A DNA stretch of 64,000 nucleotides, taken from Verrucomicrobiota bacterium (GTDB taxonomy: Bacteria; Verrucomicrobiota; Verrucomicrobiia; Limisphaerales; AAA164-E04). Below, in pieces: positions 1 through 64,000 of the stretch. The stretch's first letter is position 1. Every line of letters starts with the position of its first letter. The stretch is from contig CP170459.1 in the NCBI GenBank assembly GCA_047947115.1, positions 711,467 to 775,466 of the forward strand, given 5' to 3'. The position numbers were made by a program, and so were the translations under genes. A model generated the notes under the pieces. The model was not told where the DNA came from and made no database searches. It saw only the letters and a program-made list of their open reading frames with translations.

Positions 1-307
1 ATCCCCCCACCAGGGCGCAGTTCAAAAATTAGAAATCCTTAACCGGAGGGGTAAGCTCCGTCTTACACCCACTTCAAACCTCAGTGCTTTGGAATCCTTT
101 TCAAGCTGCAATGGAATCGCCACAGTCATTCGATGAACGATAGTCTCCCCGCGTTCCATTCCTTTTGCTCAGAAAAGTTTTCAAGGGGAAAGTTTGGGAT
201 GAGTTGAACTCTCCCCTCCATTGTCTAAAAAATGAACTACGCCCCCCCGTCATATTGAACGGGTAAGGATTGGACAAAATTAAATCCTTCAGATACAGAA
301 AACTCAT

Positions 308-1036
308 ATGAAATCTGATTCCATTTTGTCGCCGCTTTCTTTCAAAAACCAGATCATCGCACTCTCTGCATTGTTCATCCTTTCCACCGCATTCGCCCAG
401 GATCTCTCCAGCGAGAAAAGCGTCAAGCCCGGCGTCAACGACAACTTCCTGGCGGCCGACCTCGACGTCAGTCAATGGGTGGAACGTTTCGAAACCGAAG
501 GTCGGGAAGTTTACGCCCTCCGCAACAAAGTCGTTGAAACCATCGACATCAAACCCGGCCAGAGTGTCGCCGACATCGGAGCCGGCACCGGCATCTACAC
601 CGGATTGTTCGCGGACGCGGTCGGCAAAGAAGGAACCGCCTATGCCGTGGACATCGTCCCCGTCTTCCTTTCCAACATCCTCAACCGCGCCAAGGAAACC
701 GGACGCAACAATATCAAAACCGTCCTCGGCACCGCCAAATCCACCAACCTCCCGGAAAACTCCGTGGACAAGGTCTTCATCTGCGACACCTACCACCACT
801 TTGAATTTCCCCGCAACACCCTGGCTTCCCTCCACAAAGCCCTGCGAAAAGGAGGCGAAATCATCCTGGTCGATTTCAAACGCGTCGAAGGTGAAAGCTC
901 CGACTGGATCATGAACCACGTCCGTGCCGGTGAAGAAGTCTTCTCAGCAGAAGTCGAATCCGCCGGCTTCGAAAAAGTCGCCTCCTACGACCTCCTCAAA
1001 GACAACTACATGATCCGATTCCGCAAAAAAGATTAA
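308..1036 (+). CDS. Class I SAM-dependent methyltransferase with N-terminal signal-like segment
   Basis: Motif I VADIGAGTG, AVDI, VDKVFICDTYHHF; hydrophobic N-terminus ending AFA-QD. Confidence 0.85.
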   Translation: MKSDSILSPLSFKNQIIALSALFILSTAFAQDLSSEKSVKPGVNDNFLAADLDVSQWVERFETEGREVYALRNKVVETIDIKPGQSVADIGAGTGIYTGLFADAVGKEGTAYAVDIVPVFLSNILNRAKETGRNNIKTVLGTAKSTNLPENSVDKVFICDTYHHFEFPRNTLASLHKALRKGGEIILVDFKRVEGESSDWIMNHVRAGEEVFSAEVESAGFEKVASYDLLKDNYMIRFRKKD

Positions 1037-1045
1037 GGTGTTCAG

Positions 1046-1459
1046 TCAGGATTTCCATGGGTTTAGGACATCCACACCATCAGGAAAATCAGATTCGTTT
1101 CTGGTGGCGATGACAAGCTGGAATTCGAGAGCTGTTGCCGCAATAAGACTGTCCATCAGGTTTAACTTTCGGCCTTTATTTTGATGATAAGCGTAGAAAG
1201 CACCCCATCGGTTCATGACAGATCCCGACACAGGAAATAACCTTCCCTCAGTCCACGTTTCGATACGTCTATACCAATTCTCAATCTGCGAACGGCGTTT
1301 TGAACGATTCAGCAACTGGATACCCTTGACGAGTTCCCCCATTGTCAGCACGCTCACACCTAGTTCTGAGTCATTCCGTCGAAACCATTCCATCACTCCC
1401 TGATGAGGATTTGGTCGACACAGTTCACTCAGCACATTGGTGTCCACGAGATATGTCAT
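1046..1459 (-). CDS. vapC: VapC-family PIN domain toxin
   Basis: YLVDTNVLSE, SVLTMGEL, DSLIAATAL, ATRNESDF PIN motifs; directly downstream of antitoxin. Confidence 0.9.
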   Translation of the reverse strand: MTYLVDTNVLSELCRPNPHQGVMEWFRRNDSELGVSVLTMGELVKGIQLLNRSKRRSQIENWYRRIETWTEGRLFPVSGSVMNRWGAFYAYHQNKGRKLNLMDSLIAATALEFQLVIATRNESDFPDGVDVLNPWKS

Positions 1460-1467
1460 GCGCAGTC

Positions 1468-1710
1468 CTACTGGAGCAGGAAATCTCTTGCCGTATCTTC
1501 GCTTCGATCAACACCCCACCCTTTGACTGGACACTCCTGCAATATGTCAGCCAACGTTTCTCTTGGAGCCATCTGCTGAAATTTTTCCATGGAAAGAACT
1601 ACAACAGTGGGTTGACCATGCCGGGTTATCATTTGAGGCCCATCCTCAAGGGCAGAATCCACCAACTTGCTCAATTTATTCTTAGCATCTTGAAGCGACC
1701 ACGATGTCAT
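1468..1710 (-). CDS. Phd/YefM-family antitoxin
   Basis: WSLQDAKNKLSKLV...GPQMITRHGQPTVVVLS; 8 bp upstream of PIN toxin. Confidence 0.9.
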   Translation of the reverse strand: MTSWSLQDAKNKLSKLVDSALEDGPQMITRHGQPTVVVLSMEKFQQMAPRETLADILQECPVKGWGVDRSEDTARDFLLQ

Positions 1711-1820
1711 GAGAACAACTTAGCTCACAATTCTGGCTAGTCTAGCTATTTTAACGCAAAACAGCGTTATGCCGAGATACCGCTGAAGTGAATTCACCGA
1801 CGGGCCCAAAATAATTCTCA

Positions 1821-1864
1821 TTGACAAACCTACACCTGTAAGCAACGATACTCCTACACTTGTA
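1821..1864 (+). promoter_or_regulatory. Promoter with two BlaI/CopY-type operators (TACA-NN-TGTA at 1831-1840 and 1855-1864)
   Basis: TTGACA at 1821-1826 followed by TACACCTGTA and TACACTTGTA (the second within the extended palindrome CCTACA-CT-TGTAGG), just upstream of the BlaI-family gene. Confidence 0.8.
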
Positions 1865-1873
1865 GGACACCAT

Positions 1874-2287
1874 ATGACCGTACACTCAAAACCAAAGAAA
1901 ACAGATCTTCCGGACCTCTCACCCAGCCAACTCGAGATCATGCAGGAAATCTGGGAACGTGGCGAAACCACCGTCAGCGAAGTGTGGGAAAGTCTTTTAT
2001 CCCAACGTCAGGTGGCAAGGAACACGATTCTGACCCTCATGGACCGACTCACCCAAAAAGGGTGGCTGAAACGTCGCATAGATGCGGGTGTCCACTATTA
2101 CTCCGCCACCACCGCACGCAAAAAGACCCTGGGCAACATGGTCAATCAATTGATCGAAAAAGCCTTTGCCGGTTCAAGCGAAGACCTGGTGCTCACACTG
2201 CTTGAAAGCCGAGGCCTGACCAAAGCCGAATCAGACCGTATTCAAACCCTCATCCAACAAGCAGCAAAGAAAGGAAACAAAAAATGA
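1874..2287 (+). CDS. BlaI/MecI/CopY family transcriptional repressor
   Basis: LSPSQLEIMQEIWERGETTVSEV...RNTILTLMDRLTQKGWL...GSSEDLVLTLL. Confidence 0.9.
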   Translation: MTVHSKPKKTDLPDLSPSQLEIMQEIWERGETTVSEVWESLLSQRQVARNTILTLMDRLTQKGWLKRRIDAGVHYYSATTARKKTLGNMVNQLIEKAFAGSSEDLVLTLLESRGLTKAESDRIQTLIQQAAKKGNKK

Positions 2288-4881
2288 ACGTTCCCGCCTT
2301 TTTCGACGGTTTTCTCATCTGGATGGCCCTGTCTTCGGTCATAATACTGGCTGCCGGAATCATCGCACTCCTGCTGTTTCGTAAAAGCGCCGCATGGCGG
2401 CACCAGATTTGGCTGAACATGTTGATCGGAATCTGGCTGCTCCCTACCGCCACCTGGATCGTTCAGGAAATGAACTGGAACTGGACGCCAAGCAACAAAA
2501 AACACAACACTGTTTTCGATTCCCGTGCTGCATCAACACCTGCTACTCCAACCATCGAACCTGCTCTGGACAAAAACGAAACATCCCAACCGGGTACCCA
2601 TTTCTCAACAACGACTCAACTTTCAACTCCACCCACTGTCCCTATCCCGTCGAACCAGGACAAGAAAACCCTGAGAGAATGGATCCATCCGGCGAAAGCA
2701 GCGCTTTTCTGGACTTGGTTATCGGGAACCTTGTTCCTTTGCTCAAGATGGATGATCGGCTGGTGGCGACTGAGACAGATCATCCGCCATTCCTCTCCCA
2801 TCAACCAACGGACAACCACGGAAATCCTGAAACGTACGGTCGATAACCTCGACATGAAATGTTGTCCCCGAATTCATACATCCCAGCAAATCACCACCCC
2901 CATGGTGATCGGGACATGGAATCCCTCCATTCTTTTGCCTTTCCCCCAACTGCAGGAAATCAGCCCCCCTGAACTTGAACAAATCCTGATCCACGAGTGC
3001 GCCCATATTCAACGCCGCGATCACTGGGTCTGGTTACTCCAACGCATCGGACGCACGATCTGTTGGATCAATCCCCTCTACCACTGGATGCACGCCGAAC
3101 TGAGCCGTGCCCGCGAAGAACTCTGCGACAACCATGTTCTCCAACAATGGACCGGACTCGACTACGCCCAAACCCTGTCCAAAGTCTCGAACAGATGGCA
3201 TCAACAGAACCCCATGATCACCGGCCTCGCCATCGGCTTCCGAAAACACCAACTCGTCCACCGCGTCGAAACCCTACTCGACCAAACCGTCGATCATCGC
3301 AGCTCACTGAACCCGATTTCCCAATCAGCCTTCTTCATCCTATTCTCCGCCCTCATACTGAGCTGCGCCCTTGTCACATCCGGACTCACTCAGGAACAAA
3401 CAAAAAATTCACTCGAGGATACGCCACCAGATTCAGCTATCGAAACATCCAAGCTCCGACCCTACCCGAATGACATCAAGGCGCAGAAGTATTTGATGTC
3501 CGACGGAAAAGACATCCACGAAGTTGAATACTACCCTTGGGTGGAAGAAAGCGATTACCAACGGGTACCTAAGTCAATGTTTGATAGTTACGACTTAAAA
3601 CCATTTGTGTGGAATTCACGAAAAACAAGTCGAATAACTTTATCTGCCAACTTCGCTCACTTCTGCGGACTAACACAAAAGCAAGCAGAAGAGGTAAACC
3701 AAGTTATTGCTCAAACTCTAAATGAGTTTGATTTGCTGAAAGCAAGTCAGATGGAATTCGTTAGCGAAGTGGACTGGGACGACGATTATCCCCACTCAGG
3801 AATAAAGAAAACGGTGACTTTTAAATGGGATCCAATTGAAGATCAACACATTGATGTCTTCCTTGAATTGCGGAAAATCTTGGAGCGTGAAGTCGAGAAG
3901 GTTTTAGGTTCAGATCGGACAAAATTGCTATTACAAGCTAGACAGCCTGCATCTGTTCTTTCAGGAATGACTGAAGGGATGCTATCGAATCCCCCCAGAC
4001 AACAAATTTTTCCAAAGTATTACGTTTTCTGCTTAGAAAAGTATGGAACTGGTTGGATTGTGAGCATGAAGAGGGGAAGCATAGCCAACTACGGCGGACC
4101 GCTACCTGAAGAATTGGATCAATATGTCCCTGAACGAATGAAAGAGACGCTTTCAAAATGGAGGGAATTCGCCAGAGCAAATCCACCGACAGATGAAGAA
4201 ATCAAAAACTTGAGCGTTCAAATTTCAATTGAGCCAAACGAGCAATATTCCCGACATAGTGAACAGCATTTGGTTCTCTGGAGTCCTGAAAATCCACATT
4301 TCGATATTCCAAAAAAACTTTTAGCCGAACTCTCAGTCCCAGGCCTATCCATTTACAATGGCATCTCAAACACTGCAGCCACCATGCTTGGCCTGTCTGA
4401 CGAGGGCAATCGTTTACTGACGAAAACCTATCAGGAATTTGACACTCGATTCAGAATCCTCCAAAAACAGCATATGCACCCCCTCTCCAATGAATCATAC
4501 AATCTCCAAATCAATGCATTTCCAAACGAAGCCAACAAACTAAAAGAGGTGTGGCTAACATTCTTACTCAAGACCTTTGGGGAGACTCAGGCGCACACAA
4601 TAGACAAAGCGCTGCGAACAGTTCCGGATGAATATGAATACATGCAAGGTTTTCCACCTTCTATCCTTTCATTTATGAGCTTTCCTTCACGCATTTGGTT
4701 AGAATCAGGAACCGATTCCATTAAATTCTATGTCTTGGACGAACGAACGAGTTTTAAGAAAATCGAATGGACGAAATCAGACGGACAGCAGGGAGTGACG
4801 GTTGCACAGAATAATTACATTAGTGATCACCAAGAGCGAATCCTCCGAAGTCTGTTCAACCTTGATTTTGATTCCGAATAA
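2284..4881 (+). CDS. M56 (BlaR1-like) metallopeptidase with long unknown C-terminal region
   Basis: N-terminal TM helices, ILIHECAHIQRRD (HExxH), WINPLYHW, REELCD; overlaps blaI-like stop by 4 bp. Confidence 0.85.
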   Translation: MNVPAFFDGFLIWMALSSVIILAAGIIALLLFRKSAAWRHQIWLNMLIGIWLLPTATWIVQEMNWNWTPSNKKHNTVFDSRAASTPATPTIEPALDKNETSQPGTHFSTTTQLSTPPTVPIPSNQDKKTLREWIHPAKAALFWTWLSGTLFLCSRWMIGWWRLRQIIRHSSPINQRTTTEILKRTVDNLDMKCCPRIHTSQQITTPMVIGTWNPSILLPFPQLQEISPPELEQILIHECAHIQRRDHWVWLLQRIGRTICWINPLYHWMHAELSRAREELCDNHVLQQWTGLDYAQTLSKVSNRWHQQNPMITGLAIGFRKHQLVHRVETLLDQTVDHRSSLNPISQSAFFILFSALILSCALVTSGLTQEQTKNSLEDTPPDSAIETSKLRPYPNDIKAQKYLMSDGKDIHEVEYYPWVEESDYQRVPKSMFDSYDLKPFVWNSRKTSRITLSANFAHFCGLTQKQAEEVNQVIAQTLNEFDLLKASQMEFVSEVDWDDDYPHSGIKKTVTFKWDPIEDQHIDVFLELRKILEREVEKVLGSDRTKLLLQARQPASVLSGMTEGMLSNPPRQQIFPKYYVFCLEKYGTGWIVSMKRGSIANYGGPLPEELDQYVPERMKETLSKWREFARANPPTDEEIKNLSVQISIEPNEQYSRHSEQHLVLWSPENPHFDIPKKLLAELSVPGLSIYNGISNTAATMLGLSDEGNRLLTKTYQEFDTRFRILQKQHMHPLSNESYNLQINAFPNEANKLKEVWLTFLLKTFGETQAHTIDKALRTVPDEYEYMQGFPPSILSFMSFPSRIWLESGTDSIKFYVLDERTSFKKIEWTKSDGQQGVTVAQNNYISDHQERILRSLFNLDFDSE

Positions 4882-5178
4882 ACCGCTTTTCTTATTTGAA
4901 TTCATCCAGCAATCAGTAATAGGATAAAACCGGCTGCAGGAAACTCTACCCTTCCCCTGGCGTATCCAAAGCGGCGCTGCACGCCGCACTCCAGATTTGC
5001 GCAAGAGAACCTTTGGAAGCGTCAACGACAATTATTTGCCTCCTCCACCACAAAACTACACGAGGTGTTCCCCCTCAAACCACTTCGTGGCTTTGTGCCT
5101 TTGTGTGAAAAAAACATATAGGAAACTCAGCCCCTTTAAGCTCGCAAGTTGCCCCGTTTAGCCTTAAACATTCCGGGC

Positions 5179-5997
5179 ATGAACGAGACACCAGCAGCCC
5201 TGTTTCGACGTTTGAAGGGCGCCAAACATTTTTTTCTGATCGCCGGCCCGTGCGTCATTGAGGACGAGGCGGGCTGCCTGGAAATCGGACGACACATGAA
5301 AAAGATCTGTGCCGGTCTCGATATCCCCTACGTGTTCAAAGCCAGCTTCGACAAAGCCAACCGCTCCTCCAGTCAATCCTATCGCGGCCCCGGCTTTGAG
5401 CATGGATTGGAGATCCTTTCCAAAATCGGTCAGGACCTCAAACTCCCGGTCCTGTCGGACATTCACACCGAACAACAAGCCCTTGCAGCAGGCAAGGTGC
5501 TGGACATTCTCCAAATCCCCGCTTTCCTCTGCCGTCAGACCGATTTGCTCCAGGCCGCCGCCTCGAGCAAACGCATCATCAACATCAAGAAAGGCCAGTT
5601 TCTCAGCCCGAACGACATGCGCAACGTCGTTGACAAAATGAAACAGTTCGGCAACCAGAAACTTCTGCTCACCGAGCGTGGATCGAGTTTCGGCTACAAC
5701 AATCTGGTGACGGACATGCGTTCGATTCCGATCATGCAGGGATTCGGATGTCCGGTGGTCTTTGACGCGACCCATTCCGTTCAACTACCTGGTGGACAGG
5801 GAGACAAATCCGGCGGTCAGGGTGAGTTCGCTCCCGTCCTGGCACGTGCCGCGATGGCGGTTGGCGCCGAGGGATTGTTTGTGGAAACACATCCTGATCC
5901 TACAAAATCTCCAAGCGACGGACCGAACATGATTCCCTTGCCTGAAATGAACGCACTCCTGAAGCGACTGTCCAAAATCAAAGCTGCACTGAAATGA
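5179..5997 (+). CDS. kdsA: 3-deoxy-8-phosphooctulonate (KDO8P) synthase
   Basis: IAGPCVIE, FKASFDKANRSS, QIPAFLCRQTDLL, KKGQFL, FDATHSVQLPG. Confidence 0.95.
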   Translation: MNETPAALFRRLKGAKHFFLIAGPCVIEDEAGCLEIGRHMKKICAGLDIPYVFKASFDKANRSSSQSYRGPGFEHGLEILSKIGQDLKLPVLSDIHTEQQALAAGKVLDILQIPAFLCRQTDLLQAAASSKRIINIKKGQFLSPNDMRNVVDKMKQFGNQKLLLTERGSSFGYNNLVTDMRSIPIMQGFGCPVVFDATHSVQLPGGQGDKSGGQGEFAPVLARAAMAVGAEGLFVETHPDPTKSPSDGPNMIPLPEMNALLKRLSKIKAALK

Positions 5998-7943
5998 GAT
6001 TCTCAAGAAAAGCCATCACCTCTTCACACAGGCATATTTTGAAAGGAACACACTCCATAAGATTCCATTACTTTTGGATCTGTTTCACACTTGTGACCGG
6101 ATACGCCGTTCATTCAATTGCACAGGACAGCAATCCCTTGCAAGGAACTGTGAAAGGAGGATTCAAGACAACTGTTTCGGACGGCGACAAAGTCAGCGTG
6201 GTCTTCCGAGGTGATGAAATCGTCGACAATCGCATCACCGGATTAAGCATACAATTCAACGAGGACACCGAAGAAGCCAAACCCAAATTTTATGCAGAAT
6301 CACCTTCCTGCGAACGAAGTTCCGGTACGGACGATATTACTTCAACAGATTCCATCAAATTCTGGACAGCCGATAACAGGCTGATAATTGAGGGCATCGG
6401 ATGGGCCTGGGTAAAATCTCAATCTTTACTGATCATCAGCAACAAAGTTTCCACCACCATTCGTAAAGATTATATTGAAGCAAGCCCTTTATCTTCGAAA
6501 CCAAAAGCAACGAGTGGCGGCAAAGGGGTCGTCAACATTCATTCCGATCGATTTACTTTCAATCGCAACACATCCCAGGCAACCTTTTCCAACAACGTCA
6601 CTGCGGAAGATCCAGACAGACTCGCAATGTCCTGTAATCAACTACGAATCAATTTAGGCGAAGGTTCGGAAGAGTTGAAGGAAGTCATTGCAGAAGGTTC
6701 GGTGAGACTGAAACTACTGGATCCAAAACTCGAAGTCGAAGCCCAAAGCGGTCGCGCCATCTATAGTTTCGGCACCGAGAACGAGGGCACGCTCGAACTG
6801 CTCGACGCCCCCACATGGTCGGCAACCAGCTACAAAGGCGGAGGGGATCGTATTGTTGTTTCAGACACCGAAGCAAAGGGCAACTTTATGGTCCTTGGAA
6901 ACGCCTTCGCCACTCTTGATCCCGCCAACATCCGCAACCAAACCCTCAATGACGAAAACACAAAAACATCACTCATTGAAATCACTTCGGACCAATACAA
7001 CTTCGATGGTGACACAGTGCGGTTCGAAGGATTCGTCAAAGCATCGCAGCAACAAAACTGGACACTCCAATGCGACACACTGACTGCAGGCGTCAACCAG
7101 GAGTCCGGTCAAGTCAGGGAAATTGATGCGGGGGGAAATGTCCGGTTGACTCAAGTGCGCCAGGGAAAAACCATGCAATCCAGCGCCGACCAGGCGCTAT
7201 ATCGCCCCCTTCAAGACACCACGGAATCCATTGTATTGACGGGGTCGGCCATGGTGGATACGGGGGAATACCTTGCCCGCGGCCAAATGATTGAATGGGT
7301 CCAATCCGGCGAACAACAAACCATCAACGTCACCGGCCTGGCCACACTTGAAATGCCGGTGACGACAGTGATCAGTATTGGCATTCTTGATCTCCCCGAA
7401 AACAACAATACAAAAGAGAATTCGGATAAACCTTCCAAGCTGAGGGTGACAGCCGACCACTATCAATTTGCCGATCAGAAAGCGGTTTTCGAGAACAACG
7501 TCAAAGTTTACTTCGCAGACTCCACCATGGGATGTCAACGGATGGACGTAAAGTTTACTCCGGGCCGAACCGGCATCGAATCTTTGGAAGCCACCGGGAA
7601 CATCCTGTTTTCTGGAGAAGAAGGACGGATGACCTGCCAAAAGGTAATCGGCTATTTCTCGCAAGACACCCATCAAATGGAACGTCTGGTCGCAACGGAA
7701 TCGGTCAGACTCACCCATCCCAAGGGCAAGGCCAGAGGCGACAAGGCGACATTCTACCCGCAGACCGCCACCGTGCACCTGACCGGTGATCCTCAGGTCG
7801 TCGCGCAAGTGCCATCATCCAAGGGCGGGCGACCAAATTATTTTCATGCCGAGGGAGGAACTCTTTACTGGAATCAGGCCCGAAGCCGGTTCAGCGGCAA
7901 AGGAATGACGGTCAAAACTATCGAGAATCCCGACTTGTGGTAA
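5994..7943 (+). CDS. Long LptC/LptA(OstA)-like multi-beta-jellyroll protein
   Basis: Lies between kdsA and lptB; N-terminal TM; three repeated I-x-S/A-D...F...V OstA-like segments. Confidence 0.65.
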   Translation: MRFSRKAITSSHRHILKGTHSIRFHYFWICFTLVTGYAVHSIAQDSNPLQGTVKGGFKTTVSDGDKVSVVFRGDEIVDNRITGLSIQFNEDTEEAKPKFYAESPSCERSSGTDDITSTDSIKFWTADNRLIIEGIGWAWVKSQSLLIISNKVSTTIRKDYIEASPLSSKPKATSGGKGVVNIHSDRFTFNRNTSQATFSNNVTAEDPDRLAMSCNQLRINLGEGSEELKEVIAEGSVRLKLLDPKLEVEAQSGRAIYSFGTENEGTLELLDAPTWSATSYKGGGDRIVVSDTEAKGNFMVLGNAFATLDPANIRNQTLNDENTKTSLIEITSDQYNFDGDTVRFEGFVKASQQQNWTLQCDTLTAGVNQESGQVREIDAGGNVRLTQVRQGKTMQSSADQALYRPLQDTTESIVLTGSAMVDTGEYLARGQMIEWVQSGEQQTINVTGLATLEMPVTTVISIGILDLPENNNTKENSDKPSKLRVTADHYQFADQKAVFENNVKVYFADSTMGCQRMDVKFTPGRTGIESLEATGNILFSGEEGRMTCQKVIGYFSQDTHQMERLVATESVRLTHPKGKARGDKATFYPQTATVHLTGDPQVVAQVPSSKGGRPNYFHAEGGTLYWNQARSRFSGKGMTVKTIENPDLW

Positions 7944-7957
7944 TCGCTCGCTGAGGC

Positions 7958-8743
7958 ATGATCGAACACAAAGAAAACATGGACGCACTGGAAAGCGAAA
8001 CTACCGAAAGCAACGGGACGAATCTGCTCCTGCAGACATCCGAACTGGCCAAAGCCTATAAAGGACGCCGCGTCGTGGATGGCGTATCCATTCACGTCGA
8101 AGAAGGTGAAATCGTTGGATTGCTCGGGCCCAACGGCGCGGGCAAAACCACTTCCTTCAACATGGTGGTGGGAGTCGTTCGGCCTGATGATGGAGAAGTT
8201 TACTTCCGACAAACGCCTGTCTCCAATCTTGCGATGCACCAACGTGCCCGACTGGGGATGGGATACCTCACGCAGGAACCATCCGTTTTCCGCAAGCTGA
8301 CCGTTGCCCAGAACATTCTGGCGATTCTGGAAACCTGCAAGCTAACCGCTAGGGAACGAAAGATCCGGCTTCAAGCCCTGCTGGACGAACTGGATTTGGC
8401 ACGACTTGCCGACAGCAAGGCCTACACCCTGAGCGGAGGAGAAAAGCGTCGCCTGGAAATCACACGCGCATTGGTCACGCACCCAAAACTGTTGTTGCTG
8501 GATGAACCCTTCAGCGGCATCGACCCTATCGCGGTGTACGAAGTTCAAAAAATTGTGCGCCGCCTCAAGGAGAAAGGCCTGGGCATTCTGATCACCGATC
8601 ACAACGTCCGCGAAACCCTCAAACTCGTCGATCGCGCCTACATCATCCATCAGGGAAAGATACTCTGCCATGGACCCGCCGAGTTTTTGGCGGAAGATCC
8701 CCAGGCCAGGGAAATATACCTGGGACCCGACTTTAATTTATGA
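7958..8743 (+). CDS. lptB: LPS export ABC ATPase
   Basis: GLLGPNGAGKTT, LSGGEKRRLEI, LLDEPFSGIDP, ITDHNVRETL. Confidence 0.95.
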   Translation: MIEHKENMDALESETTESNGTNLLLQTSELAKAYKGRRVVDGVSIHVEEGEIVGLLGPNGAGKTTSFNMVVGVVRPDDGEVYFRQTPVSNLAMHQRARLGMGYLTQEPSVFRKLTVAQNILAILETCKLTARERKIRLQALLDELDLARLADSKAYTLSGGEKRRLEITRALVTHPKLLLLDEPFSGIDPIAVYEVQKIVRRLKEKGLGILITDHNVRETLKLVDRAYIIHQGKILCHGPAEFLAEDPQAREIYLGPDFNL

Positions 8744-9714
8744 AAAAAGCAGGAAGCCCAAAAGAACAGTCTGTTGCTGTTGAGGAATTTCTAAAGGAAC
8801 ACAGCGAAGAACTGAAACTAAATCCTATCGGTGAACCAACCGGACTCCATCGGCACATTAAGGAGCCAACTGTCAACCGCCCGGGGTTGGCCCTGGTAGG
8901 TTACAAAAAATACTTTGCAAGCAAGCGAGTCCAAGTCTTCGGCAGCGTGGAAACGACCTACCTGCGGTCACTCAACCCCCAGGACCGAGCCGATCTCTAC
9001 AACTGGATCTTCAAAACACGCATACCCTGCGTCATTTTCTCACGCAATCTGAACCCGGATAAAGCCCTCCTGAGCGCGGCACGTAAAGCCAAAGTTCCCG
9101 TGTTCAAAACCCCCCTGATTACCATGCGGTTCATCAACCTTGCAACACTTGCACTGGAGATGATGTTCGCCCCCAAAACAAATGAAATCGGGTGCATGGT
9201 CGACATCCTGGGAGTGGGAGTCATCATCCGGGGTGAAAGCGGCATCGGCAAAAGCGAAGCCGTGCTGGCGCTGGTCGAGCGGGGATACAGCCTGGTAGCC
9301 GATGACATCACAAAAGTGACCCGCATTGATCATCATTACATCGTCGGTACCAGTGATGAAATGACGCGCAACCTCATGGAAATTCGTGGCATCGGCCTGA
9401 TCGATGTCGCAGCCATGTTCGGTGTGCGCAGCATCCGCAAGGAAAAACAGGTCAACCTCGTCGTAAACCTTGTGCACTGGGATAAATTGAAGCAAATCGA
9501 CCGTCTGGGCATCGACAACGAATATGTCGAAATACTCGGAGTCAAAATACCCCACATCACTATTCCGGTCAGCCCGGGACGTGATGTTGCGCGCCTGATC
9601 GAAGTCGCAGCGTTCCAGACAAAACTGAAAGCATCTGGTATCAATACGGCCCAAGCCTTGAGCGACCGGCTGGTTCGAAAAATGACTCGCAACCGGTCGA
9701 CTCATGGAGATTAG
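8740..9714 (+). CDS. hprK: HPr kinase/phosphorylase
   Basis: VNRPGLAL, GESGIGKSE, LVADD, MEIRGIGLIDV, PVSPGR. Confidence 0.95.
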   Translation: MKKAGSPKEQSVAVEEFLKEHSEELKLNPIGEPTGLHRHIKEPTVNRPGLALVGYKKYFASKRVQVFGSVETTYLRSLNPQDRADLYNWIFKTRIPCVIFSRNLNPDKALLSAARKAKVPVFKTPLITMRFINLATLALEMMFAPKTNEIGCMVDILGVGVIIRGESGIGKSEAVLALVERGYSLVADDITKVTRIDHHYIVGTSDEMTRNLMEIRGIGLIDVAAMFGVRSIRKEKQVNLVVNLVHWDKLKQIDRLGIDNEYVEILGVKIPHITIPVSPGRDVARLIEVAAFQTKLKASGINTAQALSDRLVRKMTRNRSTHGD

Positions 9715-9835
9715 CGTTAATAGTTAGACCTGACCCCAATAGATTAAGTTTAAAAAATCGCTGGCTTCGTTCGATATCTCTTGTATAGTTTTAAGCCGAG
9801 CACTTCCGGATGGCAAGCGGAGGAGTAATTTAAGA

Positions 9836-10126
9836 ATGCCTCAATCAAATACAGCAGACTCAATCACAAAGGAGCTGGTTGTCCAAAACAAAATGGGCAT
9901 CCACGCCAGACCTGCAGCCATGTTCGTACGCACTGCCAGCCAGTTCGATGCGGACATTTTTGTGGAGAAGGACGGCGAACGGGTCAATGGGAAAAGCATC
10001 ATGGGACTCATGATGTTGGCAGCAGGTCCGGGCAGCAAATTGATCGTGGAGGCCTGCGGCAAGGATGCTGACAAAGCCGTCCAGCAGTTGGAGACCCTGC
10101 TGGCCAACAAATTTGACGAGAAATAA
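9836..10126 (+). CDS. ptsH: HPr phosphocarrier protein
   Basis: GIHARPA (His15) and NGKSIMGLM (Ser46). Confidence 0.95.
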   Translation: MPQSNTADSITKELVVQNKMGIHARPAAMFVRTASQFDADIFVEKDGERVNGKSIMGLMMLAAGPGSKLIVEACGKDADKAVQQLETLLANKFDEK

Positions 10127-10175
10127 GACTCCAGACTGTGGAGCTTGGGCTAAGCCCCCCCATTCGAATCGCTCA

Positions 10176-10955
10176 TTAAAGGGACTCCGCCACTCGCTCG
10201 ATCGCAAAGGCTCGCCCTGTGGGAATATCCACTTTGATCAAAGCCCCACGAAGCATGACATCTTCCTGCGCCACTCCAAACCGTTGGGGTTGATGTGTCA
10301 GAAAGCGCTTGATAACCGGATCTATTTCTCGCCCAAGCACACTCGCCTGCGGTCCGGTAAACCCCGCATCACACAGAAAAGCAGTCCCACCAGGGAAAAT
10401 CTGTTCATCAGCGGTGGGAACATGAGTGTGAGTCCCCACCACCATGGACACTCGACCATCCAGGAAACGTCCCATGGCGATCTTTTCAGAAGTCGCCTCT
10501 GCATGAAAATCCAACACGATGATTGGGGTCAGTTCGCGTATTTCTTCGAGAACAGTTTCCACTGCATGAAACGGATTGTCGAGGTCGGGCATGAAGGTAC
10601 GCCCCTGAAGATTCATGACCGCTACCTTGGGGCCATTTTCGTTCTGCCAGATGGTCCACCCTTTTCCCGGCGTTCCCGCAGGGTAATTGAGGGGTCTCAC
10701 AAAAAACGGCTCCTTCTCCAATAATCCAATCACTTCACGCTGGTCCCACAAATGGTCGCCTGTCGTAATCACGTGAACCCCTGCCTCATACAACTCTCTG
10801 GCGGTGGCAGGCGTAATTCCCGCCCCACCAGCCGAGTTCTCACCGTTCGCGATCACCATATCCACACCATGCCGCTCAACAATGCGAGGCACACACTCCC
10901 GCACCGCTTTTCTTCCCGGTCTCCCTACCACATCACCAATAAACAAAATATTCAT
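10176..10955 (-). CDS. YmdB/TIGR00282 metallophosphoesterase
   Basis: ILFIGDVVGRPGR, IANGENSAGG, DFHAEATSEK, GTHTHV; start placed at ATG 10955. Confidence 0.9.
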   Translation of the reverse strand: MNILFIGDVVGRPGRKAVRECVPRIVERHGVDMVIANGENSAGGAGITPATARELYEAGVHVITTGDHLWDQREVIGLLEKEPFFVRPLNYPAGTPGKGWTIWQNENGPKVAVMNLQGRTFMPDLDNPFHAVETVLEEIRELTPIIVLDFHAEATSEKIAMGRFLDGRVSMVVGTHTHVPTADEQIFPGGTAFLCDAGFTGPQASVLGREIDPVIKRFLTHQPQRFGVAQEDVMLRGALIKVDIPTGRAFAIERVAESL

Positions 10956-11213
10956 GAAATGCAGACTAGGCCCCACGTTAACCGTTTTGCAAGACCGCTC
11001 ACCACGCATTCACTCTTACACGCCTCACCAAAACATCCATTAATGATGTGTAATTAGTTTACCTTATTTAATATCTTGCAATTTGTCTGCCTCTATGTAT
11101 ATTGGGGTCGCGTAAGGGTCGGAACAGGATTATGTCAGATAATACAACGAATAGATTGCACAATTTTCGATCATCTGACACCACCCCCGCCCCGGAAAAG
11201 GGAGCCTGAATAT

Positions 11214-12112
11214 ATGCAAATACAGAGTCTGAAAGTTTTTAGTGATCTGGCGGAAACAGAAAGCTTTACCAAAGCTGCACAAATCAATGGCATCACGCAA
11301 TCAGCGGTCAGTCAGCAAATTGGATCACTTGAAAAGCAGTTCGAAACCTTGTTGATTGAACGTAGCAAAAAGAAATTCCGCCTGACGCGTGAAGGAAATG
11401 TGCTGTACGGTACAGCAAGCAAATCATCCAAACCTACGATTCCCTGCTCAATCACCTGCAGGAAATCAAAGATGTCGTGTCAGGAACAATTCGTGTCGCA
11501 ACCATTTATAGCGTGGGCTTGCACGAGCTGCCGCCCTACATGAAGCGGTTCCTGAAAGAATACCCCACCGTGAATGTGCACGTTGAATACCGCCGCTCCA
11601 ACCAGGTTTATGATGACGTGCTCAGCAACGTGGTAGACTTGGGCCTCGTCGCCTACCCTATCAAGGATTCACGCCTGGAAATCATCCCCATCCGAAACGA
11701 CCGTCTGGTCCTGATCTGCCATCCCGACCACGCATGTGCCCAGTCAGATACAATTCAATTATCCAGTCTGGAAGGTTTGAATTTCATTGGATTCGAACCT
11801 GACATCCCCACTCGAAAGGGAATTGACAGAATCCTGAAAACATTCGGAGTACAGGTCAATGTTGCGATGGAATTCGACAATATCGAAACCGTCAAGCGAG
11901 CGGTCGAAATCGACGCAGGTATTTCCATCGTACCTCTGGGAACTGTCACACAGGAAATCAACAAACAAACCCTCACCTGCGTGGAAATTGCCGACGACAC
12001 CTTTTACCGACCGCTGGCCGTGGTCTACAAGAAGAGCAAAGTCCTCTCACCTGCCATGAAGGAATTCATGAATATTCTGAAAGAGGATCTGGAAAAGGCA
12101 TCCAAAAAATGA
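11214..12112 (+). pseudogene. LysR family regulator split by a 1-bp deletion at about 11409-11410 (real lesion or sequence error)
   Basis: HTH (SFTKAAQINGITQSAVSQQI) in one frame; linker and effector domain (YSKQIIQTYDSLLNHLQEIKDVVSGTIRVA...) continue in another frame after GTG CTG TAC GG TAC. Confidence 0.8.
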
Positions 12113-12125
12113 TTGGATCAGAGGC

Positions 12126-13208
12126 ATGCATCAAGATACATGCCCAGCCAAAGTCAAAGTCGCCGTCATCGGTGCCTCCGGCTATTCAGGTGAAGAGCTC
12201 GTCAAATTGCTCCTGCTCCACCCTCAAGTGGACCTGACCGCGTTGACCTCTCGTCAATACGAAGGCAAATCTCTTGGGGAAGTTTTCCCAAAATTTGCCA
12301 ATCTGCCCGGCGCCAAAGAACTCAGCTTTATCGCACCGGACACGGACAAAATACTCGAACGCGCCGAACTCGCCTTTCTGGCCCTCCCCCATGGAGTGGC
12401 TGCGGAATTTGCCACCCCCCTATGTGCGGGCGGATGTCTGGTTATTGATTTGAGTGCGGATTTCAGAATCCACGATCCTGTGGTATACAAAGAATTTTAT
12501 GGTGCCGACCACCCTGCCCCGGAACTCCTCGAGCAGGCCGTCTACGGACTCCCCGAATGGCGAAGGGATGCCATAAAACAGGCCAAGCTCATCGCCTCGC
12601 CCGGATGTTATCCGACCAGCATATTGCTGCCGTGCCTTCCCTTAATCAAAGAAGATCTCATCCAACCCTCCACCATCATCGCCAACTCACTGAGCGGAGT
12701 GAGCGGGGCCGGTAGAAAGGCGGACATCCCCTACCTCTATGTCGAATGCAACGAAAGCGTCCGTCCCTACGGTGTGCCCAAGCACCGGCATCTTTCCGAA
12801 ATCGAACAGGAAATCAGCCTGGCAGCGGGATGCAAAACAGTGATCCAGTTCACGCCACATCTGATCCCTGTCAATCGAGGTATTCTGACCACTCTCACCA
12901 TGGCACCATCGGAAAAGGCGATGGCGAACAACCATGCTGCTTCCATCATAGAGCAAGTCGATGCATGCCTGAAAAAGGCTTACGAAAACGAACCTTTCGT
13001 ACGATTGCTCGGAGCCAAAGGACTTCCGGACACCAAACATGTGGTCGGGACCAACAACATCGAGATCGCCTTTCGATACGACGAACGAACCGGACGGCTC
13101 CTTGTGATGAGCGCCGAAGACAATCTGGTCAAAGGAGCCAGCGGACAGGCAATTCAATCGATGAACATCCTGAGGGGTTTTCCTGAAACCACAGGGCTGA
13201 TGCTTTAA
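12126..13208 (+). CDS. argC: N-acetyl-gamma-glutamyl-phosphate reductase
   Basis: IGASGYSG, FLALPHG, DLSADFR, SPGCYPT, DNLVKGASGQAIQ. Confidence 0.95.
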   Translation: MHQDTCPAKVKVAVIGASGYSGEELVKLLLLHPQVDLTALTSRQYEGKSLGEVFPKFANLPGAKELSFIAPDTDKILERAELAFLALPHGVAAEFATPLCAGGCLVIDLSADFRIHDPVVYKEFYGADHPAPELLEQAVYGLPEWRRDAIKQAKLIASPGCYPTSILLPCLPLIKEDLIQPSTIIANSLSGVSGAGRKADIPYLYVECNESVRPYGVPKHRHLSEIEQEISLAAGCKTVIQFTPHLIPVNRGILTTLTMAPSEKAMANNHAASIIEQVDACLKKAYENEPFVRLLGAKGLPDTKHVVGTNNIEIAFRYDERTGRLLVMSAEDNLVKGASGQAIQSMNILRGFPETTGLML

Positions 13209-13243
13209 CCCGTCTCATCCGCCTCCATCCTGAACAGCTCTTT

Positions 13244-14029
13244 ATGAACAGACACTCCACACTCCAAATCCGAATCTGGCTGGCCCTGATCATATTGCTT
13301 CATCTGACAGCAATCAGTCAGGAGACAGCGACAAAAGACACCCCCAACGAACCGCTTGTAGCGACCTTTTCCATCGTGGGATTTGACCCTGAAACCGGTG
13401 ATCTGGGAGTGGCGGTCCAGAGCAAATTCTTTGGGGTGGGAACCGTCGTCCCCTGGGCAAAGGCGGATGTGGGCGCGGTCGCCACCCAAAGCTATGCCAA
13501 CATCACCTACGGCTCCGAAGGCATCGCCCTCCTGGAAAAAGGTTTCACCCCAAAAGAAGCCATCGAACACTTGACCAGTCATGACGAAGGCAGCGCACTC
13601 CGGCAAGCGGGCATCGTGGACGCACACGGGCGGGCCACATCCTTCACCGGAGCCAAATGCAACGATTGGGCTGGGCACGTGGTGGGAGAGCATTTTGCCG
13701 CACAAGGCAATCTGCTGGCCGGTCAATCCGTGGTGGAAGACATGGCTTCAGCCTACCGGAAAGCTGCTGACCAACCGGGATCGGAACTGGCCGACTGGCT
13801 GATGGCTGCCATGAAGGCCGGACAGGAAGCGGGAGGAGACAAACGTGGCCGCCAATCCGCAGCGTTACTCGTCGTCCGAAAGGACAGTGGCTATGACCGG
13901 AAAAACGACCGTTACATCGACTTAAGGGTGGAGGATCACAAAACACCCATCATCGAACTCCAGCGACTTCTCGACATTCACAAACAATTCTACCGCCGGG
14001 CACACGCCAACAAACCAAAGCGAAACTGA
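13244..14029 (+). CDS. DUF1028 Ntn-hydrolase-superfamily protein with signal peptide
   Basis: TFSIVGFDPETGDLGVAVQSKFFGVG, AQGNLL, GGDKRGRQSAAL, DLRVEDH. Confidence 0.85.
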   Translation: MNRHSTLQIRIWLALIILLHLTAISQETATKDTPNEPLVATFSIVGFDPETGDLGVAVQSKFFGVGTVVPWAKADVGAVATQSYANITYGSEGIALLEKGFTPKEAIEHLTSHDEGSALRQAGIVDAHGRATSFTGAKCNDWAGHVVGEHFAAQGNLLAGQSVVEDMASAYRKAADQPGSELADWLMAAMKAGQEAGGDKRGRQSAALLVVRKDSGYDRKNDRYIDLRVEDHKTPIIELQRLLDIHKQFYRRAHANKPKRN

Positions 14030-14068
14030 CCGGCACTGCTAAAACCCGTTGCCCAGTCATGCCTCCAC

Positions 14069-14374
14069 ATGAACGTTCCATCTTGTTTTCAAAGCAACGC
14101 ATTCGGAACCTTCCTTCACCTGCGCATTCAACCCAGAGCCAGCCGGGATGACATCGTCGGATTGCACGGAGACGCCCTGAAAGTTCGCATTACGGCCCCA
14201 CCTGTTGATTCCACCGCCAACGAGGCGTTGATCAAGTTCCTCGCAAAACAATTGAACCTGCCAAAATCTCGTCTGCAACTCACCAAAGGCCAAACTTCAC
14301 GCAACAAAACCATTTTCCTGACGAACACCCAAGTCGACGACCTCCCAAAAGAATTTCTGGAACGCTGCGTTTAG
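14069..14374 (+). CDS. DUF167 (YggU-like) protein
   Basis: IQPRASRD...LKVRITAPPVDSTANEALIKFLAK...GQTSRNK. Confidence 0.9.
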   Translation: MNVPSCFQSNAFGTFLHLRIQPRASRDDIVGLHGDALKVRITAPPVDSTANEALIKFLAKQLNLPKSRLQLTKGQTSRNKTIFLTNTQVDDLPKEFLERCV

Positions 14375-14627
14375 AATAGTAAATGATAAATGTAAACAGT
14401 GAATTGGGTTCAAGGTAGATCGGATCAACCTGTCCCGCGACTGAGTTGATCTCGAAGCGCACCCCATGGCGCAACAGAACTGAAAAACCTTTCAGTCACC
14501 TTCCAAAGATGAGAGGTCTTTGACAACGGTAAGCTTCCCGAAATGAAAACTGATAGTGAACTGGTTCCCACAAAGGACGCGCCAGGGACGGCACGTTCTA
14601 CCCGGCCCCACGGTTCCAATTCATCAT

Positions 14628-15461
14628 TCATTTTTTTATGGTCACCTCCACCCGATGCAACATGCCGCGCCACATGCGGACATCCAGATCCGATGGACGA
14701 GCGCGCGCAAAGAAATCGGAAAAACGTTCCATCATACCCGTTTCCTGATCTGCGTGTAAAAACCCGGTCGCTTTAAGAACACTTTCCAGGTGGGACTTCA
14801 TGCCCTCCAACTCGGAAACGGAAGCAAGGTTCATGGAATCCTTTTGAGTGGCGAGATGGGAAGCGCCGGCTGTTGAGTTGCAAAAACGGGACACCTCATA
14901 AAGAGTCACCATCACCGCATGAGAAAGGTTCAACGAAGAAACTTCTCCAAATGTAGGTATATGAAGCAGCATGGTACACAACGCCAATTCCTCATTGGTC
15001 AGACCACTGCTTTCGCGTCCGAACATAAAACCGATCTTGCGTGCATCGACCGGGACATGTGATTCCAATTCAGGCAGAGCACACCCACGACACTGACGGG
15101 AACGCAATCGGGCGGTTGTACCAAACAGCGCCTGCAAATCTGCCACGGCATCTTCGGGAGACTCGAACACTTTCGCATCTAAGAGCAACCTTTCCGCATG
15201 CGCGGCCCGCTCTCTCGCTTCTGGACACAGCGGATCCTTGGGACGCACCAACCTTAGATCGTCAACCCCCATGTTGCCCATGGCACGCGCCACCGCACCG
15301 ATGTTTCCCGGGTGAGAAGGTTCGACGAGAATGACGCTGATATCTTGTGCACGAAGTACGGATCTCATCCCAAGATCCTGCAGGGATTCCGGGGAGCAGA
15401 CCAGCGTTAAGGTATTTTTCGGCTTGCTTTTTGGATCTTTTTGCAGCACTTTTTCACTCAA
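14628..15461 (-). CDS. TrmH/TrmJ family SPOUT RNA methyltransferase (start uncertain, possibly about 15368)
   Basis: LVEPSHPGNIGAVARAMGNMG, FGRESSGLTNEEL, SLNLSHAV. Confidence 0.88.
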   Translation of the reverse strand: MSEKVLQKDPKSKPKNTLTLVCSPESLQDLGMRSVLRAQDISVILVEPSHPGNIGAVARAMGNMGVDDLRLVRPKDPLCPEARERAAHAERLLLDAKVFESPEDAVADLQALFGTTARLRSRQCRGCALPELESHVPVDARKIGFMFGRESSGLTNEELALCTMLLHIPTFGEVSSLNLSHAVMVTLYEVSRFCNSTAGASHLATQKDSMNLASVSELEGMKSHLESVLKATGFLHADQETGMMERFSDFFARARPSDLDVRMWRGMLHRVEVTIKK

Positions 15462-15680
15462 CGCTCGTTATCAGTAGAGAGCTTACTGCTTCCACTCAGC
15501 AAAGAATGCTTGGAGACCAGGGGGCAGCGTGAAGGGACCAGAGAGTCGCTTACACGAATTTTTGTTGAAGCAGAACTGAGCAAACCCGCCAAGGCTTTCC
15601 TCATCGTGCATGCATCGATTCAGAGCTCGTCTGTGATGCGACCCCACACGGGGCCGGGCTGAAAATGTACGCACTCAATT

Positions 15681-16910
15681 ATGTCATTCGAAAAACTGAA
15701 TCTGGACGAACGCCTCCTGAAGGCAGTTGAAGCCTGTGGCTTCGAAACGCCCACCCCCATCCAAGCAAAGGCCATTCCGATCATTTTGGAAGGTGGAGAT
15801 GTGATGGGATCCGCGCAGACTGGAACAGGAAAGACAGCAGCCTTTGTGTTGCCGATCCTGCACCAACTGATCACAAGAAAACCCGTTAAAAAAAGCGTCG
15901 GCCCACGTTGTCTCGTGGTGGCTCCCACAAGGGAACTGGCGCAACAAGTAGAAAAAGACGCCACCGCTTTCAGCAAATTCATCAAGTTCACGCAAGGCTC
16001 CGTGGTGGGGGGCGTTTCCTACGGACCACAACTGCAAATATTGAAACGCCCGCTGGATCTGCTCATCGCCACACCGGGACGTTTACTCGATCATATGGGG
16101 CAGGGTCGGATTGATTTTTCCCGTCTGGAATTCCTGGTCCTCGACGAAGCCGACCGCATGCTGGACATGGGATTCATTGGGGACATCCGAAAAATCGTCG
16201 CAGCCGTCCCGGAAAAAAGGCAGACACTGTTGTTTTCCGCCACCCTGGAGGGACCGGTCCTGCGTATGGCCCAGACCATCCTCAAAGACCCAGAATCCAT
16301 CCAACTGACAACCAATCAAAAGAGCCACGATCAAATCGATCAAAGGATTCATTGGGCGGACGACATATCACACAAACACAATTTGCTGGCCCACTACGTC
16401 CAGACAGAAGACGTCAGTCAGGCCGTTATCTTCACTTCCACAAAACGTGGTGCCGATGAACTCGTATTGCAGTTGAATCGCAAAGGCCAACAAGCCGCCG
16501 TGCTTCACGGAGACCTTCGCATGACAGCGCGCAAGAAGACCATGGACGAGATGCATCACGGGAAGATCAAGCTACTGGTGGCGACCGATATTGCCGCCCG
16601 TGGATTGGACTTCAAAAACATCAGCCACGTATTTAACTTTGACCTCCCCAACACAGCCGAAGATTACATTCACCGCATCGGCAGAACAGGTCGCGCCTCC
16701 GCCTGCGGAACGGCCATTTCATTGGTGTGCCGCAAGGATTGGGATTATCTGGTCAGCATCGAACGTTTGACCGGTTCGAAGTTGAAGCGTGACCTGATTC
16801 CCGGGCTGGAGCCACGTTCAAAAGAACCTAAGACACGCTCCACCCTGGGAAATGCGGGTCGTTCATGGAAACCACGCCGCCGAGGAGTGCCCAGGCGTCG
16901 CGTGCGTTGA
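15681..16910 (+). CDS. DEAD-box RNA helicase (RhlE-like)
   Basis: AQTGTGKT, PTRELA, LDEADRM, SAT, ARGLD, HRIGRTGR. Confidence 0.95.
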   Translation: MSFEKLNLDERLLKAVEACGFETPTPIQAKAIPIILEGGDVMGSAQTGTGKTAAFVLPILHQLITRKPVKKSVGPRCLVVAPTRELAQQVEKDATAFSKFIKFTQGSVVGGVSYGPQLQILKRPLDLLIATPGRLLDHMGQGRIDFSRLEFLVLDEADRMLDMGFIGDIRKIVAAVPEKRQTLLFSATLEGPVLRMAQTILKDPESIQLTTNQKSHDQIDQRIHWADDISHKHNLLAHYVQTEDVSQAVIFTSTKRGADELVLQLNRKGQQAAVLHGDLRMTARKKTMDEMHHGKIKLLVATDIAARGLDFKNISHVFNFDLPNTAEDYIHRIGRTGRASACGTAISLVCRKDWDYLVSIERLTGSKLKRDLIPGLEPRSKEPKTRSTLGNAGRSWKPRRRGVPRRRVR

Positions 16911-16995
16911 TCACCCTGTCCCATCCACGCCTCCCGTTGTTTCACTCAAAAATCCCGTTTGATCTTTCAACCATCCAACGGCATAAGTAACCGAC

Positions 16996-18291
16996 ATGCA
17001 TCATTTCAAATACACGAAAGGACAACTGTTTTGCGAGGATGTTTCTGTGGACGCACTGGTCCGGGAACATGGCAGCCCACTGTACATCTATTCCAGCCAG
17101 ACCCTGGTGGATCATCTGTCCAGATTGAACGGAGCGCTTTCCGATCTCGACCACATGGTCTGCTACGCGGTCAAGGCCAACTCCAACATCGGCATCCTCA
17201 GCACGCTGGCCGAACAAGGCAGCGGATTTGACATCGTCAGTGAGGGGGAATTGATGCGTGTGTTGGCGGCGGGAGGCAAGGCCGAGCGCTGTGTGTTCGC
17301 AGGTGTGGGAAAGTCTGAACACGAAATTGAATTTGCCCTGCGCAAGGGAATTTATTCCTTCAACGTCGAAAGCATCGCGGAACTGGACCGCATTGACCGC
17401 GTTGCTGGGCGTTTGAAAAAGAAGGCCCCCGTCTCCGTGCGTGTGAACCCGAACGTGGACGCCCAAACTCACGCCAAAATCACCACCGGCACCTACGAAA
17501 ACAAATTCGGCGTTCCATACGAAGAGATCGGAGACCTCTACAAGAAAATTTCCAGCAGGAAAAACCTGAACATCCGGGGCGTGCAGATGCACATCGGTTC
17601 ACAGTTGACACAGGTCAAACCCTTCGTCGACGCGGTGCGCAAAATGATCCCACTGGTCAAGCAACTACAATCCCAACATGAGTTGGAAAGTTTCAGCATC
17701 GGTGGCGGACTGGGCATCATTTACGAACAGGCCCTGGCGAGCGGCAGCGCAAAATGGTGGACCGGCAAGGAGGCCAAGGGCATTTTGACTCCGGAAAGTT
17801 ACGCGGCAAAACTGGTTCCCTTGTTGAAACCCCTTGGCATTCGCATCTTGTTGGAACCCGGACGATTCATCGCGGGTAATGCCGGAATCCTGGTGACGCA
17901 AGTGGAATATGTCAAAGACACCGCAAGCAAACATTTTGTCATTGTGGACGCCGCCATGAACGATCTGATACGCCCGGCCTTCTATGAGGCCTATCATGAA
18001 ATTGTTCCCGTCAAACGCAAAGCAGGCAAACTTATCTCAACCGATGTGGTAGGCCCCATTTGTGAATCCGGCGACACGTTCTGTAAAAATCGCCCACTCC
18101 CAAAGGTGAAGGAAGGTGACTATCTCGCCATGCTGAGCGCAGGAGCCTATGCCTTTACCATGGCTTCCAACTACAACACGCGCCCCATGGCCGCAGAAGT
18201 GTTGGTCAAGGGTTCCAATCACCAGGTCATCCGTCAGCGTCAAACGTTGCGTTCTCTTTGGAAAAACGAGCAGTTACCCGATTGGGATTAA
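16996..18291 (+). CDS. lysA: Diaminopimelate decarboxylase
   Basis: YAVKAN, HIGSQ, LEPGRFI, GPICESGD, GAYAFTMASNYN. Confidence 0.95.
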   Translation: MHHFKYTKGQLFCEDVSVDALVREHGSPLYIYSSQTLVDHLSRLNGALSDLDHMVCYAVKANSNIGILSTLAEQGSGFDIVSEGELMRVLAAGGKAERCVFAGVGKSEHEIEFALRKGIYSFNVESIAELDRIDRVAGRLKKKAPVSVRVNPNVDAQTHAKITTGTYENKFGVPYEEIGDLYKKISSRKNLNIRGVQMHIGSQLTQVKPFVDAVRKMIPLVKQLQSQHELESFSIGGGLGIIYEQALASGSAKWWTGKEAKGILTPESYAAKLVPLLKPLGIRILLEPGRFIAGNAGILVTQVEYVKDTASKHFVIVDAAMNDLIRPAFYEAYHEIVPVKRKAGKLISTDVVGPICESGDTFCKNRPLPKVKEGDYLAMLSAGAYAFTMASNYNTRPMAAEVLVKGSNHQVIRQRQTLRSLWKNEQLPDWD

Positions 18292-18339
18292 ATCCAAGCA
18301 CCGCTTTTTCCAATCCAAAGCGCTGAGTTAGCCCGCTCC

Positions 18340-19575
18340 GTGGAAACTGAACTCTTTATCACTGATCAAGACGGAGGGCCCATTGAGGCCATTGGCGATC
18401 GCTCGCAGTGGCCATTGGGGGAGGGAATGACATTCCTGAACCATGGATCATTCGGCAGTTGCCCCAAACCTGTCCTTGCTTTTCAACAGGAGCTTCGCGA
18501 CCGATTGGAACGTCAACCGGTTCGTTTTTTTGTCCAGGACCTGGAGTCCATGTGGGACGAAGCACGCAATTGCCTGGCGAACTTTCTGAAAGCAGCCCCG
18601 GAAGGGTTGACCTTTGTTTCCAACGCAACGCACGGTGTCAACACTGTCCTGCGATCACTTTCATTTGAAAAAGGGGACGAATTGTTGGTCACCGATCATG
18701 AGTATAACGCCTGCCGAAATGCGCTCGATTACGTGGCCAAACGAACCGGAGCAAAGGTAACCGTTGCCAAGATCCAACTACCGGTCAAACAACCGGAGGA
18801 CGTTCTGGCAAGTATTCTCGAAAAAGTCTCGCCCAAAACAAAACTGCTGCTGATCGACCATGTCTCCAGCCCCACCGCCGTGGTGTTTCCGCTTCAATGC
18901 ATCGTGAACGAAATGCGTTCCAGAGGTATTGAAACACTGGTGGATGGCGCTCATGCACCGGGTATGCTGCCACTGAACCTTGAAGATTTGGGAGCGGAAT
19001 ACTACACCGGTAATTGCCATAAATGGCTTTGTGCCCCCAAAGGCTCGGCCTTTCTATATGTCCGTCCCGACCGCCAGCCATGCATTCGCCCTCTCGCCAT
19101 CAGCCATGGTGCAAACGCCACACGCACCGACCGATCCCCCTTTCATCTGGAGTTCAGCTGGACCGGAACATCCGACCCCACAGCATGCCTGTCGGTTCCC
19201 AAAGCGATTGAATGGATGGGACAACAACATCCTAAGGGATGGTCTGGAGTCATGAATAGAAACAACCGATTAATTTTGCTTGCAAGGAGTTACCTGACCA
19301 GCACTTTGAACTGGCATGCCACAGCACCGGCTTCGATGGTTGGTTCGATGGTGTCATTTCACATGCCGGATGCTGAAACCACGGTGCAACCAAGCTCCCC
19401 TCTTTACGCTGATCCCATGCAGGACATCCTATGGGGTGAACATCGAGTGGAAGTCCCCATTATTCCCTGGCCCGCTCCTCCCAAAAGACTGATGCGGATA
19501 TCTGCCCAGTTGTATAATGCCATGGAGGACTACTCCAAATTGAGTGAAACATTGAAAATTGTTTTATCATCCTGA
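18340..19575 (+). CDS. Class V PLP aminotransferase (isopenicillin N epimerase / cysteine-lyase-like)
   Basis: FLNHGSFG, VDGAHAPG, YTGNCHKW, RISAQLYN. Confidence 0.85.
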   Translation: METELFITDQDGGPIEAIGDRSQWPLGEGMTFLNHGSFGSCPKPVLAFQQELRDRLERQPVRFFVQDLESMWDEARNCLANFLKAAPEGLTFVSNATHGVNTVLRSLSFEKGDELLVTDHEYNACRNALDYVAKRTGAKVTVAKIQLPVKQPEDVLASILEKVSPKTKLLLIDHVSSPTAVVFPLQCIVNEMRSRGIETLVDGAHAPGMLPLNLEDLGAEYYTGNCHKWLCAPKGSAFLYVRPDRQPCIRPLAISHGANATRTDRSPFHLEFSWTGTSDPTACLSVPKAIEWMGQQHPKGWSGVMNRNNRLILLARSYLTSTLNWHATAPASMVGSMVSFHMPDAETTVQPSSPLYADPMQDILWGEHRVEVPIIPWPAPPKRLMRISAQLYNAMEDYSKLSETLKIVLSS

Positions 19576-19732
19576 GTGCGTTCCCTGTGAAAATATCCTG
19601 ATGCAGAGCACAAAAAGATTGATAAATCCAAAGAATTAAAGACAATGCGGGCCTCAAGGGAGTCGTATCGGGTTTGTAGAACCGGTTCGCTAGAACCCCG
19701 TAATCACACTAAAACAAACAAACAACAGATAT

Positions 19733-20029
19733 ATGGCAAAACCATTGACCAAGTCACAGCTCGCGACAACCATCGCCGAAAAATCAGGTGTGACCAAGAA
19801 AACCGCAACCGAAATCCTGGACCTTTTGGCACAGCTTGCATACAAGGGCGCCAAAGATGGATTCACTGTCCCTGGAATCGGAAAACTCGTTCTGGTCGCA
19901 CGCAAGGCTCGTACCGGTCGTAATCCTCAGACAGGGGAAGCTATCAAAATCCCTGCCAAGAAAGTCGTAAAATTCCGCGTGGCGAAAGCCTGCAAAGACG
20001 CCGTAATCCCCGCCAAGAAGAAGAAATAA
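19733..20029 (+). CDS. HU family DNA-binding protein
   Basis: PGIGKLVLVARKARTGRNPQTGEAIKIPAKKVVKFR. Confidence 0.95.
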   Translation: MAKPLTKSQLATTIAEKSGVTKKTATEILDLLAQLAYKGAKDGFTVPGIGKLVLVARKARTGRNPQTGEAIKIPAKKVVKFRVAKACKDAVIPAKKKK

Positions 20030-20060
20030 TCATTCTTCTCACAGCGAGACCTTTTAATTC

Positions 20061-20100
20061 AAAGGGCGCTTCGAATCATCGAGGCGCCTTTTTTCTTTTT
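20061..20100 (+). terminator. Rho-independent terminator after HU gene
   Basis: GGCGCTTCGA-ATCA-TCGAGGCGCC stem followed by a T-rich run. Confidence 0.75.
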
Positions 20101-20131
20101 GTGGCACATCGTTCATGCCACAACCTTGGAT

Positions 20132-21121
20132 ATGAAAATTGGAGTTGTCGGCTGCGGAGCTCTGGGAAGTTATTATGGAGGCCTGCTGTGCAGGAACGGC
20201 CACGATGTGCATTTTCTCCTTCGATCCGATTATCAACACGTAACAACCCACGGCGTCTCCGTTGAAAGCACAAAGGGAAATTTCACCTTCACCCCTCACG
20301 CACACCAACACGCATCAGAGATCGGCCCATGCAACTTGGTGATCATCGGACTGAAAACAACCGCGAACCATCTGTTTCCTACTCTCCTTCCCCCTCTGAT
20401 CGGTGCAGACACCATCGTGCTGACCCTCCAAAACGGACTCGGAAATGAAGAGGCACTCACTCAATGCGTCCACCCTGACCAAATCCTGGGAGGCCTTTGT
20501 TTCGTTTGCCTGAACCGTATACGCCCCGGCCTCATCCGGCATATGGATCATGGACTGATTGTGATGGGAGAATGGACCGGACCCGCCAGGCAGAAAACCT
20601 TGGATCTGGTCGATGTTTTTAACCAAGCCGGTATCCCCTGCAAATCCACCGACCACCTCATGCAAGCTCATTGGGAAAAATTGATGTGGAACATACCCTT
20701 TAATGGCCTGGGTGTGGCGGGACTTTTGGGTCATGGCGGTTTCGAATCAGATATACCTTTATTGGAAACCATACCATCCGAACAATGCCTGGATGCCAAC
20801 GCCCTGCTCGACGATCCCGTATGGGAAACTCGCGTTCGGTGCCTGATGAAAGAAGTGCGCACCGCCGCCGGAAAGTTGGGGCATCCAATAGACGAAGGAT
20901 TCGCAGACCAGCTTGTCGCCCGCACACGTACCATGGGACCTTACAAAGCTTCCACATTGATCGATTATGAAAGAGGTTACCCCTTGGAGATGGACAGCCT
21001 GTTTCGCGAACCGCTTCGACAAGCGAAAGCAGCCGCCCTTCCAACTCCACTTCTCGAACGACTGGTCATGATTCTGGAAGAATTACAGAGGCGTCAGGAC
21101 AAACGCGACTTGTCAACTTGA
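20132..21121 (+). CDS. panE: Ketopantoate reductase family protein
   Basis: IGVVGCGALG, LTLQNGLG, WEKLMWNIPFN, STLIDY. Confidence 0.8.
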   Translation: MKIGVVGCGALGSYYGGLLCRNGHDVHFLLRSDYQHVTTHGVSVESTKGNFTFTPHAHQHASEIGPCNLVIIGLKTTANHLFPTLLPPLIGADTIVLTLQNGLGNEEALTQCVHPDQILGGLCFVCLNRIRPGLIRHMDHGLIVMGEWTGPARQKTLDLVDVFNQAGIPCKSTDHLMQAHWEKLMWNIPFNGLGVAGLLGHGGFESDIPLLETIPSEQCLDANALLDDPVWETRVRCLMKEVRTAAGKLGHPIDEGFADQLVARTRTMGPYKASTLIDYERGYPLEMDSLFREPLRQAKAAALPTPLLERLVMILEELQRRQDKRDLST

Positions 21122-21144
21122 GCACCAATCCGTATCACATCCCC

Positions 21145-22506
21145 ATGAGCATACGCGTTCGATTTGCCCCGAGCCCGACCGGATACCTCCATATCGGAGG
21201 CGCCCGCACGGCATTGTTTAACTGGTTATACGCCCGGCACACCGGCGGAACATTCGTTTTACGCATCGAAGACACCGACGATGCACGTAATACCCAGGAG
21301 GCAGTGGACGTCATCCTTTCCAGCATGCGATGGTTGGGACTGGATTGGGATGAAGGCCCAACAACAGGCGACGCATCCGCAGCACCGAAGGGGGATCTCG
21401 GCCCGTATTTCCAATCACAACGTCGGGATATTTATCAATCCCACATCGACAAACTATTGGCGGCCGACAAAGCATATGAACAGGACGGCGCCATCAAATT
21501 CCGCATGACACGCGAACCTGTTATCATACCGGACATGGTCTGCGGGGATGTCAACCGCAAGCTCACCGACCGGGAAGAAGCCGATCCGGATTTCGTCATT
21601 GTGCGATCCGATGGCAAACCTGTTTTCCATCTCGTCAACGTCATCGACGATCTGGAGATGGGCATCACCCATGTGATACGCGGGGAAGATCACCTGTCCA
21701 ACACCTCCAAACACATCCAGCTTTTCAAAGCGCTCGGAGCAGAATGTCCGAAATACGCGCACATCCCCCTCATCCTGAACGGTGACGGATCCAAAATGAG
21801 CAAACGGGACCGTGGCGCATCCATGACCACCTATATGGAAGAAGGATTTGTTCCGGAAGCGGTGATCAACTACTTGTGCCTGCTGGGTTGGTCGCCCAAG
21901 GATGACCGGCAGAAAATGAATCTTCAGGAAGTAGTTGATATCTTCGACCTGCCCCAGATCCTGCGACACAACGCCCGCTTCGACATGGAGAAGCTCGTTT
22001 CCCTGAATGGACAGTATCTGGCTGAACTCGATTCCGAAACATATCGAACCCTGGCGGAGAACTCCCTAAAGCAGTCTGGCATCACGTTGGAATCCTTCCC
22101 GACAGAATATGTTCAGGCAGCCATTGACTCGACCGCAGGCAAACTCAAGCAAGTATCGGAAATCAAGGATTACGCCGTCTTTTATTTTCAGAACCCCGAA
22201 GAAGTCGAATGGGATGCCGAAGCCAGCGCCAAATTACTGGTGATGGAAAACCACGCTCCAATCTCCGCTTTGAGGGATGCCTTTGACGCAGTGGAACCGT
22301 TCAATGCGGAAAGCGTGCAAGGAGCCTTCAAATCCACAGCCAAAGAACTCGGGGTGAAAGTCGGGGCATTGGTCAATCCCGTTCGACTTGCCTGCACCGG
22401 AAAAACCACGGGGCCGAGTCTCTATCATTTGATAGAAATCCTTGGCAAGGATCGAGTGATCGGCGATATAAACAAAGCACTCGACCGAATGCAGGGAAAC
22501 GCTTAA
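21145..22506 (+). CDS. gltX: Glutamate--tRNA ligase
   Basis: RFAPSPTGYLHIGG, RIEDTD, HVIRGEDH, KMSKR. Confidence 0.95.
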   Translation: MSIRVRFAPSPTGYLHIGGARTALFNWLYARHTGGTFVLRIEDTDDARNTQEAVDVILSSMRWLGLDWDEGPTTGDASAAPKGDLGPYFQSQRRDIYQSHIDKLLAADKAYEQDGAIKFRMTREPVIIPDMVCGDVNRKLTDREEADPDFVIVRSDGKPVFHLVNVIDDLEMGITHVIRGEDHLSNTSKHIQLFKALGAECPKYAHIPLILNGDGSKMSKRDRGASMTTYMEEGFVPEAVINYLCLLGWSPKDDRQKMNLQEVVDIFDLPQILRHNARFDMEKLVSLNGQYLAELDSETYRTLAENSLKQSGITLESFPTEYVQAAIDSTAGKLKQVSEIKDYAVFYFQNPEEVEWDAEASAKLLVMENHAPISALRDAFDAVEPFNAESVQGAFKSTAKELGVKVGALVNPVRLACTGKTTGPSLYHLIEILGKDRVIGDINKALDRMQGNA

Positions 22507-22541
22507 TTCTATTGAAGAATCCAAGAGTCACGCCCACACCT

Positions 22542-22910
22542 ATGAAAGCACTCAGAGTTTACGAATACAAAAATTGTGGCACCTGTCGTAAAGCATTGAA
22601 GTATCTGGACGAACAAGGCGTCACCTACGAGCGCATCGCCATCCGGGAACAACCACCGACCATCGCGGAACTGAAGAAGATGCTTAAAGCCTTGAACGGT
22701 GAACTCAAACGCATGTTCAACACCTCGGGCGGAGACTATAAATCCATGAACATGAAAGATCGCCTCCCCACCTTGACCGATACCGAAGCTCTGGAACTGC
22801 TGGCCGCCAACGGCAATCTCATCAAACGTCCCTTTGTCATTCAGGAGAACGATGGATTGATCGGATTCAAGGAAAACGAATGGGATGCCTTTCTGGAACG
22901 TCAAAGCTGA
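22542..22910 (+). CDS. ArsC/Spx-MgsR family protein
   Basis: YKNCGTCRKA, LIKRPF. Confidence 0.9.
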   Translation: MKALRVYEYKNCGTCRKALKYLDEQGVTYERIAIREQPPTIAELKKMLKALNGELKRMFNTSGGDYKSMNMKDRLPTLTDTEALELLAANGNLIKRPFVIQENDGLIGFKENEWDAFLERQS

Positions 22911-22925
22911 TTCTATCGAAAACAT

Positions 22926-24200
22926 ATGAAATACATTTCCTGCATCCATCATTTGCTGGTCGCCGCAGCCATCACGCTTGCCACTCAACTACCTTACAAC
23001 ACACTCGCCGAAGATTACCTTTGGCCGGAATTCAGAGGCCCCGGCAAGCAAGGCCACGCATCCGCCAGGAATGTTCCGACAGAGTGGAGCAACACCAAGA
23101 ACCTGGATTGGAAAATCAAAACCGGCCTGGGCGGATGGGCATCTCCCGTTGTTTCCCATGAGAACATTATCTTGGCAGGTTCCAAAGAAGAAGGCGACCA
23201 ACTGACACTTCACATCGCCTCATTCAAACTCAGCGATGGATCATTGAATTGGGAAAAGCAGGTCTTTGCGCCCTCAGCGGATATCGTCAAACAACGCCAC
23301 TCCAAAAACAGCCACGCAAGCTGCACTCCAATACTTGCCGACGGGAAAATCTACGCCCACTTCGGTCATTTCGGAACCTGTGCGCTGGACCTGGAAACCG
23401 GAAACATCCTCTGGAAAAAGGTCATCGAATACAAACCGGTTCACGGAAACGGAGGTTCCCCCGCCCTGGTCGAGGGACTCCTTGTGTTCAGCGTGGACGG
23501 AAACAGCGACCCGGCTGTCTACGCCCTCAACGCCGACACAGGCGACATCGCATGGAAAACCCCCAGGCACTCCAGTGCTTCCAGGAAGTTTTCTTTTTCG
23601 ACACCTCTGATTGTTGAGGTCAACGGTCAAAAACAAATCATCAGCCCGGGCAGCGGCATGGTGGGAGCTTACGCAGTCAAAGACGGAAACCTGATCTGGC
23701 AGGTCCAGTACGGGGAAGGTTACTCCGTCATCCCCCGTCCGATTCTCCATAATCAAAAACTTTTCATCGGCACGGGATACAACAAACCCAACTTGCTGGC
23801 CATCCGGCTCACCGAACAAACCGGTGACTTGACCGACACCCACATCGCATGGGAAACCGACAAGTCAGCCCCCCACACCCCGTCCATGATTGCCGTGAAC
23901 GGCGGACTCTACTTCATTTCAGACAATGGCATCCTGACCTGTGCCGACCCGGACACCGGAGACGTGCACTGGAGCGAGCGAGTTCGGGGCAACTATAGCG
24001 CTTCCCCCGTTGCTGTGGACAACCATATCTACTTCATCAGCGAATCCGGGAAAGTCACAATCATAGAAGCCAATACCCAAGCCTACACAGTGGTCGCAGA
24101 AAACGACCTCGAAGAGCGCACACTGGCGTCACCTGCCGTATGGGATGACACTCTCCTCATAAGAACCCAGGAATACCTTTGGAAAATCACGAAGCATTGA
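22926..24200 (+). CDS. Secreted PQQ-like beta-propeller protein
   Basis: Signal peptide, WPEFRGP, repeated G-x-x-x-W motifs, SASPV, LLIRT...LWKI. Confidence 0.85.
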   Translation: MKYISCIHHLLVAAAITLATQLPYNTLAEDYLWPEFRGPGKQGHASARNVPTEWSNTKNLDWKIKTGLGGWASPVVSHENIILAGSKEEGDQLTLHIASFKLSDGSLNWEKQVFAPSADIVKQRHSKNSHASCTPILADGKIYAHFGHFGTCALDLETGNILWKKVIEYKPVHGNGGSPALVEGLLVFSVDGNSDPAVYALNADTGDIAWKTPRHSSASRKFSFSTPLIVEVNGQKQIISPGSGMVGAYAVKDGNLIWQVQYGEGYSVIPRPILHNQKLFIGTGYNKPNLLAIRLTEQTGDLTDTHIAWETDKSAPHTPSMIAVNGGLYFISDNGILTCADPDTGDVHWSERVRGNYSASPVAVDNHIYFISESGKVTIIEANTQAYTVVAENDLEERTLASPAVWDDTLLIRTQEYLWKITKH

Positions 24201-24451
24201 AGGCCAGTTAAAAAGCAATAAAAATCAAGAAGAACATTTAACTTGTCGCGTACTTCATGAAGTGTCGACGAATGAATCCTTCCGACAAATTCAATTCTTC
24301 GAACATTCCAATCCAGATTGTTGATCTGATCAGATAAAACAACGCCAGCTATATCTCGGTGAGAGTAAGCGGTGTACCGGAGTCCCCCTGAATGATACTG
24401 TCAATTCAGATGGGATTGTTTAATTTGGAGGGTTCGCTTACCGGTTTGTGG

Positions 24452-25015
24452 TCAAGCGGCTCTGGATGTGGCTTTCAGCAGCCCGTTTCGGACGGCCCAT
24501 TTCATTGGTGTCCATTCATCAATTTCCTGATTTGTCAGGGTGGGCAAATGCTCGAGAACATCACGAAGGTAGGCTGATGGTTCAACGTCGATCATCCGGC
24601 AACTTTGAACCAGGGTGTATACAACGGCTGAGCAGTGTCCCGAGTCTTTGCTCCCCATGAACAACCAATTCTTTTTCCACAACTGAGGTTCCGCTTTGAC
24701 CTCTTCGGGAATGAGAAGTTCTTCTTCCACAGGCAAGTTATCTGGGACTTGCATCCTGGTCTTTCGTTGCCTCTTTCTGCTTGTTCTGGCAGGAGGTTCC
24801 TCCGCTTCTTCCTGTGCCTCCTCTTGAGCTTGCTCAAGACCACTGAGTAAAAGTTGCAATTGATCCGGACTAAGTTTCTCAGTCTTCTTTCCGAAATAAC
24901 GTTTAGCCAGAGCGTCTAGCTTTTGGCGCAGGAAGGCATTTTCGACGGTCAAGGAGGCGACGGAGCGACGCAATTTTTCATTCTCAGCTTTGAGTTGATC
25001 CCGTGCATCGCTCAC
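24452..25015 (-). pseudogene. tnpC: IS66 TnpC with in-frame internal deletion (leucine-zipper N-terminus joined to C-terminal domain)
   Basis: N-terminal LRQKLDALAKRYFGKKTEK joined at WKK/NWLFMGS to SAVVYTLVQSCRMIDVEPSAYLRDVL; only 187 aa, DDE core absent. Confidence 0.85.
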
Positions 25016-25078
25016 GAGAAAGAAGGTAAAATAAATGGTTTTTTATATCAAGTAATATACTATTAAAAGTGAGGGTTT

Positions 25079-25429
25079 TTAACGCTCATACCAGGCACGC
25101 ATGGTTGCCTGTTTCAGATCAACGCCATCCATTAACAGTTGCAACGCCTCAGGCACCAGCTGCATTTTCCTCGGATTGGCCCCCGTGCTCAATGGCCAGG
25201 AAAATTTTCCTTTCTCCAGCCGCTTGGCCATGACCCACAATCCGGTTCCATCAAAGTAAAGCAACTTGATTCGATTGCGTTTACGATTGGAGAACACAAA
25301 CAGCGCCCCATCAAGAGGGTTTTCTTCCAACTGATTTTGGGCCAAAGCAAATAGACCATTGAATCCGCGACGCATATCGCAAAGTTCAATCGCCAGAAAG
25401 ATCTTCAACCCAGCATGGAAACTTAACAT
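25079..25429 (-). CDS. tnpB: IS66 accessory protein TnpB
   Basis: DMRRGFNGL, LFVFSNRKRNRIKLLYFDGTGLWVMAKRLEKGKF. Confidence 0.93.
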   Translation of the reverse strand: MLSFHAGLKIFLAIELCDMRRGFNGLFALAQNQLEENPLDGALFVFSNRKRNRIKLLYFDGTGLWVMAKRLEKGKFSWPLSTGANPRKMQLVPEALQLLMDGVDLKQATMRAWYER

Positions 25430-25785
25430 GAGGCTTGAGCATAGGCTTGAACCAGATCCAATGCCCATTGAATCTGATTGGGGTGGTAAATCTCAATCGA
25501 ACAATCATACGGCAATCGAATGATCATTGGCGACTGAGCAGAGCCATTCATCTGGATCTTGAAAAAACCATCCGTTGACCCAACGGTTTTTTGCTTCTTA
25601 GTTGGAGAAACCCCCAGCCATTTGATCAACGTATCGCGTGTGACCGTTTTATCGAGACAATACCGATAAGGACTCAATCCGCTTTTATGAAAGTCCTTGA
25701 GGATTTCCTCCCGCTCATGTTGTGAGTAGCGCTTTGCGCATGTAGGGGATTTTTTGGCTGGGGCCTGTATTGATGCTTGATCCAT
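25423..25785 (-). CDS. tnpA: IS66 accessory protein TnpA
   Basis: RYSQHEREEILKDFHKSGLSPYRYC...WL HTH-like segment; first ORF inside the IR. Confidence 0.7.
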   Translation of the reverse strand: MDQASIQAPAKKSPTCAKRYSQHEREEILKDFHKSGLSPYRYCLDKTVTRDTLIKWLGVSPTKKQKTVGSTDGFFKIQMNGSAQSPMIIRLPYDCSIEIYHPNQIQWALDLVQAYAQASC

Positions 25786-25926
25786 GCTTGGGAGTATTAC
25801 CCTGATGGAAGCCTTTGACCAGTAGGTCGCCGGTACACCGCTTACGTTTTTTTGCCTTTTTTGATCTGAAGATGTACACACCACTTGTGTGATAGGTCTG
25901 CTTGTTAGTGAAAATCTATACCGAGC

Positions 25927-27384
25927 TTAAGCCGCTTTGGCTTTTTGCTCCGCAGCTTGCCGTTGTTTCTCTATCAAGGCTCGCCCGATACGATGCAAAT
26001 TGTAAGCCAGCACCCCAAACCCAACATATCGTTTGTACCCTGATAGCCCTTTGTCTGGGCATCGGTTCAGTCCGTGATGCTCCAGTTCATTGATGTTGCT
26101 TTCAATGGCTGCATGTCGTCGCTTGAGTCTTTTAAAGGAGCTGCTGGTTTCACGTTCCTCTTCGACTTTATTGCGTCTTCCTTTTTTGGGCATCACTACC
26201 TCCGGGATCTGCAGCTTCAAATCCTCTAGTTTACTCATGTCACTGAACCCTTTGTCCATGCTCAGCGAATGGATGTTTCCTTCTCCAAAACGATTTACCA
26301 GTCGCAATACCAACGGTTCGAGTTCCTGATTGTCCGTGGTCTTTTCCATGACTTTGTAATCCAATATCAGTCCGTGCTGATCAGTGCTTACTAGGACTTT
26401 GTGTCCCAGTTCAACGGAGGGACGCATCTTGCCCTTGGCGATCCATTCAGTATGGGGTTCGAAGAGCGAAAACACTTTTTCCTCGTGTGGAATAGTCTCT
26501 TCTTTCACGATTCGGCGTTCAACCAAATCAATATGCTTCTCAAGCATTAAGGCAAAATAGCGGATTTTTTCGAGGCAGAGAAAGTGCGTTGGATCCTGGC
26601 AGACTTTATCCACTCGCCCAATATCTTCAGAGACTTTTGCTCCAAGTTCCTTTGCTTTGCGAAGGTAATTTTTCGCGGCTTTTTCCTGACGCTGATGTCG
26701 ATTCTTGCCACCGCGACTAGACTGCTGAAGCTGGCGCATCAAGCCCTTGATGGTTGTTTTCCAATTTTTGGCTTTACGCCATCCCTCAAGGCCAACCTCC
26801 CGGGCAAGCCAACTCAGTAAGTCGATGCTTTTGCGTGCCGCATCCCACAACAGATTAATATCGGTTGGAAAGTGCACATTGGTCTCAAGAACGTAGCTAT
26901 CGGTTTTAACGAGGATTTTTTCGGCGACGTTTTTTTTTAGTTCCTTGCGTCCGTGCAAAACCACGATTTCATTGATTTGCCCCAGAAGTTGCTCGTCCAC
27001 ATGACAAACATTTTCACTGAGAGTTTTGTGGTGAAAATTTTCCCCACCGGAGGCCACAACGGGCAATCCCATAATCTGTCGCACCAATGAATGGTGATTG
27101 GCCATATCCTCAAGCCGGTCATAGTCGCAATCCAAAGACATTCGACACACACCCAAAACCAGAATTTGCCACAAATCCATTCAGGGGCGACCGGTGTGCT
27201 TCTTGTTTCCGATTACCTTTTGTTCCAGCAATTCGAAAACCTGTTCGTTGATTTCAGGTGTTGAAAAGATCCACTGCAGCCCAGCCAAAGTAGGAGGGAG
27301 CTCATCGCGACTTTTTAACGGGATGGAAACGAGTTCAATAGGTGTTTGACCCAAATTAAGCTGAGCTTCAAATCGCTTGCGCAT
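25927..27384 (-). pseudogene. ISNCY/IS5-like DDE transposase with in-frame TGA at 27181-27183
   Basis: MRKRFEAQL...TGRP*MDLWQILVLG reads through in one frame; KTDSYVLETNVHFPTD, DKGF, RHAAIESNINELEHHGL. Confidence 0.85.
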
Positions 27385-27527
27385 GGGGCATAACACTACC
27401 ACTGCAGAGTGATTTTTACGACGAATATCAGAGAGAAAATCTCATTTTTTCAACAATTTGAATGACAACGTTCCGGGATTCGTTCTCAGAAAACTTCGGA
27501 ATCCCTTTGCTGACTTGATCATTCTAG

Positions 27528-27544
27528 TTTTCAGTCAGGCACTA
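27528..27544 (-). repeat. Probable left terminal sequence of the ISNCY-like element (TAGTGCCTGACTGAAAA on -), abutting the broken attC4
   Basis: attC homology stops exactly here; partner end not found near 25850-25926. Confidence 0.55.
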
Positions 27545-27619
27545 GTTAATGGTTCAAATTTCATCATACGCTACAAATCACAGCGGCGGTGGCCAGTTGC
27601 CTACACCGTTCTGTTCGCA
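27545..27619 (-). repeat. attC4, truncated (R'' and L'' half only)
   Basis: TGCGAAC-agaac-GGTGTAGGC-aactggccaccgcc... matches the other attC copies until interrupted by the IS end. Confidence 0.85.
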
Positions 27620-27911
27620 CTATATCCGTTGGTTTCCATAGCGCGGATGCCTGCCATGATGCCTTATACGACAACAATTCGAATACCTTCGCTCAACACC
27701 CGATAAAGAAAATGGTATGGAAAACGTTTTAGATTGGCTCGGCGGCGTCCCTGATCAACTTGATGAAACCTTAGTGGCGCATTGGCAGCAGCTTCAATCA
27801 CTGTTATCAATTCCTCCAAAATGCATCTCCTAATCGAGGTGAGATGTTATCGTAATGCCGGAGAATCCGTCTGACTTCCCGCTGAACCGTGGGATGATAC
27901 TCCACTCTCAT
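27620..27911 (-). pseudogene. RelE/ParE-family toxin of cassette 4, inactivated
   Basis: Reconstructed MRVEYHPTVQREVRRILRHYDNISPRLGDAF..ELITVIE...RRANLKRFPYHFLYRV...VVVRHHGRHPRYG needs one base restored near 27815 and 2 bases removed near 27666; ATGA overlap with antitoxin. Confidence 0.8.
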
Positions 27912-28126
27912 CGCCCGCGCTCTTCCTGAACACGGCGTACGAATTCTTCGTGAAGCATTGGTTCAACAGCCCCGCTTTCCATCTCTGCCTCACGCCTATC
28001 CACCTCATCATCTGTGACCATACTATCCGGCGCACCGAGAGTTTCGATGAGAGAAACGACCAAAGTGGCACGCTCCGGAGCGTTTAATCCATGAGCTTCC
28101 CGCTCAATGTCCTGTAGGGTCATCAC
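27908..28126 (-). CDS. Addiction-module antitoxin (TIGR02574-like), cassette 4
   Basis: IEREAHGLNAPERATLVVSLIETL...DEVDRREAEMESG. Confidence 0.8.
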   Translation of the reverse strand: MMTLQDIEREAHGLNAPERATLVVSLIETLGAPDSMVTDDEVDRREAEMESGAVEPMLHEEFVRRVQEERGR

Positions 28127-28129
28127 ACA

Positions 28130-28158
28130 AGAATAACTTCATCGACCACCGCATGCAA
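28130..28158 (-). promoter_or_regulatory. Sigma70-like promoter internal to TA cassette
   Basis: TTGCAT-17 bp-TATTCT on - strand, ending 6 bp before the ATG at 28123. Confidence 0.6.
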
Positions 28159-28175
28159 TACTTGTGTCATGTCCG

Positions 28176-28296
28176 AGCAAACGTCGAGACGCTGGCCTGT
28201 AAGCCGACCTGACGATTCTCAGTTAAAGGTTCAAATTTCATCACACGCTCCAAATCACAGCGGCGGTGGCCAGTTGCCTGCACCGTCCTGGTAGGA
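28176..28296 (-). repeat. attC3 (121 bp; 5-bp deletion in L' region)
   Basis: R'' TCCTACC ... R' GTTTGCT; GCCTGACCTCGAC of the other copies is reduced to GTCTCGAC. Confidence 0.88.
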
Positions 28297-28299
28297 TAC

Positions 28300-28686
28300 C
28301 TAAGGATACTTCTCCAGCCAAGCGTCTGAATCATCTCCCAAATCCTCTGGGGCAATCTTCCGCAAATGATCGATGATGTCCCGGACAACATGAGCTCGAG
28401 CTGCTTCGACCATGTCATCCAACTTGGAATCTGGGACCAGTGTGCTGCCCGATGGGTAATACCCAATAGTGCCACGCATCTGGCCAACTGCCTCACTCGG
28501 ATCAGTGGTCTCAAGTGCGGACTCTCTCATCACTTCGAATATAGTAACGTAACTGTGAGCGAGTCCGAGTCGAACATGTTGAATACCGTAATCCACAAAA
28601 AACCAAGCGGACAGGATAGCGAATAATACAGCGACAACCACTGATGGAACCAAACGTATACGTTTCACGTGTTCTGGTTCCGTCAT
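28300..28686 (-). CDS. Integron cassette 3: hypothetical protein with one N-terminal TM helix
   Basis: ORF fills the space between attC2 and attC3; hydrophobic VVVAVLFAILSAWFFV. Confidence 0.7.
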   Translation of the reverse strand: MTEPEHVKRIRLVPSVVVAVLFAILSAWFFVDYGIQHVRLGLAHSYVTIFEVMRESALETTDPSEAVGQMRGTIGYYPSGSTLVPDSKLDDMVEAARAHVVRDIIDHLRKIAPEDLGDDSDAWLEKYP

Positions 28687-28694
28687 GTTCTGGA

Positions 28695-28820
28695 TCCTAC
28701 CGTCGAGGTCAGGCGCTGGCCTGTAAGCCGACCTGACAATACTCGGTTAAAGGATCAAATTTCATCATATGCTCCGAATCAAAGCGGCGGTGGCCAGTTG
28801 CCTGCACCGCCCTGGTAGGC
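28695..28820 (-). repeat. attC2 (126 bp)
   Basis: R'' GCCTACC, L'' GGTGCAGGC with extrahelical G versus L' GCCTGACC, R' GGTAGGA. Confidence 0.9.
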
Positions 28821-28833
28821 GATAAAGAGCAAT

Positions 28834-29166
28834 CTAACTCTCCATGGTCCGTCTTGCATTCTCTTTCAAGTGCAGTATACGTATCACAGTGCCCCGCGCA
28901 ATAACTCGAACGCCCTCTCGAATCTCAAACTCTGTACCAACTTCAAGGTGGTCGACGTGTGCGTGAGGACTCAAGAATCGAAACAAAGTCCTCGCAGTAT
29001 CGCCCGGTCGAACGCAATCTCTTCCAAGATACTCCTGATCTGCATCCCAATTCTCTCCCTTGTAATAAAACTGCCCCCTATATCCTGTATGCACTGGTCT
29101 GGATCTACCACCGTCCTCGGTGGATAGAAATGATACCTCTGCCTCAATGTCTGGTGGAAATTTCAA
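28834..29166 (-). CDS. Integron cassette 2: stand-alone EF-Tu domain III-like protein
   Basis: IEAEVSFLSTEDGGRSRPVHTGYRGQFYY...VRPGD...FEIREGVRVIARGTV parallels the EF-Tu C-terminal barrel. Confidence 0.8.
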   Translation of the reverse strand: MKFPPDIEAEVSFLSTEDGGRSRPVHTGYRGQFYYKGENWDADQEYLGRDCVRPGDTARTLFRFLSPHAHVDHLEVGTEFEIREGVRVIARGTVIRILHLKENARRTMES

Positions 29167-29169
29167 GTG

Positions 29170-29295
29170 GCCTACCGTATAGGTCAGGCGCTGGCCTGTA
29201 AGCCGACCGGACGATACTCAGTTAAAGGTTCAAATTTCATCATACGCTCCGAATCACATCGGCGGTGGCCAGTTGCCTGCACCGCCTTGTTCGAC
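29170..29295 (-). repeat. attC1 (126 bp)
   Basis: R'' GTCGAAC, L''/L' pair as in attC2, R' GGTAGGC. Confidence 0.9.
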
Positions 29296-29299
29296 GATG

Positions 29300-29590
29300 T
29301 CACGCTCTCGTAATCACCCACTCCTCTGCACTCTTCCTGAAGTTGTCGGGTATGTTTTTCCACCTAGTCCCTGTAGAAAGTGTCAAATCTCCAACTGTAT
29401 CGACAATGTGCTTGAACCAATCCAGATAGCTCCACTCTCTGGGCTTGGGGGAATACAAGTATCGCCCCTTGGAGTCCCAGTGAACTTCGGTACCCTCACG
29501 ATAAATCATCGGGTAAGTGTTAGATGTCGGAGTAATGAGCAAGCGTCCCTGCTCGTCAATCGCTACCTCGGCTATGGGATCGGTATTCAC
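29300..29590 (-). CDS. Integron cassette 1: Hfx_Cass5-like hypothetical protein
   Basis: IAEVAIDEQGRL...PMIYRE..EVHWD...LYSPKPREWSYLDWF resembles, from memory, the integron-cassette family Hfx_Cass5. Confidence 0.6.
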   Translation of the reverse strand: MNTDPIAEVAIDEQGRLLITPTSNTYPMIYREGTEVHWDSKGRYLYSPKPREWSYLDWFKHIVDTVGDLTLSTGTRWKNIPDNFRKSAEEWVITRA

Positions 29591-29596
29591 TTTGTC

Positions 29597-29625
29597 ATCG
29601 AACAGTTTAGATTAATGGAAAAATT
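29597..29625 (-). other. attI site (R core GTTCGAT at 29603-29597)
   Basis: GTT core 6 bp before the first cassette start, complementary to R'' of attC1 (GTCGAAC); lies between array and divergent intI; no attC hairpin here. Confidence 0.75.
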
Positions 29626-29713
29626 TCCATGTTAAATTCCCTTATAGGTGGATGATTTTCCACTTATTGTGATATCTGGGGTGGAAATATGGAAAGTTTT
29701 CCATGTGTGATAT

Positions 29714-30757
29714 TTGGTTGACGTTATTTCCATTAATCCAGATATTAGGTTTCGAAAAGTGGAAAGCAAGGCCAAATTCATTCCAAATCCGAAGAAGCGC
29801 CTGATGGATCAGGTGCGGGAGGTGTTGCGGTATCATCATTATGCCTATCGTACGGAACAGATTTATTGCCAATGGATTGTAAGGTTCGTCAAGTTCTACG
29901 AAAGCAAGCGGCATCCCAGAGAAATGGGCGCTCCCGAGGTGCAGGCTTTCTTGTCTCATCTGGCCAGCGATCGGGATGTGGCGGCTTCGACTCAAAAACA
30001 GGCGCTGAATGCGCTGGTTTTTCTCTATCGTCATGTGCTGGATCAACCGCTGGCCCAAGGTATGGATCCCAGGAAAGCGAGCAGAGGCATGCGTCCTCCA
30101 ACGGTATTGACGGAAGAGGAAGTGTCTCGACTTCTGGACGCCATGGAAGGCGTTCATCGTTTGATGGCTCAGTTGATGTATGGTTCGGGACTGCGGTTGA
30201 TGGAGTGCATTCGGCTACGCGTTAAGGATCTGGACTTTGGGCAGGGACAGATCTTTGTGCGTGATGGCAAAGGGGGCAAGGATCGGGTCACGATTTTGCC
30301 CACGCAACTGCATCACTCGTTGAAGGCGCAACTTGAAAAAGTCAGCGCGCTGCATCGTCAGGATTTATCGGAAGGCGCGGGTGAAGTGTATCTGCCGTTG
30401 GCATTGGATCGAAAGTATCCAAATGCCGGAAAGTCTTTTGAGTGGCAGTATGCTTTTCCCGCCAGGAAACGCTCTATTGATCCAAGGTCCGGAAAGGAGC
30501 GTCGTCATCATGTCATGGAGAATGGATTGCAAAAAGCGGTCAAGCGCGCCGCGCTGGCAACAGCGATCCCCAAGCGCATCAGCACGCATACGTTGCGTCA
30601 TAGTTTCGCGACCCACATGTTGGAACATGGCATCCACATTAGGGCTTTACAGGAACTGATGGGGCATGCGGATGTGAAAACGACCGAGATCTACACCCAT
30701 GTCATGAAAAAGGATATCAAACAGTGGATCAGTCCGCTGGATCGTATCATGGGGTGA
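29714..30757 (+). CDS. intI: Integron integrase IntI (start possibly GTG 29759)
   Basis: YAYRTEQIY, ASTQKQALNALVFLY, LMYGSGLRLME, VRDGKGGKDR, IntI-specific insert (VYLPLALDRKYP...WQYAFP...RRHH), HTLRHSFATH, LMGHADVKTTEIYTHV. Confidence 0.95.
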   Translation: MVDVISINPDIRFRKVESKAKFIPNPKKRLMDQVREVLRYHHYAYRTEQIYCQWIVRFVKFYESKRHPREMGAPEVQAFLSHLASDRDVAASTQKQALNALVFLYRHVLDQPLAQGMDPRKASRGMRPPTVLTEEEVSRLLDAMEGVHRLMAQLMYGSGLRLMECIRLRVKDLDFGQGQIFVRDGKGGKDRVTILPTQLHHSLKAQLEKVSALHRQDLSEGAGEVYLPLALDRKYPNAGKSFEWQYAFPARKRSIDPRSGKERRHHVMENGLQKAVKRAALATAIPKRISTHTLRHSFATHMLEHGIHIRALQELMGHADVKTTEIYTHVMKKDIKQWISPLDRIMG

Positions 30758-31120
30758 TTTTTTGACAGGATGAACGGGATAAACAGGATCAGGTGTGGGT
30801 TTTTGATCGATCAGGGGTTCCCTTTGGATACGTGTTTGGATTTCGTACACCATCAGGTGCGTGACTTCGCGTCATTGCGATAAAAATTGTAACGAGATGA
30901 TCTGGGGCGTGGGAGGTCGGTAGTTTTTTGGGGTTTCCTTCGTGGGTGGGCAGCCATGTTTGGATACCAAAAGGCACGGGGCAGGGACGCCCTGATCTAT
31001 TTGTTCAGCATGACTAATCCAGCGGAGCGTAAGGACATATTTAATAAGCATACCTAATTTATCTCACAAGTTACTGGAATTATTGATGGGAAATGTGTGC
31101 GGGTTTTATTGACAGCTTGA

Positions 31121-32635
<1,515 letters not shown>

Positions 32636-32686
32636 TAGGTGTTGCACCTGGGGTCCTAGTGGCCCCAAACCACTTAAGGTCCGTTT

Positions 32687-33100
32687 ATGGCTGATACATT
32701 GAGACTCGAAATCGTCACTCCCGAGGATAGGATTTACTCGGAGGAAGTGGACATGGTGACACTTCCCGGGCAGGAAGGCCAGATGGGGGTTTTCCCGAAG
32801 CACGTTCCTTTGATGACCCAGGTTTCCGCTGGTGAGATCGTGGCAAAGAAAGGTGCCGAGGAGCAATACCTGGCGGTTGGTGAAGGGTTTGTTCAGATCA
32901 TGCCTGACAAGGTATCCGTATTGACGGATATGGCAATCACCGAAGAGAACATCGACGAAGCAAAGGCAGAGGAAGCTCGCAAGCGGGCGGAAGACCGGCT
33001 TCAGGAAAAGCTCTCGGACGAGGAAATGGCCACTGTCAAAGCAGCCCTTGCTCACTCCCTGGCACAGTTGCATGTCAAGCGACGCCGCCGGAACATGTAG
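32687..33100 (+). CDS. atpC: F1 ATP synthase epsilon subunit
   Basis: LEIVTPE...LPGQEGQMGVFPKHVPL...AEEARKRAE. Confidence 0.95.
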   Translation: MADTLRLEIVTPEDRIYSEEVDMVTLPGQEGQMGVFPKHVPLMTQVSAGEIVAKKGAEEQYLAVGEGFVQIMPDKVSVLTDMAITEENIDEAKAEEARKRAEDRLQEKLSDEEMATVKAALAHSLAQLHVKRRRRNM

Positions 33101-33123
33101 GCGAATCTTGCCATCAAGTTTTT

Positions 33124-33152
33124 AAGTCCCGGTTTTCACCGGGACTTTTTTT
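33124..33152 (+). terminator. Rho-independent terminator after atpC
   Basis: AAGTCCCGG-TTTTCA-CCGGGACTT followed by T run. Confidence 0.85.
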
Positions 33153-33156
33153 GTCC

Positions 33157-33726
33157 TCATACATTAAGTTTGAGAAAATTTCCAAGCATCTTTTTTCCAT
33201 GTTCGGTCAGGATGCTTTCCGGGTGGAACTGAACGCCCCAGACAGGCAGGGTCTTGTGTCGCATGCCCATGATCTCGCCTTCTTCGGTTTCAGCGGTTAC
33301 TTCAAAACAATCGGGCAATGTTTCCCTTCTGGCTACCAGAGAATGATAACGTGTGGCATTGAACGGACTGGGGATACCCTCAAACAGGTCTTTGCCGTTG
33401 TGATGGATAGGGGATGTTTTGCCATGCATCAGCCGGTAATTGACGATGATTTCCGCTCCAAAGCTGTAGGCTATGCATTGATGCCCCAGACAAACTCCCA
33501 GCAAGGGAACTTTACCGGCGTAAGCTTTGATGATTTCGTTGGAAAGACCCGCCTCTTTCGGAGAACAAGGCCCGGGAGAAATCAAAATGCGATCAGGACA
33601 CTTGGCAGCGATCTCATCCAATGAAATCTGATCGTTGCGGTGCACTTCCATGTCCACGTTCATCTCACCCAGGTATTGCACCAGGTTGTAGGTAAACGAA
33701 TCGTAATTGTCGATAACCAGCATCAT
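33157..33726 (-). CDS. trpG: Anthranilate/ADC synthase glutamine amidotransferase component II
   Basis: [36 protein letters not shown]. Confidence 0.9.
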
Positions 33727-33888
33727 AAGACCTTCCACCCCTCTCAACGAACACATCCCGTCGTAGAGGCCATGCCAGCTTAATAAGTCACGTTCATAGT
33801 TCGCAATGGTTTTTATTGGTCGGTCGGATTTTAAGAAAGGATTCCCCCTGAATTAAATTGCAGTCCAACCTCACAAATTCATAGAATC

Positions 33889-35316
33889 ATGAACGATCCA
33901 CGCAACCTGAATTCTTACCAGGGAACGCCTGAGCCCGAGCGTCCATTCATCTGGATGCACATACGAATGAATATCAAAGAAACATTCACGCGCTTGCTGA
34001 ATCGCTTGTTTGGTGGAAATATTTTTCCACTGGACGACCGGGATCGGTTGGTCTTGATGAAGGAATTCAAGCGACGTCTGATCCCCGTTTCGATCTGTTT
34101 GTTGATCGTCTATTTCATCCTTTCGTTCCTTCACCCCTTTGCGATCAAAAATAACCAGACTGCGATCTGGTTGTCATGGACCAGTTTTGTTTCCACATTG
34201 TGCTTTGGTGTTCTGACATTGACGTCCAAACGCATTCGACCCGCCCCCGCCCCCACCTTTCTTGTCGGCTTCGGTATCGCCTTGGTACTGTGCACCAATT
34301 CCGGTCTGCATCTTTACCTGACGCGGGAAGCTATTCAATCGACCAACTTCATGCTGGTCATACTCGGGCTTGCTTTTGCGGTCACTGTCTGGAGTCATTA
34401 CCTGAGCTTCTTGGTTTTGATATGGGTGATCTGGGCGGCAGCAGGCCCCTTGGCGTTTGATGATCCAAACTGGTTTCATTTTGTCATCATGCTGAGCATG
34501 GGAACCATGGTTTCGACCCTGACTTTCCACATGAGCACCCACAAGTTGGTATCCGACGCCCGCACTGAACACACGCTGGCAGTGGCAAAGGAGCTGGCAG
34601 AATCCGCAAACAGGGCGAAGAGCCATTTTCTGTCCAGAGTCAGTCATGAGCTCAGAACCCCACTGAACAGCATCATTGGCTTCTCCTCGATTCTGGAACT
34701 TGAAGACCTCCATGCCGAACATCGTTCACATATTGGTTTGATACGTAAATCAGGCGAACATTTGCTGAAACTGATCAACGAAGTGCTGGATCTTTCGAAT
34801 ATAGATATTGGTGAAATGTCCATCTCAAAAGAGCAGGTTCAGATCGTTTCACTGGTGGAAGAAATCTCAGGTATGATCCAACCCATTGCTCAGAAGCACC
34901 GCGTCTCGATTCGATCCAGCTTTCGATGCAGCGATCACCAGGAGGTCGTTGGCGATCAACGCCGCATCAGTCAAATATGCTTCAATTTGGCCACCAATGG
35001 CATCAAGCACAACAAGGAGGGAGGGACTCTGGAAATAAGTATTTCTGACGAGGTGGAAGGCACTGTCCGAATCAACTTTACCGACACCGGCATTGGGATT
35101 CCTGCCAACAAAATGCATCGCCTCTTCATTCCGTTCGATCGATTGGACATCGAGCAATCCACTTTGAACATCGAAGGGACCGGGCTAGGACTCGCCTTAT
35201 GCGAAAAGCTCGCAACGGAAATGGGAGGAACAATCGAAGCGAAAAGTGAAGAAGGGCAAGGTTCGACCTTTACGGTGACCTTGAAGGCTTGTCCTGCCCC
35301 GGAACTGGCCACCTGA
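33889..35316 (+). CDS. Membrane sensor histidine kinase (about 6 TM, HisKA + HATPase, no receiver)
   Basis: FLSRVSHELRTPLNSI, NLATNGIKHN, DTGIGI, GTGLGL, GSTF. Confidence 0.9.
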   Translation: MNDPRNLNSYQGTPEPERPFIWMHIRMNIKETFTRLLNRLFGGNIFPLDDRDRLVLMKEFKRRLIPVSICLLIVYFILSFLHPFAIKNNQTAIWLSWTSFVSTLCFGVLTLTSKRIRPAPAPTFLVGFGIALVLCTNSGLHLYLTREAIQSTNFMLVILGLAFAVTVWSHYLSFLVLIWVIWAAAGPLAFDDPNWFHFVIMLSMGTMVSTLTFHMSTHKLVSDARTEHTLAVAKELAESANRAKSHFLSRVSHELRTPLNSIIGFSSILELEDLHAEHRSHIGLIRKSGEHLLKLINEVLDLSNIDIGEMSISKEQVQIVSLVEEISGMIQPIAQKHRVSIRSSFRCSDHQEVVGDQRRISQICFNLATNGIKHNKEGGTLEISISDEVEGTVRINFTDTGIGIPANKMHRLFIPFDRLDIEQSTLNIEGTGLGLALCEKLATEMGGTIEAKSEEGQGSTFTVTLKACPAPELAT

Positions 35317-35318
35317 CG

Positions 35319-36740
35319 TCAACGCTCCCGGTTGCGCCACTGACGATGAAGCGCATCCAGTTCGGTTTTCTGCCCACCATCACCCTGATTCCGCATCCAA
35401 TCATCCAGTGCCTTGGACAGTTGGATTTTGACGGATTGAAATTCAGGATGGTCTGAAAGATTCTCCAGATTCCATGGATCGTTTTCAGAATCATACAACT
35501 CTTCCGCCGGTCGGTGCTGGAATCGATATACCACTTTTTGAGCATGATTGGAACCTCCCTCGGCTTTTGTCATCCAGGACTGCCACCATCCACTGTTCAT
35601 CATGGTGTTTTGAAAAGCAGACTCAGGGGTCAGATTGCGAATATAGCGAAAACGATCGGATCTCACAGAACGTATCCCATAATAATCGGAACCTTGATTG
35701 ATGCCCCGAGTGGTTTGTAATCCAAAACTGTATTGCTTGTGCTGATCTGTCCACCCCCTCAACACCGGAACAAAAGACTGGCCATCCAGCACATGTGGCA
35801 GGGGTAATCCGGCAGCCTGAAGAAAGGTCGGCACCACGTCGACATATTCCACCATGGCATCCGTTCGAGTGCCGGGCTTGACCCTGCCCGGCCATCGAAC
35901 GATCATACCGCTCTGCAACCCCTTGTCATAACAGGTCCATTTCGCAAACGGAAACGAATTACCCTGCTCGCTCACCACCATGACCAGCGTGTTGCCCTCA
36001 AGTCCGTGTTTTTTCAACAAGTCCAGACACTGCCCGACCTGCCCGTCAAAATAAGTCACCTCTGCCAAATAATTCGAAAACGCCTTCCGGACCTCGGGCG
36101 TATCGACGAAGTGAGGGGGCAATTCCAATTGATCGGGCGGATACGCTGAGGCGTCCCCCTTGTTATGAGGCGTGTGCGGTTCGTTGGAGCAGGCAAACAA
36201 CGCTACAGGTTGTCCGGTATCGGCGGCATCTTTAAAAAGCGCGTCAATGGCATCCATATCAGGATTCCCCCCTCCTCCCCCTTTCGCTTTGGAGTATTCG
36301 AAGGGAAACGATTCAGGAGGATTGATGTGTGTCTTACCGCTTAGGGCCACGCGGTAGCCACCTTCCTTCAGGTAATGGGCAATGCTGCGGGTGCCGGGTT
36401 TGACGAAGGTGTGGTTGGGGTGTGCTCCGGACTTGACCGGATAGATGCCGGTATAGAGACAATGCCGGGTGGGCGAACACATGGGAGCAGCCTGAAAACA
36501 ACGGGAAAACATCACCCCTTCCCTGGCGAGTTGACTCAGATGAGGCGTGGCTGCCTGACCGCCATAAACGCCCAGATCGGTGTAAGTACAATCATCGGCG
36601 ATGATGAATAGAAAATTGGGTTTGGAGGATGAAGCTTCGACTCTGAATGTAAGCGTTCCGTCCGATGCCATACCTGAAGATATCAAGCAAACCAAGACCC
36701 AATGATATCCGTTCACCCATAGTTTAAAGAAAGCATTCAT
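35319..36740 (-). CDS. Sulfatase (Cys-type, formylglycine-dependent)
   Basis: FIIADD, CSPTR, GKTH, ELYD. Confidence 0.9.
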   Translation of the reverse strand: MNAFFKLWVNGYHWVLVCLISSGMASDGTLTFRVEASSSKPNFLFIIADDCTYTDLGVYGGQAATPHLSQLAREGVMFSRCFQAAPMCSPTRHCLYTGIYPVKSGAHPNHTFVKPGTRSIAHYLKEGGYRVALSGKTHINPPESFPFEYSKAKGGGGGNPDMDAIDALFKDAADTGQPVALFACSNEPHTPHNKGDASAYPPDQLELPPHFVDTPEVRKAFSNYLAEVTYFDGQVGQCLDLLKKHGLEGNTLVMVVSEQGNSFPFAKWTCYDKGLQSGMIVRWPGRVKPGTRTDAMVEYVDVVPTFLQAAGLPLPHVLDGQSFVPVLRGWTDQHKQYSFGLQTTRGINQGSDYYGIRSVRSDRFRYIRNLTPESAFQNTMMNSGWWQSWMTKAEGGSNHAQKVVYRFQHRPAEELYDSENDPWNLENLSDHPEFQSVKIQLSKALDDWMRNQGDGGQKTELDALHRQWRNRER

Positions 36741-37049
36741 GGAATATCTGGATATTAATATGATCCATGAATTGGGACAATCAGATTCAATTCCATTGTT
36801 CCAGCCCGTAAGAATGGCACGGAACTTGTTTATTTACATCTGAAAGAAACAGTGAGTTGTAACCAGTGATCTGGGGGGGGGGCGCTGTTCAAAGGAGTAT
36901 TGTCATGAGATTTAAATATGCACAACGAAGAGTCCGCCAATTGAAGGGGAATTTGCAGCCGACACAAAGTTCGGTGGTGATCGATTGGCCGACAGCAGAA
37001 CAAAAGGACAGGGCGAATGAAGCCCTTCCCTTATCAAAAATTACTGATC

Positions 37050-38078
37050 TCAAACAGGTTCAACCTGTCGGGAACTGACGGAACGGGCTTCGGCTTCGCA
37101 AATGCGAATGGCGTTCAAACCGTCCTCGGGAGTCACCACACTGGGGCGTTTATTCTCACGGATACAGTCGACGAGGTGTTGAATCTCACCGGCATAACCG
37201 TCCAAACCGTCCATTTTGACCACACGAGCCTCTTTGCCCTCTTCGAAAACCTTCAGAGCTTCATCGCCCCGAACAATGTCATAATCGATCGTAACGCGTT
37301 CAAACACGGCATTATATGCCATGTTGAAGCCAAATCCGGCAGTCATTGCCCAACTGCCTTCAGCGGAGACACAGGCCCCGGATTCGGTGAGGTACTGGGT
37401 GACCACATGATCAGTCTCGCCACTTACTTTGGTAAAACCTGTCGAAAACACCGCCTTGGGAACCCCAAAACAAAACTGAACGAAATCCGTGTCATGAATG
37501 TGAAGATCCAGCAAGGCGCCACCTGATTTCTTGCCATCCAGATAATTCTGCGGGCTCCATCCCGGTGGTTCGGCGATGCGACGGAAACGAACTCCCAGGA
37601 CCTTTCCGTAGGTCTGGTCTTCGATCGCTTTTTTCAAAAAGGTCCATTCCGGCCAGAATCGGAGACACATGGCGGGCATGAAATGGGTCTCAGGGGCCTT
37701 CACCGCCTCCACCAAACGAGCGGCTTCTTCCGAGGTGCGGGTGATGGGTTTCTCGCAAAGGACATGTTTGCCGGCATTGAGTGCGCGAATCGCCAGGTCA
37801 GTATGTGTATCGGTGGGGGAACAGATATCCACGAGCTGGAGTCCGGGGTGCTTCAGGAAAGCATCCACATCCTGATAACCCTTGATCTTTTCCATGTCCA
37901 GTTTGACTGGCTCCTGGTCGCCGACGTTTCCAAACACATCGCTCAGGTCCCCGTCCAATCGCCGTCCGCTCGGGTTGCACACAGCAACGATTTCGACATC
38001 TTCCAGTTTGCGGTAGGCCTTGATATGAGCCACCGACATGAAGCCCAGTCCAATGATACCTGCCTTGACTTTTTCCAT
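37050..38078 (-). CDS. Gfo/Idh/MocA oxidoreductase
   Basis: GIIGLGFM, HVLCEKP, DLHIHD. Confidence 0.9.
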   Translation of the reverse strand: MEKVKAGIIGLGFMSVAHIKAYRKLEDVEIVAVCNPSGRRLDGDLSDVFGNVGDQEPVKLDMEKIKGYQDVDAFLKHPGLQLVDICSPTDTHTDLAIRALNAGKHVLCEKPITRTSEEAARLVEAVKAPETHFMPAMCLRFWPEWTFLKKAIEDQTYGKVLGVRFRRIAEPPGWSPQNYLDGKKSGGALLDLHIHDTDFVQFCFGVPKAVFSTGFTKVSGETDHVVTQYLTESGACVSAEGSWAMTAGFGFNMAYNAVFERVTIDYDIVRGDEALKVFEEGKEARVVKMDGLDGYAGEIQHLVDCIRENKRPSVVTPEDGLNAIRICEAEARSVSSRQVEPV

Positions 38079-38080
38079 GA

Positions 38081-38929
38081 TCAGAATCCTTTTGCGTTCA
38101 ATCCGCAGATATATTTTTTCGCCGCCAGGATATCCTCGACACGCTGTTCCCCGGCTTCGCGTTCGATGGCAAAGACGCCCTCATATCCCAGACCGTCCAA
38201 AGTGCTCAAAAAGGCTTTCCAATCGACCTGCCCTGTTCCGGTCTGCACTTCCTCACCCCATTCTCCGGGTTGGGTCGTGCGGTTGGCATCCTTGATGTGG
38301 CATTGTTTGAGGTAAGGTGCCAGTGTTTTCAGTGCATCGATCGGATCTCCCTTGTCGTAAAGGATCATGTTGGCTGGATCAAAATTCACACCCACGTTCG
38401 GAAGTCCCAGTTGATCGAGAAAATCTTTCAGCGTATCGGCTGTTTCCTGTCCTGTTTCAAATCCTAAATCAAGACCGCGTTCGCCGAAGAGTTCACCGAT
38501 CTGGCGAATGCGGTCCATGAGTTTGGCAAAGGCCGGATCACTGGCTTCATGCGGCAGAAAACCGGCATGGAACGTGATCAATTTCAAGCCCAGCTCCTTG
38601 GCCACAGTAATATTGTCTTTGAAATTGGCCAGATTCTCAGGCCAGGTGGCGTCGGGCACCACTCCGCCGGTCTCCTTGATGGATTCCATGGTGGTGTAAT
38701 CTTCACCCACGGTGACCATCATGCCAGATGCCTGGGAAATCCCGGCGTCCCGGCACAGGTCCGCATACTTGCCCCACACATCGGGCTGTTCACGCAACGG
38801 GTCGAGAGCGATCTGCACACTGGGAATACCAATGTTTTTAAGGTGCCCGAGCAATGCTTCGGGACTCTCAGGCTGAAGGGACCAACTGCAAACGGCAAGA
38901 CGGTCCTGAATGGATTCGGAAGAACTCAT
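38081..38929 (-). CDS. Sugar phosphate isomerase/epimerase (xylose isomerase-like TIM barrel)
   Basis: FETGQE, VNFDPAN, CHIKD, AIERE. Confidence 0.85.
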   Translation of the reverse strand: MSSSESIQDRLAVCSWSLQPESPEALLGHLKNIGIPSVQIALDPLREQPDVWGKYADLCRDAGISQASGMMVTVGEDYTTMESIKETGGVVPDATWPENLANFKDNITVAKELGLKLITFHAGFLPHEASDPAFAKLMDRIRQIGELFGERGLDLGFETGQETADTLKDFLDQLGLPNVGVNFDPANMILYDKGDPIDALKTLAPYLKQCHIKDANRTTQPGEWGEEVQTGTGQVDWKAFLSTLDGLGYEGVFAIEREAGEQRVEDILAAKKYICGLNAKGF

Positions 38930-38949
38930 GTCGACAAAAAAGGGGGGGA

Positions 38950-39522
38950 TTAGTTGCCTTGTGCAGCGTTGAGTGAACCCAATACCTGATCAGTGAGATC
39001 ATTGGAATTGTCTGTATAGAGAACGATCGGGGTTTCCGTTCGAGCCTCTGCCGCAGTATCCAGAACCATGGAAATATTGTTGGACTTCGCGAGCTGGGCG
39101 ATTTTCTCACGGATGTCGCGAATAATGTTTTTCTTCATCCGTTCCTGAGTTTCACGGATCTGTGTGGCAGTCGTTTTATCATAATCGTTGATGTCCGCCT
39201 CAAGTGTGCGAATCTCTATTAATTTGGCATCCGCATCCTTGTTACGCCTCTCCTTTTCAGCGTTGGAAATACCTGGGTCGGCGGCTCCTTCACGCAAACT
39301 GCCATACGCCTTGTTCAATTCCTGATACTGTTGAACCAGCTTATCACGTTGCGTTTTGTATTCCTTACCCTGGTTTTCCAGGTTCTGCGAAATCAGCTTG
39401 GTTTTATAATAATTGTCGAAGACTTTCTGCAGATCAATGGTTGCGATCTTGCCCTGGGCAGATGCCAGGGGTGCCGTGAAAAGCCCGAGTAACAGGGCCA
39501 ATGCTGCAATGGTGTTTTTCAT
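38950..39522 (-). CDS. skp: OmpH/Skp periplasmic chaperone
   Basis: Signal peptide, KIATIDLQKVF, coiled coil, DLTDQVL; follows bamA. Confidence 0.85.
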   Translation of the reverse strand: MKNTIAALALLLGLFTAPLASAQGKIATIDLQKVFDNYYKTKLISQNLENQGKEYKTQRDKLVQQYQELNKAYGSLREGAADPGISNAEKERRNKDADAKLIEIRTLEADINDYDKTTATQIRETQERMKKNIIRDIREKIAQLAKSNNISMVLDTAAEARTETPIVLYTDNSNDLTDQVLGSLNAAQGN

Positions 39523-39692
39523 CTCTATTTCTATTTGTGTTTGTGTGAATTAAAATGAGGACAGCTGACGCTATCCTTCTTTGGACGCTTCCAACGGATC
39601 AATTACTCAAGTTTGAAGGCCAAAAATTTGCCCCAGGGAGACGAGCGAAAGAACTCAGCCCTCCCTGCGAGTATCCCGTGTGAAGTTCCGGA

Positions 39693-42158
39693 TCAGAATG
39701 GACGTTCCCAACCCACACCGAAATTGAACCGGCCGCTGCTGTCGTTGAAATCGTCTGACGTTACCGGAATACCATAGTCCAAACGCAAAGGTCCGATCGG
39801 CAGATTCAAACGAATCCCAAATCCAAAGTTGTCGTTGTAAACACCCGTATCCAGAATCGTTGCACCACCAGCAAGGGGATTGGGATCAATGACCTGGGAA
39901 TCAAAGCTGTATGGGTCCTGGTAAACCATACCGATGTCATAAAACACAGCAAAGCGCAGACGATCAATGATCGGTACACTGTATTCTGCCGAAGCAAACC
40001 AATAAGTGCTGCCGCCGAAAGGCTCCTGTTGCCCGTCCTTCGGACCTACGTCACGGAATTTGAAACCGCGCAGATTACGCAAACCACCCAACCACCAACG
40101 GTCGAACAAGGGAACATCATCGGTATTGGCATAGGTATCGGCCACGCCTATTTCACCCAACAGTTCGAGAATATGCCCGGATCCCAGACCGTTGAAATAA
40201 TGTTTGGTGGTGAGCTCCAACTTGTAAATGTCCACGTCAGCTCCAAACGGTCCACCCGCCAATTCGGAACGCAGGCGAGTCAATTGACCACTGTTCGGAA
40301 GGAACCCTCCGCCACGTGTATCGTAGGAAATCGAGGAACCCACTTTGGACACGAGGTAATCGTCTTCCTGATTGCGGAAGAAGTAGGAAGCGTTGGGATC
40401 CACATTTTCAATCCCGATGCTTTCGATCGTGTAATCCACTCCCCCGATGATGAAGTCGCTGCCCAGCGTTTTTCGAAGCCCCATCCTGGTTCCGGTGCGA
40501 CGTTCGTCAAACACGCTGCTGACATAGTCGAGTTCGCGATGATAAAGATCGTGCGTGTATTCCAACTTCTTGTCGAGCAACCATGGTTCGATGAAGGTCA
40601 GCTGGTAATCCTGCAATCGGGTACCGACCTGTGCCCGCAAGCGAAGTTTCTGACCGCCCCCCTGGAACAAGGGTGGTTTGAAAAGATCAAAATTACCCTG
40701 GGACAATTCAACAAACGCCACCAAGTTTTCGATCGAGTTGAAGCCGGCGCCGATCACAAAGTTACCCGTGGTCCTCTCATCGACCGCCACCACCAGATTC
40801 TTGCGATCCGGAATATCGGTCGGTTCGACGTTCATTTCGACCTTTTCGAAGTAGTTCAAGCCTTCCAGTCGCTGCTGGCTGAGCTTGGCCCGTACCATGT
40901 TGAAAGGTTCGCCCGGAGCAACCGCCAGTTCGCGGCGCAAAACCTTGTCCTTGGTCTTGGTGTTGCCGCGAATCTCGATTTTCTCGATGTAAGATTTGTC
41001 GCCTTCCTCGATGAGGTAATCCACATCGATGGTTCCTTTTTCAGTGTTGGCGGATTTGATTTCGCGGATGCGGGTTTCTCCCTGATTGCGGGGTGTGAGG
41101 TAGCCCTCGCTCTCATACAGGTCTTCCAGCGCCTCACGATTGTTGTCCAAGCCCCCGGGTGTAAATATGTCCCCCTTGTTCATCGCCAGCCGTTCGACAG
41201 GCCCTTTGCGTGTTTCAACAAACAGGACATCTTCGGTCGGGAAAATGCTGTTTCCCTGAACCCTCAGATCACCCACACGGTATTGATTGCCTTCGAAGAT
41301 CTCGATGTTGATGACCATCTTGTCTTCTTCAGGATACTCGAATTGAATGTCCTTGATGGCAAAATCGACGTATCCGTTGTCCCAATAGAACTGCCGCAAC
41401 GCCTCCTTGTCCTCGGCAAACTGATCTTCCTTCAAAACTCCGCTGCCGGTCAGCCAACTGAAGGCCCAGCGCCGACGCGTTTTAATCACTTTACGGAGTT
41501 TCTTCTGCTTGTAGGCGCTGGCGCCCACGAAATTGATTTCTCTGATGCGAACTCTGGGAGCTTCGTTGACCTGAAAGGTGACCGTCCCCTGCCCGCGTTC
41601 TTCGATGATGCTGGGCTGATATTCGACCGTGGTGTTTTGATAGCCTTTCTTCTGATACAAAGATTCGATTTCCCGCGCATCAGTGAAAAGCTTGCGTTCG
41701 TCAATGGGTTCACCCACCTTGGAAGTCACCTTTTTCTTCAACCGACGATCACCGAGCCGCTCGTTGCCTGAGAAAGTGATTTCAGTAAGCTTGGGTTTGC
41801 CCTGAACAGAGTAGACCAGATCAATACCACTCTCCTTGACTTCCCAGGCCACATCCACGTTGTGAAAATAACCGGTGCCCAGCAGGTTTTTGACATCCTG
41901 ATTGATCCGGGCCGCAGAAAAGTCGTCCCCGGTACGTGTCTGTATGTTGGTGAGGACCATCTGGTCACTGACCGCGGCAGGGCCCACGTGCTGGACCTTG
42001 ACAGCCTCGATGGTCTTGTTGGTCAGGACAGTCTGACCGCCAACCTGAGGCAACCAACAGGCCAGAAACGCCCACACAGGCCACTTGTATTTGAGTCGAC
42101 GGTACAACTTATATGTCCGCCGGGATGTCTTCTTCGCTGACTTTGGCCCTATTTTCAA
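39693..42158 (-). CDS. bamA: Outer membrane protein assembly factor BamA (start uncertain)
   Basis: POTRA repeats, GNTKTKDKVLRRE, LRNLRGF, IGPLRLDYG, C-terminal F. Confidence 0.92.
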   Translation of the reverse strand: MKIGPKSAKKTSRRTYKLYRRLKYKWPVWAFLACWLPQVGGQTVLTNKTIEAVKVQHVGPAAVSDQMVLTNIQTRTGDDFSAARINQDVKNLLGTGYFHNVDVAWEVKESGIDLVYSVQGKPKLTEITFSGNERLGDRRLKKKVTSKVGEPIDERKLFTDAREIESLYQKKGYQNTTVEYQPSIIEERGQGTVTFQVNEAPRVRIREINFVGASAYKQKKLRKVIKTRRRWAFSWLTGSGVLKEDQFAEDKEALRQFYWDNGYVDFAIKDIQFEYPEEDKMVINIEIFEGNQYRVGDLRVQGNSIFPTEDVLFVETRKGPVERLAMNKGDIFTPGGLDNNREALEDLYESEGYLTPRNQGETRIREIKSANTEKGTIDVDYLIEEGDKSYIEKIEIRGNTKTKDKVLRRELAVAPGEPFNMVRAKLSQQRLEGLNYFEKVEMNVEPTDIPDRKNLVVAVDERTTGNFVIGAGFNSIENLVAFVELSQGNFDLFKPPLFQGGGQKLRLRAQVGTRLQDYQLTFIEPWLLDKKLEYTHDLYHRELDYVSSVFDERRTGTRMGLRKTLGSDFIIGGVDYTIESIGIENVDPNASYFFRNQEDDYLVSKVGSSISYDTRGGGFLPNSGQLTRLRSELAGGPFGADVDIYKLELTTKHYFNGLGSGHILELLGEIGVADTYANTDDVPLFDRWWLGGLRNLRGFKFRDVGPKDGQQEPFGGSTYWFASAEYSVPIIDRLRFAVFYDIGMVYQDPYSFDSQVIDPNPLAGGATILDTGVYNDNFGFGIRLNLPIGPLRLDYGIPVTSDDFNDSSGRFNFGVGWERPF

Positions 42159-43581
42159 ACCGGGTAAATCCTTTGAAAAATGTTAATTCCACGTCCCCTG
42201 TGGGACCGTTACGCTGTTTGGCGATCAGGAGATTCACTCCGATCGATTCCTGCTCGTCCCCCGCATAAGCAGGACCGTCATCATCGTCGCCCTGACTGGG
42301 TTTGTAAAGCAAACCTATCAGATCCGCATCCTGCTCGATGGAACCGGATTCGCGGAGGTCGGACATTCTGGGTTTACGACTCTTGTCCTTTTCCAGCTCA
42401 CGATTCAACTGACTGAGCACAATGACCGGAACCGAGAGTTCCTTGGCGAGGGCTTTCACCCCGCTGGAGATGTCCGCAATCTCTTGCTGACGGTTCTCGG
42501 CACGACGCGCAGTAGAATTCAGCAACTGCAGGTAGTCAATGACAAAGAGCTTGATGTTGTGCTGCTGCGCCATGCGCCGGGCACGGGCGCGCAACTGCAA
42601 AATCGACAGTCCGGGCGTATCATCGATATGAATGGGTGCCTTGGCCAGCTCGGTCGCAGCCTGGGTGATACGGGGAAAATCACGTTCAGCGAAGAATCCG
42701 TCACGTACCGCTCTCAAATTGATACGCGCCCGACAGCATAACATACGCAAAATCAACGATTCGGCGGTCATTTCCAGACTGAACACTCCCACAGGCTGCT
42801 TCTGTTCCAGCGCAACATGTTCGGCCACATTCATGGCCAGAGATGTTTTCCCCATACTGGGTCGGGCCGCAATGACCACCATTTCGCCGCCATGCATGCC
42901 GTGGGTCATCTTGTCGAGATCATGAAAGCCCGTGGACAATCCGGTCAACATCCCCTGGTTCTTGTGATAGGTCTCCAACGTGGCGATGGCATCACGCACC
43001 AGTGCCTTGACGGATTTATCTTCTGTCTCAGTGCGTTCTTCGCTGATCGCCAGAACGTCCCGTTCCACCGTGTCCAGCAGCGCATCAACATTGTCCTGCT
43101 CATCATAAACCCGACTGACAATGTCCGTGCACGTGTGCAACATCTTGCGCAACACAAACTTTTCACGAACAATCTCAAGGTAATATGGTAGATTCAACCC
43201 CGAAGGAGCCTTGTCCATCAGGTCATTGAGATAGGAAATCCCCCCCACATTGGTCAGCTGATTGCGATCGCGCAAACTTTGCGACAAGGTAAAAATATCG
43301 ATAGGCTGCTTTTTATCAAACAGTTCTGCGAGAAGATCGAACAATTCACGATGCCGTAAATCGTAAAACACTTCGGAACCCGATTTGAACTTCTCAATGC
43401 AGATCCCCATGTTTTCATTGGGATTCAACAACACACATCCCAACACCCCCTGCTCGGCTTCAAGCGAATGAGGTGGCAGGCGGTCTAATGGATTGACTTC
43501 GTTTTTCTTGCGGGTTTGACGCTTACTGCGCTTGAAGTCGGGCTTTTCGGTGTTCTGTTTGCTGGCGGCGCTTTCGGACAT
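42109..43581 (-). CDS. dnaB: Replicative DNA helicase
   Basis: PPHSLEAEQGVLG, AARPSMGKT, FSLEM, IDYLQL, LSQLNR, LRESGSIEQDAD, KQRNGPTG. Confidence 0.95.
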   Translation of the reverse strand: MSESAASKQNTEKPDFKRSKRQTRKKNEVNPLDRLPPHSLEAEQGVLGCVLLNPNENMGICIEKFKSGSEVFYDLRHRELFDLLAELFDKKQPIDIFTLSQSLRDRNQLTNVGGISYLNDLMDKAPSGLNLPYYLEIVREKFVLRKMLHTCTDIVSRVYDEQDNVDALLDTVERDVLAISEERTETEDKSVKALVRDAIATLETYHKNQGMLTGLSTGFHDLDKMTHGMHGGEMVVIAARPSMGKTSLAMNVAEHVALEQKQPVGVFSLEMTAESLILRMLCCRARINLRAVRDGFFAERDFPRITQAATELAKAPIHIDDTPGLSILQLRARARRMAQQHNIKLFVIDYLQLLNSTARRAENRQQEIADISSGVKALAKELSVPVIVLSQLNRELEKDKSRKPRMSDLRESGSIEQDADLIGLLYKPSQGDDDDGPAYAGDEQESIGVNLLIAKQRNGPTGDVELTFFKGFTRFENRAKVSEEDIPADI

Positions 43582-43734
43582 TTCGTTACAAGGAAAGGGC
43601 AATCTCGGGCTCTTGGCAATGCGGAGTTGTGGTCTCCTTGTTGGAAGCTTATCCACCGGCTTACTCACAAGTTATTCACAGGTAGATTTGCGACTTGTAT
43701 GAGCGCCCATATGCAGATAGTAAACTCCATATCC

Positions 43735-45045
43735 ATGAAAATACCGATCCATTTCTTCAAGCCCGCCATGCTGTGCGTAACAGTAGCCGTCAGTCTCTCA
43801 GCCCTGAACGCAGACGAGTGGCCTGAGTGGCGTGGCCCTAACTCCAACCAGACCACCAGTGAAACAGAGTTTCCATTGCAATGGTCGGAAGAAAAGAATG
43901 TCCGCTGGAAAGTGGCCCTCCCGGATCGGGGAAACAGCTCCCCCATCGTGGTGAATGGCAAAGTCATCATCACCCAGGCAGTGGAAAAGGAAAACCGACG
44001 CACCACTATGGCCTTCGATCGCCAAAGCGGCAAATTGCTCTGGCAACAAGGAGTCGTTTACGATAAAGAGGAAACCACCCACGGGCAGAACCCCTACTGC
44101 GCTGCATCCCCCGCCACCGACGGAGAACGCATCATTGTGACCTATGGTTCCGCCGGAGTTTACGCTTATGACTTAAGCGGCAACACATTATGGAACAGGG
44201 ATTTGGGACCTCAAGTGCATGTTTGGGGGAACGCTTCGTCTCCGGTTATTGTGGACGACATCTGTTTTCTCTACCACGGTCCCGGCCCCAACGCGACCTT
44301 GTATGCCTTGAACAAGGAGACAGGGAAAAGCATCTGGACCTATGAAGAACCAGAAGCCAATCAGGCAGGCCGCACCGATGGTTTCCAGGGAAGAGAAAAC
44401 GGCATCGTAGGATCCTTCAGCACCCCCCTCCCCATCACTCATAATGGCCGCAAGGAATTGATCATGAGTTTTCCCAACGACCTGATCTCATTTGATCCCC
44501 AAACCGGCAAGAAGCTCTGGTGGTCCGGAGGCATGAACCCGTTGGTTTACACATCCGCCATCTCAGGTGAAGGAGTTGCATTTGGTTCGGGAGGCTATTC
44601 CGGGTCATCCGTCGCGGTTCGTCTCGGCAGTAACGGTAACGTCAGTGACAGCCACCGCATCTGGCAAAATGTTCGCAGCGGAAACAGCATTGGTTCCGGA
44701 GTTATTCACAATGGTCATATTTACCAAATTCAGAACAGTGGAACTGCCAAATGCGTGGAACTGGCCACTGGAAAAACGGTCTGGGAAGAGAAGATTCAGG
44801 GTAAAGGACGACGCCCGGCCTCCTGGTCGAGCATGATTCGTGTCGGCGACCACCTTTACTACCTCAATCAATCATCCGAAATGGTGGTGCTGGCAGCAAG
44901 CCCTCAATTCAACCTGATCACCACCAACCCTCTGGACAACGCCATGTGCAACTCCACCCAGGCCATGTCCAACGGCGACATCTTCATTCGAACCTGGGAA
45001 CACCTCTGGTGCATCGGCAAGCAAAAGGAAGTGGCGCTGAAATAG
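43735..45045 (+). CDS. Secreted PQQ-like beta-propeller protein (paralog of 22926-24200)
   Basis: Signal peptide, WPEWRGP, SSPIV repeats, IFIRT...LWCIG. Confidence 0.85.
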   Translation: MKIPIHFFKPAMLCVTVAVSLSALNADEWPEWRGPNSNQTTSETEFPLQWSEEKNVRWKVALPDRGNSSPIVVNGKVIITQAVEKENRRTTMAFDRQSGKLLWQQGVVYDKEETTHGQNPYCAASPATDGERIIVTYGSAGVYAYDLSGNTLWNRDLGPQVHVWGNASSPVIVDDICFLYHGPGPNATLYALNKETGKSIWTYEEPEANQAGRTDGFQGRENGIVGSFSTPLPITHNGRKELIMSFPNDLISFDPQTGKKLWWSGGMNPLVYTSAISGEGVAFGSGGYSGSSVAVRLGSNGNVSDSHRIWQNVRSGNSIGSGVIHNGHIYQIQNSGTAKCVELATGKTVWEEKIQGKGRRPASWSSMIRVGDHLYYLNQSSEMVVLAASPQFNLITTNPLDNAMCNSTQAMSNGDIFIRTWEHLWCIGKQKEVALK

Positions 45046-45290
45046 AAAGGTAGAGAGTGTGGTCTCGACGCACAATCCTCAGGGTTTCCAATGACCGGCA
45101 GTTTCCGTTTGGGAAGCCTTTTGGTCTTCAATAGCTAATAACGTTTCCCGCTGCCATAACGGGGCGGATCGGGACGATCCGGTCTACCTTTGAACAGCAT
45201 ACAAATAAATTTGAGCTATTGAGTAAGCCCATGCCACAAACCACAAATGTGCTTATTGTATAATTGTGGGTTTGCTGCTAAAAATTCATT

Positions 45291-45560
45291 ATGAGCCGAA
45301 TCTCAATCGATGTGTCCCTAGAAGATCACCAGAAGCTCAAAGCTCTGGCGGCACTTCAAGGAAAGTCCATCAAGAACTACGTCTTGGAACGAGCCCTCGG
45401 TTCCCCCGCGCATGGCGAGATCCAGGCATTGGCCGAACTCGAATCCTTTCTGGATGATCGTATCCAACTAGCGGAGCAAAAGGGCCACAACAACCAATCG
45501 GTCGAAGATGTCTTTCAATCCGCCTGTGCTGAGAAAGGCATCAACCCTTCTAATGCCTGA
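45291..45560 (+). CDS. Antitoxin (RHH, ParD-like) upstream of ParE remnant
   Basis: MSRISIDVSLEDHQKLKALAALQGKSIKNYVLER. Confidence 0.75.
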   Translation: MSRISIDVSLEDHQKLKALAALQGKSIKNYVLERALGSPAHGEIQALAELESFLDDRIQLAEQKGHNNQSVEDVFQSACAEKGINPSNA

Positions 45561-45786
45561 TCTTTACCAACTCGCTCCGGATGTCACACAGGATCTGGAA
45601 TCCATCGCCCAAGGTAAAGCACGTCTGAAAACTTTTCTCGAGACCAGGCCTGAACTCCAGGTGTCCAGATGCGAACACCACTAAATCTTCCACCTCATGC
45701 GTGAGAACCAATCGCCTCTCATCATCGCTATACTACATGAACGAATGAACATGATAGATAGAATCAGAAAAAGACTTGAGCCCTGA
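45553..45786 (+). pseudogene. ParE-family toxin remnant (internal deletion plus TAA at 45682-45684)
   Basis: YQLAPDVTQDLESIA joined to QGK...RCEHH*IF...LIIAILHERMNMIDRIRKRL. Confidence 0.75.
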
Positions 45787-45795
45787 AAATTCATT

Positions 45796-47259
45796 ATGAA
45801 TACAAACATAACAAAGTGGCTTTGCCTGCTAGCTCTCATTGGGGGTAATCTTTCCGCAACTGCCGCTCCCCGCAACATCGTGCTCATCCTCAGCGATGAT
45901 CACCGCTATGACTTCATGAGCTTCATGGACGAAGCGCCTGGATTTCTGGAAACGCCCCACCTGGACCGCATGGCCGCACGCGGAGCACATTTTCGAAATG
46001 CATTCGTCACCACATCCCTGTGCAGCCCAAGCCGGGCGACCATTCTGACAGGGCAATACATGCACCACCACCGGGTTGTGGACAATCAACGTCCAGTGGC
46101 AGAGGGCACCCGATTCTTTCCCGAGTACCTTCAGGAAGCAGGCTATCAAACCGGGTTCGTCGGCAAATGGCACATGGGCCATGAGAACGATGAACCCCGC
46201 AAAGGTTTTCACCACTGGGTGAGTTTCAAAGGTCAAGGCACTTACTTCGACCCTGAGCTGAACATCAACGGTCAACACAAACAGTTCACCGGATACACCA
46301 CCGATATCCTGGCGGATCGAGCTCTGGACTGGTTGAAGGAGCAATCAGGTGAAAAGCCCTTCATGCTCTATCTATCTTTCAAAGCGGTGCATTATCCTTT
46401 CCAACCGGCTCCTCGTCACGATGAGCGTTATGAAGACAAAGACATCGATTATCCAATGACCATGGCCAACACCGAAAGCAACTACCGGACCCAGTCCAAC
46501 TGGATCAAGGAACGTCGCTACGGCATCCACGGCATTGACCATATGGAAACCGGTCCTCTCGACAAGGATCCGGTGCCATCATTCGACGACCTGTACCACA
46601 ACTACTGCGAGACGGTTCACGGTCTGGATGAAAACATTGGACGCGTGCTGGATTATCTCGACGAAAGCAAGCTCATGGAAAACACCATGGTGGTCTATCT
46701 GGGAGACAATGGTTTTGCGTTGGGCGAGCACGGATTTTACGACAAACGGGATGCTTTTGAAGAATCCATTCGCATCCCCATGCTGGCCATGGCCCCCGGA
46801 TGGATCGAACCGGGAACAGTGATTGATAACATGGCCTTGAACATGGATCTGGCCCCGACATTGCTGGAAGTGGCCGGTGTGAGCGTAAAACCTTCCATGC
46901 GATTCGACGGAAAAAGCATGCTTCCCCTTATCCTGGGCAGAAACGTTCCCTGGCGGGACCATATCCTTTACGAATACCACTGGGAATGGAACTTCCCGGC
47001 CACTCCCACCACGCTGGCCATCCGTGGTGATCGATACAAATACATTTACTACCACGGCCTGTGGGATCGCAACGGATTCTACGACCTGGAAACTGATCCA
47101 CACGAAAAGACGAACCTGATCGACATCCCGGCCTTTGCCGGCCAGATCGAATCAATGCGGACCCAGCTGTTCGAAGAATTGGATGCATCTGGCGGCCTGG
47201 TGTTGCCGATCCGCCCTCCCAAAGGGGTCCAGTTCTACGATCGCAAGCTGCAGCGATAA
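45796..47259 (+). CDS. Secreted sulfatase (Cys-type)
   Basis: ILSDDHRYD, CSPSR, GKWH, GDNG, YDLETDPHE. Confidence 0.92.
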   Translation: MNTNITKWLCLLALIGGNLSATAAPRNIVLILSDDHRYDFMSFMDEAPGFLETPHLDRMAARGAHFRNAFVTTSLCSPSRATILTGQYMHHHRVVDNQRPVAEGTRFFPEYLQEAGYQTGFVGKWHMGHENDEPRKGFHHWVSFKGQGTYFDPELNINGQHKQFTGYTTDILADRALDWLKEQSGEKPFMLYLSFKAVHYPFQPAPRHDERYEDKDIDYPMTMANTESNYRTQSNWIKERRYGIHGIDHMETGPLDKDPVPSFDDLYHNYCETVHGLDENIGRVLDYLDESKLMENTMVVYLGDNGFALGEHGFYDKRDAFEESIRIPMLAMAPGWIEPGTVIDNMALNMDLAPTLLEVAGVSVKPSMRFDGKSMLPLILGRNVPWRDHILYEYHWEWNFPATPTTLAIRGDRYKYIYYHGLWDRNGFYDLETDPHEKTNLIDIPAFAGQIESMRTQLFEELDASGGLVLPIRPPKGVQFYDRKLQR

Positions 47260-47261
47260 AA

Positions 47262-47289
47262 AAAAGTCCCGATGAAAATCGGGACTTTT
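47262..47289. terminator. Bidirectional terminator between convergent sulfatase and YceI genes
   Basis: AAAAGTCCCGAT-GAAA-ATCGGGACTTTT. Confidence 0.85.
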
Positions 47290-47318
47290 GAATAGGTGCA
47301 GATATGTAAAAACCGAAC

Positions 47319-47951
47319 TTACTTCTTCTGGGTCTGCCAGACGAAGGTCAAGTCCACTTCATCACCGGTCTTGATCAAGCCAAGAGCGATTTTGGGTGCA
47401 GGAGCATCGATACCGAAATCGCTCATCTTCACCTTCACCTTACCCTCGATCTGAAGGCCTTTTTCAGTCGGAGAAATGGTGACTGGCATTTTGATTTCCT
47501 TCTTCACACCGGAAACGGTGAGATCGCCTGTGGCATCGTATCCCAGGGGATCACCGCTCTTGCGTTCGGCTTTGGAAGGCGTCAGTGATTTGAGGGAGTA
47601 GTTGATCCATGGATGATCATCCGCTTTCATGGCGGTCAACATGACCTGATCCATGACAGATTTGCCACTTTTAAGGGAGCGGCACGAGATTTTGACATCC
47701 ACTTTTGGTTTGCCAGTGATGTCTGGAACCGAGTCAACATTCAGGTCGGAAGGAAAATCTCCTTCCAGTTCCATTTCACCGGAGATCAATTTGCTTTCCA
47801 CGGTCCAATCGTGAACGGTCGAGGTGCCGTCGATCTTCATCGAGCTACCCCGGAACATTCCCTTGTAAGCCACCGTTTCTGCGGACACACCAACGGTCAA
47901 CAGCAAGGCCGCCAAACCGCACTTCCAGATCATTCCATTCAATTTATTCAT
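47319..47951 (-). CDS. YceI family protein
   Basis: Signal peptide, IDGTSTVHDW, GDLTVSGV, MSDFGIDAP. Confidence 0.85.
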   Translation of the reverse strand: MNKLNGMIWKCGLAALLLTVGVSAETVAYKGMFRGSSMKIDGTSTVHDWTVESKLISGEMELEGDFPSDLNVDSVPDITGKPKVDVKISCRSLKSGKSVMDQVMLTAMKADDHPWINYSLKSLTPSKAERKSGDPLGYDATGDLTVSGVKKEIKMPVTISPTEKGLQIEGKVKVKMSDFGIDAPAPKIALGLIKTGDEVDLTFVWQTQKK

Positions 47952-47981
47952 GATTTCAACTTATTTAATTTGAATTAAAAC

Positions 47982-49364
47982 TTAGCCGAGATCGAAAAGG
48001 TTGTCTTCGATTTCGATTCGTTTGTTGCCGAGGGCGGCTTCGTGAGCTTTGATGGCAATCACGTTTGCTTCAAAACCTTCCTGATAACCGGCGGCTGGTT
48101 TCTTGGACTCCTTCAACTCGGCCAGATATTCAGTCAAAACCTCGTCGTCCGCTTCTCCGAAGCTTTCAATGAAGTCTTCGACACCGGATTGATGCACGTA
48201 GGTGTTGTGAATGAACGCTTCCAAAGCGTAGTACAGCGGAGTATCGTTGAACTCATTGTCCTTGGCGGCGTCATCGCCGGAACCCGTCACGGTGGTCAAT
48301 TTGGTAGCGTTGGCGACCAGATAGATGCCAACTTCCTTAAAGAAGGTATCCTTCTTGGCATACACTTCCCAACCCAGCATCGGCGCATCGGCTTCTTTGA
48401 ACATCCAGGCTTGCGAACCACGCACCATCAGGGCGGCGTCCGAACCATAGTACATTTCGTAGTCGCTGTCGAAAGAGTTGCAAAGTGTGATGTCCATCGC
48501 AGAATTCACGCCGCCCTCAAACTCCATGTTGATCTGAACCGTGTCCGGCACATCGCGGCCGTCATCCCACAACACGGTGGAGCTAAATCCGGTGATGGCC
48601 TTCGGACGACTTCCGAGGAACCAAGTGTTGGCATCCAGCTGATGGATACCGATTTCACCGATCACACCGGATGAGCTTTCCCCCCGCAGGCGCCAGTTGA
48701 TTTCGCGTTCGCGCTCATTGGTGGGAGCGGCGCGTTTCCAGTTGGTTTTTTTGTGCCACTGGGAACGTGAAAAGATGGTTCGTCCCCAGGAACCCGTACG
48801 GACAAAGTCCACCAGAAAATCACGTTGGGGATCGCTGCGGAATTGAAGTCCTGCCTGGAAGTTCAATCGCGGATATTTCCTCGCTACCAGGGCAATTTCG
48901 CGGGCTTCCTCAATAGAACTGGCCAGGGGCGCTTCGCAATAGACGTGCTTGCCGGCCTTGAGTGCATCAATGACGATATCCTTGTGCTGGTGACTGGGCG
49001 TCGCAATGATAACGGCTTCCACGTTTTCATCCGCCAGCAATTCCTTGTAGTTTTCGTATCGTTTGGCCTCGGTCGCAGTGCGGCCGGCACGTCTTAAAAA
49101 GGCTCCGTAATGATCGCATATGGCGACAACCGGAGCATTCGGCAGCACAGCCAAGGTGCTCAGGATGTCTCGACCATGGTAACCGCAGCCGATCACGCCG
49201 AACTTCACTGGCGGTCCGATCGGAGGTTTCGTCTCCTGCGCGTTGGCTTCAGAGGGTTTGAATGCGGTGGCGCCGCCCGCCATCATGGCCATCATACCGG
49301 CCAGAGATCCTCCTTTGAGGAAGTCGCGGCGTTTCAAATCAATTTTTTCAGTCTGATCCGTCAT
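47982..49364 (-). CDS. Tat-exported Gfo/Idh/MocA oxidoreductase
   Basis: KRRDFLK twin-arginine, GVIGCG, HVYCEAP, IGIHQLD. Confidence 0.88.
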   Translation of the reverse strand: MTDQTEKIDLKRRDFLKGGSLAGMMAMMAGGATAFKPSEANAQETKPPIGPPVKFGVIGCGYHGRDILSTLAVLPNAPVVAICDHYGAFLRRAGRTATEAKRYENYKELLADENVEAVIIATPSHQHKDIVIDALKAGKHVYCEAPLASSIEEAREIALVARKYPRLNFQAGLQFRSDPQRDFLVDFVRTGSWGRTIFSRSQWHKKTNWKRAAPTNEREREINWRLRGESSSGVIGEIGIHQLDANTWFLGSRPKAITGFSSTVLWDDGRDVPDTVQINMEFEGGVNSAMDITLCNSFDSDYEMYYGSDAALMVRGSQAWMFKEADAPMLGWEVYAKKDTFFKEVGIYLVANATKLTTVTGSGDDAAKDNEFNDTPLYYALEAFIHNTYVHQSGVEDFIESFGEADDEVLTEYLAELKESKKPAAGYQEGFEANVIAIKAHEAALGNKRIEIEDNLFDLG

Positions 49365-49476
49365 AAAAACTTTTCTAAGGCTTGGAGGCTGAGATTAAAA
49401 ACCCCGGAAGAACCTGTTCTCAGTTCCGTCCGGGGCGAAATCAGTTCCACGCTCCATAATGGAGCAAGAAAAACGA

Positions 49477-50817
49477 TTAATCCAGCACTTTGATGCGAAT
49501 GTTGCGCAATGCGATGGCTCCGTGATCCCCCTGAATGAACAGGGAACCCGGCTGATCCACATTGGCATCCAATTCACTGCCGGTCGCTTTGTTCACCTCG
49601 ACGTTGTCGTGCACTTTGACTCCGTTCAAGGTGACGGTTATTCGATTTCCTTTGATCGTGGCTTCCACTTCCTGCCATTCACCGGCACGACGTGAGGCCA
49701 TCAGGGAAACTGGTTTGACACTGTAAATAGCGCCATTGCCACCCATTTCAGGCTTTTTGCCGTAATCGTCAAAGATCTGGATCTCGTGACGTCCGCGCAG
49801 GTAAAAACCACTGTTGCTCCCCGGAGGAATCAGGTATTCGTAGCGCACGGTAAAGTTCCAGTATTTGTCGTTGGTCACGATGTCGGTGCCGTGCTCACCT
49901 TCAGCTACATTATTGACCATCATACCGTTCTGAACACTCCAGCTTTTGGTTCCATTGGCGTGACGAAGCTTCCAACCATCCAGATTGACCCCGTTGAAAA
50001 GTGGTTTGAATCCTTCAGCTCGTTCTTCAGGACTGACTTCATAACGGTTGTTGATGGGGCTGCCATCACCTTCTGCCAAGCCGAGGGCCCAGCGAATACC
50101 GCCCAGAATGTGTTTCTGATAATGATCACTGGTCCAGATATCTTCGCGATGTCCCAAAGAAGTGTAAAACACTTTTCCTTTGCCATATTCACTGCACCAG
50201 GCAATCGGATAGTCACCGGGTTCCCAGGTATTGGGGCGTTGATCCTGGCTCAAGAGTCCGTGTACACGATCACGATGGAAGTTTTTGAGGATGTAGATTT
50301 CATCAAAGACTGTGAACTGCTCACCATAATGCTGGCAGGAAGGATGATGGCGATCTTCCACACGGGCATTCACTTCCACCTGCCGGCCATGGGTCAGGAA
50401 CTCGCCGCCGATCATGCCCACAAATTTGGGAAATCCGTGAAAGGTATCTGATGCCGAGTGCATTCCCAGAAACGCCTTGCCGCTTTGAATCCATTCCATG
50501 AAGTATTCCCGGTTGGGAATGGGCAGATCACCGGTGGTGTTGGCAAAAATCACGCCATCCCACTGCTTCAATGCTTCGGGATTCATCTTTTCGGCGATCT
50601 CTTCATCCGTCCGGGCATAGGCTACGTCAAATTCGTCGGAGCTCTCAGCCAGGGAGCCAAGAACGGCTTCAGCGGTCGGGATGGACGAGTGGCGAAATCC
50701 CTTGGTCACGGTGACGACCAACAGATTCTTGGATGCTGCCTGCAGAGAGGCGCCGGTCAAACAAACCGCAGCCAAAAGCAAAGTCACTGCGGATCGGGTC
50801 ATTGATGATTTCTTCAT
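49477..50817 (-). CDS. ThuA-like domain fused to DUF1080 (3-keto-disaccharide hydrolase-like)
   Basis: TKGFRHSSI, FLGMHSASD, FYTSLGH; LFNGVNLDGW, NSGFYLRG, IQGDHG..RNIRIK. Confidence 0.85.
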   Translation of the reverse strand: MKKSSMTRSAVTLLLAAVCLTGASLQAASKNLLVVTVTKGFRHSSIPTAEAVLGSLAESSDEFDVAYARTDEEIAEKMNPEALKQWDGVIFANTTGDLPIPNREYFMEWIQSGKAFLGMHSASDTFHGFPKFVGMIGGEFLTHGRQVEVNARVEDRHHPSCQHYGEQFTVFDEIYILKNFHRDRVHGLLSQDQRPNTWEPGDYPIAWCSEYGKGKVFYTSLGHREDIWTSDHYQKHILGGIRWALGLAEGDGSPINNRYEVSPEERAEGFKPLFNGVNLDGWKLRHANGTKSWSVQNGMMVNNVAEGEHGTDIVTNDKYWNFTVRYEYLIPPGSNSGFYLRGRHEIQIFDDYGKKPEMGGNGAIYSVKPVSLMASRRAGEWQEVEATIKGNRITVTLNGVKVHDNVEVNKATGSELDANVDQPGSLFIQGDHGAIALRNIRIKVLD

Positions 50818-50937
50818 ACGTTTTATTTAGTCTGTTTGCCTCGGATCGGTCTCGAACATGAACGACACGACCGAAGCCGCGTGTGATACGTCGAATGATT
50901 TAAGGATAAATCTGGTTTAATCGCTCCACCGACAGGG

Positions 50938-53900
50938 TCAAGGAATCTTTCCATCAGGTGGGGTGATTTCTTCATTTTGAGCAGATTCTTCCTGCTTTTT
51001 AGGATCATCTGCCTCGGATCCCTCCTTGTTCTGCCAAAGTCGCTGCACCGGGATCAACCCGTTTTCGGAAAGCAACCAGTCATTCATGTTGTTCAGGGAC
51101 TGAAAAGGGACCAAAAGGTATTTGGGCACAAAATAAAGCGGCTTGATCTCCGGCTCCCCGATGGTCCCCGTCACCCGATACTCAAACAGTTTCGAAACAG
51201 GCCAGAGCGCCAGACTGAACACCTTGCCCAACATGGACGCATCCCGCAGCAGTTCTGCCTCCACTCGCGAGTCCAGCACTCCGTCAAAATCCACCGAACC
51301 ACGATACTGCAGCCGGGCCGTACGTTCTCGGATTTCCATGTTGTCCGTTTCGATCAAACTGTTGGTGATTGTAAAATTGGCATCCCCGCGTGTCGCGCGA
51401 CTGTTCCCCAATCCCGGGGAAACGGCATTCATCAGTTTCGAAAAGACCCCGAATAAAGGTGTATCCCACAAGCGGCCATTCCGCAGATGAACATTTCCAT
51501 ATCCATTCCAACTCTCCCAATCACCGGTCTCCGCCGACGTGATGCGAAGTTTTCCAGATAGATTTCCTTCCGAATCTTTTGTTTCAGCCACCATGTCCTT
51601 CATGAACGGCCCCAGCTGAACATCCTCCAGGTCAACATCCATTTCGAATCCGGCACCGTCTCCGTCATGAAGGTTCAAGCGCATTTCTCCATCCAATGTT
51701 CCTTGATAAAAGGGAGCGTGCACGTCTTGAAGCGTCAGTTTGTCGTGATCCCACACAATGCGGCTTCGGATGGTCGGCACATTGAATCGCCAGAAAGAAA
51801 ACGGTCCGCCATCCACGTCAAACTGAGCGGTCACGGAATCAATATCATCAAAAGGAATTTTTCCATTCATGGTCACCTTCGGTGCTCCCGAAAACCGGTA
51901 AGGTTCCAAAGTGCGAGCCGTGGCGGGGCCAATGGCATGAGCAATAGCCATGGGATGCACATGGCTGACTGCATTGGTGATCTCAATAAACCCCTGCCCA
52001 GCATGGATGCCCAGCGCGTCCGCGGTCACTTTTCCTTCCTCCCGTTGGACAATTGGATTGAAAATCTTGAAAAACTGATTGGTTAAACTCCCCTGCGCTT
52101 CCACGGAAAGACAGGCCTGGTCGCGATAACTCATGCGCCCGGTCTTCAAGATGGCTTCTCCGCCTGTCAGTTCCAAATGGTGCCAACGTCCCCAAATCTT
52201 GCCTTTTACCTCGATGGGATCCGGAAATTCCATTTGCGAAAGCACCTTCTGCCCGGCAGCATTGAGCATGGGGTTCAATGCCTTGGGCTGAGCAACACTA
52301 TCCACATCCCACACGTAATCCTGTGTGCGTGCATCACACTCATATCCCAATCGGGTCACACCCTCTGGGCGATGAATGGTCAGGTTGGGCAGCCGCCAGA
52401 TCATGTCCGAGAAAAAGATGTCCGAAGAAGCTCCATCCACCGGAACACCTCGGAACGCCCCGGCGTCCACGTCAAAATGTCCGTCGATGTTGAGTGTGGG
52501 TTTGACTTCACCGCGCCAATCGGGTTTGGGATCCGTCCATGCGGGTAGTTGCGCACTGCCTTTGGCGGTCAAGCTGGGTGGATCCACCCAGTTGTATTGA
52601 TCGATCCATTTCTTGCCGTTCTCGGACAGCATGTGACGTATCTCACGAGCGTCGAAATCGGAAACAACTTCCAGGTCCACCAGCCGAGACGGCACATCCA
52701 ACGAACCCTTTGCATCCACATGCCCGCGATAGAGTTCACCTTCGATCCGCCGAATATTCAGAACGGGAGCATCCCACTGCACCTGGGTTTCGAATCGTGA
52801 TGCCTCCAACAAGGGACCTTCGATGCCTTCCACTTTCGCCTCCAATCCGATGACAAAGGGTTTCAATGCAGCCCACCAGGCCCAATCATCCACATTGTCT
52901 GCTTCTCCTGTGTCAGGATTGGGCGAGATCCGGGATTGAACGGTCAATCGCGCCACTGAAGCCCAAGGGCTTTCCACACCCTGCAAATCAACAAACACAT
53001 CTCCGGACCACTGCCGCGAGTCACCTGGTCGCCAGTCCAGTTGAATTCGCCATTCAGAACGGTTCAAAGTGATGGCGGGTGCTTGCTGCCACGCTACTTC
53101 ATCGGAAATCAAAGAAGCCTGCGCATTCCAAAGCGTTTGGTCGGATTCGGGAGCGGAGATCCTGCCGGTGACCAGAAGAGGATCCATTATCAACTTACCG
53201 GCTTGACCGAACTCGATGTTGCCCGCGAAGCGGGCATTTTTGAGTTTCCCGCTTCGGGTCACCAATTGGGCAGTTCCTGCCAGATCACCATTGATCTCCC
53301 AGTCACTCGGGGTGATGGCACGCTCCCAACTGAGTTTCCATTCAAGATCCCAGAAATCACCAGCCGCGTCCCGGGGTGGAATCTCGGCATCCAGCAAAGC
53401 GCCCTGTAACTTCGCCCATTTCGTCTCGATCAGATCCGAATGAACGCTAACATGCGCGGCGGATTTTTCAGGGTTTTTGGCGTCGAGATCGACATGCACT
53501 TTGATTTCCGGAGGTTCATTGAACTGAATACGCTGTTTCGTTTCGACGATCTGCTTAAGCAATTGCCCGAATTTTTGAGGGGTATCAGCCGACCGTTTTC
53601 CGGTGCTCCATTCAGAAAAAGCAAAGGCATTGGTGACGCTGCCCGAGAATGTCACTTCCAATCCCAACATCTCTGCCCGGAGATAATCCAGTTCCCACCA
53701 TTGTCGGGAATGCAACTTCAACCGGGTGGCAATACCCACCGCTTCGAAGGATTCCACATCATCCATCTCTGACTCTATCGGTAAACGCAGACGTCCCCCG
53801 CGCAGAATGGCCTCTTCTATATTGATATCCTTAAACAACCACTGCAATGGCTGTATGCTCACCTGGATGGTATCGGCTGAAAAGGAGGGTTCGTTGGGAT

Positions 53901-54192
53901 CATTGGGTGCCACCAGCGTGGCGTTTTCCACCAGCACACCCTTACTCGGAATCCAGCGCATGCTGTCAAAATCAATCTCCAGGCCTTTTTCCCGCAAGTT
54001 GTCCAGGATACGCGCTTTGACAAAGTCGGGAAGCCCTCGGTTCTCGAAATACCAGACAAAGCTTATCAGAACGATGGCAACAAGCATGCAAAACCAAAGT
54101 CCCCACCTCAAACCGGAGCGAACCCACCGCCTGCGTCGCCTCTTCTCAGGGCTCCGTGGCGGCTCTATTTTGCTTCGCTGCTTGTTTTCCAT
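50938..54192 (-). CDS. AsmA-like / YhdP-like large periplasmic beta-taco protein
   Basis: N-terminal TM, long beta-rich repeats, C-terminal LFEYRVTGTIGEP. Confidence 0.7.
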   Translation of the reverse strand: MENKQRSKIEPPRSPEKRRRRRWVRSGLRWGLWFCMLVAIVLISFVWYFENRGLPDFVKARILDNLREKGLEIDFDSMRWIPSKGVLVENATLVAPNDPNEPSFSADTIQVSIQPLQWLFKDINIEEAILRGGRLRLPIESEMDDVESFEAVGIATRLKLHSRQWWELDYLRAEMLGLEVTFSGSVTNAFAFSEWSTGKRSADTPQKFGQLLKQIVETKQRIQFNEPPEIKVHVDLDAKNPEKSAAHVSVHSDLIETKWAKLQGALLDAEIPPRDAAGDFWDLEWKLSWERAITPSDWEINGDLAGTAQLVTRSGKLKNARFAGNIEFGQAGKLIMDPLLVTGRISAPESDQTLWNAQASLISDEVAWQQAPAITLNRSEWRIQLDWRPGDSRQWSGDVFVDLQGVESPWASVARLTVQSRISPNPDTGEADNVDDWAWWAALKPFVIGLEAKVEGIEGPLLEASRFETQVQWDAPVLNIRRIEGELYRGHVDAKGSLDVPSRLVDLEVVSDFDAREIRHMLSENGKKWIDQYNWVDPPSLTAKGSAQLPAWTDPKPDWRGEVKPTLNIDGHFDVDAGAFRGVPVDGASSDIFFSDMIWRLPNLTIHRPEGVTRLGYECDARTQDYVWDVDSVAQPKALNPMLNAAGQKVLSQMEFPDPIEVKGKIWGRWHHLELTGGEAILKTGRMSYRDQACLSVEAQGSLTNQFFKIFNPIVQREEGKVTADALGIHAGQGFIEITNAVSHVHPMAIAHAIGPATARTLEPYRFSGAPKVTMNGKIPFDDIDSVTAQFDVDGGPFSFWRFNVPTIRSRIVWDHDKLTLQDVHAPFYQGTLDGEMRLNLHDGDGAGFEMDVDLEDVQLGPFMKDMVAETKDSEGNLSGKLRITSAETGDWESWNGYGNVHLRNGRLWDTPLFGVFSKLMNAVSPGLGNSRATRGDANFTITNSLIETDNMEIRERTARLQYRGSVDFDGVLDSRVEAELLRDASMLGKVFSLALWPVSKLFEYRVTGTIGEPEIKPLYFVPKYLLVPFQSLNNMNDWLLSENGLIPVQRLWQNKEGSEADDPKKQEESAQNEEITPPDGKIP

Positions 54193-55988
54193 GATTGGAT
54201 TTGACGGATATCATGTGTCAACGCATTCGAAACCTCGCAGATGACGGGTCCGGTTTCAAGATCCACCCCCACATAAACATCTGAATCAGGCGTCGATCTC
54301 CCGGTCAAAATACGTTTACTCGCCGACACCTCACCTCGCCTGAAATGTACCGTGATCTGCAATCGATCACCCTCAGGATCAAGACCGAACTGTTCATAAC
54401 GAACATCCCCTGCCTCCACCCAATCTTCGGCGTGTGGTTGGGACAACTTCTCGAGCACCTGGGGCATGTAACGCTTTTCCAAATCATCCAACGGGTCGCC
54501 ATCCAGCATCCATACACCGTTCAAGGCCTGCTTGAACTCTGCTTTGACACCCTTTTCCAAGATATCGATGCCGACAATTTCCTCAACCGGGACAGACCAT
54601 AGTTTGCGTTCTCTCAGCTCAATGGCGTGCTCCGGAATTTCGATCAACAAACTGGCTGGCAATTCATACAACGTGGATTCATCCGTCCGCTGGGCATACA
54701 TCGCACCACCAAAAGCACGACTGAACTTGATCCCAAGTGTGTTGGTTTTCTCGGATCCGTGCATGGTGGCCAATTCAATGTCGAACGACCCGACAGCAAA
54801 AATGTTCTCCAGTTGTTCTTTGCTGACGTCATCATGAAAAACCTTGGCAGTGATATTGACAAGGTTCTGGTGCAATCGCCCCACCAACTCGGCATCGGTC
54901 GGAATGGAAACCGGTTCGATAATATGCCAGGCAGCATCCTCAGGATCCCAGGACAAGGTGAAAGGTTCATCTCGTTTCAGTAAAATACGATTGCTCGTAA
55001 AACCCGGATCGATCAGGAACGCATCCCGAAAAGCGGCGATGGGTTGGTTCAATTGATCACTGAATACTCGCTCCGGAGCCAACAACACCGAATCACGACC
55101 TTGAGACATGGTATAACGTAACCCAGGCTTGTCGGGCACATTGAAACCAAAGGATACACGGAAAACTTCCTGCTGTTCCGACTTCAGCACCAGTTCCAGC
55201 ACCGGATCTTCCAGCCCCATCCATTGCAAATCCTCGTCAGATTCAAGCGCGACAAACCCCTGCGTTTCCCAGGTGGGCAGACTTTGCTTCAACAAGGTTT
55301 CAATCCGCACAAGATTGGCCCGGGTTCCCTTAAGATTCTCCGGAGCTTCCAACAACCAACGACCACCCTCAACGGGACGACTCATGATGACGGGACCTTC
55401 GGATTGAAGGATCTCGATTCGATCCACCTTGTCCAATTGAGCCCCCACAATGCGCGTGTCACGCCAGGCGTCCGCAGCGTCCGGAAGGGCATCCATCCAC
55501 CCGGCATCCACCACCCATGCCTCGGCTTGATCATCAACCCTCATGTAAATCTGATCTCCGACCGACTCGCGTTCCCCAAAACGAACGGTAACTTCCCGAT
55601 CCCCCGCCCCAACGATCACGCTCATCTGAGCCGGTTCCAGCCCAAAGGCCGACCATCCCCCTTCTCGCGAAATGATCTCGGGTTCAAGAATGGCTTTGGG
55701 CTTGAGACGGGTAATGGACTCGATCAATCCGGCCACCAAGGTCGGATGCGCCACATCAGAAAGAGGCTCAATCATGCGCCATCTTGTACCTTCTTTTTGA
55801 AATTCCAATTGAGCTTCCTTGCCCTGAACGCGAACGAATTCCCAAGTACCCAACTGGGAAACCGGTAAAAGGGTTCGATCCGCTCTGATCTCACCGGAGG
55901 ATCTTTGCCATGGCGCATCGAACAATACCACGATCCCGGTCAGTACCAGGGAAGTGATCCATAATAACATGGTTTGCTTGCGAATCAT
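54165..55988 (-). CDS. DUF4340 repeat protein
   Basis: N-terminal TM, repeated W...P...A, FGL..P and RD..L segments; follows GldG-like gene. Confidence 0.7.
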   Translation of the reverse strand: MIRKQTMLLWITSLVLTGIVVLFDAPWQRSSGEIRADRTLLPVSQLGTWEFVRVQGKEAQLEFQKEGTRWRMIEPLSDVAHPTLVAGLIESITRLKPKAILEPEIISREGGWSAFGLEPAQMSVIVGAGDREVTVRFGERESVGDQIYMRVDDQAEAWVVDAGWMDALPDAADAWRDTRIVGAQLDKVDRIEILQSEGPVIMSRPVEGGRWLLEAPENLKGTRANLVRIETLLKQSLPTWETQGFVALESDEDLQWMGLEDPVLELVLKSEQQEVFRVSFGFNVPDKPGLRYTMSQGRDSVLLAPERVFSDQLNQPIAAFRDAFLIDPGFTSNRILLKRDEPFTLSWDPEDAAWHIIEPVSIPTDAELVGRLHQNLVNITAKVFHDDVSKEQLENIFAVGSFDIELATMHGSEKTNTLGIKFSRAFGGAMYAQRTDESTLYELPASLLIEIPEHAIELRERKLWSVPVEEIVGIDILEKGVKAEFKQALNGVWMLDGDPLDDLEKRYMPQVLEKLSQPHAEDWVEAGDVRYEQFGLDPEGDRLQITVHFRRGEVSASKRILTGRSTPDSDVYVGVDLETGPVICEVSNALTHDIRQIQSWKTSSEAK

Positions 55989-56039
55989 GATTGCCTGCGT
56001 CTCATCAATCTCACTTTCTCATCCATTCATCCCTCGTCG

Positions 56040-57548
56040 TCAATACCGACGTTTCAACCAAACCAAAAATCCAATCCCAAATACTCCCAACGGCAATATC
56101 GCCAACATAAACCACTGTAACTGCCGAAGCTCTTTCGCAGGAATATCCATACGAAACTCCGTCAAGGCACGCGGACCAATCCCACCCAACAGGGTATCAC
56201 GTTCCAACAGCCAACTCATCGCCAACCCGGCTAAATCCCGGTTTCCCACTTTCTGCAGATGCACATTGCTGAAACACTGCGAATCCCCCAGCACAATCAT
56301 GCGCGAAGGAACCTGATTCAACCCGCTCTCCTCCGATGGCCTGGCTTCCAAACTCGCCATAAGGGGAATTTCCTGGTGAAAAGCGTCCGACCGGGCATCG
56401 AATAAAAACTCTCCATTTGAAAAGATGGATTTGCTCACACCATTGGTGGTCGTCACTGCGAGAAGATCAATATCCACATCGAACGTTTCCATGCGCTTGT
56501 TCATCGGCTGTAACGACCGTGGAAGGGACATGACCAGTGGAGTCCCGGTTCCCAACAAGGGATTCGTCACAGGATGCGGCGCCAGATTACCCACAAGCAA
56601 CTCGCTGCCGGAAAAAGTCCTCTCATCTTCAACCACATTTTGCCCCACAGAAATCCGCCAGGATCTCAACCAGTTCTCCAGCCCGGTCACCCTGCCAACG
56701 GCCTTGAAATTGAAACCAATCAAAACACGACCGCCCCCTCGCACATATTGATCCAGATGATGCAACTCTTCCGGTGCCCATTGCTGGACCGACCCGGCAA
56801 TGATCAAGGCCGCAACATCGTCCGGAATCGCTCCCTGTTCCCTTATGTTCCAGCTCTTGACCGCAAGGTTCTTTTCTTCCAGTGCATACTTCAAGGAAGC
56901 ATACCCATCCAGGTCCTGGCTCTCCAGATCATGCTCGTCGTGACCTTGCACGCAATAAACCACCGGAGTGTTACCCTCGACCAGATTCATCATCGCAGAC
57001 GTAAACAACATCTCCCCCTTGAACCCCACCGCCTTCATCATGAGCTGTCCCCCCTCATCCACATGCGTGGTGGTGTAATCGATCAACTCCTTAACAGACA
57101 CCACCCGGTGACGCCCCTCCATTGCGAACAAAACACTCTCGTGCTCCTGATCGTTCAGGAGTTCGAATTGTTTGCGGATCGTACGCGCTTTGTCGACTTG
57201 ACGCAGGTAATCCACCACCTCCACCTGAATGTTCGAATTGGCATGACGATATTCGTTGAGCAACCCCATGATGCTCGCATGGGGCGTGTCGCGTTCGTCC
57301 GGATCATGAAACACCACCACCCGCACCTCATTGGTCAGTGACCGCACCCAGGATTCGGTCAAAGGTGACAGCATGACCGCCGGATCCTTATGCCAAAGAA
57401 ATCGCCAGGGATGCTGGATCACCAGATAATTCACACAAACAGCCATCCAGACAATGGCGACACCCGCCAACACAAAATCCAACCAGAAAGCGCTCCCCGT
57501 GAGAAGGCCTCGGCGTGACAGATTGGATGGTTTGTCGGAAGGTTGCAT
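56040..57548 (-). CDS. GldG-like ABC-associated auxiliary protein
   Basis: N- and C-terminal TMs, LSPLT, QGHDEH, GGRVLI, IVLGDS...GNRDL. Confidence 0.8.
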   Translation of the reverse strand: MQPSDKPSNLSRRGLLTGSAFWLDFVLAGVAIVWMAVCVNYLVIQHPWRFLWHKDPAVMLSPLTESWVRSLTNEVRVVVFHDPDERDTPHASIMGLLNEYRHANSNIQVEVVDYLRQVDKARTIRKQFELLNDQEHESVLFAMEGRHRVVSVKELIDYTTTHVDEGGQLMMKAVGFKGEMLFTSAMMNLVEGNTPVVYCVQGHDEHDLESQDLDGYASLKYALEEKNLAVKSWNIREQGAIPDDVAALIIAGSVQQWAPEELHHLDQYVRGGGRVLIGFNFKAVGRVTGLENWLRSWRISVGQNVVEDERTFSGSELLVGNLAPHPVTNPLLGTGTPLVMSLPRSLQPMNKRMETFDVDIDLLAVTTTNGVSKSIFSNGEFLFDARSDAFHQEIPLMASLEARPSEESGLNQVPSRMIVLGDSQCFSNVHLQKVGNRDLAGLAMSWLLERDTLLGGIGPRALTEFRMDIPAKELRQLQWFMLAILPLGVFGIGFLVWLKRRY

Positions 57549-57557
57549 TGAACAAAT

Positions 57558-58316
57558 CTATTTTCGGCTTTCCACCATTCTCCAGGTCAGGAACAGGAAC
57601 AACCCGGTCAGGGACATATAAAACGTCAAATGCCTGGCATCAATCACACCTCGAACAAAGTCGGTCATATGATCGAACAGACTGATGTGACCAAAAAAAG
57701 CCGCCTGCCAACCGGATTGATCAGGGATGATCTCAATCACGAAACTCAACATGAACAAAACCATCTCCAAAGTCAGACCGATCATGGCCGCGATAAGCTG
57801 ACTCTTGGTACAAACCGAAGCCAGAGATCCCATTGACAAAAACAAGCCCCCAACCAGCAATACCCCAAGCATTGTTCCCCCGATGATCCCTGCATCCAGA
57901 TATCCTGGATCATTAAAAAACTGTCCCAGCCAAACCATCAACCCCCACAAGGGAATCCACATCAACCCATAAAAAGTCCAACTCGCGAAAAACTTTGAAA
58001 AAACCACCTGCACATTGCTGACGGGAGTCGTCATCAATGCCTCGTAGGTGCCCGTCGATTTTTCAAAAGCAAAACTGCGCATGGTAATCGCAGGGCAGGC
58101 CAGCAAGACAATGAACCAAAAGAAAGGTGTACTGTAGAAGGCCTCGGTCAAAGGAGCATCCATGGCCCGACCATTGTAGGCCAGGATGACCGTGAGGAGA
58201 CTCAGGCCAATGAGGAACATCACCATGCTCAGGATAACGTATCCCGTCAGAGTGGTTAGATAAAACCCAAGCTCGCGCTTGAGCAATGTTGCAAAAATCC
58301 TCATGTTATCAATCAC
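57558..58316 (-). CDS. GldF-like ABC-2 permease
   Basis: KRELGFY, TMRSFAFEKSTGTYEALMTTPV, RGVID. Confidence 0.85.
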   Translation of the reverse strand: MIDNMRIFATLLKRELGFYLTTLTGYVILSMVMFLIGLSLLTVILAYNGRAMDAPLTEAFYSTPFFWFIVLLACPAITMRSFAFEKSTGTYEALMTTPVSNVQVVFSKFFASWTFYGLMWIPLWGLMVWLGQFFNDPGYLDAGIIGGTMLGVLLVGGLFLSMGSLASVCTKSQLIAAMIGLTLEMVLFMLSFVIEIIPDQSGWQAAFFGHISLFDHMTDFVRGVIDARHLTFYMSLTGLFLFLTWRMVESRK

Positions 58317-59259
58317 CTAAAGGTCCATGACCCGATCGGGTCAACTGCACAAACAAATCCTCCAGAGTCGGCTGCCGATGTGTGAGCTCACGAAGCGTCC
58401 AACCGCGTCGTTTGACTTCCTCAAACAACAAAGGCCGCAAATCCACACCATCACTCGAAGTCAGCGTACACTCCAAAAACCCGCGCCCAAGATCCTTGAT
58501 CTTATGATCTGCCACTGACGGCATGGCCTGTAACGCATGCGCCAAAGCTTCCCACGGAGCGGCCACCTCCGCCACCACATGAGTCAGACTCCCCATACGC
58601 TGATGAATCTTCTCCTTGGAATCATCCGCCAGCAGCTTCCCGGTGTGTAAAATCAGGATTCGATCACAAAGAATCTCAACTTCGGAAAGGATATGAGTCG
58701 AAAGCAACACCGTATGATTCTCCGCCAACGATGCAATCAACTTCCGAAACAAGCGAACCTGATGCGGATCCAAGCCAATCGTCGGTTCGTCCAGTATAAT
58801 CACCTCCGGCTGATGCAGAATGGCGTCGGCCACCCCCACACGTTGACGATACCCCTTGGACATCTGACCAATAATTTTGCGCCGCACCTTGGACAAATCG
58901 CATAACTCCAGCACCTCGCCCAGACGTTTTCGCAGACGATCCCCATGCACTCCCTTCAACCCGGCCCGAAAACGAAGGTATTCCTCCACCCGCATGTCCA
59001 AGTGCAAGGGATTGTTCTCGGGCATGTAACCAATCCGTTTACGCACCTCCATCGGTTTGCGATCAATATCATAACCCGCAATCCGCACCTTCCCCGAAGT
59101 AGGCGGCATGAAAGTGGACATGATGCGCATGGTCGTGCTCTTACCAGCGCCATTAGGCCCCAGAAACCCGACAACCTGCCCTCGCTTCACCGAAAACGAA
59201 AGCTCGCGCAGGGCCGTATGCCCCGCATAGCGCTTGGTCAAATGTTCCACCTGTATCAT
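58309..59259 (-). CDS. GldA-like ABC ATP-binding protein
   Basis: GPNGAGKST, MSKGYRQRV, LDEPTIGLDP, STHILSEV. Confidence 0.92.
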   Translation of the reverse strand: MIQVEHLTKRYAGHTALRELSFSVKRGQVVGFLGPNGAGKSTTMRIMSTFMPPTSGKVRIAGYDIDRKPMEVRKRIGYMPENNPLHLDMRVEEYLRFRAGLKGVHGDRLRKRLGEVLELCDLSKVRRKIIGQMSKGYRQRVGVADAILHQPEVIILDEPTIGLDPHQVRLFRKLIASLAENHTVLLSTHILSEVEILCDRILILHTGKLLADDSKEKIHQRMGSLTHVVAEVAAPWEALAHALQAMPSVADHKIKDLGRGFLECTLTSSDGVDLRPLLFEEVKRRGWTLRELTHRQPTLEDLFVQLTRSGHGPLGD

Positions 59260-59415
59260 GTCAAATCCGATGCATTCCCAGACCTTTGAACCCAAAGGTG
59301 GGATGAACGTTCATTCTGCTGCCAGAACAAACCCCAGGCCAAGGAAAAATGTAAGGCAGGAGGTTCACTCCAACCTGGAAACACATCTACATTCTAGACT
59401 GCGAAACAAATTTAA

Positions 59416-62400
59416 TTAAGGAACACTGAGTTCTGAAAGATCGGTTTGCAGGGCCCCATTTGGCATCAGGGGTGAACAATCGGATGTGGCGTTCAATTCG
59501 GCGGCGCGAACACGGGCACGGTGTACCACGTGCGTGACACCCCGCACGCTGAGCAAACTGGGTTTCACGATATTTTCCATGGAAAGAAGCGAGTAAGGAC
59601 AATTGGCACAACTCCCGACGAAACGGATGACAACCTCACCCTTCTCCTCATTGATGTCCAACACTTCCAACTTGCCGCCATCATTGTTCAGAATGGGTTC
59701 AATCATGGTCTCAACCACTTGCTGCACCCTCCCCTGCAAGGTGGGCGCTTCCTCGATCTCGGATACGGCAATTTCGGGCTGCTGTTGGGCTAGTGAAAGG
59801 GCGGCAATCAATTGGGGGTCCTCGCTGACAGCATGCACTCCGAGTTTGCCAAGGGACTCGGCCAACTCCGGTTTGACGCGCTTTTCCACCAGGTATTCAC
59901 GAAATTTCTTGGGAGCGGCAGGGGCGATGTGAATTTTTCCTACATATTCTTTCCAGTCCAGAGGTTCCGGACCAAAGAAATCAAAGTTTTCATCCCCCGA
60001 CCTGATATATTGAACGATCAATTCACCCAGACGATCAAAGAACCGATTATGTTGCTGGGTGGTTGCCCCTCTTTTACGGTTGATCACAAAATTGCGCAGG
60101 AGTGTCAACTCACGATCACGCGGCAGGATGCCTGTTTTGACGTCCACTCGCACGGCACGATTTTTCCAGCGATCCACCACCATGATCGAGCTGGATCCGA
60201 TGGCACGGGAATGGATCAAACGGTCCGAATCAAGATCAGCCGGAGATATATCAACAAAGTGGGCAGGCACATCGCCGGCGCAGGGTATCGCAATCCCCGA
60301 CACAAAGGCCAACCGTTCACGCTCCACCTTGGCACCAGTGCCAAACAGCATTTCAATACCGCGCTTGATGGCGACAAACAACTGAATGGCCACAATCTCT
60401 TCCTTGAATTCCAATATGGAGCTTTTGTGGGCGGACAGGAGACTGGCCACCACTTCCTTTCCGTCTTCATCAACCAACACGATGCCCCCCGTAAGATCCG
60501 ACAGAAGCGTATGCAATGCGGACTGGAAATCCAACCGTCTCAGCAAAGGCAACAAGAAGCTTAATAACCGCCACCTGTCATTTGAATCCAACTCCCCAAG
60601 AACCTGACACCCCTGCTTGCGGTAATCCTTTGAGGTAACATATCGCTGAATAAAAGCCATAAATGCCCCGATAGCCGCGGCAAGTCCGGGATCGGATCCG
60701 GCATTTGAAAGCCGAATGACATCTTCCGCCGGCCAGGGATGTCTGGGGGGATACACCTGCTGGGTTTCCGCCCACTTTTCGTCCAATGGAAAATGTTTAC
60801 GGTAATCCTGATAGATGGTGTCGATCAGACTCTTTAAAATGGCAGTATCCGGTGAGTTCCAAAGCGCTTGCTCAATCGAAGTGAGGGCATGCAGATTGAC
60901 AGAGGTGCGCTTGATCAGACTTTGATTTGTAAATGCATCGGATTCGACGTAGTCGGTCAAACGATTGATCTCACCCGGAACAAAATCCATGAACACGGCA
61001 TCCAATGGCGTCCGATCGTTCAATGAAACAATTGCCACGGCGCTTCCCTGTCCCGAGGACAAGCGCACTGGTTGCCCCTGGCCCACACCTCGGGCGTTGG
61101 CAAGATCCGGATGTATTTCCACAAAGTATTCCTCGGCATCCACCCCATAAATGGGCAGTGTCTTGATCCCTGAATTGTACCTCCCCCGATAAGCCATGCC
61201 GTTCATACCGGGACGTCCACGTCCGCTGATCAACCGGATGGGGCCGGAAGAAGAGGCTGTCCGTCTGGATGATCCCTCTTTCGGCAGAGGCGCAACCGAA
61301 ACCAGGTAATCATCCGGAGGTCTAACCAAGCGCGCAGGTCCCCGGTCAGGATGCTGAAGCCTCGGGAACACATGCCCATCTGTGGAAGATTTCTGATAAC
61401 GACCATTTCCCTGCCATTGCACGCCGATACCAGCCATGTCCCGAAGCATCAAGTGACTGATCGGAAGACCGTTCTGGTCCACCAGCTTGGAATAGAGGTT
61501 CAACTTGCCGGATACTTCCACAATATGATCAAACACCTTGGAGGAATCCACATCACCCTGATCATCCACATACTTCGCAAAGGTGCGCTCAACGACATCG
61601 GGGGAAAGATCATTCAGCTGAGCCGTGTCCGGATCCTGCAGGCGCTTGGCAATGGCCAGAGCCAGTCGGGCGAGAATCTGTTCGTCGGACCAGGCGTTTT
61701 CCGGGGGCTCGGTAAGGCGTTGCTGCAATTGTAAGGTCCGATCACCGCGCTGAATCACACCCGTACGTTCGGTATAAGTCATGGACGGCAACAGCACATC
61801 CGCCCACTCCAGCACTCCATCCGCGAGAAAGGGATCAATGACCACATTGAAAGCGCGTCCCATGCGCCGCATCCAGTGCCCCAGTCTCGGCATGTTTTTG
61901 GTCATCTGCGTTCCGACAAAAAGGAACCAGTACAATCGGTCATCTTCACACATGTGCGAAACCGGGGTTCCCTTTCCGGAAGGGATATTACTGATGGGAA
62001 GATCCAGAGCGTCAGCCAAAGCCTCACGATGTTCTTCACAATGGGGGTCCATGTTAAACAGAAGCCTTCTGGAATTGAAGCCCATCATGAGTTCACTTGT
62101 CGCATTGGACTGTCCGGCAATACGCAGCGATCCGGCCCCCTTTCGTCCGACATTGCCGGTGAGCAACAGCAGATTCAAATTCGTCGAAAAACCATAAGAT
62201 CCCGTACTCTGATTAATCCCCATGCTGGAAACAAAGGCAACTTTGGGACGTTGACCGGAGGAATGATCTGATGGCCGTGATATTAAGGCCGCATAATCGC
62301 GGATCACTTTCTCGAGATGCGCAGGATCGTCACCTGTCGCCACAATACTGTGTGCCACGCTTGAAGGTTCACAACGATCTTCCATGACCAATTCACGAAA

Positions 62401-63339
62401 GGCCTGCAAACTTTCAATGTCCACCACACGTTGCAAATATTCCCTGTCTTCCCACCCCTCCTCAAGAATCACGCGACTGACTGCCAGATTGAACAAGACA
62501 TCACAACCTTGCTGAAAACGAATGTGAAGCGTTCGTTCGTCACAGGCCTTCAAATCAGAAACCGTGTCGGTTGCAACCGGATCAATCACCACCTTGATGG
62601 GATGCGGATTACGTTTCAACTTTTCGTAAGCTTGGGGAAATGTGATGTAAGGATTCGTTCCATGAAGTACCGCAATGTCACAAAAGTCCAATTCTTCAAA
62701 TTCCTGCCAGGTGAATGAAGCTTCATTCCCAAAATTCAATTCATGGGCAGCTCCTGCACTGGCAAGGCAATGCTCGGAATTGGCCCCAATCGTGGGCATT
62801 TTAAATACAAGTTTGTAAAGGGAAGCCATCCAGATGGCCTCAAGAGTTTTCTGGCCATTTCCATACAATCCCACCGCGTCCGGGCCCACCCATTCTCGCG
62901 CATGTAAAAACAACCATGCCGCCCGATCCAAGGCTTTTTCCCAGGAAACCGGGTGCATCTTTCCGTCATGCCCCCGAATCATGGGTGAGGTGATCCGGTC
63001 GTCGGGCAGTTTCCTTTTCTCGAGACGCTGCCGACGCTCGGTCAATCCTCCAGTCATAAGGGAAGTTTTCCCTTTGATACAAAGTCCAAGAGCACTCATG
63101 GGCACCACAACAGGACGCCCCTTCTTATCAGCTTCTACCGCATAAGGACAACCCACGCCGCAATAACTGCAAACACTTGATTGTGAGGTAAGGCGATCAA
63201 ATCTCTCCCTGGCGGCCGGTAATGCACGCAATTGGGCATCCTGCCTGAAATGACGCACGAACTTCCAGGCTTCCATATTAATTGGTTCGGGAGTTTTCGC
63301 TTTTTGAGCAGTGCGCATGGCTTGATTTTTTGAATTCAT
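59416..63339 (-). CDS. Cytoplasmic molybdopterin oxidoreductase (NasA/Nap-like) fused to an unknown domain and a C-terminal NifU/NfuA domain
   Basis: CSYCGVGC...LCIKG [4Fe-4S], NSEHCLASA Mo-Cys, AGQSN, TYTERTGV, FVEIHPD; C-terminal EPILNNDGGKLEV...GSCANCPYS; start placed at ATG 63339. Confidence 0.8.
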   Translation of the reverse strand: MNSKNQAMRTAQKAKTPEPINMEAWKFVRHFRQDAQLRALPAARERFDRLTSQSSVCSYCGVGCPYAVEADKKGRPVVVPMSALGLCIKGKTSLMTGGLTERRQRLEKRKLPDDRITSPMIRGHDGKMHPVSWEKALDRAAWLFLHAREWVGPDAVGLYGNGQKTLEAIWMASLYKLVFKMPTIGANSEHCLASAGAAHELNFGNEASFTWQEFEELDFCDIAVLHGTNPYITFPQAYEKLKRNPHPIKVVIDPVATDTVSDLKACDERTLHIRFQQGCDVLFNLAVSRVILEEGWEDREYLQRVVDIESLQAFRELVMEDRCEPSSVAHSIVATGDDPAHLEKVIRDYAALISRPSDHSSGQRPKVAFVSSMGINQSTGSYGFSTNLNLLLLTGNVGRKGAGSLRIAGQSNATSELMMGFNSRRLLFNMDPHCEEHREALADALDLPISNIPSGKGTPVSHMCEDDRLYWFLFVGTQMTKNMPRLGHWMRRMGRAFNVVIDPFLADGVLEWADVLLPSMTYTERTGVIQRGDRTLQLQQRLTEPPENAWSDEQILARLALAIAKRLQDPDTAQLNDLSPDVVERTFAKYVDDQGDVDSSKVFDHIVEVSGKLNLYSKLVDQNGLPISHLMLRDMAGIGVQWQGNGRYQKSSTDGHVFPRLQHPDRGPARLVRPPDDYLVSVAPLPKEGSSRRTASSSGPIRLISGRGRPGMNGMAYRGRYNSGIKTLPIYGVDAEEYFVEIHPDLANARGVGQGQPVRLSSGQGSAVAIVSLNDRTPLDAVFMDFVPGEINRLTDYVESDAFTNQSLIKRTSVNLHALTSIEQALWNSPDTAILKSLIDTIYQDYRKHFPLDEKWAETQQVYPPRHPWPAEDVIRLSNAGSDPGLAAAIGAFMAFIQRYVTSKDYRKQGCQVLGELDSNDRWRLLSFLLPLLRRLDFQSALHTLLSDLTGGIVLVDEDGKEVVASLLSAHKSSILEFKEEIVAIQLFVAIKRGIEMLFGTGAKVERERLAFVSGIAIPCAGDVPAHFVDISPADLDSDRLIHSRAIGSSSIMVVDRWKNRAVRVDVKTGILPRDRELTLLRNFVINRKRGATTQQHNRFFDRLGELIVQYIRSGDENFDFFGPEPLDWKEYVGKIHIAPAAPKKFREYLVEKRVKPELAESLGKLGVHAVSEDPQLIAALSLAQQQPEIAVSEIEEAPTLQGRVQQVVETMIEPILNNDGGKLEVLDINEEKGEVVIRFVGSCANCPYSLLSMENIVKPSLLSVRGVTHVVHRARVRAAELNATSDCSPLMPNGALQTDLSELSVP

Positions 63340-63426
63340 TGTGCTGGTCTCCTTGGCTTGATTGATCCTGGCAGAGTAGGAAATCATCACTTCCAGATAC
63401 AAGATATAAAGTTCGAAAATCCGACA

Positions 63427-64000
63427 AGTCGCCTTTGAAGTCGCCTTTGGGGTCACGTCTCGACATTCAACATTTGGCAAATCGTATCCATTTGCTTTTT
63501 CAACCGTCTTTCAGTTTGGATCTTTTTGTTAAAACGCCGTATCCCAGCACTGACACTTGAATAGTCCATGTCCCCCACCTTTTCCCCTAACTCAGCCTGG
63601 GTTAATCCACAATATCGATGCGCAAGCCATAGCAACATCCACTTACCCAAATCACCATGCCTCCCTACCCAATCACGCATCGGTTCAGTTTTGTGTTCTT
63701 CCAATACTTCAATGACTTTTTCTAATGGAACAGTTCTTTTGAAACGAAACCGCCCCTCGTATTCACGCGCATTATTCGGATCTACATAGGATTTGATCTT
63801 TTCCAGGAATTCCGCTGAACCGACTGCTATCTGTTCCTTGAATTGTTCAAACGTAGTTTCCTGGATTCCCCGACGCACCTGATCCTTGGTCATCTCACGA
63901 TAACGTAGATGCCTATCTCTGAGTCGCCTTTGAAGTCGCCTTTGGGGTCACGTCTCGACATTCAACATTTGGCAAATCGTATCCATTTGCTTTTTCAACC
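63427..64000. repeat. Identical 79-bp direct repeat (63427-63505 and 63922-64000), spacing 495 bp
   Basis: AGTCGCCTTTGAAGTCGCCTTTGGGGTCACGTCTCGACATTCAAC...TTTCAACC occurs twice; the second copy runs to the window edge. Confidence 0.9.
63453..63893 (-). pseudogene. C-terminal fragment of a REP-associated (RAYT/Y1-type) transposase with DnaA-C-like HTH
   Basis: LAHRYCGLTQAELGEKVGDMDYSSVS...LNVET then TGACCCC; no HUH domain in the fragment. Confidence 0.65.

Follow-up and report, generated by a model that had tools for sequence, protein, structure and literature searches.

The sequence AAC/GTT is described as the sole conserved sequence of integron attC sites; in reviews and tools the cores appear as RYYYAAC/GTTRRRY, with the triplet as their conserved part, and search seeds, PCR primers and textbook definitions depend on it. 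The window, by which we mean the whole 64,000-nt stretch of a Verrucomicrobiota genome that was analysed, contains a short cassette array in which sites of this kind are mixed with sites reading GGT/ACC. This raises the question whether the deviating cores are working recombination sites of an ordinary integron, signs of an integrase with changed specificity or remains of a decaying array. We regard it as highly probable that the locus is an ordinary integron whose pool of cassettes shows a polymorphism in base pair 2 of the "conserved triplet". The canonical class would be defined by R' GTT(C/A)(G/T)NN with R'' ending in AAC, the variant class by R' GGTAGNY with R'' NNCTACC.

The integron and its four cassettes

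An intact integron integrase gene, intI, is located at 29714..30757 on the + strand and encodes 347 amino acids. Its product scores 435 bits against NCBIfam TIGR02249 (cut-off 265), matches both Pfam PF00589 (Phage_integrase) and PF13495 (SAM-like) and can be aligned over its full length with VchIntIA (PDB 2A3V, E=1e-87). It belongs to the IntI clade of tyrosine recombinases and possesses the IntI-specific extra segment (ALxxKYPxA..W..FP) as well as GKGGK in the 2A3V alignment. The triplet-contacting lysine (A2', T3), K160 in VchIntIA and K171 in IntI1, is conserved, and the same is true of Y26, W219 and the catalytic residues RHRY. All of these are also kept in 16 other IntIs of the same order. 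The IntIs of the window genome (G000) and of its relatives G007 and G018 are a group of related enzymes marked by a C-terminal signature of their own. A search of encoding contigs revealed no record with the exact IntI sequence of the window.

The array lies on the - strand, and its coordinates and cores are all given as read on that strand. The attI region (29603..29713) adjoins intI and is divergent from it. It ends with ...TAATCTAAACTG, the crossover G1 being position 29603, and passes into the first cassette through the junction ...AAACTG|TTCGAT. This crossover G is fixed, since three different cassettes were found to follow G29603. Cassette 1 (29176..29602) is of the GTT/AAC class, enters with TTCGAT and exits with R'' GTCGAAC; its ORF (29300-29590) belongs to the Hfx_Cass5 family (PF18287, "integron cassette protein", E=9e-19). 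attC1 (29295-29170, 126 nt) combines R'' GTCGAAC with R' GGTAGGC and is thereby a hybrid with a mismatch at the folded position 2. It was matched with 41.5 bits (E=3e-11) by CM R1, a covariance model which describes the R-spacer-L module, was built from 22 trimmed sites and recovered the sites of the window.

Cassette 2 (28701..29175), of the GGT/ACC class, extends from the entry GTAGGC to R'' GCCTACC and encodes an EF-Tu domain-III-like protein (28834-29166). The following attC2 (28820-28695, 126 nt; CM R1 45.8 bits, E=9e-13) is a matched site with R'' GCCTACC and R' GGTAGGA. Cassette 3 (28182..28700) is of the same class, with entry GTAGGA and R'' TCCTACC, and contains an orphan ORF of 128 amino acids without family match (28300-28686). 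attC3 (28296-28176) is again a hybrid (R'' TCCTACC, R' GTTTGCT) of 121 nt. According to the alignment, a 5-nt deletion takes out most of its L' box (GCCTGACC), and CM R1 matched its 5' half alone with 13 bits; attC3 is probably crippled by the loss of most of L'. Cassette 4 (27620..28181, GTT/AAC class, entry TTTGCT, exit R'' TGCGAAC) carries an antitoxin ORF (27908-28126, PF09720 Unstab_antitox) and a ParE/RelE-like toxin gene (about 27664-27925), which is broken and split over two frames. Its attC4 is a remnant (27544..27619) with R'' TGCGAAC at 27619-27613, L'' and half the body; R' is lost, and nowhere in the window is the 3' half present. The sequence breaks at about 27544, where an ISNCY-family insertion sequence (25927..27543, - strand; NCBIfam NF033593, 400 bits) interrupts the site and ends the array. 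In metagenome contigs the end of this element joins other DNA. Rfam, which holds no attC family, gave no match in the window.

The window harbours a genuine integron, since intI is intact and is accompanied by an attI and by four cassettes with attC sites of a 126-nt family. It is also evident that the array is partly decayed, as L' is missing from attC3, the insertion sequence interrupts attC4 and the toxin gene of cassette 4 is broken. The preliminary description had assigned one shared 126-bp body to the attC sites. This holds for attC1 and attC2, but not for attC3 with its 121 nt or for attC4, cut at about 27544.

The sites consist of R''-L''...L'-R' imperfect inverted repeats, in which a spacer stays unpaired and one base is extra-helical, attC3 being without L'. 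Folding of the bottom strands in the circular form, a step which had been proposed at the outset, gave an R box that is a perfect 7-bp helix (GGTAGGC/GCCTACC in cassette 2), followed by an unpaired spacer of 5 nt and the L box GGT[G]CAGGC/GCCTG-ACC with its one extra-helical base. The first six nucleotides of cassettes 1-3 are complementary to their own R'', as expected for a crossover after G1. The one feature in which the locus departs from the usual definition of an integron is the triplet, cassettes 2 and 3 having ACC in R'' and GGT in R' instead of AAC and GTT, with positions 1 and 3 kept.

Pairing of cassette ends and the position of the crossover

In both GGT cassettes of the window the change is compensated within the cassette. 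In cassette 2 the exit core GCCTACC and the entry G+GTAGGC are exact reverse complements of each other, and the same applies to TCCTACC and G+GTAGGA in cassette 3; the chance probability of each such 6-nt match is about 2e-4. These perfectly self-complementary GGTAGGN/NCCTACC cores confirm what had been described at first sight. The accompanying statement that every entry core matches its own exit is exact for cassettes 2 and 3 and acceptable for cassette 1 (6/7), but was generous for cassette 4 with 5/7 (GTTTGCT vs GTTCGCA), where the triplet itself is compensated. attC1 and attC3 are indeed hybrids mismatched at position 2, since the classes of R'' and R' differ within each of them.

A count of covariation based on the covariance model, also suggested in the preliminary description, extended this analysis to arrays of relatives and metagenomes. 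A cassette was considered cognate if entry and exit matched in at least four of the five positions 3-7, which applied to 64 of 91 neighbouring site pairs. At position 2, these 64 cassettes comprised 37 G-C and 20 T-A pairs, three G/T-discordant cases and four others (Fisher p = 1e-12), so that 57 of them are concordant. The 52 cognate cassettes found by the model, which was trained on this lineage, samples other attC types unevenly and loses long-loop sites in cmsearch with filters off, fell into 49 sequence clusters and displayed the same pattern (27 G-C, 16 T-A). The signal is therefore not caused by duplicates. Examples of discordant cassettes are GTTAGCT/AACTACC in L139 and GGTCGAC/GTCGAAC in L200. 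The consensus of the GGT class is rigid (GGTAGNY, with A4 and G5 each in 37 of 38), that of the GTT class being GTT[C/A/G][G/T]NN.

Within single array sites, R'' and R' combine independently (p = 0.36): ACC/GGT was found 25 times, ACC/GTT 15 times, AAC/GGT 18 times and AAC/GTT 17 times, position-2 hybrids thus accounting for 44% of the sites. The two cassette classes mix freely in the same arrays. Covariation between the ends of a cassette together with independence within a site shows that, in both classes, the crossover falls between positions 1 and 2. The crossover directly after the first G, which had been postulated from the four cassettes of the window, is hereby established, the common attI G being in line with it. 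In a lineage of uncultured type, covariation alone thus suffices to locate the point of crossover.

These patterns would result if IntI cut the bottom strand, in its folded form, between positions 1 and 2, i.e. top-strand G|TT or G|GT. With such a cleavage, positions 2-7 of R' travel with the downstream cassette. In the excised circle the cassette's own R'' would then meet its own R' and pair perfectly, as GGT-ACC or GTT-AAC, and the circle would integrate at attI regardless of the triplet currently present there. Insertion of both classes in random order would turn nearly half of the attC sites in an array into position-2 hybrids, for which attC1 and attC3 are examples.

Distribution of the variant and exchange of cassettes in natural populations

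The window genome has four further copies of the attC family. Three are situated at 4.321-4.323 Mb and form a CALIN (attC sites without integrase), the fourth at 5.848 Mb adjoins a 3' remnant of intI and belongs to a degraded integron. Among their cores are R'' GCCTACC, R'' TCCTACC and R' GGTATGC. One attC of the CALIN is a product of homologous recombination and not of IntI.

The same attC family with the same cores was detected in relatives from the same genus (G007, G001) and from another genus of the same family (G020). Furthermore, the GGT/ACC variant is present in G018 and G021, and ten estuarine metagenome contigs also carry the attC family with GGT/ACC cores. GGT-core cassettes with this type of site are therefore not confined to the window, and a first tally of about 26 unique sites gave 17 with ACC and 6 with AAC in R''. 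This recurrence at other loci, in relatives and in metagenomes rules out local decay as the source of the variant cores.

A repeat search beside the intI genes of relatives led to arrays in G018 with classical attC sites of 56-61 nt and a short loop. They share the R/spacer/L architecture of the window (CTACC AGNNC GNT-G-CAGGC ... GCCTG-ANC TNNNC GGTAG). Three large arrays were found in G018, and CM R1 detected large arrays in G020 and G021 as well; in such whole-genome searches the model scores top candidates only and misses the 126-nt family, even in G000. In G018, ACC exceeds AAC in R'' (28 vs 12) and GGT exceeds GTT in R' (27 vs 18). In G020 and G021, AAC outnumbers ACC in R'', but GGT and GTT are almost equally frequent in R'. 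G018, the genome with the largest GGT-rich arrays, possesses truncated intI copies only, so that some arrays may no longer be able to move.

In other families of the same order 17 canonical sites were read, and two of the about 19 sites in total have a GGT or ACC half, namely R'' GTCTACC in G052 and R' GGTAGGC in G114. We infer that GGTAG/CTACC, as an R-box allele specific to this lineage, has spread within a single order of Verrucomicrobiota. When 401 genomes across the phylum were scanned with a strict pattern for short sites of the ACC type, 0 contained it; the sample included no positive control from the family and is weak evidence for a restriction. A scan of genome contigs with a 15-nt pattern yielded chance matches only, 0 of 119 loci aligning to attC. 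By eye, attC sites of other structural families in L144, L003 and L148 were seen to carry GGT cores, too. Cassettes in these three which looked uncompensated are so only in appearance; intervening attC sites of other families explain them.

Exchange of first cassettes was observed directly in metagenome contigs. Contig L143 encodes an IntI 99% identical to that of the window. Its attI is letter-identical to the attI of the window through ...TAATCTAAACTG (AAACTG) and then continues with GTAGACC... where the window has TTCGATG.... Its first cassette starts with G|GTAGAC and exits with R'' TCCTACC. When contigs of four marsh/estuary runs were aligned to the window, they broke at exactly 29603 and continued into other cassettes. 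Contigs of run X3 have the cassette of L143 at the attI G, those of run X2 a third first cassette, G|GTAGGCGGC. In the marsh/estuary runs at least six distinct cassette ends are joined to the ...CTACC attC body, and several cassette starts, both TTCGG... and GTAG..., follow G1 of attC2. Joints such as 28301>29603 in metagenome contigs do not represent deletions; they are attC ends of other cassettes that align there.

The varied cassettes at one attI G and at attC sites indicate that cassettes of the GGT class are exchanged in natural populations, and the first cassette has been replaced at population level. The expectation that this lineage routinely mobilises GGT-core cassettes is thereby borne out, together with the concordance at position 2 described above. 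The population polymorphism and the behaviour of IntI1 (see below) suggest that the IntI of this lineage catalyses these events.

Specificity of the integrase, decay and comparison with known systems

Frumerie, Ducos-Galand, Gopaul and Mazel (NAR 2010, PMC2811028) showed for IntI1 that only position 1 need be identical in partner sites. Relative to the wild type, their recombination values were 1.0 for attCaadA7-GGT with attI1, 0.96 for attC with attI1-GGT and 0.71 for both partners with GGT (Table 4B). When position 2 of the attC was non-complementary (T.T), in contrast, the value dropped from 2.2e-3 to 6e-6, i.e. about 370-fold. In the authors' view, it is the exchangeability of cassettes that may preserve GTT, rather than the mechanism.

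The preliminary description had concluded from the GGT cores that the IntI has relaxed or altered specificity. It might be that the enzyme of this lineage prefers GGT or tolerates mismatches at position 2 and has co-evolved with its cassette pool. The majority of GGT/ACC in G018, its rarity in other families of the order (two of about 19 sites) and the C-terminal signature grouping the IntIs of G000, G007 and G018 would be in accordance with such a change, as would the share of 44% hybrids in view of the about 370-fold cost of a mismatch for IntI1. Compensated GGT sites, however, are already recombined at wild-type level by IntI1 (0.71-1.0), and by analogy matched sites in this lineage would need no special change of specificity. 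Moreover, both classes occur in the same arrays and were inserted at the same attI, the known triplet-contacting residues are unchanged, and the hybrids may just be poor substrates that accumulate. A changed IntI is therefore neither shown nor needed, and we consider it unlikely.

The hybrids nevertheless deserve attention in the preferred reading of an ordinary integron with a polymorphic pool. Judged by the drop seen with IntI1, their abundance would not be obviously neutral, nor would simple tolerance explain it. Either the lineage tolerates a mismatch at position 2, or many cassettes may be hard to excise. One may tentatively regard the core classes as partly incompatible cassette "types", or alternatively assume that the IntI lineage has evolved tolerance of mismatches; we hold this pair of proposals to be possible, if rather doubtful. 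In the case of "types", circles of either class would integrate well, and each boundary between classes would give rise to an attC mismatched at position 2, a poor substrate for excision as such sites are with IntI1. Mixing of the classes would then by itself stabilise much of the array and link neighbours into blocks. If either proposal is true, the universal GTT/AAC would be kept by pairing in hybrid sites, that is by the exchangeability of cassettes, and not by the chemistry of cleavage, and the lineage would represent a natural experiment breaking the GTT/AAC rule.

According to another explanation, GGT/ACC arose by mutational decay in immobile fossil arrays, the complementarity being inherited from a few duplicated cassettes. 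The partly degraded array of the window, the truncated intI copies of G018 and the CALIN site derived from homologous recombination might be taken as hints to this, as might irregular cores (GAC, CAC, GAA and a G-less GTAGAC). Yet the partners change together in 37 cassettes, which represent almost as many unrelated sequence clusters, and the heptamers vary at positions 6-7 but stay complementary. Strains with 99% identical IntI have three different first cassettes at a single attI G, and in metagenomes many distinct cassette ends sit on the same CTACC attC body; both observations also argue against fossil arrays, and we consider this origin very improbable. A misregistered core (true triplet GTA/TAC, 6-nt spacer, crossover G|TA, change at position 3) could be imagined because GTAGNN is contained in GGTAGNN, a few sites read ...TCATC GTAGAC with a single G and the site GCCTAACC is readable in two registers, but it is hardly conceivable given that the same attI end ...AAACTG precedes TTCGAT or GTAGAC, that identical L'-spacer strings (CCTGACC TATAC G) precede GTAGG or TTCGC, that the R-spacer-L architecture is fixed across 27 curated sites with a 5-nt spacer in both classes, and that position 2 covaries between the ends of cassettes and not within sites.

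As GGT/ACC is common and mobile in this family, a sequence thought to be fixed in integron sites varies in nature. In the literature searched, attC cores with GGT/ACC were nowhere described as occurring naturally, which is not proof of absence. The string search of ACID seeds on AAC/GTT (PMC2674596) and widely used cassette-PCR primers end in GTTRRRY (PMC3146285). Under-detection of GGT sites by such seeds and primers is plausible, and cassette surveys relying on GTT may under-sample whole lineages. The lineage also offers a ready system for asking why the triplet is conserved elsewhere.

The closest counterpart is the engineered pair attCaadA7-GGT/attI1-GGT of the class 1 integron (PMC2811028), with the identical change of T2 to G and of the complementary A to C. 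These sites are likewise cleaved between positions 1 and 2 and tolerate recombination of a GGT with a GTT partner. They are laboratory mutants, made since GTT was "absolutely conserved" in the integrons then characterised, whereas the variant described here is natural, abundant, tied to a fixed GGTAG/CTACC pentamer and mixed with GTT cassettes. Judging from its abundance and mobility across the family, the GGT/ACC class appears as the counterpart in nature of the IntI1 mutagenesis experiments, whose prediction it confirms.

In its general organisation the integron resembles the sedentary chromosomal integrons, i.e. the Vibrio cholerae superintegron with its VCR sites and those of Xanthomonas and Pseudomonas with their 59-be. 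It is chromosomal, intI is divergent from the array, and the species-specific attC family has the R-UCS-L architecture with one extra-helical base in the L box. The cassettes are small and either of unassigned function or toxin-antitoxin. The 56-61-nt sites of the relatives (GCTGCAGGCAAC...GCCTGAGCT) resemble the classical 59-be consensus. In contrast to the sedentary integrons, the array of the window is short (four cassettes) and its attC unusually long (126 nt). The VCR and 59-be families keep AAC/GTT, whereas more than half of the cassettes of the family studied here use ACC/GGT.

Insertions at secondary sites and attG (GNT/GWT) share with our sites the tolerance of a variable middle base in the triplet. 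Secondary sites, however, are single targets in double-stranded form that have no partner attC and usually trap the cassette. The GGT cores of this lineage have complete attC bodies on both sides in addition to an attI, and in regular arrays they belong to attC sites that fold and are self-complementary, as well as to attI junctions.

The end of the cassette array

The second cassette of the window carries a stand-alone open reading frame of 110 amino acids (28834-29166), and the only part of EF-Tu matched by its product is domain III (PF03143, E=4e-10). In attC3, which is 121 nt long (28176-28296), a deletion of 5 nt relative to attC1 and attC2 has removed most of the L' box (GCCTGACC). As a consequence of this loss, cassette 3 has probably been joined to cassette 4 in a single immobile unit. 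Cassette 4 encodes a toxin-antitoxin pair (27664-28126). The antitoxin belongs to PF09720, and the toxin, which is ParE/RelE-like, is distributed over two frames with a break near 27820. Compared to the window, metagenome contigs of three runs exhibit a 2-nt deletion at 27665.

The recombination site attC4 is interrupted by an ISNCY-family element, and the array has lost its distal portion. The region concerned (24452-27543) comprises the ISNCY-family transposase (25927-27180), a short open reading frame upstream of it (27181-27402) and, beyond the element, IS66-family-like fragments in the open reading frames 24452-25015, 25079-25468 and 25423-25884.

Further attC loci in the same genome

On contig C1 of the genome, a cluster of attC sites without integrase was detected on the - strand (4321131-4324100). 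Its first member of the attC family is a hybrid of two attC sites which are separate in the metagenome contig L139. Hence, it was not IntI that removed the cassette lost here, but homologous recombination between the two sites, midway through the attC sequence. The R' box of the hybrid site, TCGCT TTATGCG, lacks the G. An attC of another type is located at about 4324060.

A second, degraded integron (C1, 5847681-5848216) has retained only the last 40 codons of its intI (85% identity). Behind them lies one attC, whose R'' box is TCCTACC and whose R' box is GGTATGC. Comparable remnants are present in the same-genus relative G001 and in the metagenome contigs L138, L141, L142 and L146, where attC is truncated as well.

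Arrays of a same-family relative, irregular cores and a possible origin of the CTACC allele

The same-family genome G018 (10.6 Mb) contains at least 40 short attC sites in three arrays on its contig C1, namely L191 (about 1.243-1.263 Mb), L197 (0.3065-0.3264 Mb) and L198 (9.7785-9.7905 Mb), and all of its intI copies are truncated. L191 displays a 300-nt repeat recurring every 2562 nt; the same stretch holds several fragments of the N-terminal half of IntI.

Irregular cores are rare and were found in L197 (15188-15751, 5250-5777), in L148 (about 10790 and 11422) and at position 4321224 of C1 of the window's genome. These include a single-G R' box, TCATC GTAGAC, with the partner R'' TTCTACG, furthermore R' GAAAAGA and the R'' boxes AGCACAC (CAC) and GTCCGAC (GAC). 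Such cores may represent either decayed sites or additional variants.

One site in L191 (3635-3765) reads GCCTAACC AGTGC, which allows two readings, AAC with a spacer of 6 nt and ACC with a spacer of 5 nt. Relative to GCCTACC, a single A is inserted. A core of the GCCTAAC-C type is present in the genomes G026 and G036, and the L191 site may hint at the way in which the CTACC allele developed from this type.

Follow-up and report, generated by a model that had tools for sequence, protein, structure and literature searches.

The window analysed here is the whole stretch of 64,000 nucleotides presented above. It contains a chromosomal integron, in which a gene encoding a solo EF-Tu domain III-like protein of 110 amino acid residues is the second of four minus-strand cassettes arrayed beside the integrase gene, intI. 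The features of this integron are listed in Table 1.

Table 1. Integron integrase, recombination sites and gene cassettes at the locus (positions in the window)
Feature	Position	Strand	Remarks
Integron integrase IntI	29714..30757	+	divergent from the cassette array; TIGR02249, 435 bits against a cut-off of 265; Pfam Phage_integrase and SAM_4
attI junction	29598..29610	-	cassette 1 crossover between G29603 and T29602, within AAACTGTTCGA
Cassette 1 ORF, 96 aa	29300..29590	-	Pfam Hfx_Cass5 (integron cassette protein family), E=9e-19
attC of cassette 1	29170..29295	-	R'' GTCGAAC (canonical AAC); R' GGTAGGC carries the 5' end of cassette 2
Cassette 2, 475 bp	28701..29175	-	from the crossover in the upstream attC R' (after the first G of GGTAGGC) to that in its own attC (after the first G of GGTAGGA)
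Solo EF-Tu domain III-like ORF	28834..29166	-	110 aa, TTG start, TAG stop; beta-barrel, then a short C-terminal helix
attC of cassette 2	28695..28820	-	R'' GCCTACC (28820-28814); R' GGTAGGA (28701-28695); core GGT/ACC
Cassette 3 ORF, 128 aa	28300..28686	-	no family match; hydrophobic N-terminal segment
Cassette 4	27664..28126	-	Unstab_antitox antitoxin-like gene (27908-28126), then a frameshifted-looking ParE/RelE-like toxin gene (family by eye only)
IS element, DDE transposase	25927..27402	-	inserted at the distal end of the four-cassette array

A repeat of approximately 126 nt is present in four copies, which are 80-91% alike and are each located 3' of successive minus-strand ORFs. On the coding strand, these repeats start with an R''-like core and end with an R'-like core. 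The first six bases of cassettes 1-3 are in each case the reverse complement of the R'' core of the cassette's own attC (5' end and R'' are TTCGAT and GTCGAAC for cassette 1, GTAGGC and GCCTACC for cassette 2, and GTAGGA and TCCTACC for cassette 3), as site-specific cassette insertion predicts. The TTG start of the domain III ORF lies 9 nt past the crossover, which is too close for cassette 2 to have its own promoter. Thus, the array is divergent from the integrase gene, and the domain III gene has a 3' attC with R'' and R' cores and a complementary 5' end. These results show that the domain III gene is a genuine integron cassette without a promoter. The proposal of the preliminary description that this ORF is carried as an integron cassette is borne out by the adjoining IntI gene, the attC repeats and the R''-matched 5' ends.

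The attC cores of cassettes 2 and 3 (28695-28701, 28814-28820, 29170-29176 and 28290-28296) read GGTAGG/CCTACC, and are therefore of the GGT/ACC type, not of the canonical GTT/AAC type. The cores of cassette 1 (GTTCGA/TCGAAC) and of the start of cassette 4 (GTTTGCT) are canonical. When the attC sites are folded as single strands, the minimum-free-energy structure contains no single long hairpin. A consensus scan finds no sigma-70-like Pc promoter, and Rfam has no match in the window. The toxin frame of cassette 4 (27664-27906, minus strand) is split over two frames, the first of which reads MRVEYHPTVQREV and continues to AFWRN and two stops, and the second of which contains EELITVIEAAANAPLRFHQV and RFPYHFLYRVLSEGIRIVVV; this ParE/RelE-like gene looks frameshifted. 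The fourth attC copy (27480-27560) diverges after TTAACT and lacks a clear R', and the array may have been truncated by the IS element.

Contigs of two environmental metatranscriptomes, one of them DNase-treated, lie over the cassette with 0 or 1 difference; metatranscriptome contigs match positions 28893-29303 with no differences, and the coverage of the cassette is somewhat higher toward attI. The cassette is therefore probably transcribed, in a pattern consistent with transcription from the integron end, to which carry-over of DNA could contribute. The locus is also present in DNA metagenomes from marsh, estuary and seawater. In these metagenomes, the attI crossover (29603) and the 5' edge of the attC of cassette 2 (28819/28820) are points at which contigs end or join and then continue with other sequence, the matched sides being short (26-30 nt). 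This result suggests that the cassette has other neighbours, or that the array has variants, in natural populations, although the attC repeats confound assembly at these points.

The 110-aa protein matches the Pfam family GTP_EFTU_D3 (PF03143) with residues 6-97 (E=3.6e-10; 40.5 bits against a cut-off of 27), and this match covers profile positions 7-105 of 106. When the protein is compared with PDB sequences by phmmer, it aligns to residues ~303-400 of many EF-Tu chains (best E=2.3e-11). In contrast, NCBIfam TIGR00485, which represents full EF-Tu with a G domain, domain II and domain III, is matched at positions 304-393 alone, with 43.7 bits against a cut-off of 522; the NCBIfam EF-Tu models are in general matched only over their last ~90 positions, with scores far under their cut-offs. 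The G domain and domain II are absent from the protein. It thus belongs to PF03143, by the profile score and by the superposition of its barrel described below, and does not belong to the family of full elongation factor Tu.

The AlphaFold2 model of the 110-aa protein, built from an input of eight homologues, has a pLDDT of 94.6 and a pTM of 0.85. Foldseek superposes this model on EF-Tu domain III with an rmsd of 1.2-1.8 Å over 98-99 columns, at 31-34% identity and E=2e-8, and 1EFU and 1AIP are among the best fold matches. The preliminary description, which had proposed a comparison of this kind, had aligned the ORF by eye with the C-terminal barrel of EF-Tu and had noted that the GTPase domain and domain II are lacking. 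This assignment is confirmed by Pfam, phmmer, AlphaFold2 and Foldseek, and the motif string read by eye is real: GGR, GYRxQFY, PGD and F-x-IREG-x-R-x-V-x-x-G occur both in EF-Tu domain III (E. coli TufA ~303-393) and in the cassette protein. The two share a six-stranded beta-barrel and ~33-36% identity. The cassette protein differs from EF-Tu domain III in being free-standing, in having a D-G-x-D-W-D-A hairpin, a 4-residue insertion and an extra C-terminal helix, and in being acidic, accessory, horizontally mobile and rare. These results show that the gene encodes a soluble, slightly acidic beta-barrel that stands alone and descends from domain III of a bacterial EF-Tu. It is near certain that this protein is an EF-Tu domain III barrel and nothing more, and that its gene is a cassette.

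The genome of the host, which is a single contig of 6.08 Mb, contains two PF03143 matches, tuf and the cassette gene. The cassette protein and domain III of the host EF-Tu are 36% identical over 92 residues. This low identity indicates that the cassette gene is not a tuf fragment, and a recent origin from tuf is rejected, also because tuf and the cassette gene are the only matches in the genome. The cassette protein is instead an old, diverged member of its own family.

If the ORF were a dead gene fragment or spurious, its TTG start and the absence of a clear Shine-Dalgarno sequence would be readily explained, as would the automatic gene call of the public collection, which starts at an internal GTG and gives 86 aa. 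However, the homology to EF-Tu and to the family begins at residue 6, the N-termini of the family align with the TTG start, hundreds of intact homologues occur across phyla, the fold is predicted confidently, and the gene is covered by RNA contigs. This explanation is extremely improbable and is close to refuted.

A profile search of 1.84 billion representative proteins gives 4102 matches at E<=1e-3. The best 150 of these 4102 representatives are all 86-345 aa long, and none of them is a full EF-Tu. A scan of one genome per species gives 57 loci of relatives, which belong to Verrucomicrobiota, Planctomycetota, Bacteroidota, Acidobacteriota, Chloroflexota, Myxococcota, Pseudomonadota and Bacillota, and a metagenome scan gives 202 further relatives. 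The 57 genome loci and 80 loci kept from the metagenome scan make up the 137 loci of the context analyses. These results show that the family of solo or fused domain III proteins is large, patchy and distributed over at least eight phyla. When 401 Pseudomonadota genomes are searched with the profile, the sole strong family match is in the Collimonas genome at the centre of the search; across the whole search, only tuf and this one family member rank high, and weaker matches are hidden under tuf. The family is thus a rare accessory gene.

The relatives are named 'elongation factor Tu', 'EF-Tu-like GTPase' or 'hypothetical' in databases. The label 'elongation factor Tu' is an over-annotation, because TIGR00485 is matched at positions 304-393 only. 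A literature search finds no publication on the solo domain III family. The only plasmid-borne solo copy found is that of Chondrinema. The fusion gene in a MAG labelled Akkermansia is near-identical to the copies in Chitinophagales and Cytophagales MAGs and is nested in the Bacteroidota clade, which indicates either contamination of the bin or very recent transfer.

Homologues of IntI with 42-54% identity adjoin relatives at several other loci (L016, L020, L127/L147, L129 and L131/L133), and attC arrays with canonical ..AAC/GTT.. ends flank the gene at L010, L021 and L033. At L127/L147, intI (5659-6795, plus strand) and the domain III cassette (7001-7357, plus strand) are on the same strand, unlike in the usual divergent layout. 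Because a strict RYYYAAC/GTTRRRY scan missed many true attC sites, a relaxed scan for AAC...GTT palindromes with paired arms was used instead, with shuffled sequences and random positions as controls. An attC-like site abuts the gene at 30 of the 137 loci (~22%), against 2.6 expected from shuffles (~2%) and 4.8% at random positions in the same loci. The stop codon of relatives with an abutting attC often overlaps R''. In the maximum-likelihood tree, the cassette-borne members are scattered and the phyla are mixed, and at least 13 state changes are forced by well-supported branches. These results show that the domain III family is often mobilised as integron cassettes. Approximately 78% of the 137 loci contain no detectable attC and are set among housekeeping genes. 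Thus, of the two contexts for which homologs were to be surveyed according to the preliminary description, the cassette recurs, at the 30 loci with attC-like sites, and the neighbourhoods show no defence islands.

The residues conserved at 96% or more in the family are, in E. coli numbering, G316, G317, R318, G325, Y326, R327, Q329, F330, G353, G371, F374, R377, E378, G379 and G386, all of which coincide with EF-Tu motifs. The motifs GGR, YRxQFY and IREG of EF-Tu are thus kept. The hairpin RTTDVTG, which faces the T-stem in EF-Tu, is replaced in the family by D-G-x-D-W-D-A: R333 is changed to D, N or E, T334 to G, V337 to W, T338 to D (in 113 of 115 members) and G339 to A. In addition, the position occupied by H364 or K in EF-Tu is S, and a 4-residue insertion contains a conserved His-x-Gly. 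The family has a median pI of 5.5 and a net charge of approximately -3. T382 of EF-Tu, the target residue of the Doc kinase, is replaced by Val in the cassette protein, and its equivalent is Thr in only 64 of 115 relatives. A decoy of the Doc kinase is therefore rejected as the function of the family.

A tRNA- or RNA-binding effector that uses the kept T-stem-binding face would account for the conservation of R21, Q32, R83 and E84 of the cassette protein (R318, Q329, R377 and E378 of E. coli EF-Tu), the EF-Tu equivalents of which contact the T-stem. R330, Q341, T350 and E390 of the Thermus protein, which correspond to R318, Q329, T338 and E378 of the E. coli protein, lie on the face that touches the T-stem in the EF-Tu-tRNA ternary complex. 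However, the charge is reversed at what would be the RNA interface, and the acidic DWDA motif stands in place of the tRNA-contacting hairpin, which argues against tRNA binding. The acidity of the family as a whole likewise makes RNA a less probable ligand and a basic protein a more probable one, and domains I and II, the source of most of the affinity of EF-Tu for tRNA, are absent. A tRNA-binding effector, one of the roles raised in the preliminary description, is disfavoured by the pI and by the replaced hairpin, and is now improbable.

The EF-Tu motifs kept in the family could be purely structural. The barrel would then be a generic scaffold with a function unrelated to EF-Tu or translation, in which the motifs survive because they hold the fold. 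The near-invariant residues common to the family and EF-Tu (GG, YR.QF, PG, G, F, REG and G) are indeed turn or core positions, the genome contexts are heterogeneous and give no hint of a function, and the fusion partners described below are unrelated to translation. In contrast, GGR, YRPQF and IREGxR are specific to bacterial EF-Tu and are not general to the fold, as is seen from eEF1A and SelB. Moreover, Q329 and E378, which are surface residues that contact tRNA in EF-Tu, have equivalents that are 97-99% conserved in the family. A generic scaffold is a serious candidate, but is somewhat unlikely on this evidence.

Pfam tallies of 40 same-strand upstream neighbours and 150 further neighbours give heterogeneous families (among them UPF0047, GH3, RecR, LexA, DinB, glyoxalase and one SUKH), and no toxin family is present among the 40 same-strand upstream neighbours, which are from the genome loci. 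An Rhs, CdiA or ART gene is located upstream at 0 of the 137 loci. All-vs-all BLAST of the neighbours at these loci detects only local synteny of close relatives and recurring tyrosine recombinases, and no neighbour gene is conserved across lineages. The gene is thus always solitary, with no cognate toxin and no operon partner at these loci. A cognate immunity gene, located 3' of a toxin gene, is not supported as the role of the family, because no toxin gene is upstream and no partner recurs at the 137 loci.

In some family members, the domain III barrel is joined at its N- or C-terminus to another domain: DUF6881, DUF5071 (in two cases), pentapeptide repeats, Cys_rich_CPCC, a further copy of domain III or one of several domains with no family match. 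Literature on DUF6881, DUF5071 and Cys_rich_CPCC was not found, and a polymorphic-toxin survey of 2012 does not use the terms EF-Tu, elongation factor, pentapeptide, cysteine-rich or integron. A fusion found in Bacteroidota (L023, L025, L026, L028-L032, L035, L036, L040, L044 and L058) is 235-250 aa long and consists of an N-terminal domain III and an alpha/beta domain of ~130 aa, with the order helix-strand-strand-helix-strand-strand-strand and with invariant W190, F-A-x-W and T-G-x-I-x-V. This alpha/beta domain has no Pfam match; the model has a fair pLDDT of 81, and the fold search is swamped by EF-Tu matches. Tandem pairs of domain III occur among the representatives P0105, P0122, P0157 and P0123, the last of which (345 aa) contains domain II and two matched stretches of domain III, and no G domain. 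In Collimonas sp. H4R21 (positions 1-12700 of the locus L143), ~17 small genes on the same strand, hardly any of which match a family, form an array whose members include domain III, stand-alone DUF5071, DUF4279 and acetyltransferase genes. This array contains no attC repeats and is located directly upstream of tpsB and a tpsA encoding 3195 aa, not downstream of the toxin gene, so that it is at most a possible CDI immunity region. The small-gene arrays and the varied fusions of domain III resemble those of immunity-type small proteins, a resemblance that proves nothing.

A free domain III might instead bind EF-Ts, or the G domain or domain II of EF-Tu in trans, and thereby tune elongation under stress. 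Structures such as 1EFU and 1AIP show domain III of EF-Tu in contact with EF-Ts and packed against domains I and II, and a modulator of the translation cycle would act as a single gene that needs no neighbour. However, the cassette protein has just 36% identity to domain III of its host, the movement of the family from phylum to phylum sits uneasily with a precise match to the EF-Tu or EF-Ts of one host, and the family is very rare, as is seen from the one strong match in the 401 Pseudomonadota genomes. A role of this kind is quite unlikely.

Defence systems are reported to be abundant among integron cassettes (bioRxiv 10.1101/2024.07.02.601686), and Lit, type IV Thoeris, Avs7 and Qbeta replicase all use or cleave EF-Tu (PMC13581612). 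Both observations would fit a cassette that acts in anti-phage defence, or as a counter-defence or anti-toxin factor against phage proteins that exploit EF-Tu. However, PADLOC-DB 2.0 gives no match at E<=0.1 for the domain III protein or the other cassette products, PHROGs gives no match for the domain III protein, no phage-borne relative is found in phage genomes, and BFVD gives only translation factors of giant viruses; an origin in defence systems or phages has no support from these searches. In addition, the neighbourhoods of the relatives are not defence islands, and EF-Tu is not mentioned in the integron cassette literature examined. The anti-phage role guessed at in the preliminary description thus gains no support from the PADLOC and PHROGs searches, the neighbourhoods or the phage genomes, and such a role is hardly probable.

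EF-Tu is among the most abundant and most exploited bacterial proteins. It is used or attacked by the toxins Doc, TreTu, CDI tRNases and Tse6, by the phage factors Qbeta replicase and T4 Gol with Lit, and by the defence systems Avs7 and type IV Thoeris. The most likely reading, put forward tentatively, is that the cassette protein might be a self-sufficient decoy or competitor that binds a protein through its re-tooled tRNA-facing side, in a manner like that of an orphan immunity protein. The free-standing domain III would act alone as a protein-binding module, in which the EF-Tu-specific core of the tRNA side (GGR, YRxQFY and IREG) is kept and the T-stem hairpin has become an invariant acidic Trp motif, D-x-D-W-D-A. 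By competitive binding, this module might serve as a decoy or sponge for a basic protein that would, in its absence, dock to domain III of EF-Tu or to the complex of EF-Tu with tRNA, the candidate partner being an interbacterial toxin or another factor that exploits EF-Tu. A protein with such orphan-immunity-like behaviour would not need a linked partner gene. A decoy or mimic role, also raised in the preliminary description, is possible, but no cognate toxin gene adjoins any of the 137 relatives.

The more specific form of this proposal, that the protein is a decoy derived from the target itself, is rather unlikely to hold in full. According to it, domain III of EF-Tu has been freed from the GTPase and its hairpin has been re-tooled to an acidic Trp bait (DWDA), and the resulting single gene, spread by integrons, would need no partner in order to protect against toxins or phage proteins that have to dock on EF-Tu or on the tRNA bound to it.

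The domain III family resembles orphan immunity proteins, such as SUKH/SMI1-KNR4 and pentapeptide-repeat proteins, in that its members are small, acidic, cytoplasmic, single-domain and patchy in distribution, are solitary or located in small same-strand gene arrays, and are prone to fusion. It differs from them in that no cognate toxin gene is beside any of the relatives, so that the likeness is one of genomic behaviour only. An immunity role of the cassette protein would thus be suggested by analogy only. In the TreTu-TriTu system of Salmonella Typhimurium, EF-Tu is modified by an Rhs ADP-ribosyltransferase, which is paired with an immunity protein (PMC9825190). This system is relevant in showing that interbacterial toxins do target EF-Tu and that small immunity proteins neutralise such toxins. 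TriTu differs from the cassette protein in that it is described as a lid that occludes the active site of the toxin (PMC9825190), and neither its sequence nor its context links it to the domain III cassette; the paper on this system makes no mention of domain III or of a mimic.

The domain III cassette resembles other integron cassettes, such as the neighbouring Hfx_Cass5 cassette (PF18287), in that a small promoterless ORF is followed by an attC near intI and in that the family recurs in integrons of unrelated bacteria. It differs from them in that most of the sampled domain III loci (~78%) are outside a recognisable cassette, and in that its own attC core is GGT/ACC, not GTT/AAC. The domain III cassette illustrates how much cargo is still unexplored in environmental integrons, and the family to which it belongs has been mislabelled 'elongation factor Tu' or 'hypothetical' in databases. 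With ~110 aa and a well-folding domain, this protein is a clean target for structural and interaction studies. A widespread, mobile family of solo domain III proteins could be a simple, transferable interceptor of EF-Tu interactions, or could reveal a new activity of domain III.

Follow-up and report, generated by a model that had tools for sequence, protein, structure and literature searches.

A nitrate reductase-like molybdoenzyme that continues into a remote FmdE-like domain and an Nfu domain

Introduction

A 64,000-nucleotide stretch of a Verrucomicrobiota genome (the window) contains, at 59416..63339 on the minus strand, a complete open reading frame encoding 1307 amino acids and a stop codon. 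Its product begins as a nitrate reductase-like molybdoenzyme and continues into a long middle region and an Nfu-type domain. The locus raises the questions of whether such a fusion is real, which substrate the molybdenum core might use and what the C-terminal extension might do for it.

The fusion gene and its transcription

The gene is genuine and transcribed, and the fusion is real. The ATG at 63339 is preceded, with a spacing of 9 nt, by the Shine-Dalgarno sequence AAGGAG (63349..63354, minus strand). A longer version of the protein starting at TTG 63480 is disfavoured by a 12-nt indel polymorphism at 63426 and by contig breaks at 63446-63476, both of which were found upstream of the Shine-Dalgarno sequence when assemblies were compared. 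The segment 63427-63505, immediately 5' of the gene, is repetitive, and contigs end there.

This repetitive segment is all that speaks for an artefact, whether a chimera produced by misassembly, two genes read through as one or a pseudogene in decay. The coding sequence itself is free of indels across four independent metagenome assemblies, and a single 16.5-kb contig (assembly X2) spans the whole gene. RNA contigs from four metatranscriptomes tile every module of the 1307-residue protein, and many samples from estuaries, marshes and the sea contain the gene and its transcripts. Furthermore, a homologue search showed that the full three-module architecture is common to more than 120 protein clusters from six phyla, at 48-71% identity, and every functional motif is invariant. 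The shared architecture, the indel-free assemblies and the RNA coverage refute misassembly, read-through and pseudogene alike, including the misassembly or missing stop that the initial annotation had considered as a source of the fusion, and we regard the probability of an artefact as practically nil.

The molybdenum core

By its domains, its FS0 motif and its ligand cysteine, the protein is a member of the Mo/W-bisPGD superfamily, the cofactor itself being predicted. The FS0 [4Fe-4S] domain (residues ~55-110; 63010..63177, minus strand) carries the pattern C57-x2-C60-x3-C64...C87-(I/V)-K89-G, of which the four cysteines and K89, the FS0-to-pterin Lys, are invariant in an alignment of 29 homologues, which was used to judge residue invariance. 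Comparison with PDB chains by sequence and profile aligns this segment with the FS0 domain of NapA and formate dehydrogenases. The Pfam model Molybdop_Fe4S4 was not triggered in the 1307-residue protein, and it is recorded for two homologues. The other Pfam domains looked for were all found: the Molybdopterin oxidoreductase domain PF00384 (residues 115-560; 61660..62997, minus strand; E = 1.6e-26, 93.7 bits against a cutoff of 24), the molybdopterin dinucleotide-binding domain PF01568, Molydop_binding (residues 716-797; 60949..61194, minus strand; E = 2.6e-13, 50.4 bits against a cutoff of 26.8), and the NifU domain described below.

The Mo-ligand motif, N187-S-E189-H190-C191-L-A-S-A-G196 (62752..62781, minus strand), was located by alignment. 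C191 pairs with Cys140, the Mo ligand in Desulfovibrio desulfuricans NapA, as well as with the corresponding cysteine of the same genome's own Nas, and the motif ANSEHC191LASAG is invariant in the 29 homologues. Residues 1-50, as read from the translation, contain neither a twin-arginine motif nor a hydrophobic stretch, and the lack of a Tat signal points to a cytoplasmic protein. The core is thus as it had initially been described, with an intact [4Fe-4S] motif, a cysteine at the ligand position, a dinucleotide-binding domain and no Tat signal.

A Foldseek search identified D. desulfuricans NapA (2NAP/2V45/2JIO) as the best fold match to the core (TM 0.80-0.81, 21% identity), and NapA is also the best PDB match by sequence (1e-30 with the single sequence and 4e-43 with a profile). 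As in monomeric NapA, there is one FS0 cluster and a Cys ligand to Mo, and the equivalent of Met308 is kept as M373. Unlike NapA, the fusion protein has no Tat signal and about 490 additional C-terminal residues, and Arg354, Arg138 and Met141 are replaced by Met418, Glu189 and Leu192, respectively. Cytoplasmic location, FS0, predicted Mo-bisPGD and the Cys ligand are likewise shared with NasA, NasC and NarB, many of which are also extended C-terminally past Molydop_binding.

Active site, gene context and substrate

Such similarities could mean that the protein is a variant assimilatory nitrate reductase of the NasA/NarB type with an odd C-terminal extension: NapA is the nearest solved fold, the ligand is Cys as in Nap and Nas, the protein appears to be cytoplasmic, and NasC and NasA are among the best NCBIfam matches. 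The active site, however, has lost both of the arginines that characterize Nas and Nap. E189, which is invariant, stands in place of the Arg in the NxRxC motif. The position of the other active-site Arg falls into the segment G409-Q-S-N-A-T-S-E-L417-M418 (62086..62115, minus strand), in which NapA R354 aligns with M418, whereas the Arg of the 'GSRL' motif in the genome's own Nas aligns with L417. L417 is invariant, and M418 is at least 90% conserved. Hence, two independent alignments agree that both arginines are replaced, one by Leu/Met and the other by Glu.

The family scores also contradict a nitrate reductase assignment. The NCBIfam models for NasC, NasA and NapA gave 136.2, 135.4 and 106.5 bits against cutoffs of 1100, 1000 and 904, which for the Nas models is roughly eightfold below the equivalog cutoffs and three- to fourfold below the genome's own 736-residue Nas paralogue (500, 437, 476 and 344 bits on the Fdh-alpha, NasC, NasA and NapA models, respectively).

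The gene context is equally unlike that of Nas. As originally noted, the window is free of nitrite reductase and nitrate transporter genes; the only Nrt and NirA genes of the genome are located about 5 Mb from the fusion gene, in a complete canonical NrtABCD-Nas-CysJ-like-NirA cluster. All eight other carrier genomes tested likewise hold closer Nas/Fdh-type paralogues. When 48 loci were clustered, neither a nitrate/nitrite partner, such as nir or nrt genes, nor any other conserved partner recurred; the Pfam survey of neighbours covered ten flanking genes of eight loci. Motif screens detected no ferredoxin-type reading frame. The altered active site, the gene context and the family scores far below their cutoffs disfavour nitrate, as the initial annotation had suggested. 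We lean towards a substrate other than nitrate and consider a variant assimilatory nitrate reductase improbable.

A formate dehydrogenase-type enzyme (FdhF/FdsA-like) could be proposed on similar grounds, as the top NCBIfam match is Fdh-alpha (TIGR01591, 173.8 bits) and ForCE1 and the alpha subunits of NAD-dependent formate dehydrogenases rank near the top of the structural matches. The Fdh-alpha score, however, compares with a cutoff of 666 bits. Moreover, Leu192 rather than His directly follows Cys191, and the position of the Arg in the Fdh 'RGQ' motif, compared by eye, is occupied by Ala408 of an invariant LRIAGQ; here the Fdh motif positions (Sec/Cys-His and the Arg before GQ) are taken to be those of FdhH and FdsA. 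There are no FdhD or diaphorase genes nearby. A formate dehydrogenase seems to us very improbable indeed. Considering that E189 and L417/M418 occupy the places of the arginines and that the protein lacks both the Cys/Sec-His dyad and the Arg of Fdh, the substrate is probably neither nitrate nor formate. The pocket could nevertheless be lined by an Arg contributed from another part of the fold.

The C-terminal extension

The middle region, about 355 residues without a Pfam match, had initially been described as unrecognised and largely helical, and this holds for only part of it. The excised piece comprising residues ~812-1195 has no Pfam match even at E<=10, and its first part (residues ~812-965; 60445..60906, minus strand) is indeed a family-specific helical subdomain, modelled by AF2 as helices with high pLDDT, for which no Pfam, PDB or Foldseek relative was found. 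However, the confident AF2 model of the middle region (pLDDT 91.6, pTM 0.90) also contains an alpha+beta domain (residues ~966-1125; 59965..60444, minus strand) that remotely resembles FmdE in Foldseek, PF02663 and hhalign comparisons.

The sole specific Foldseek match, 3d00, has a probability of 0.99, but an E-value of 0.04 and a TM-score of 0.39 over 148 columns. PF02663 matches 29 of 36 family members collinearly over profile positions 10-129, all of them below threshold (the best score is 18 bits against a gathering cutoff of 22.9). The copy in the window gives no PF02663 match, and the FmdE HMM finds nothing in the genome at E<=10. An hhalign comparison with FmdE resulted in an E-value of 0.006, yet a probability of 6%. 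We interpret the core of the middle region as a remote FmdE-like fold, whose similarity stays below the level that would place it in the FmdE family.

FmdE itself exists as an individual protein and is not counted in the holoenzyme. The domain described here appears, by Foldseek, to have its alpha+beta core fold (PF02663; 2GLZ, 2GVI, 3D00) and shares its association with a Mo/W-bisPGD enzyme, which in the present case is a covalent fusion. The gene for FmdE is co-transcribed with those for Mo formylmethanofuran dehydrogenase, FmdE is also found fused to the molybdopterin-binding domain PF00994, and its metal site consists of His15, His17 and Cys19 (FHGHxC) and Cys55, which is followed by Asp58 (PMC2954224). 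In the fusion protein, H971, C1020 and D1023 are invariant. C1020-x-x-D1023 is spaced as Cys55/Asp58, a similarity of motif spacing without significant alignment, and H971 lies, again by motif spacing only, near the position expected for the FHGHxC loop. The equivalents of His17 and Cys19 are lost (AHKS), so that by this spacing two of the four metal ligands are kept. Furthermore, the domain is devoid of the zinc ribbon of FmdE and is set between the helical subdomain and extra helices.

These terminal helices (residues 1126-1170) and a variable, low-confidence linker (residues 1171-1196) together occupy 59752..59964 on the minus strand. According to the homologue alignment, the linker differs between lineages in both length and sequence. 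In the full-length model (pTM 0.89), the linker before the Nfu domain is the only segment with a pLDDT under 50, and the high whole-chain pTM suggests that the module of helical subdomain and FmdE-like domain packs rigidly on the core.

The final domain (residues ~1197-1275; 59515..59751, minus strand) belongs to the Nfu/NifU C-terminal type. Its Pfam match (PF01106, residues 1205-1262) has an E-value of 1.4e-11 and 44.8-50 bits against a cutoff of 27, it matches NFU1 and NifU-like chains in the PDB, and both CxxC cysteines of GSC1244xNC1247P are invariant in the 29 homologues, which bears out its original identification as an NfuA-type domain. Nfu proteins are Fe-S carriers. E. coli NfuA and the C-terminal domain of human NFU1 (2M5O) have the same fold and CxxC motif, and in NfuA, too, the carrier domain is joined to a second, client-directed domain. 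Unlike in NfuA, the client, a 4Fe-4S molybdoenzyme, is here part of the same polypeptide, and there is no A-type carrier domain.

A conserved subgroup

The sequences support a conserved subgroup within the Nap/Nas/Fdh branch of the Mo-bisPGD enzymes (DMSO-reductase superfamily), in accord with the new subgroup that had been proposed. Among 1.84 billion representatives, the middle-region domain is confined to this fusion, and the 1307-residue enzyme type is rare. We found no paper describing an architecture composed of a molybdoenzyme, an FmdE-like domain and an Nfu domain. We are highly confident in the anatomy as described and in a distinct, uncharacterised subgroup, taken jointly. Cultured carriers are Marinicellulosiphila megalodicopiae TOYAMA8, Kordiimonadales IMCC3096 and Thiorhodococcus minor DSM 11518.

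Proposed role of the extension

Overall, the best explanation appears to be a non-nitrate Mo-bisPGD oxidoreductase with a built-in cofactor-handling module, to which we give about an even chance. The protein would work on its own and in soluble form in the cytoplasm, as an oxidoreductase of the Nap/Nas/Fdh branch with Mo (or W)-bisPGD as cofactor, and ferredoxin, flavodoxin or another soluble donor would pass electrons directly to FS0, as happens in monomeric NarB. The accessory module would be a device for cofactor handling. The tethered Nfu domain could carry a labile [4Fe-4S] cluster, which would bridge a homodimer or have C1020/H971 as further ligands, and could supply or mend the oxygen-sensitive cluster of FS0. 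The FmdE-like fold shifts the reading towards handling of the Mo cofactor alongside that of Fe-S: this domain, whose relatives occur together with Mo/W enzymes and in fusions to molybdopterin-binding domains, might aid insertion or retention of the Mo cofactor. We hold an accessory module for self-maturation or repair with somewhat less than even confidence, and a self-maturing molybdoenzyme, whose FmdE-like and Nfu domains take care of inserting, guarding or repairing its Mo-bisPGD and FS0, is a tentative and rather unlikely proposal. A permanent 1:1 fusion of a maturation factor would be unusual.

Enzymes of the NasA type commonly carry a redox domain at the C-terminus, and the extension sits where theirs does, C-terminal to Molydop_binding, although it consists of helical, FmdE-like and Nfu domains in place of the BFD [2Fe-2S] domain of NasA and NasC. 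Hence, the FmdE-like and Nfu domains might instead form an electron-entry module with a stable extra Fe-S centre, made of C1020, C1244/C1247 and His/Asp or bridged in a dimer, which would relay electrons from a soluble donor to FS0 like the BFD cluster of NasA/NasC. Exactly three invariant cysteines and an invariant His/Asp outside the core, the predicted rigidity of the middle module on the core and the lack of a conserved partner gene that could supply a redox subunit are all consistent with this arrangement. However, Nfu CxxC clusters are labile carrier clusters, and we know of no Nfu domain with a role as a centre for electron transfer. No extra domains are involved when monomeric NarB and NapA-type enzymes take up electrons at FS0, the Nfu domain is tethered by a variable, disordered linker, and both accessory domains come from maturation-type families. 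We regard electron entry through the extension as rather unlikely, though only a little less probable than self-maturation or repair.

Significance

Mo-bisPGD enzymes usually need dedicated chaperones that are separate from them (NarJ, TorD, FdhD, NapD) and general Fe-S carriers. To our knowledge, no other molybdoenzyme has built-in cofactor-handling machinery, and the present one would be the first. If the proposed cofactor-handling role is true, aerobes and cyanobacteria would be able to run an oxygen-sensitive Mo/Fe-S enzyme from one self-standing gene, and the long-orphan FmdE fold would gain a concrete role in the handling of Mo/W cofactors. The re-lined active site, with Glu/His/Leu/Met for Arg/Arg, suggests that a substrate of the Nap/Nas/Fdh branch has gone unrecognised and, if this is true, would lead to a substrate class new to the branch. 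The transcription of the gene in many estuarine, marsh and marine samples means that this activity may matter there, and the existence of cultured carriers makes the question directly testable. A conserved family that welds relatives of two accessory proteins to an enzyme is a natural single-polypeptide system, useful for studying the loading or protection of the Mo cofactor and FS0 and the function of the FmdE fold.

Authenticity, expression and spread of the fusion gene

The gene on the minus strand at 59416-63339 joins a Mo-bisPGD core, a middle region (residues ~812-1195) and an Nfu domain in a single 1307-aa chain. The initial annotation had left room for a misassembly or a stop codon missed in the reads, but the fusion is not an artefact. 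Among 5.8 billion proteins searched, more than 120 clusters (1250-1320 aa) share its three Pfam domains at 48-71% identity, and the only names they bear are ‘molybdopterin-dependent oxidoreductase’ or double names in COG style. In the window protein, the Pfam matches are Molybdopterin (115-560), Molydop_binding (716-797) and NifU (1205-1262), all over their cutoffs. At least 20 metagenomes of marsh, estuary and seawater, drawn from many studies, contain nearly identical DNA. When contigs of four independent studies were aligned to the window, the coding sequence differed by substitutions alone, with no indels; one assembly (X2) holds the whole gene on a 16.5-kb contig, and pieces cover it in the other three runs. 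In four runs, metatranscriptome contigs of at least 97% identity together cover all three parts (catalytic, middle and Nfu), so that transcription in situ is established, although such libraries can contain some DNA.

The longest frame found by ORF calling spans 59416..63480 on the minus strand and would start at a TTG at 63480. We rejected this start and took the ATG at 63339, because AAGGAG lies 9 nt before it, an alignment of 29 diverse homologues shows no conservation upstream of it and hence no conserved longer N-terminus, and the DNA further upstream contains both a contig-breaking repeat and an indel polymorphism (a 12-nt deletion at 63426 in three of four metagenome runs). Residues 1-50 have neither a twin-arginine motif nor a hydrophobic segment, which bears out the earlier remark that there is no Tat signal. 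A promoter and terminator scan gave nothing above chance, and the DNA upstream of the gene in seven loci contains neither a Moco riboswitch nor any other Rfam element.

The family is rare (about 45 of 185,579 species-representative genomes) and patchily spread over Verrucomicrobiota, several alpha- and gammaproteobacterial lineages, Myxococcota, Caldilineaceae and filamentous cyanobacteria. The nearest relatives of the window protein are from Verrucomicrobiota (71% identity), and the maximum-likelihood tree groups it with two proteins of that phylum with support of 100/100. Cyanobacteria and Chloroflexota are each monophyletic in this tree. Pseudomonadota are split over at least three places and Myxococcota over two, and this scatter indicates some lateral transfer of the gene.

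The catalytic core

The four cysteines of the N-terminal [4Fe-4S] site (FS0; C57, C60, C64 and C87) and K89 are invariant in the 29 homologues, as are the segment A-N-S-E-H-C191-L-[AT]-S-A-G and many pterin-contact motifs. In alignments, C191 falls on Cys140, the Mo ligand of D. desulfuricans NapA, and on the corresponding Cys of the Nas-type enzyme encoded in the same genome. Judged from these alignments, the predicted core is shown to be intact, running from FS0 through the Lys to the bis-PGD and Mo(Cys). For a full-length AF2 model, we chose a 59%-identical homologue instead of the window protein because its 1200 residues span FS0 to the end of Nfu. The model has a mean pLDDT of 88.1 and a pTM of 0.89, and its best structural match is monomeric NapA (TM 0.80-0.81 normalised to the target, 21% identity), followed by the alpha subunits of NAD-dependent formate dehydrogenases and ForCE1.

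The description of the protein as nitrate-reductase-like thus holds for the nearest fold and for the Cys ligand. The further suggestion of a substrate other than nitrate is probably right too, as both arginines typical of Nas/Nap are replaced: in two independent alignments, the conserved active-site arginine falls on the invariant Leu417/Met418 and the arginine of NxRxC on the invariant Glu189. Where formate dehydrogenases have His after the Mo ligand, the residue following Cys191 is Leu, and in our own motif comparison Ala408 takes the position of the arginine in their ‘RGQ’ motif. Curated NCBIfam models place the fusion protein far under all cutoffs, with 174 bits for Fdh-alpha (TIGR01591; cutoff 666), 136 for NasC (1100), 135 for NasA (1000) and 106 for NapA (904), whereas a 736-aa paralogue from the same genome scores three to four times higher over its full length (500, 437, 476 and 344 bits, respectively). 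This paralogue is the Nas-type enzyme of a canonical nitrate-assimilation cluster (G000:C1:5756000-5775900) located 5 Mb from the fusion gene in the 6.08-Mb, single-contig genome, together with two NrtA-like proteins, NrtB, two ATPases, an Fe-S/DmsC-like protein, a CysJ-like flavoprotein and a NirA-family protein that scores over its cutoff. Closer Nas/Fdh-type paralogues are found in all eight other carrier genomes tested. The fusion protein is probably neither a nitrate reductase nor a formate dehydrogenase.

The electron-supply set of the nitrate-assimilation cluster is itself unusual. A 529-aa protein with a 4Fe-4S dicluster domain and a DmsC-like membrane anchor directly precedes the Nas-type enzyme, which is followed by the CysJ-like flavodoxin/FAD/NAD flavoprotein and then by the NirA-family protein. 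A third Mo-bisPGD paralogue in this genome (G000:C1:3463383-3464849), with an open frame of 913 aa and one in-frame TGA, is probably the alpha subunit of a selenocysteine formate dehydrogenase, and three other carrier genomes have similar paralogues that contain TGA.

The middle region and the Nfu domain

The region from residue ~812 to ~1195, which had been called unrecognised and largely helical, has no Pfam match. An AF2 model of residues 812-1175 from a 76-sequence alignment (pLDDT 91.6, pTM 0.90) retains the helical description for a bundle at ~812-965 and for three or four terminal helices, but places an alpha+beta domain between them at ~966-1125. The latter is also where ‘unrecognised’ needs amending, as a Foldseek search of the PDB found a single specific match for it, the FmdE-like 3d00 (probability 0.99, E 0.04, TM 0.39, 148 columns), the rest being noise. 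In separate scans of 36 family members, FmdE (PF02663) was the sole Pfam family matched recurrently in the middle region, in 29 of them, always below the cutoff (best E 0.0013). Of 10 members rescanned, the 8 for which match coordinates were listed all match collinearly, profile positions 10-129 falling on residues ~982-1117. Across a 10.6-Mb Limisphaerales genome, the FmdE HMM gives a signal solely inside that genome's copy of the fusion gene. Profile-profile alignment to canonical FmdE proteins fell in the same register with E 0.006, at low probability; hhalign against a single FmdE sequence was not significant (E 0.08). Against membership stand the absence of an FmdE-HMM match at E<=10 in the window's own copy and the absence of any match at E<=10 between the middle-region profile and PDB chains. 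As the evidence points both ways, we call the domain a remote FmdE-like fold, its membership of FmdE not being demonstrated.

In published FmdE structures, the metal site consists of His15, His17 and Cys19 (motif FHGHxC) and Cys55, followed by Asp58 (PMC2954224). In the fusion family, C1020-x-x-D1023, spaced like Cys55/Asp58, and His971, within a degenerate ‘AHKS’, are invariant, but His17 and Cys19 have no counterparts; this residue correspondence is inferred from motif spacing. No stand-alone form of the middle region was found when its whole-region profile was compared with 1.84 billion representative proteins. The strong ones among the 25 matches are fragments of the same fusion family, and one weak match (P0142) looks chimeric.

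The C-terminal NfuA-type assignment was confirmed. By its over-cutoff NifU match and invariant CxxC (C1244/C1247), this is a bona fide Nfu/NifU C-terminal-type domain. Outside the catalytic core, exactly three cysteines are invariant: C1020, C1244 and C1247. The linker before Nfu differs in length and sequence between lineages and is the sole disordered stretch in the full-length model of the homologue.

Genomic neighbourhood

ORFs clustered from 48 loci of six phyla revealed no consistently adjacent nitrate or nitrite gene, nor any other gene. Conserved partners were rejected, as lineage-level synteny alone was found; a pooled cluster present in 18 loci proved to consist of generic ABC ATPases, no ferredoxin-motif or DRTGG neighbour recurs, and a RimO-like radical-SAM gene is syntenic at the level of Minwuia/Kordiimonadales. 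In five of five cyanobacterial loci (L024, L027, L028, L036 and L038), a DUF1858 protein of ~80 aa (PF08984, 59.8 bits in L038) adjoins the fusion gene or lies within ~1.1 kb of it. DUF1858 also occurs in ScdA/YtfE iron-centre-repair proteins, and this synteny, restricted to one lineage, may be a hint of a link with Fe-S repair. Two non-recurring neighbours could be single-lineage redox partners: a 143-aa globin directly upstream in a Caldilineaceae locus (L026, 7401-7832) and, in one alphaproteobacterial MAG (L060, 6593-6958), a 121-aa ferredoxin (Fer4_13/Fer4_15) on the same strand, 90 nt upstream.

In the window, as had been noted, no nitrite reductase or nitrate transporter is adjacent, and the neighbours are unrelated to the fusion gene. 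An ABC-2 transporter set (54165-59295, minus strand), which has no linkage to the gene in other lineages, begins 121 nt downstream on the same strand and comprises an ATPase, a permease, an ABC_transp_aux/GldG-like auxiliary protein and DUF4340, followed by a 1084-aa AsmA-like protein. Upstream is an IS200-like (Y1_Tnp) transposase-type gene, the 3' end of which is duplicated as a 79-nt direct repeat (63427-63505 and 63922-64000), leaving a truncated 146-aa ORF (63453-63893). A 31-mer at 63446-63476 occurs nine times in the genome on both strands with up to three mismatches. Because metagenome contigs break there with differing flanks, we suggest that it is a REP/RayT-like mobile repeat.

Proposed role of the accessory module

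Full-text literature searches yielded nothing relevant on the fusion, and in a 2023 review on the maturation of molybdoenzymes neither ‘NfuA’ nor ‘fused’ occurs and FmdE is not covered. The middle module (helices plus the FmdE-like domain) is confidently modelled, and the high whole-chain pTM suggests that it is docked on the core; the Nfu CxxC domain is tethered. C1020 and the CxxC might bind a stable cluster through which electrons reach FS0, in parallel with the C-terminal [2Fe-2S] domain of NasA-type enzymes; we rate this main alternative as only somewhat less likely than the reading that we prefer. We lean, tentatively, towards a module that handles cofactors. Nfu proteins are Fe-S carriers, and the flexible tether of this domain would fit a mobile carrier. 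FmdE genes, for their part, are co-transcribed with those of Mo formylmethanofuran dehydrogenase and frequently neighbour metal transporters, and some FmdE domains are fused to a PF00994 molybdopterin-binding domain (PMC2954224). Since both accessory domains come from maturation-type families that match the two cofactors of the enzyme, the fusion family may possibly carry its own built-in cofactor-handling module.
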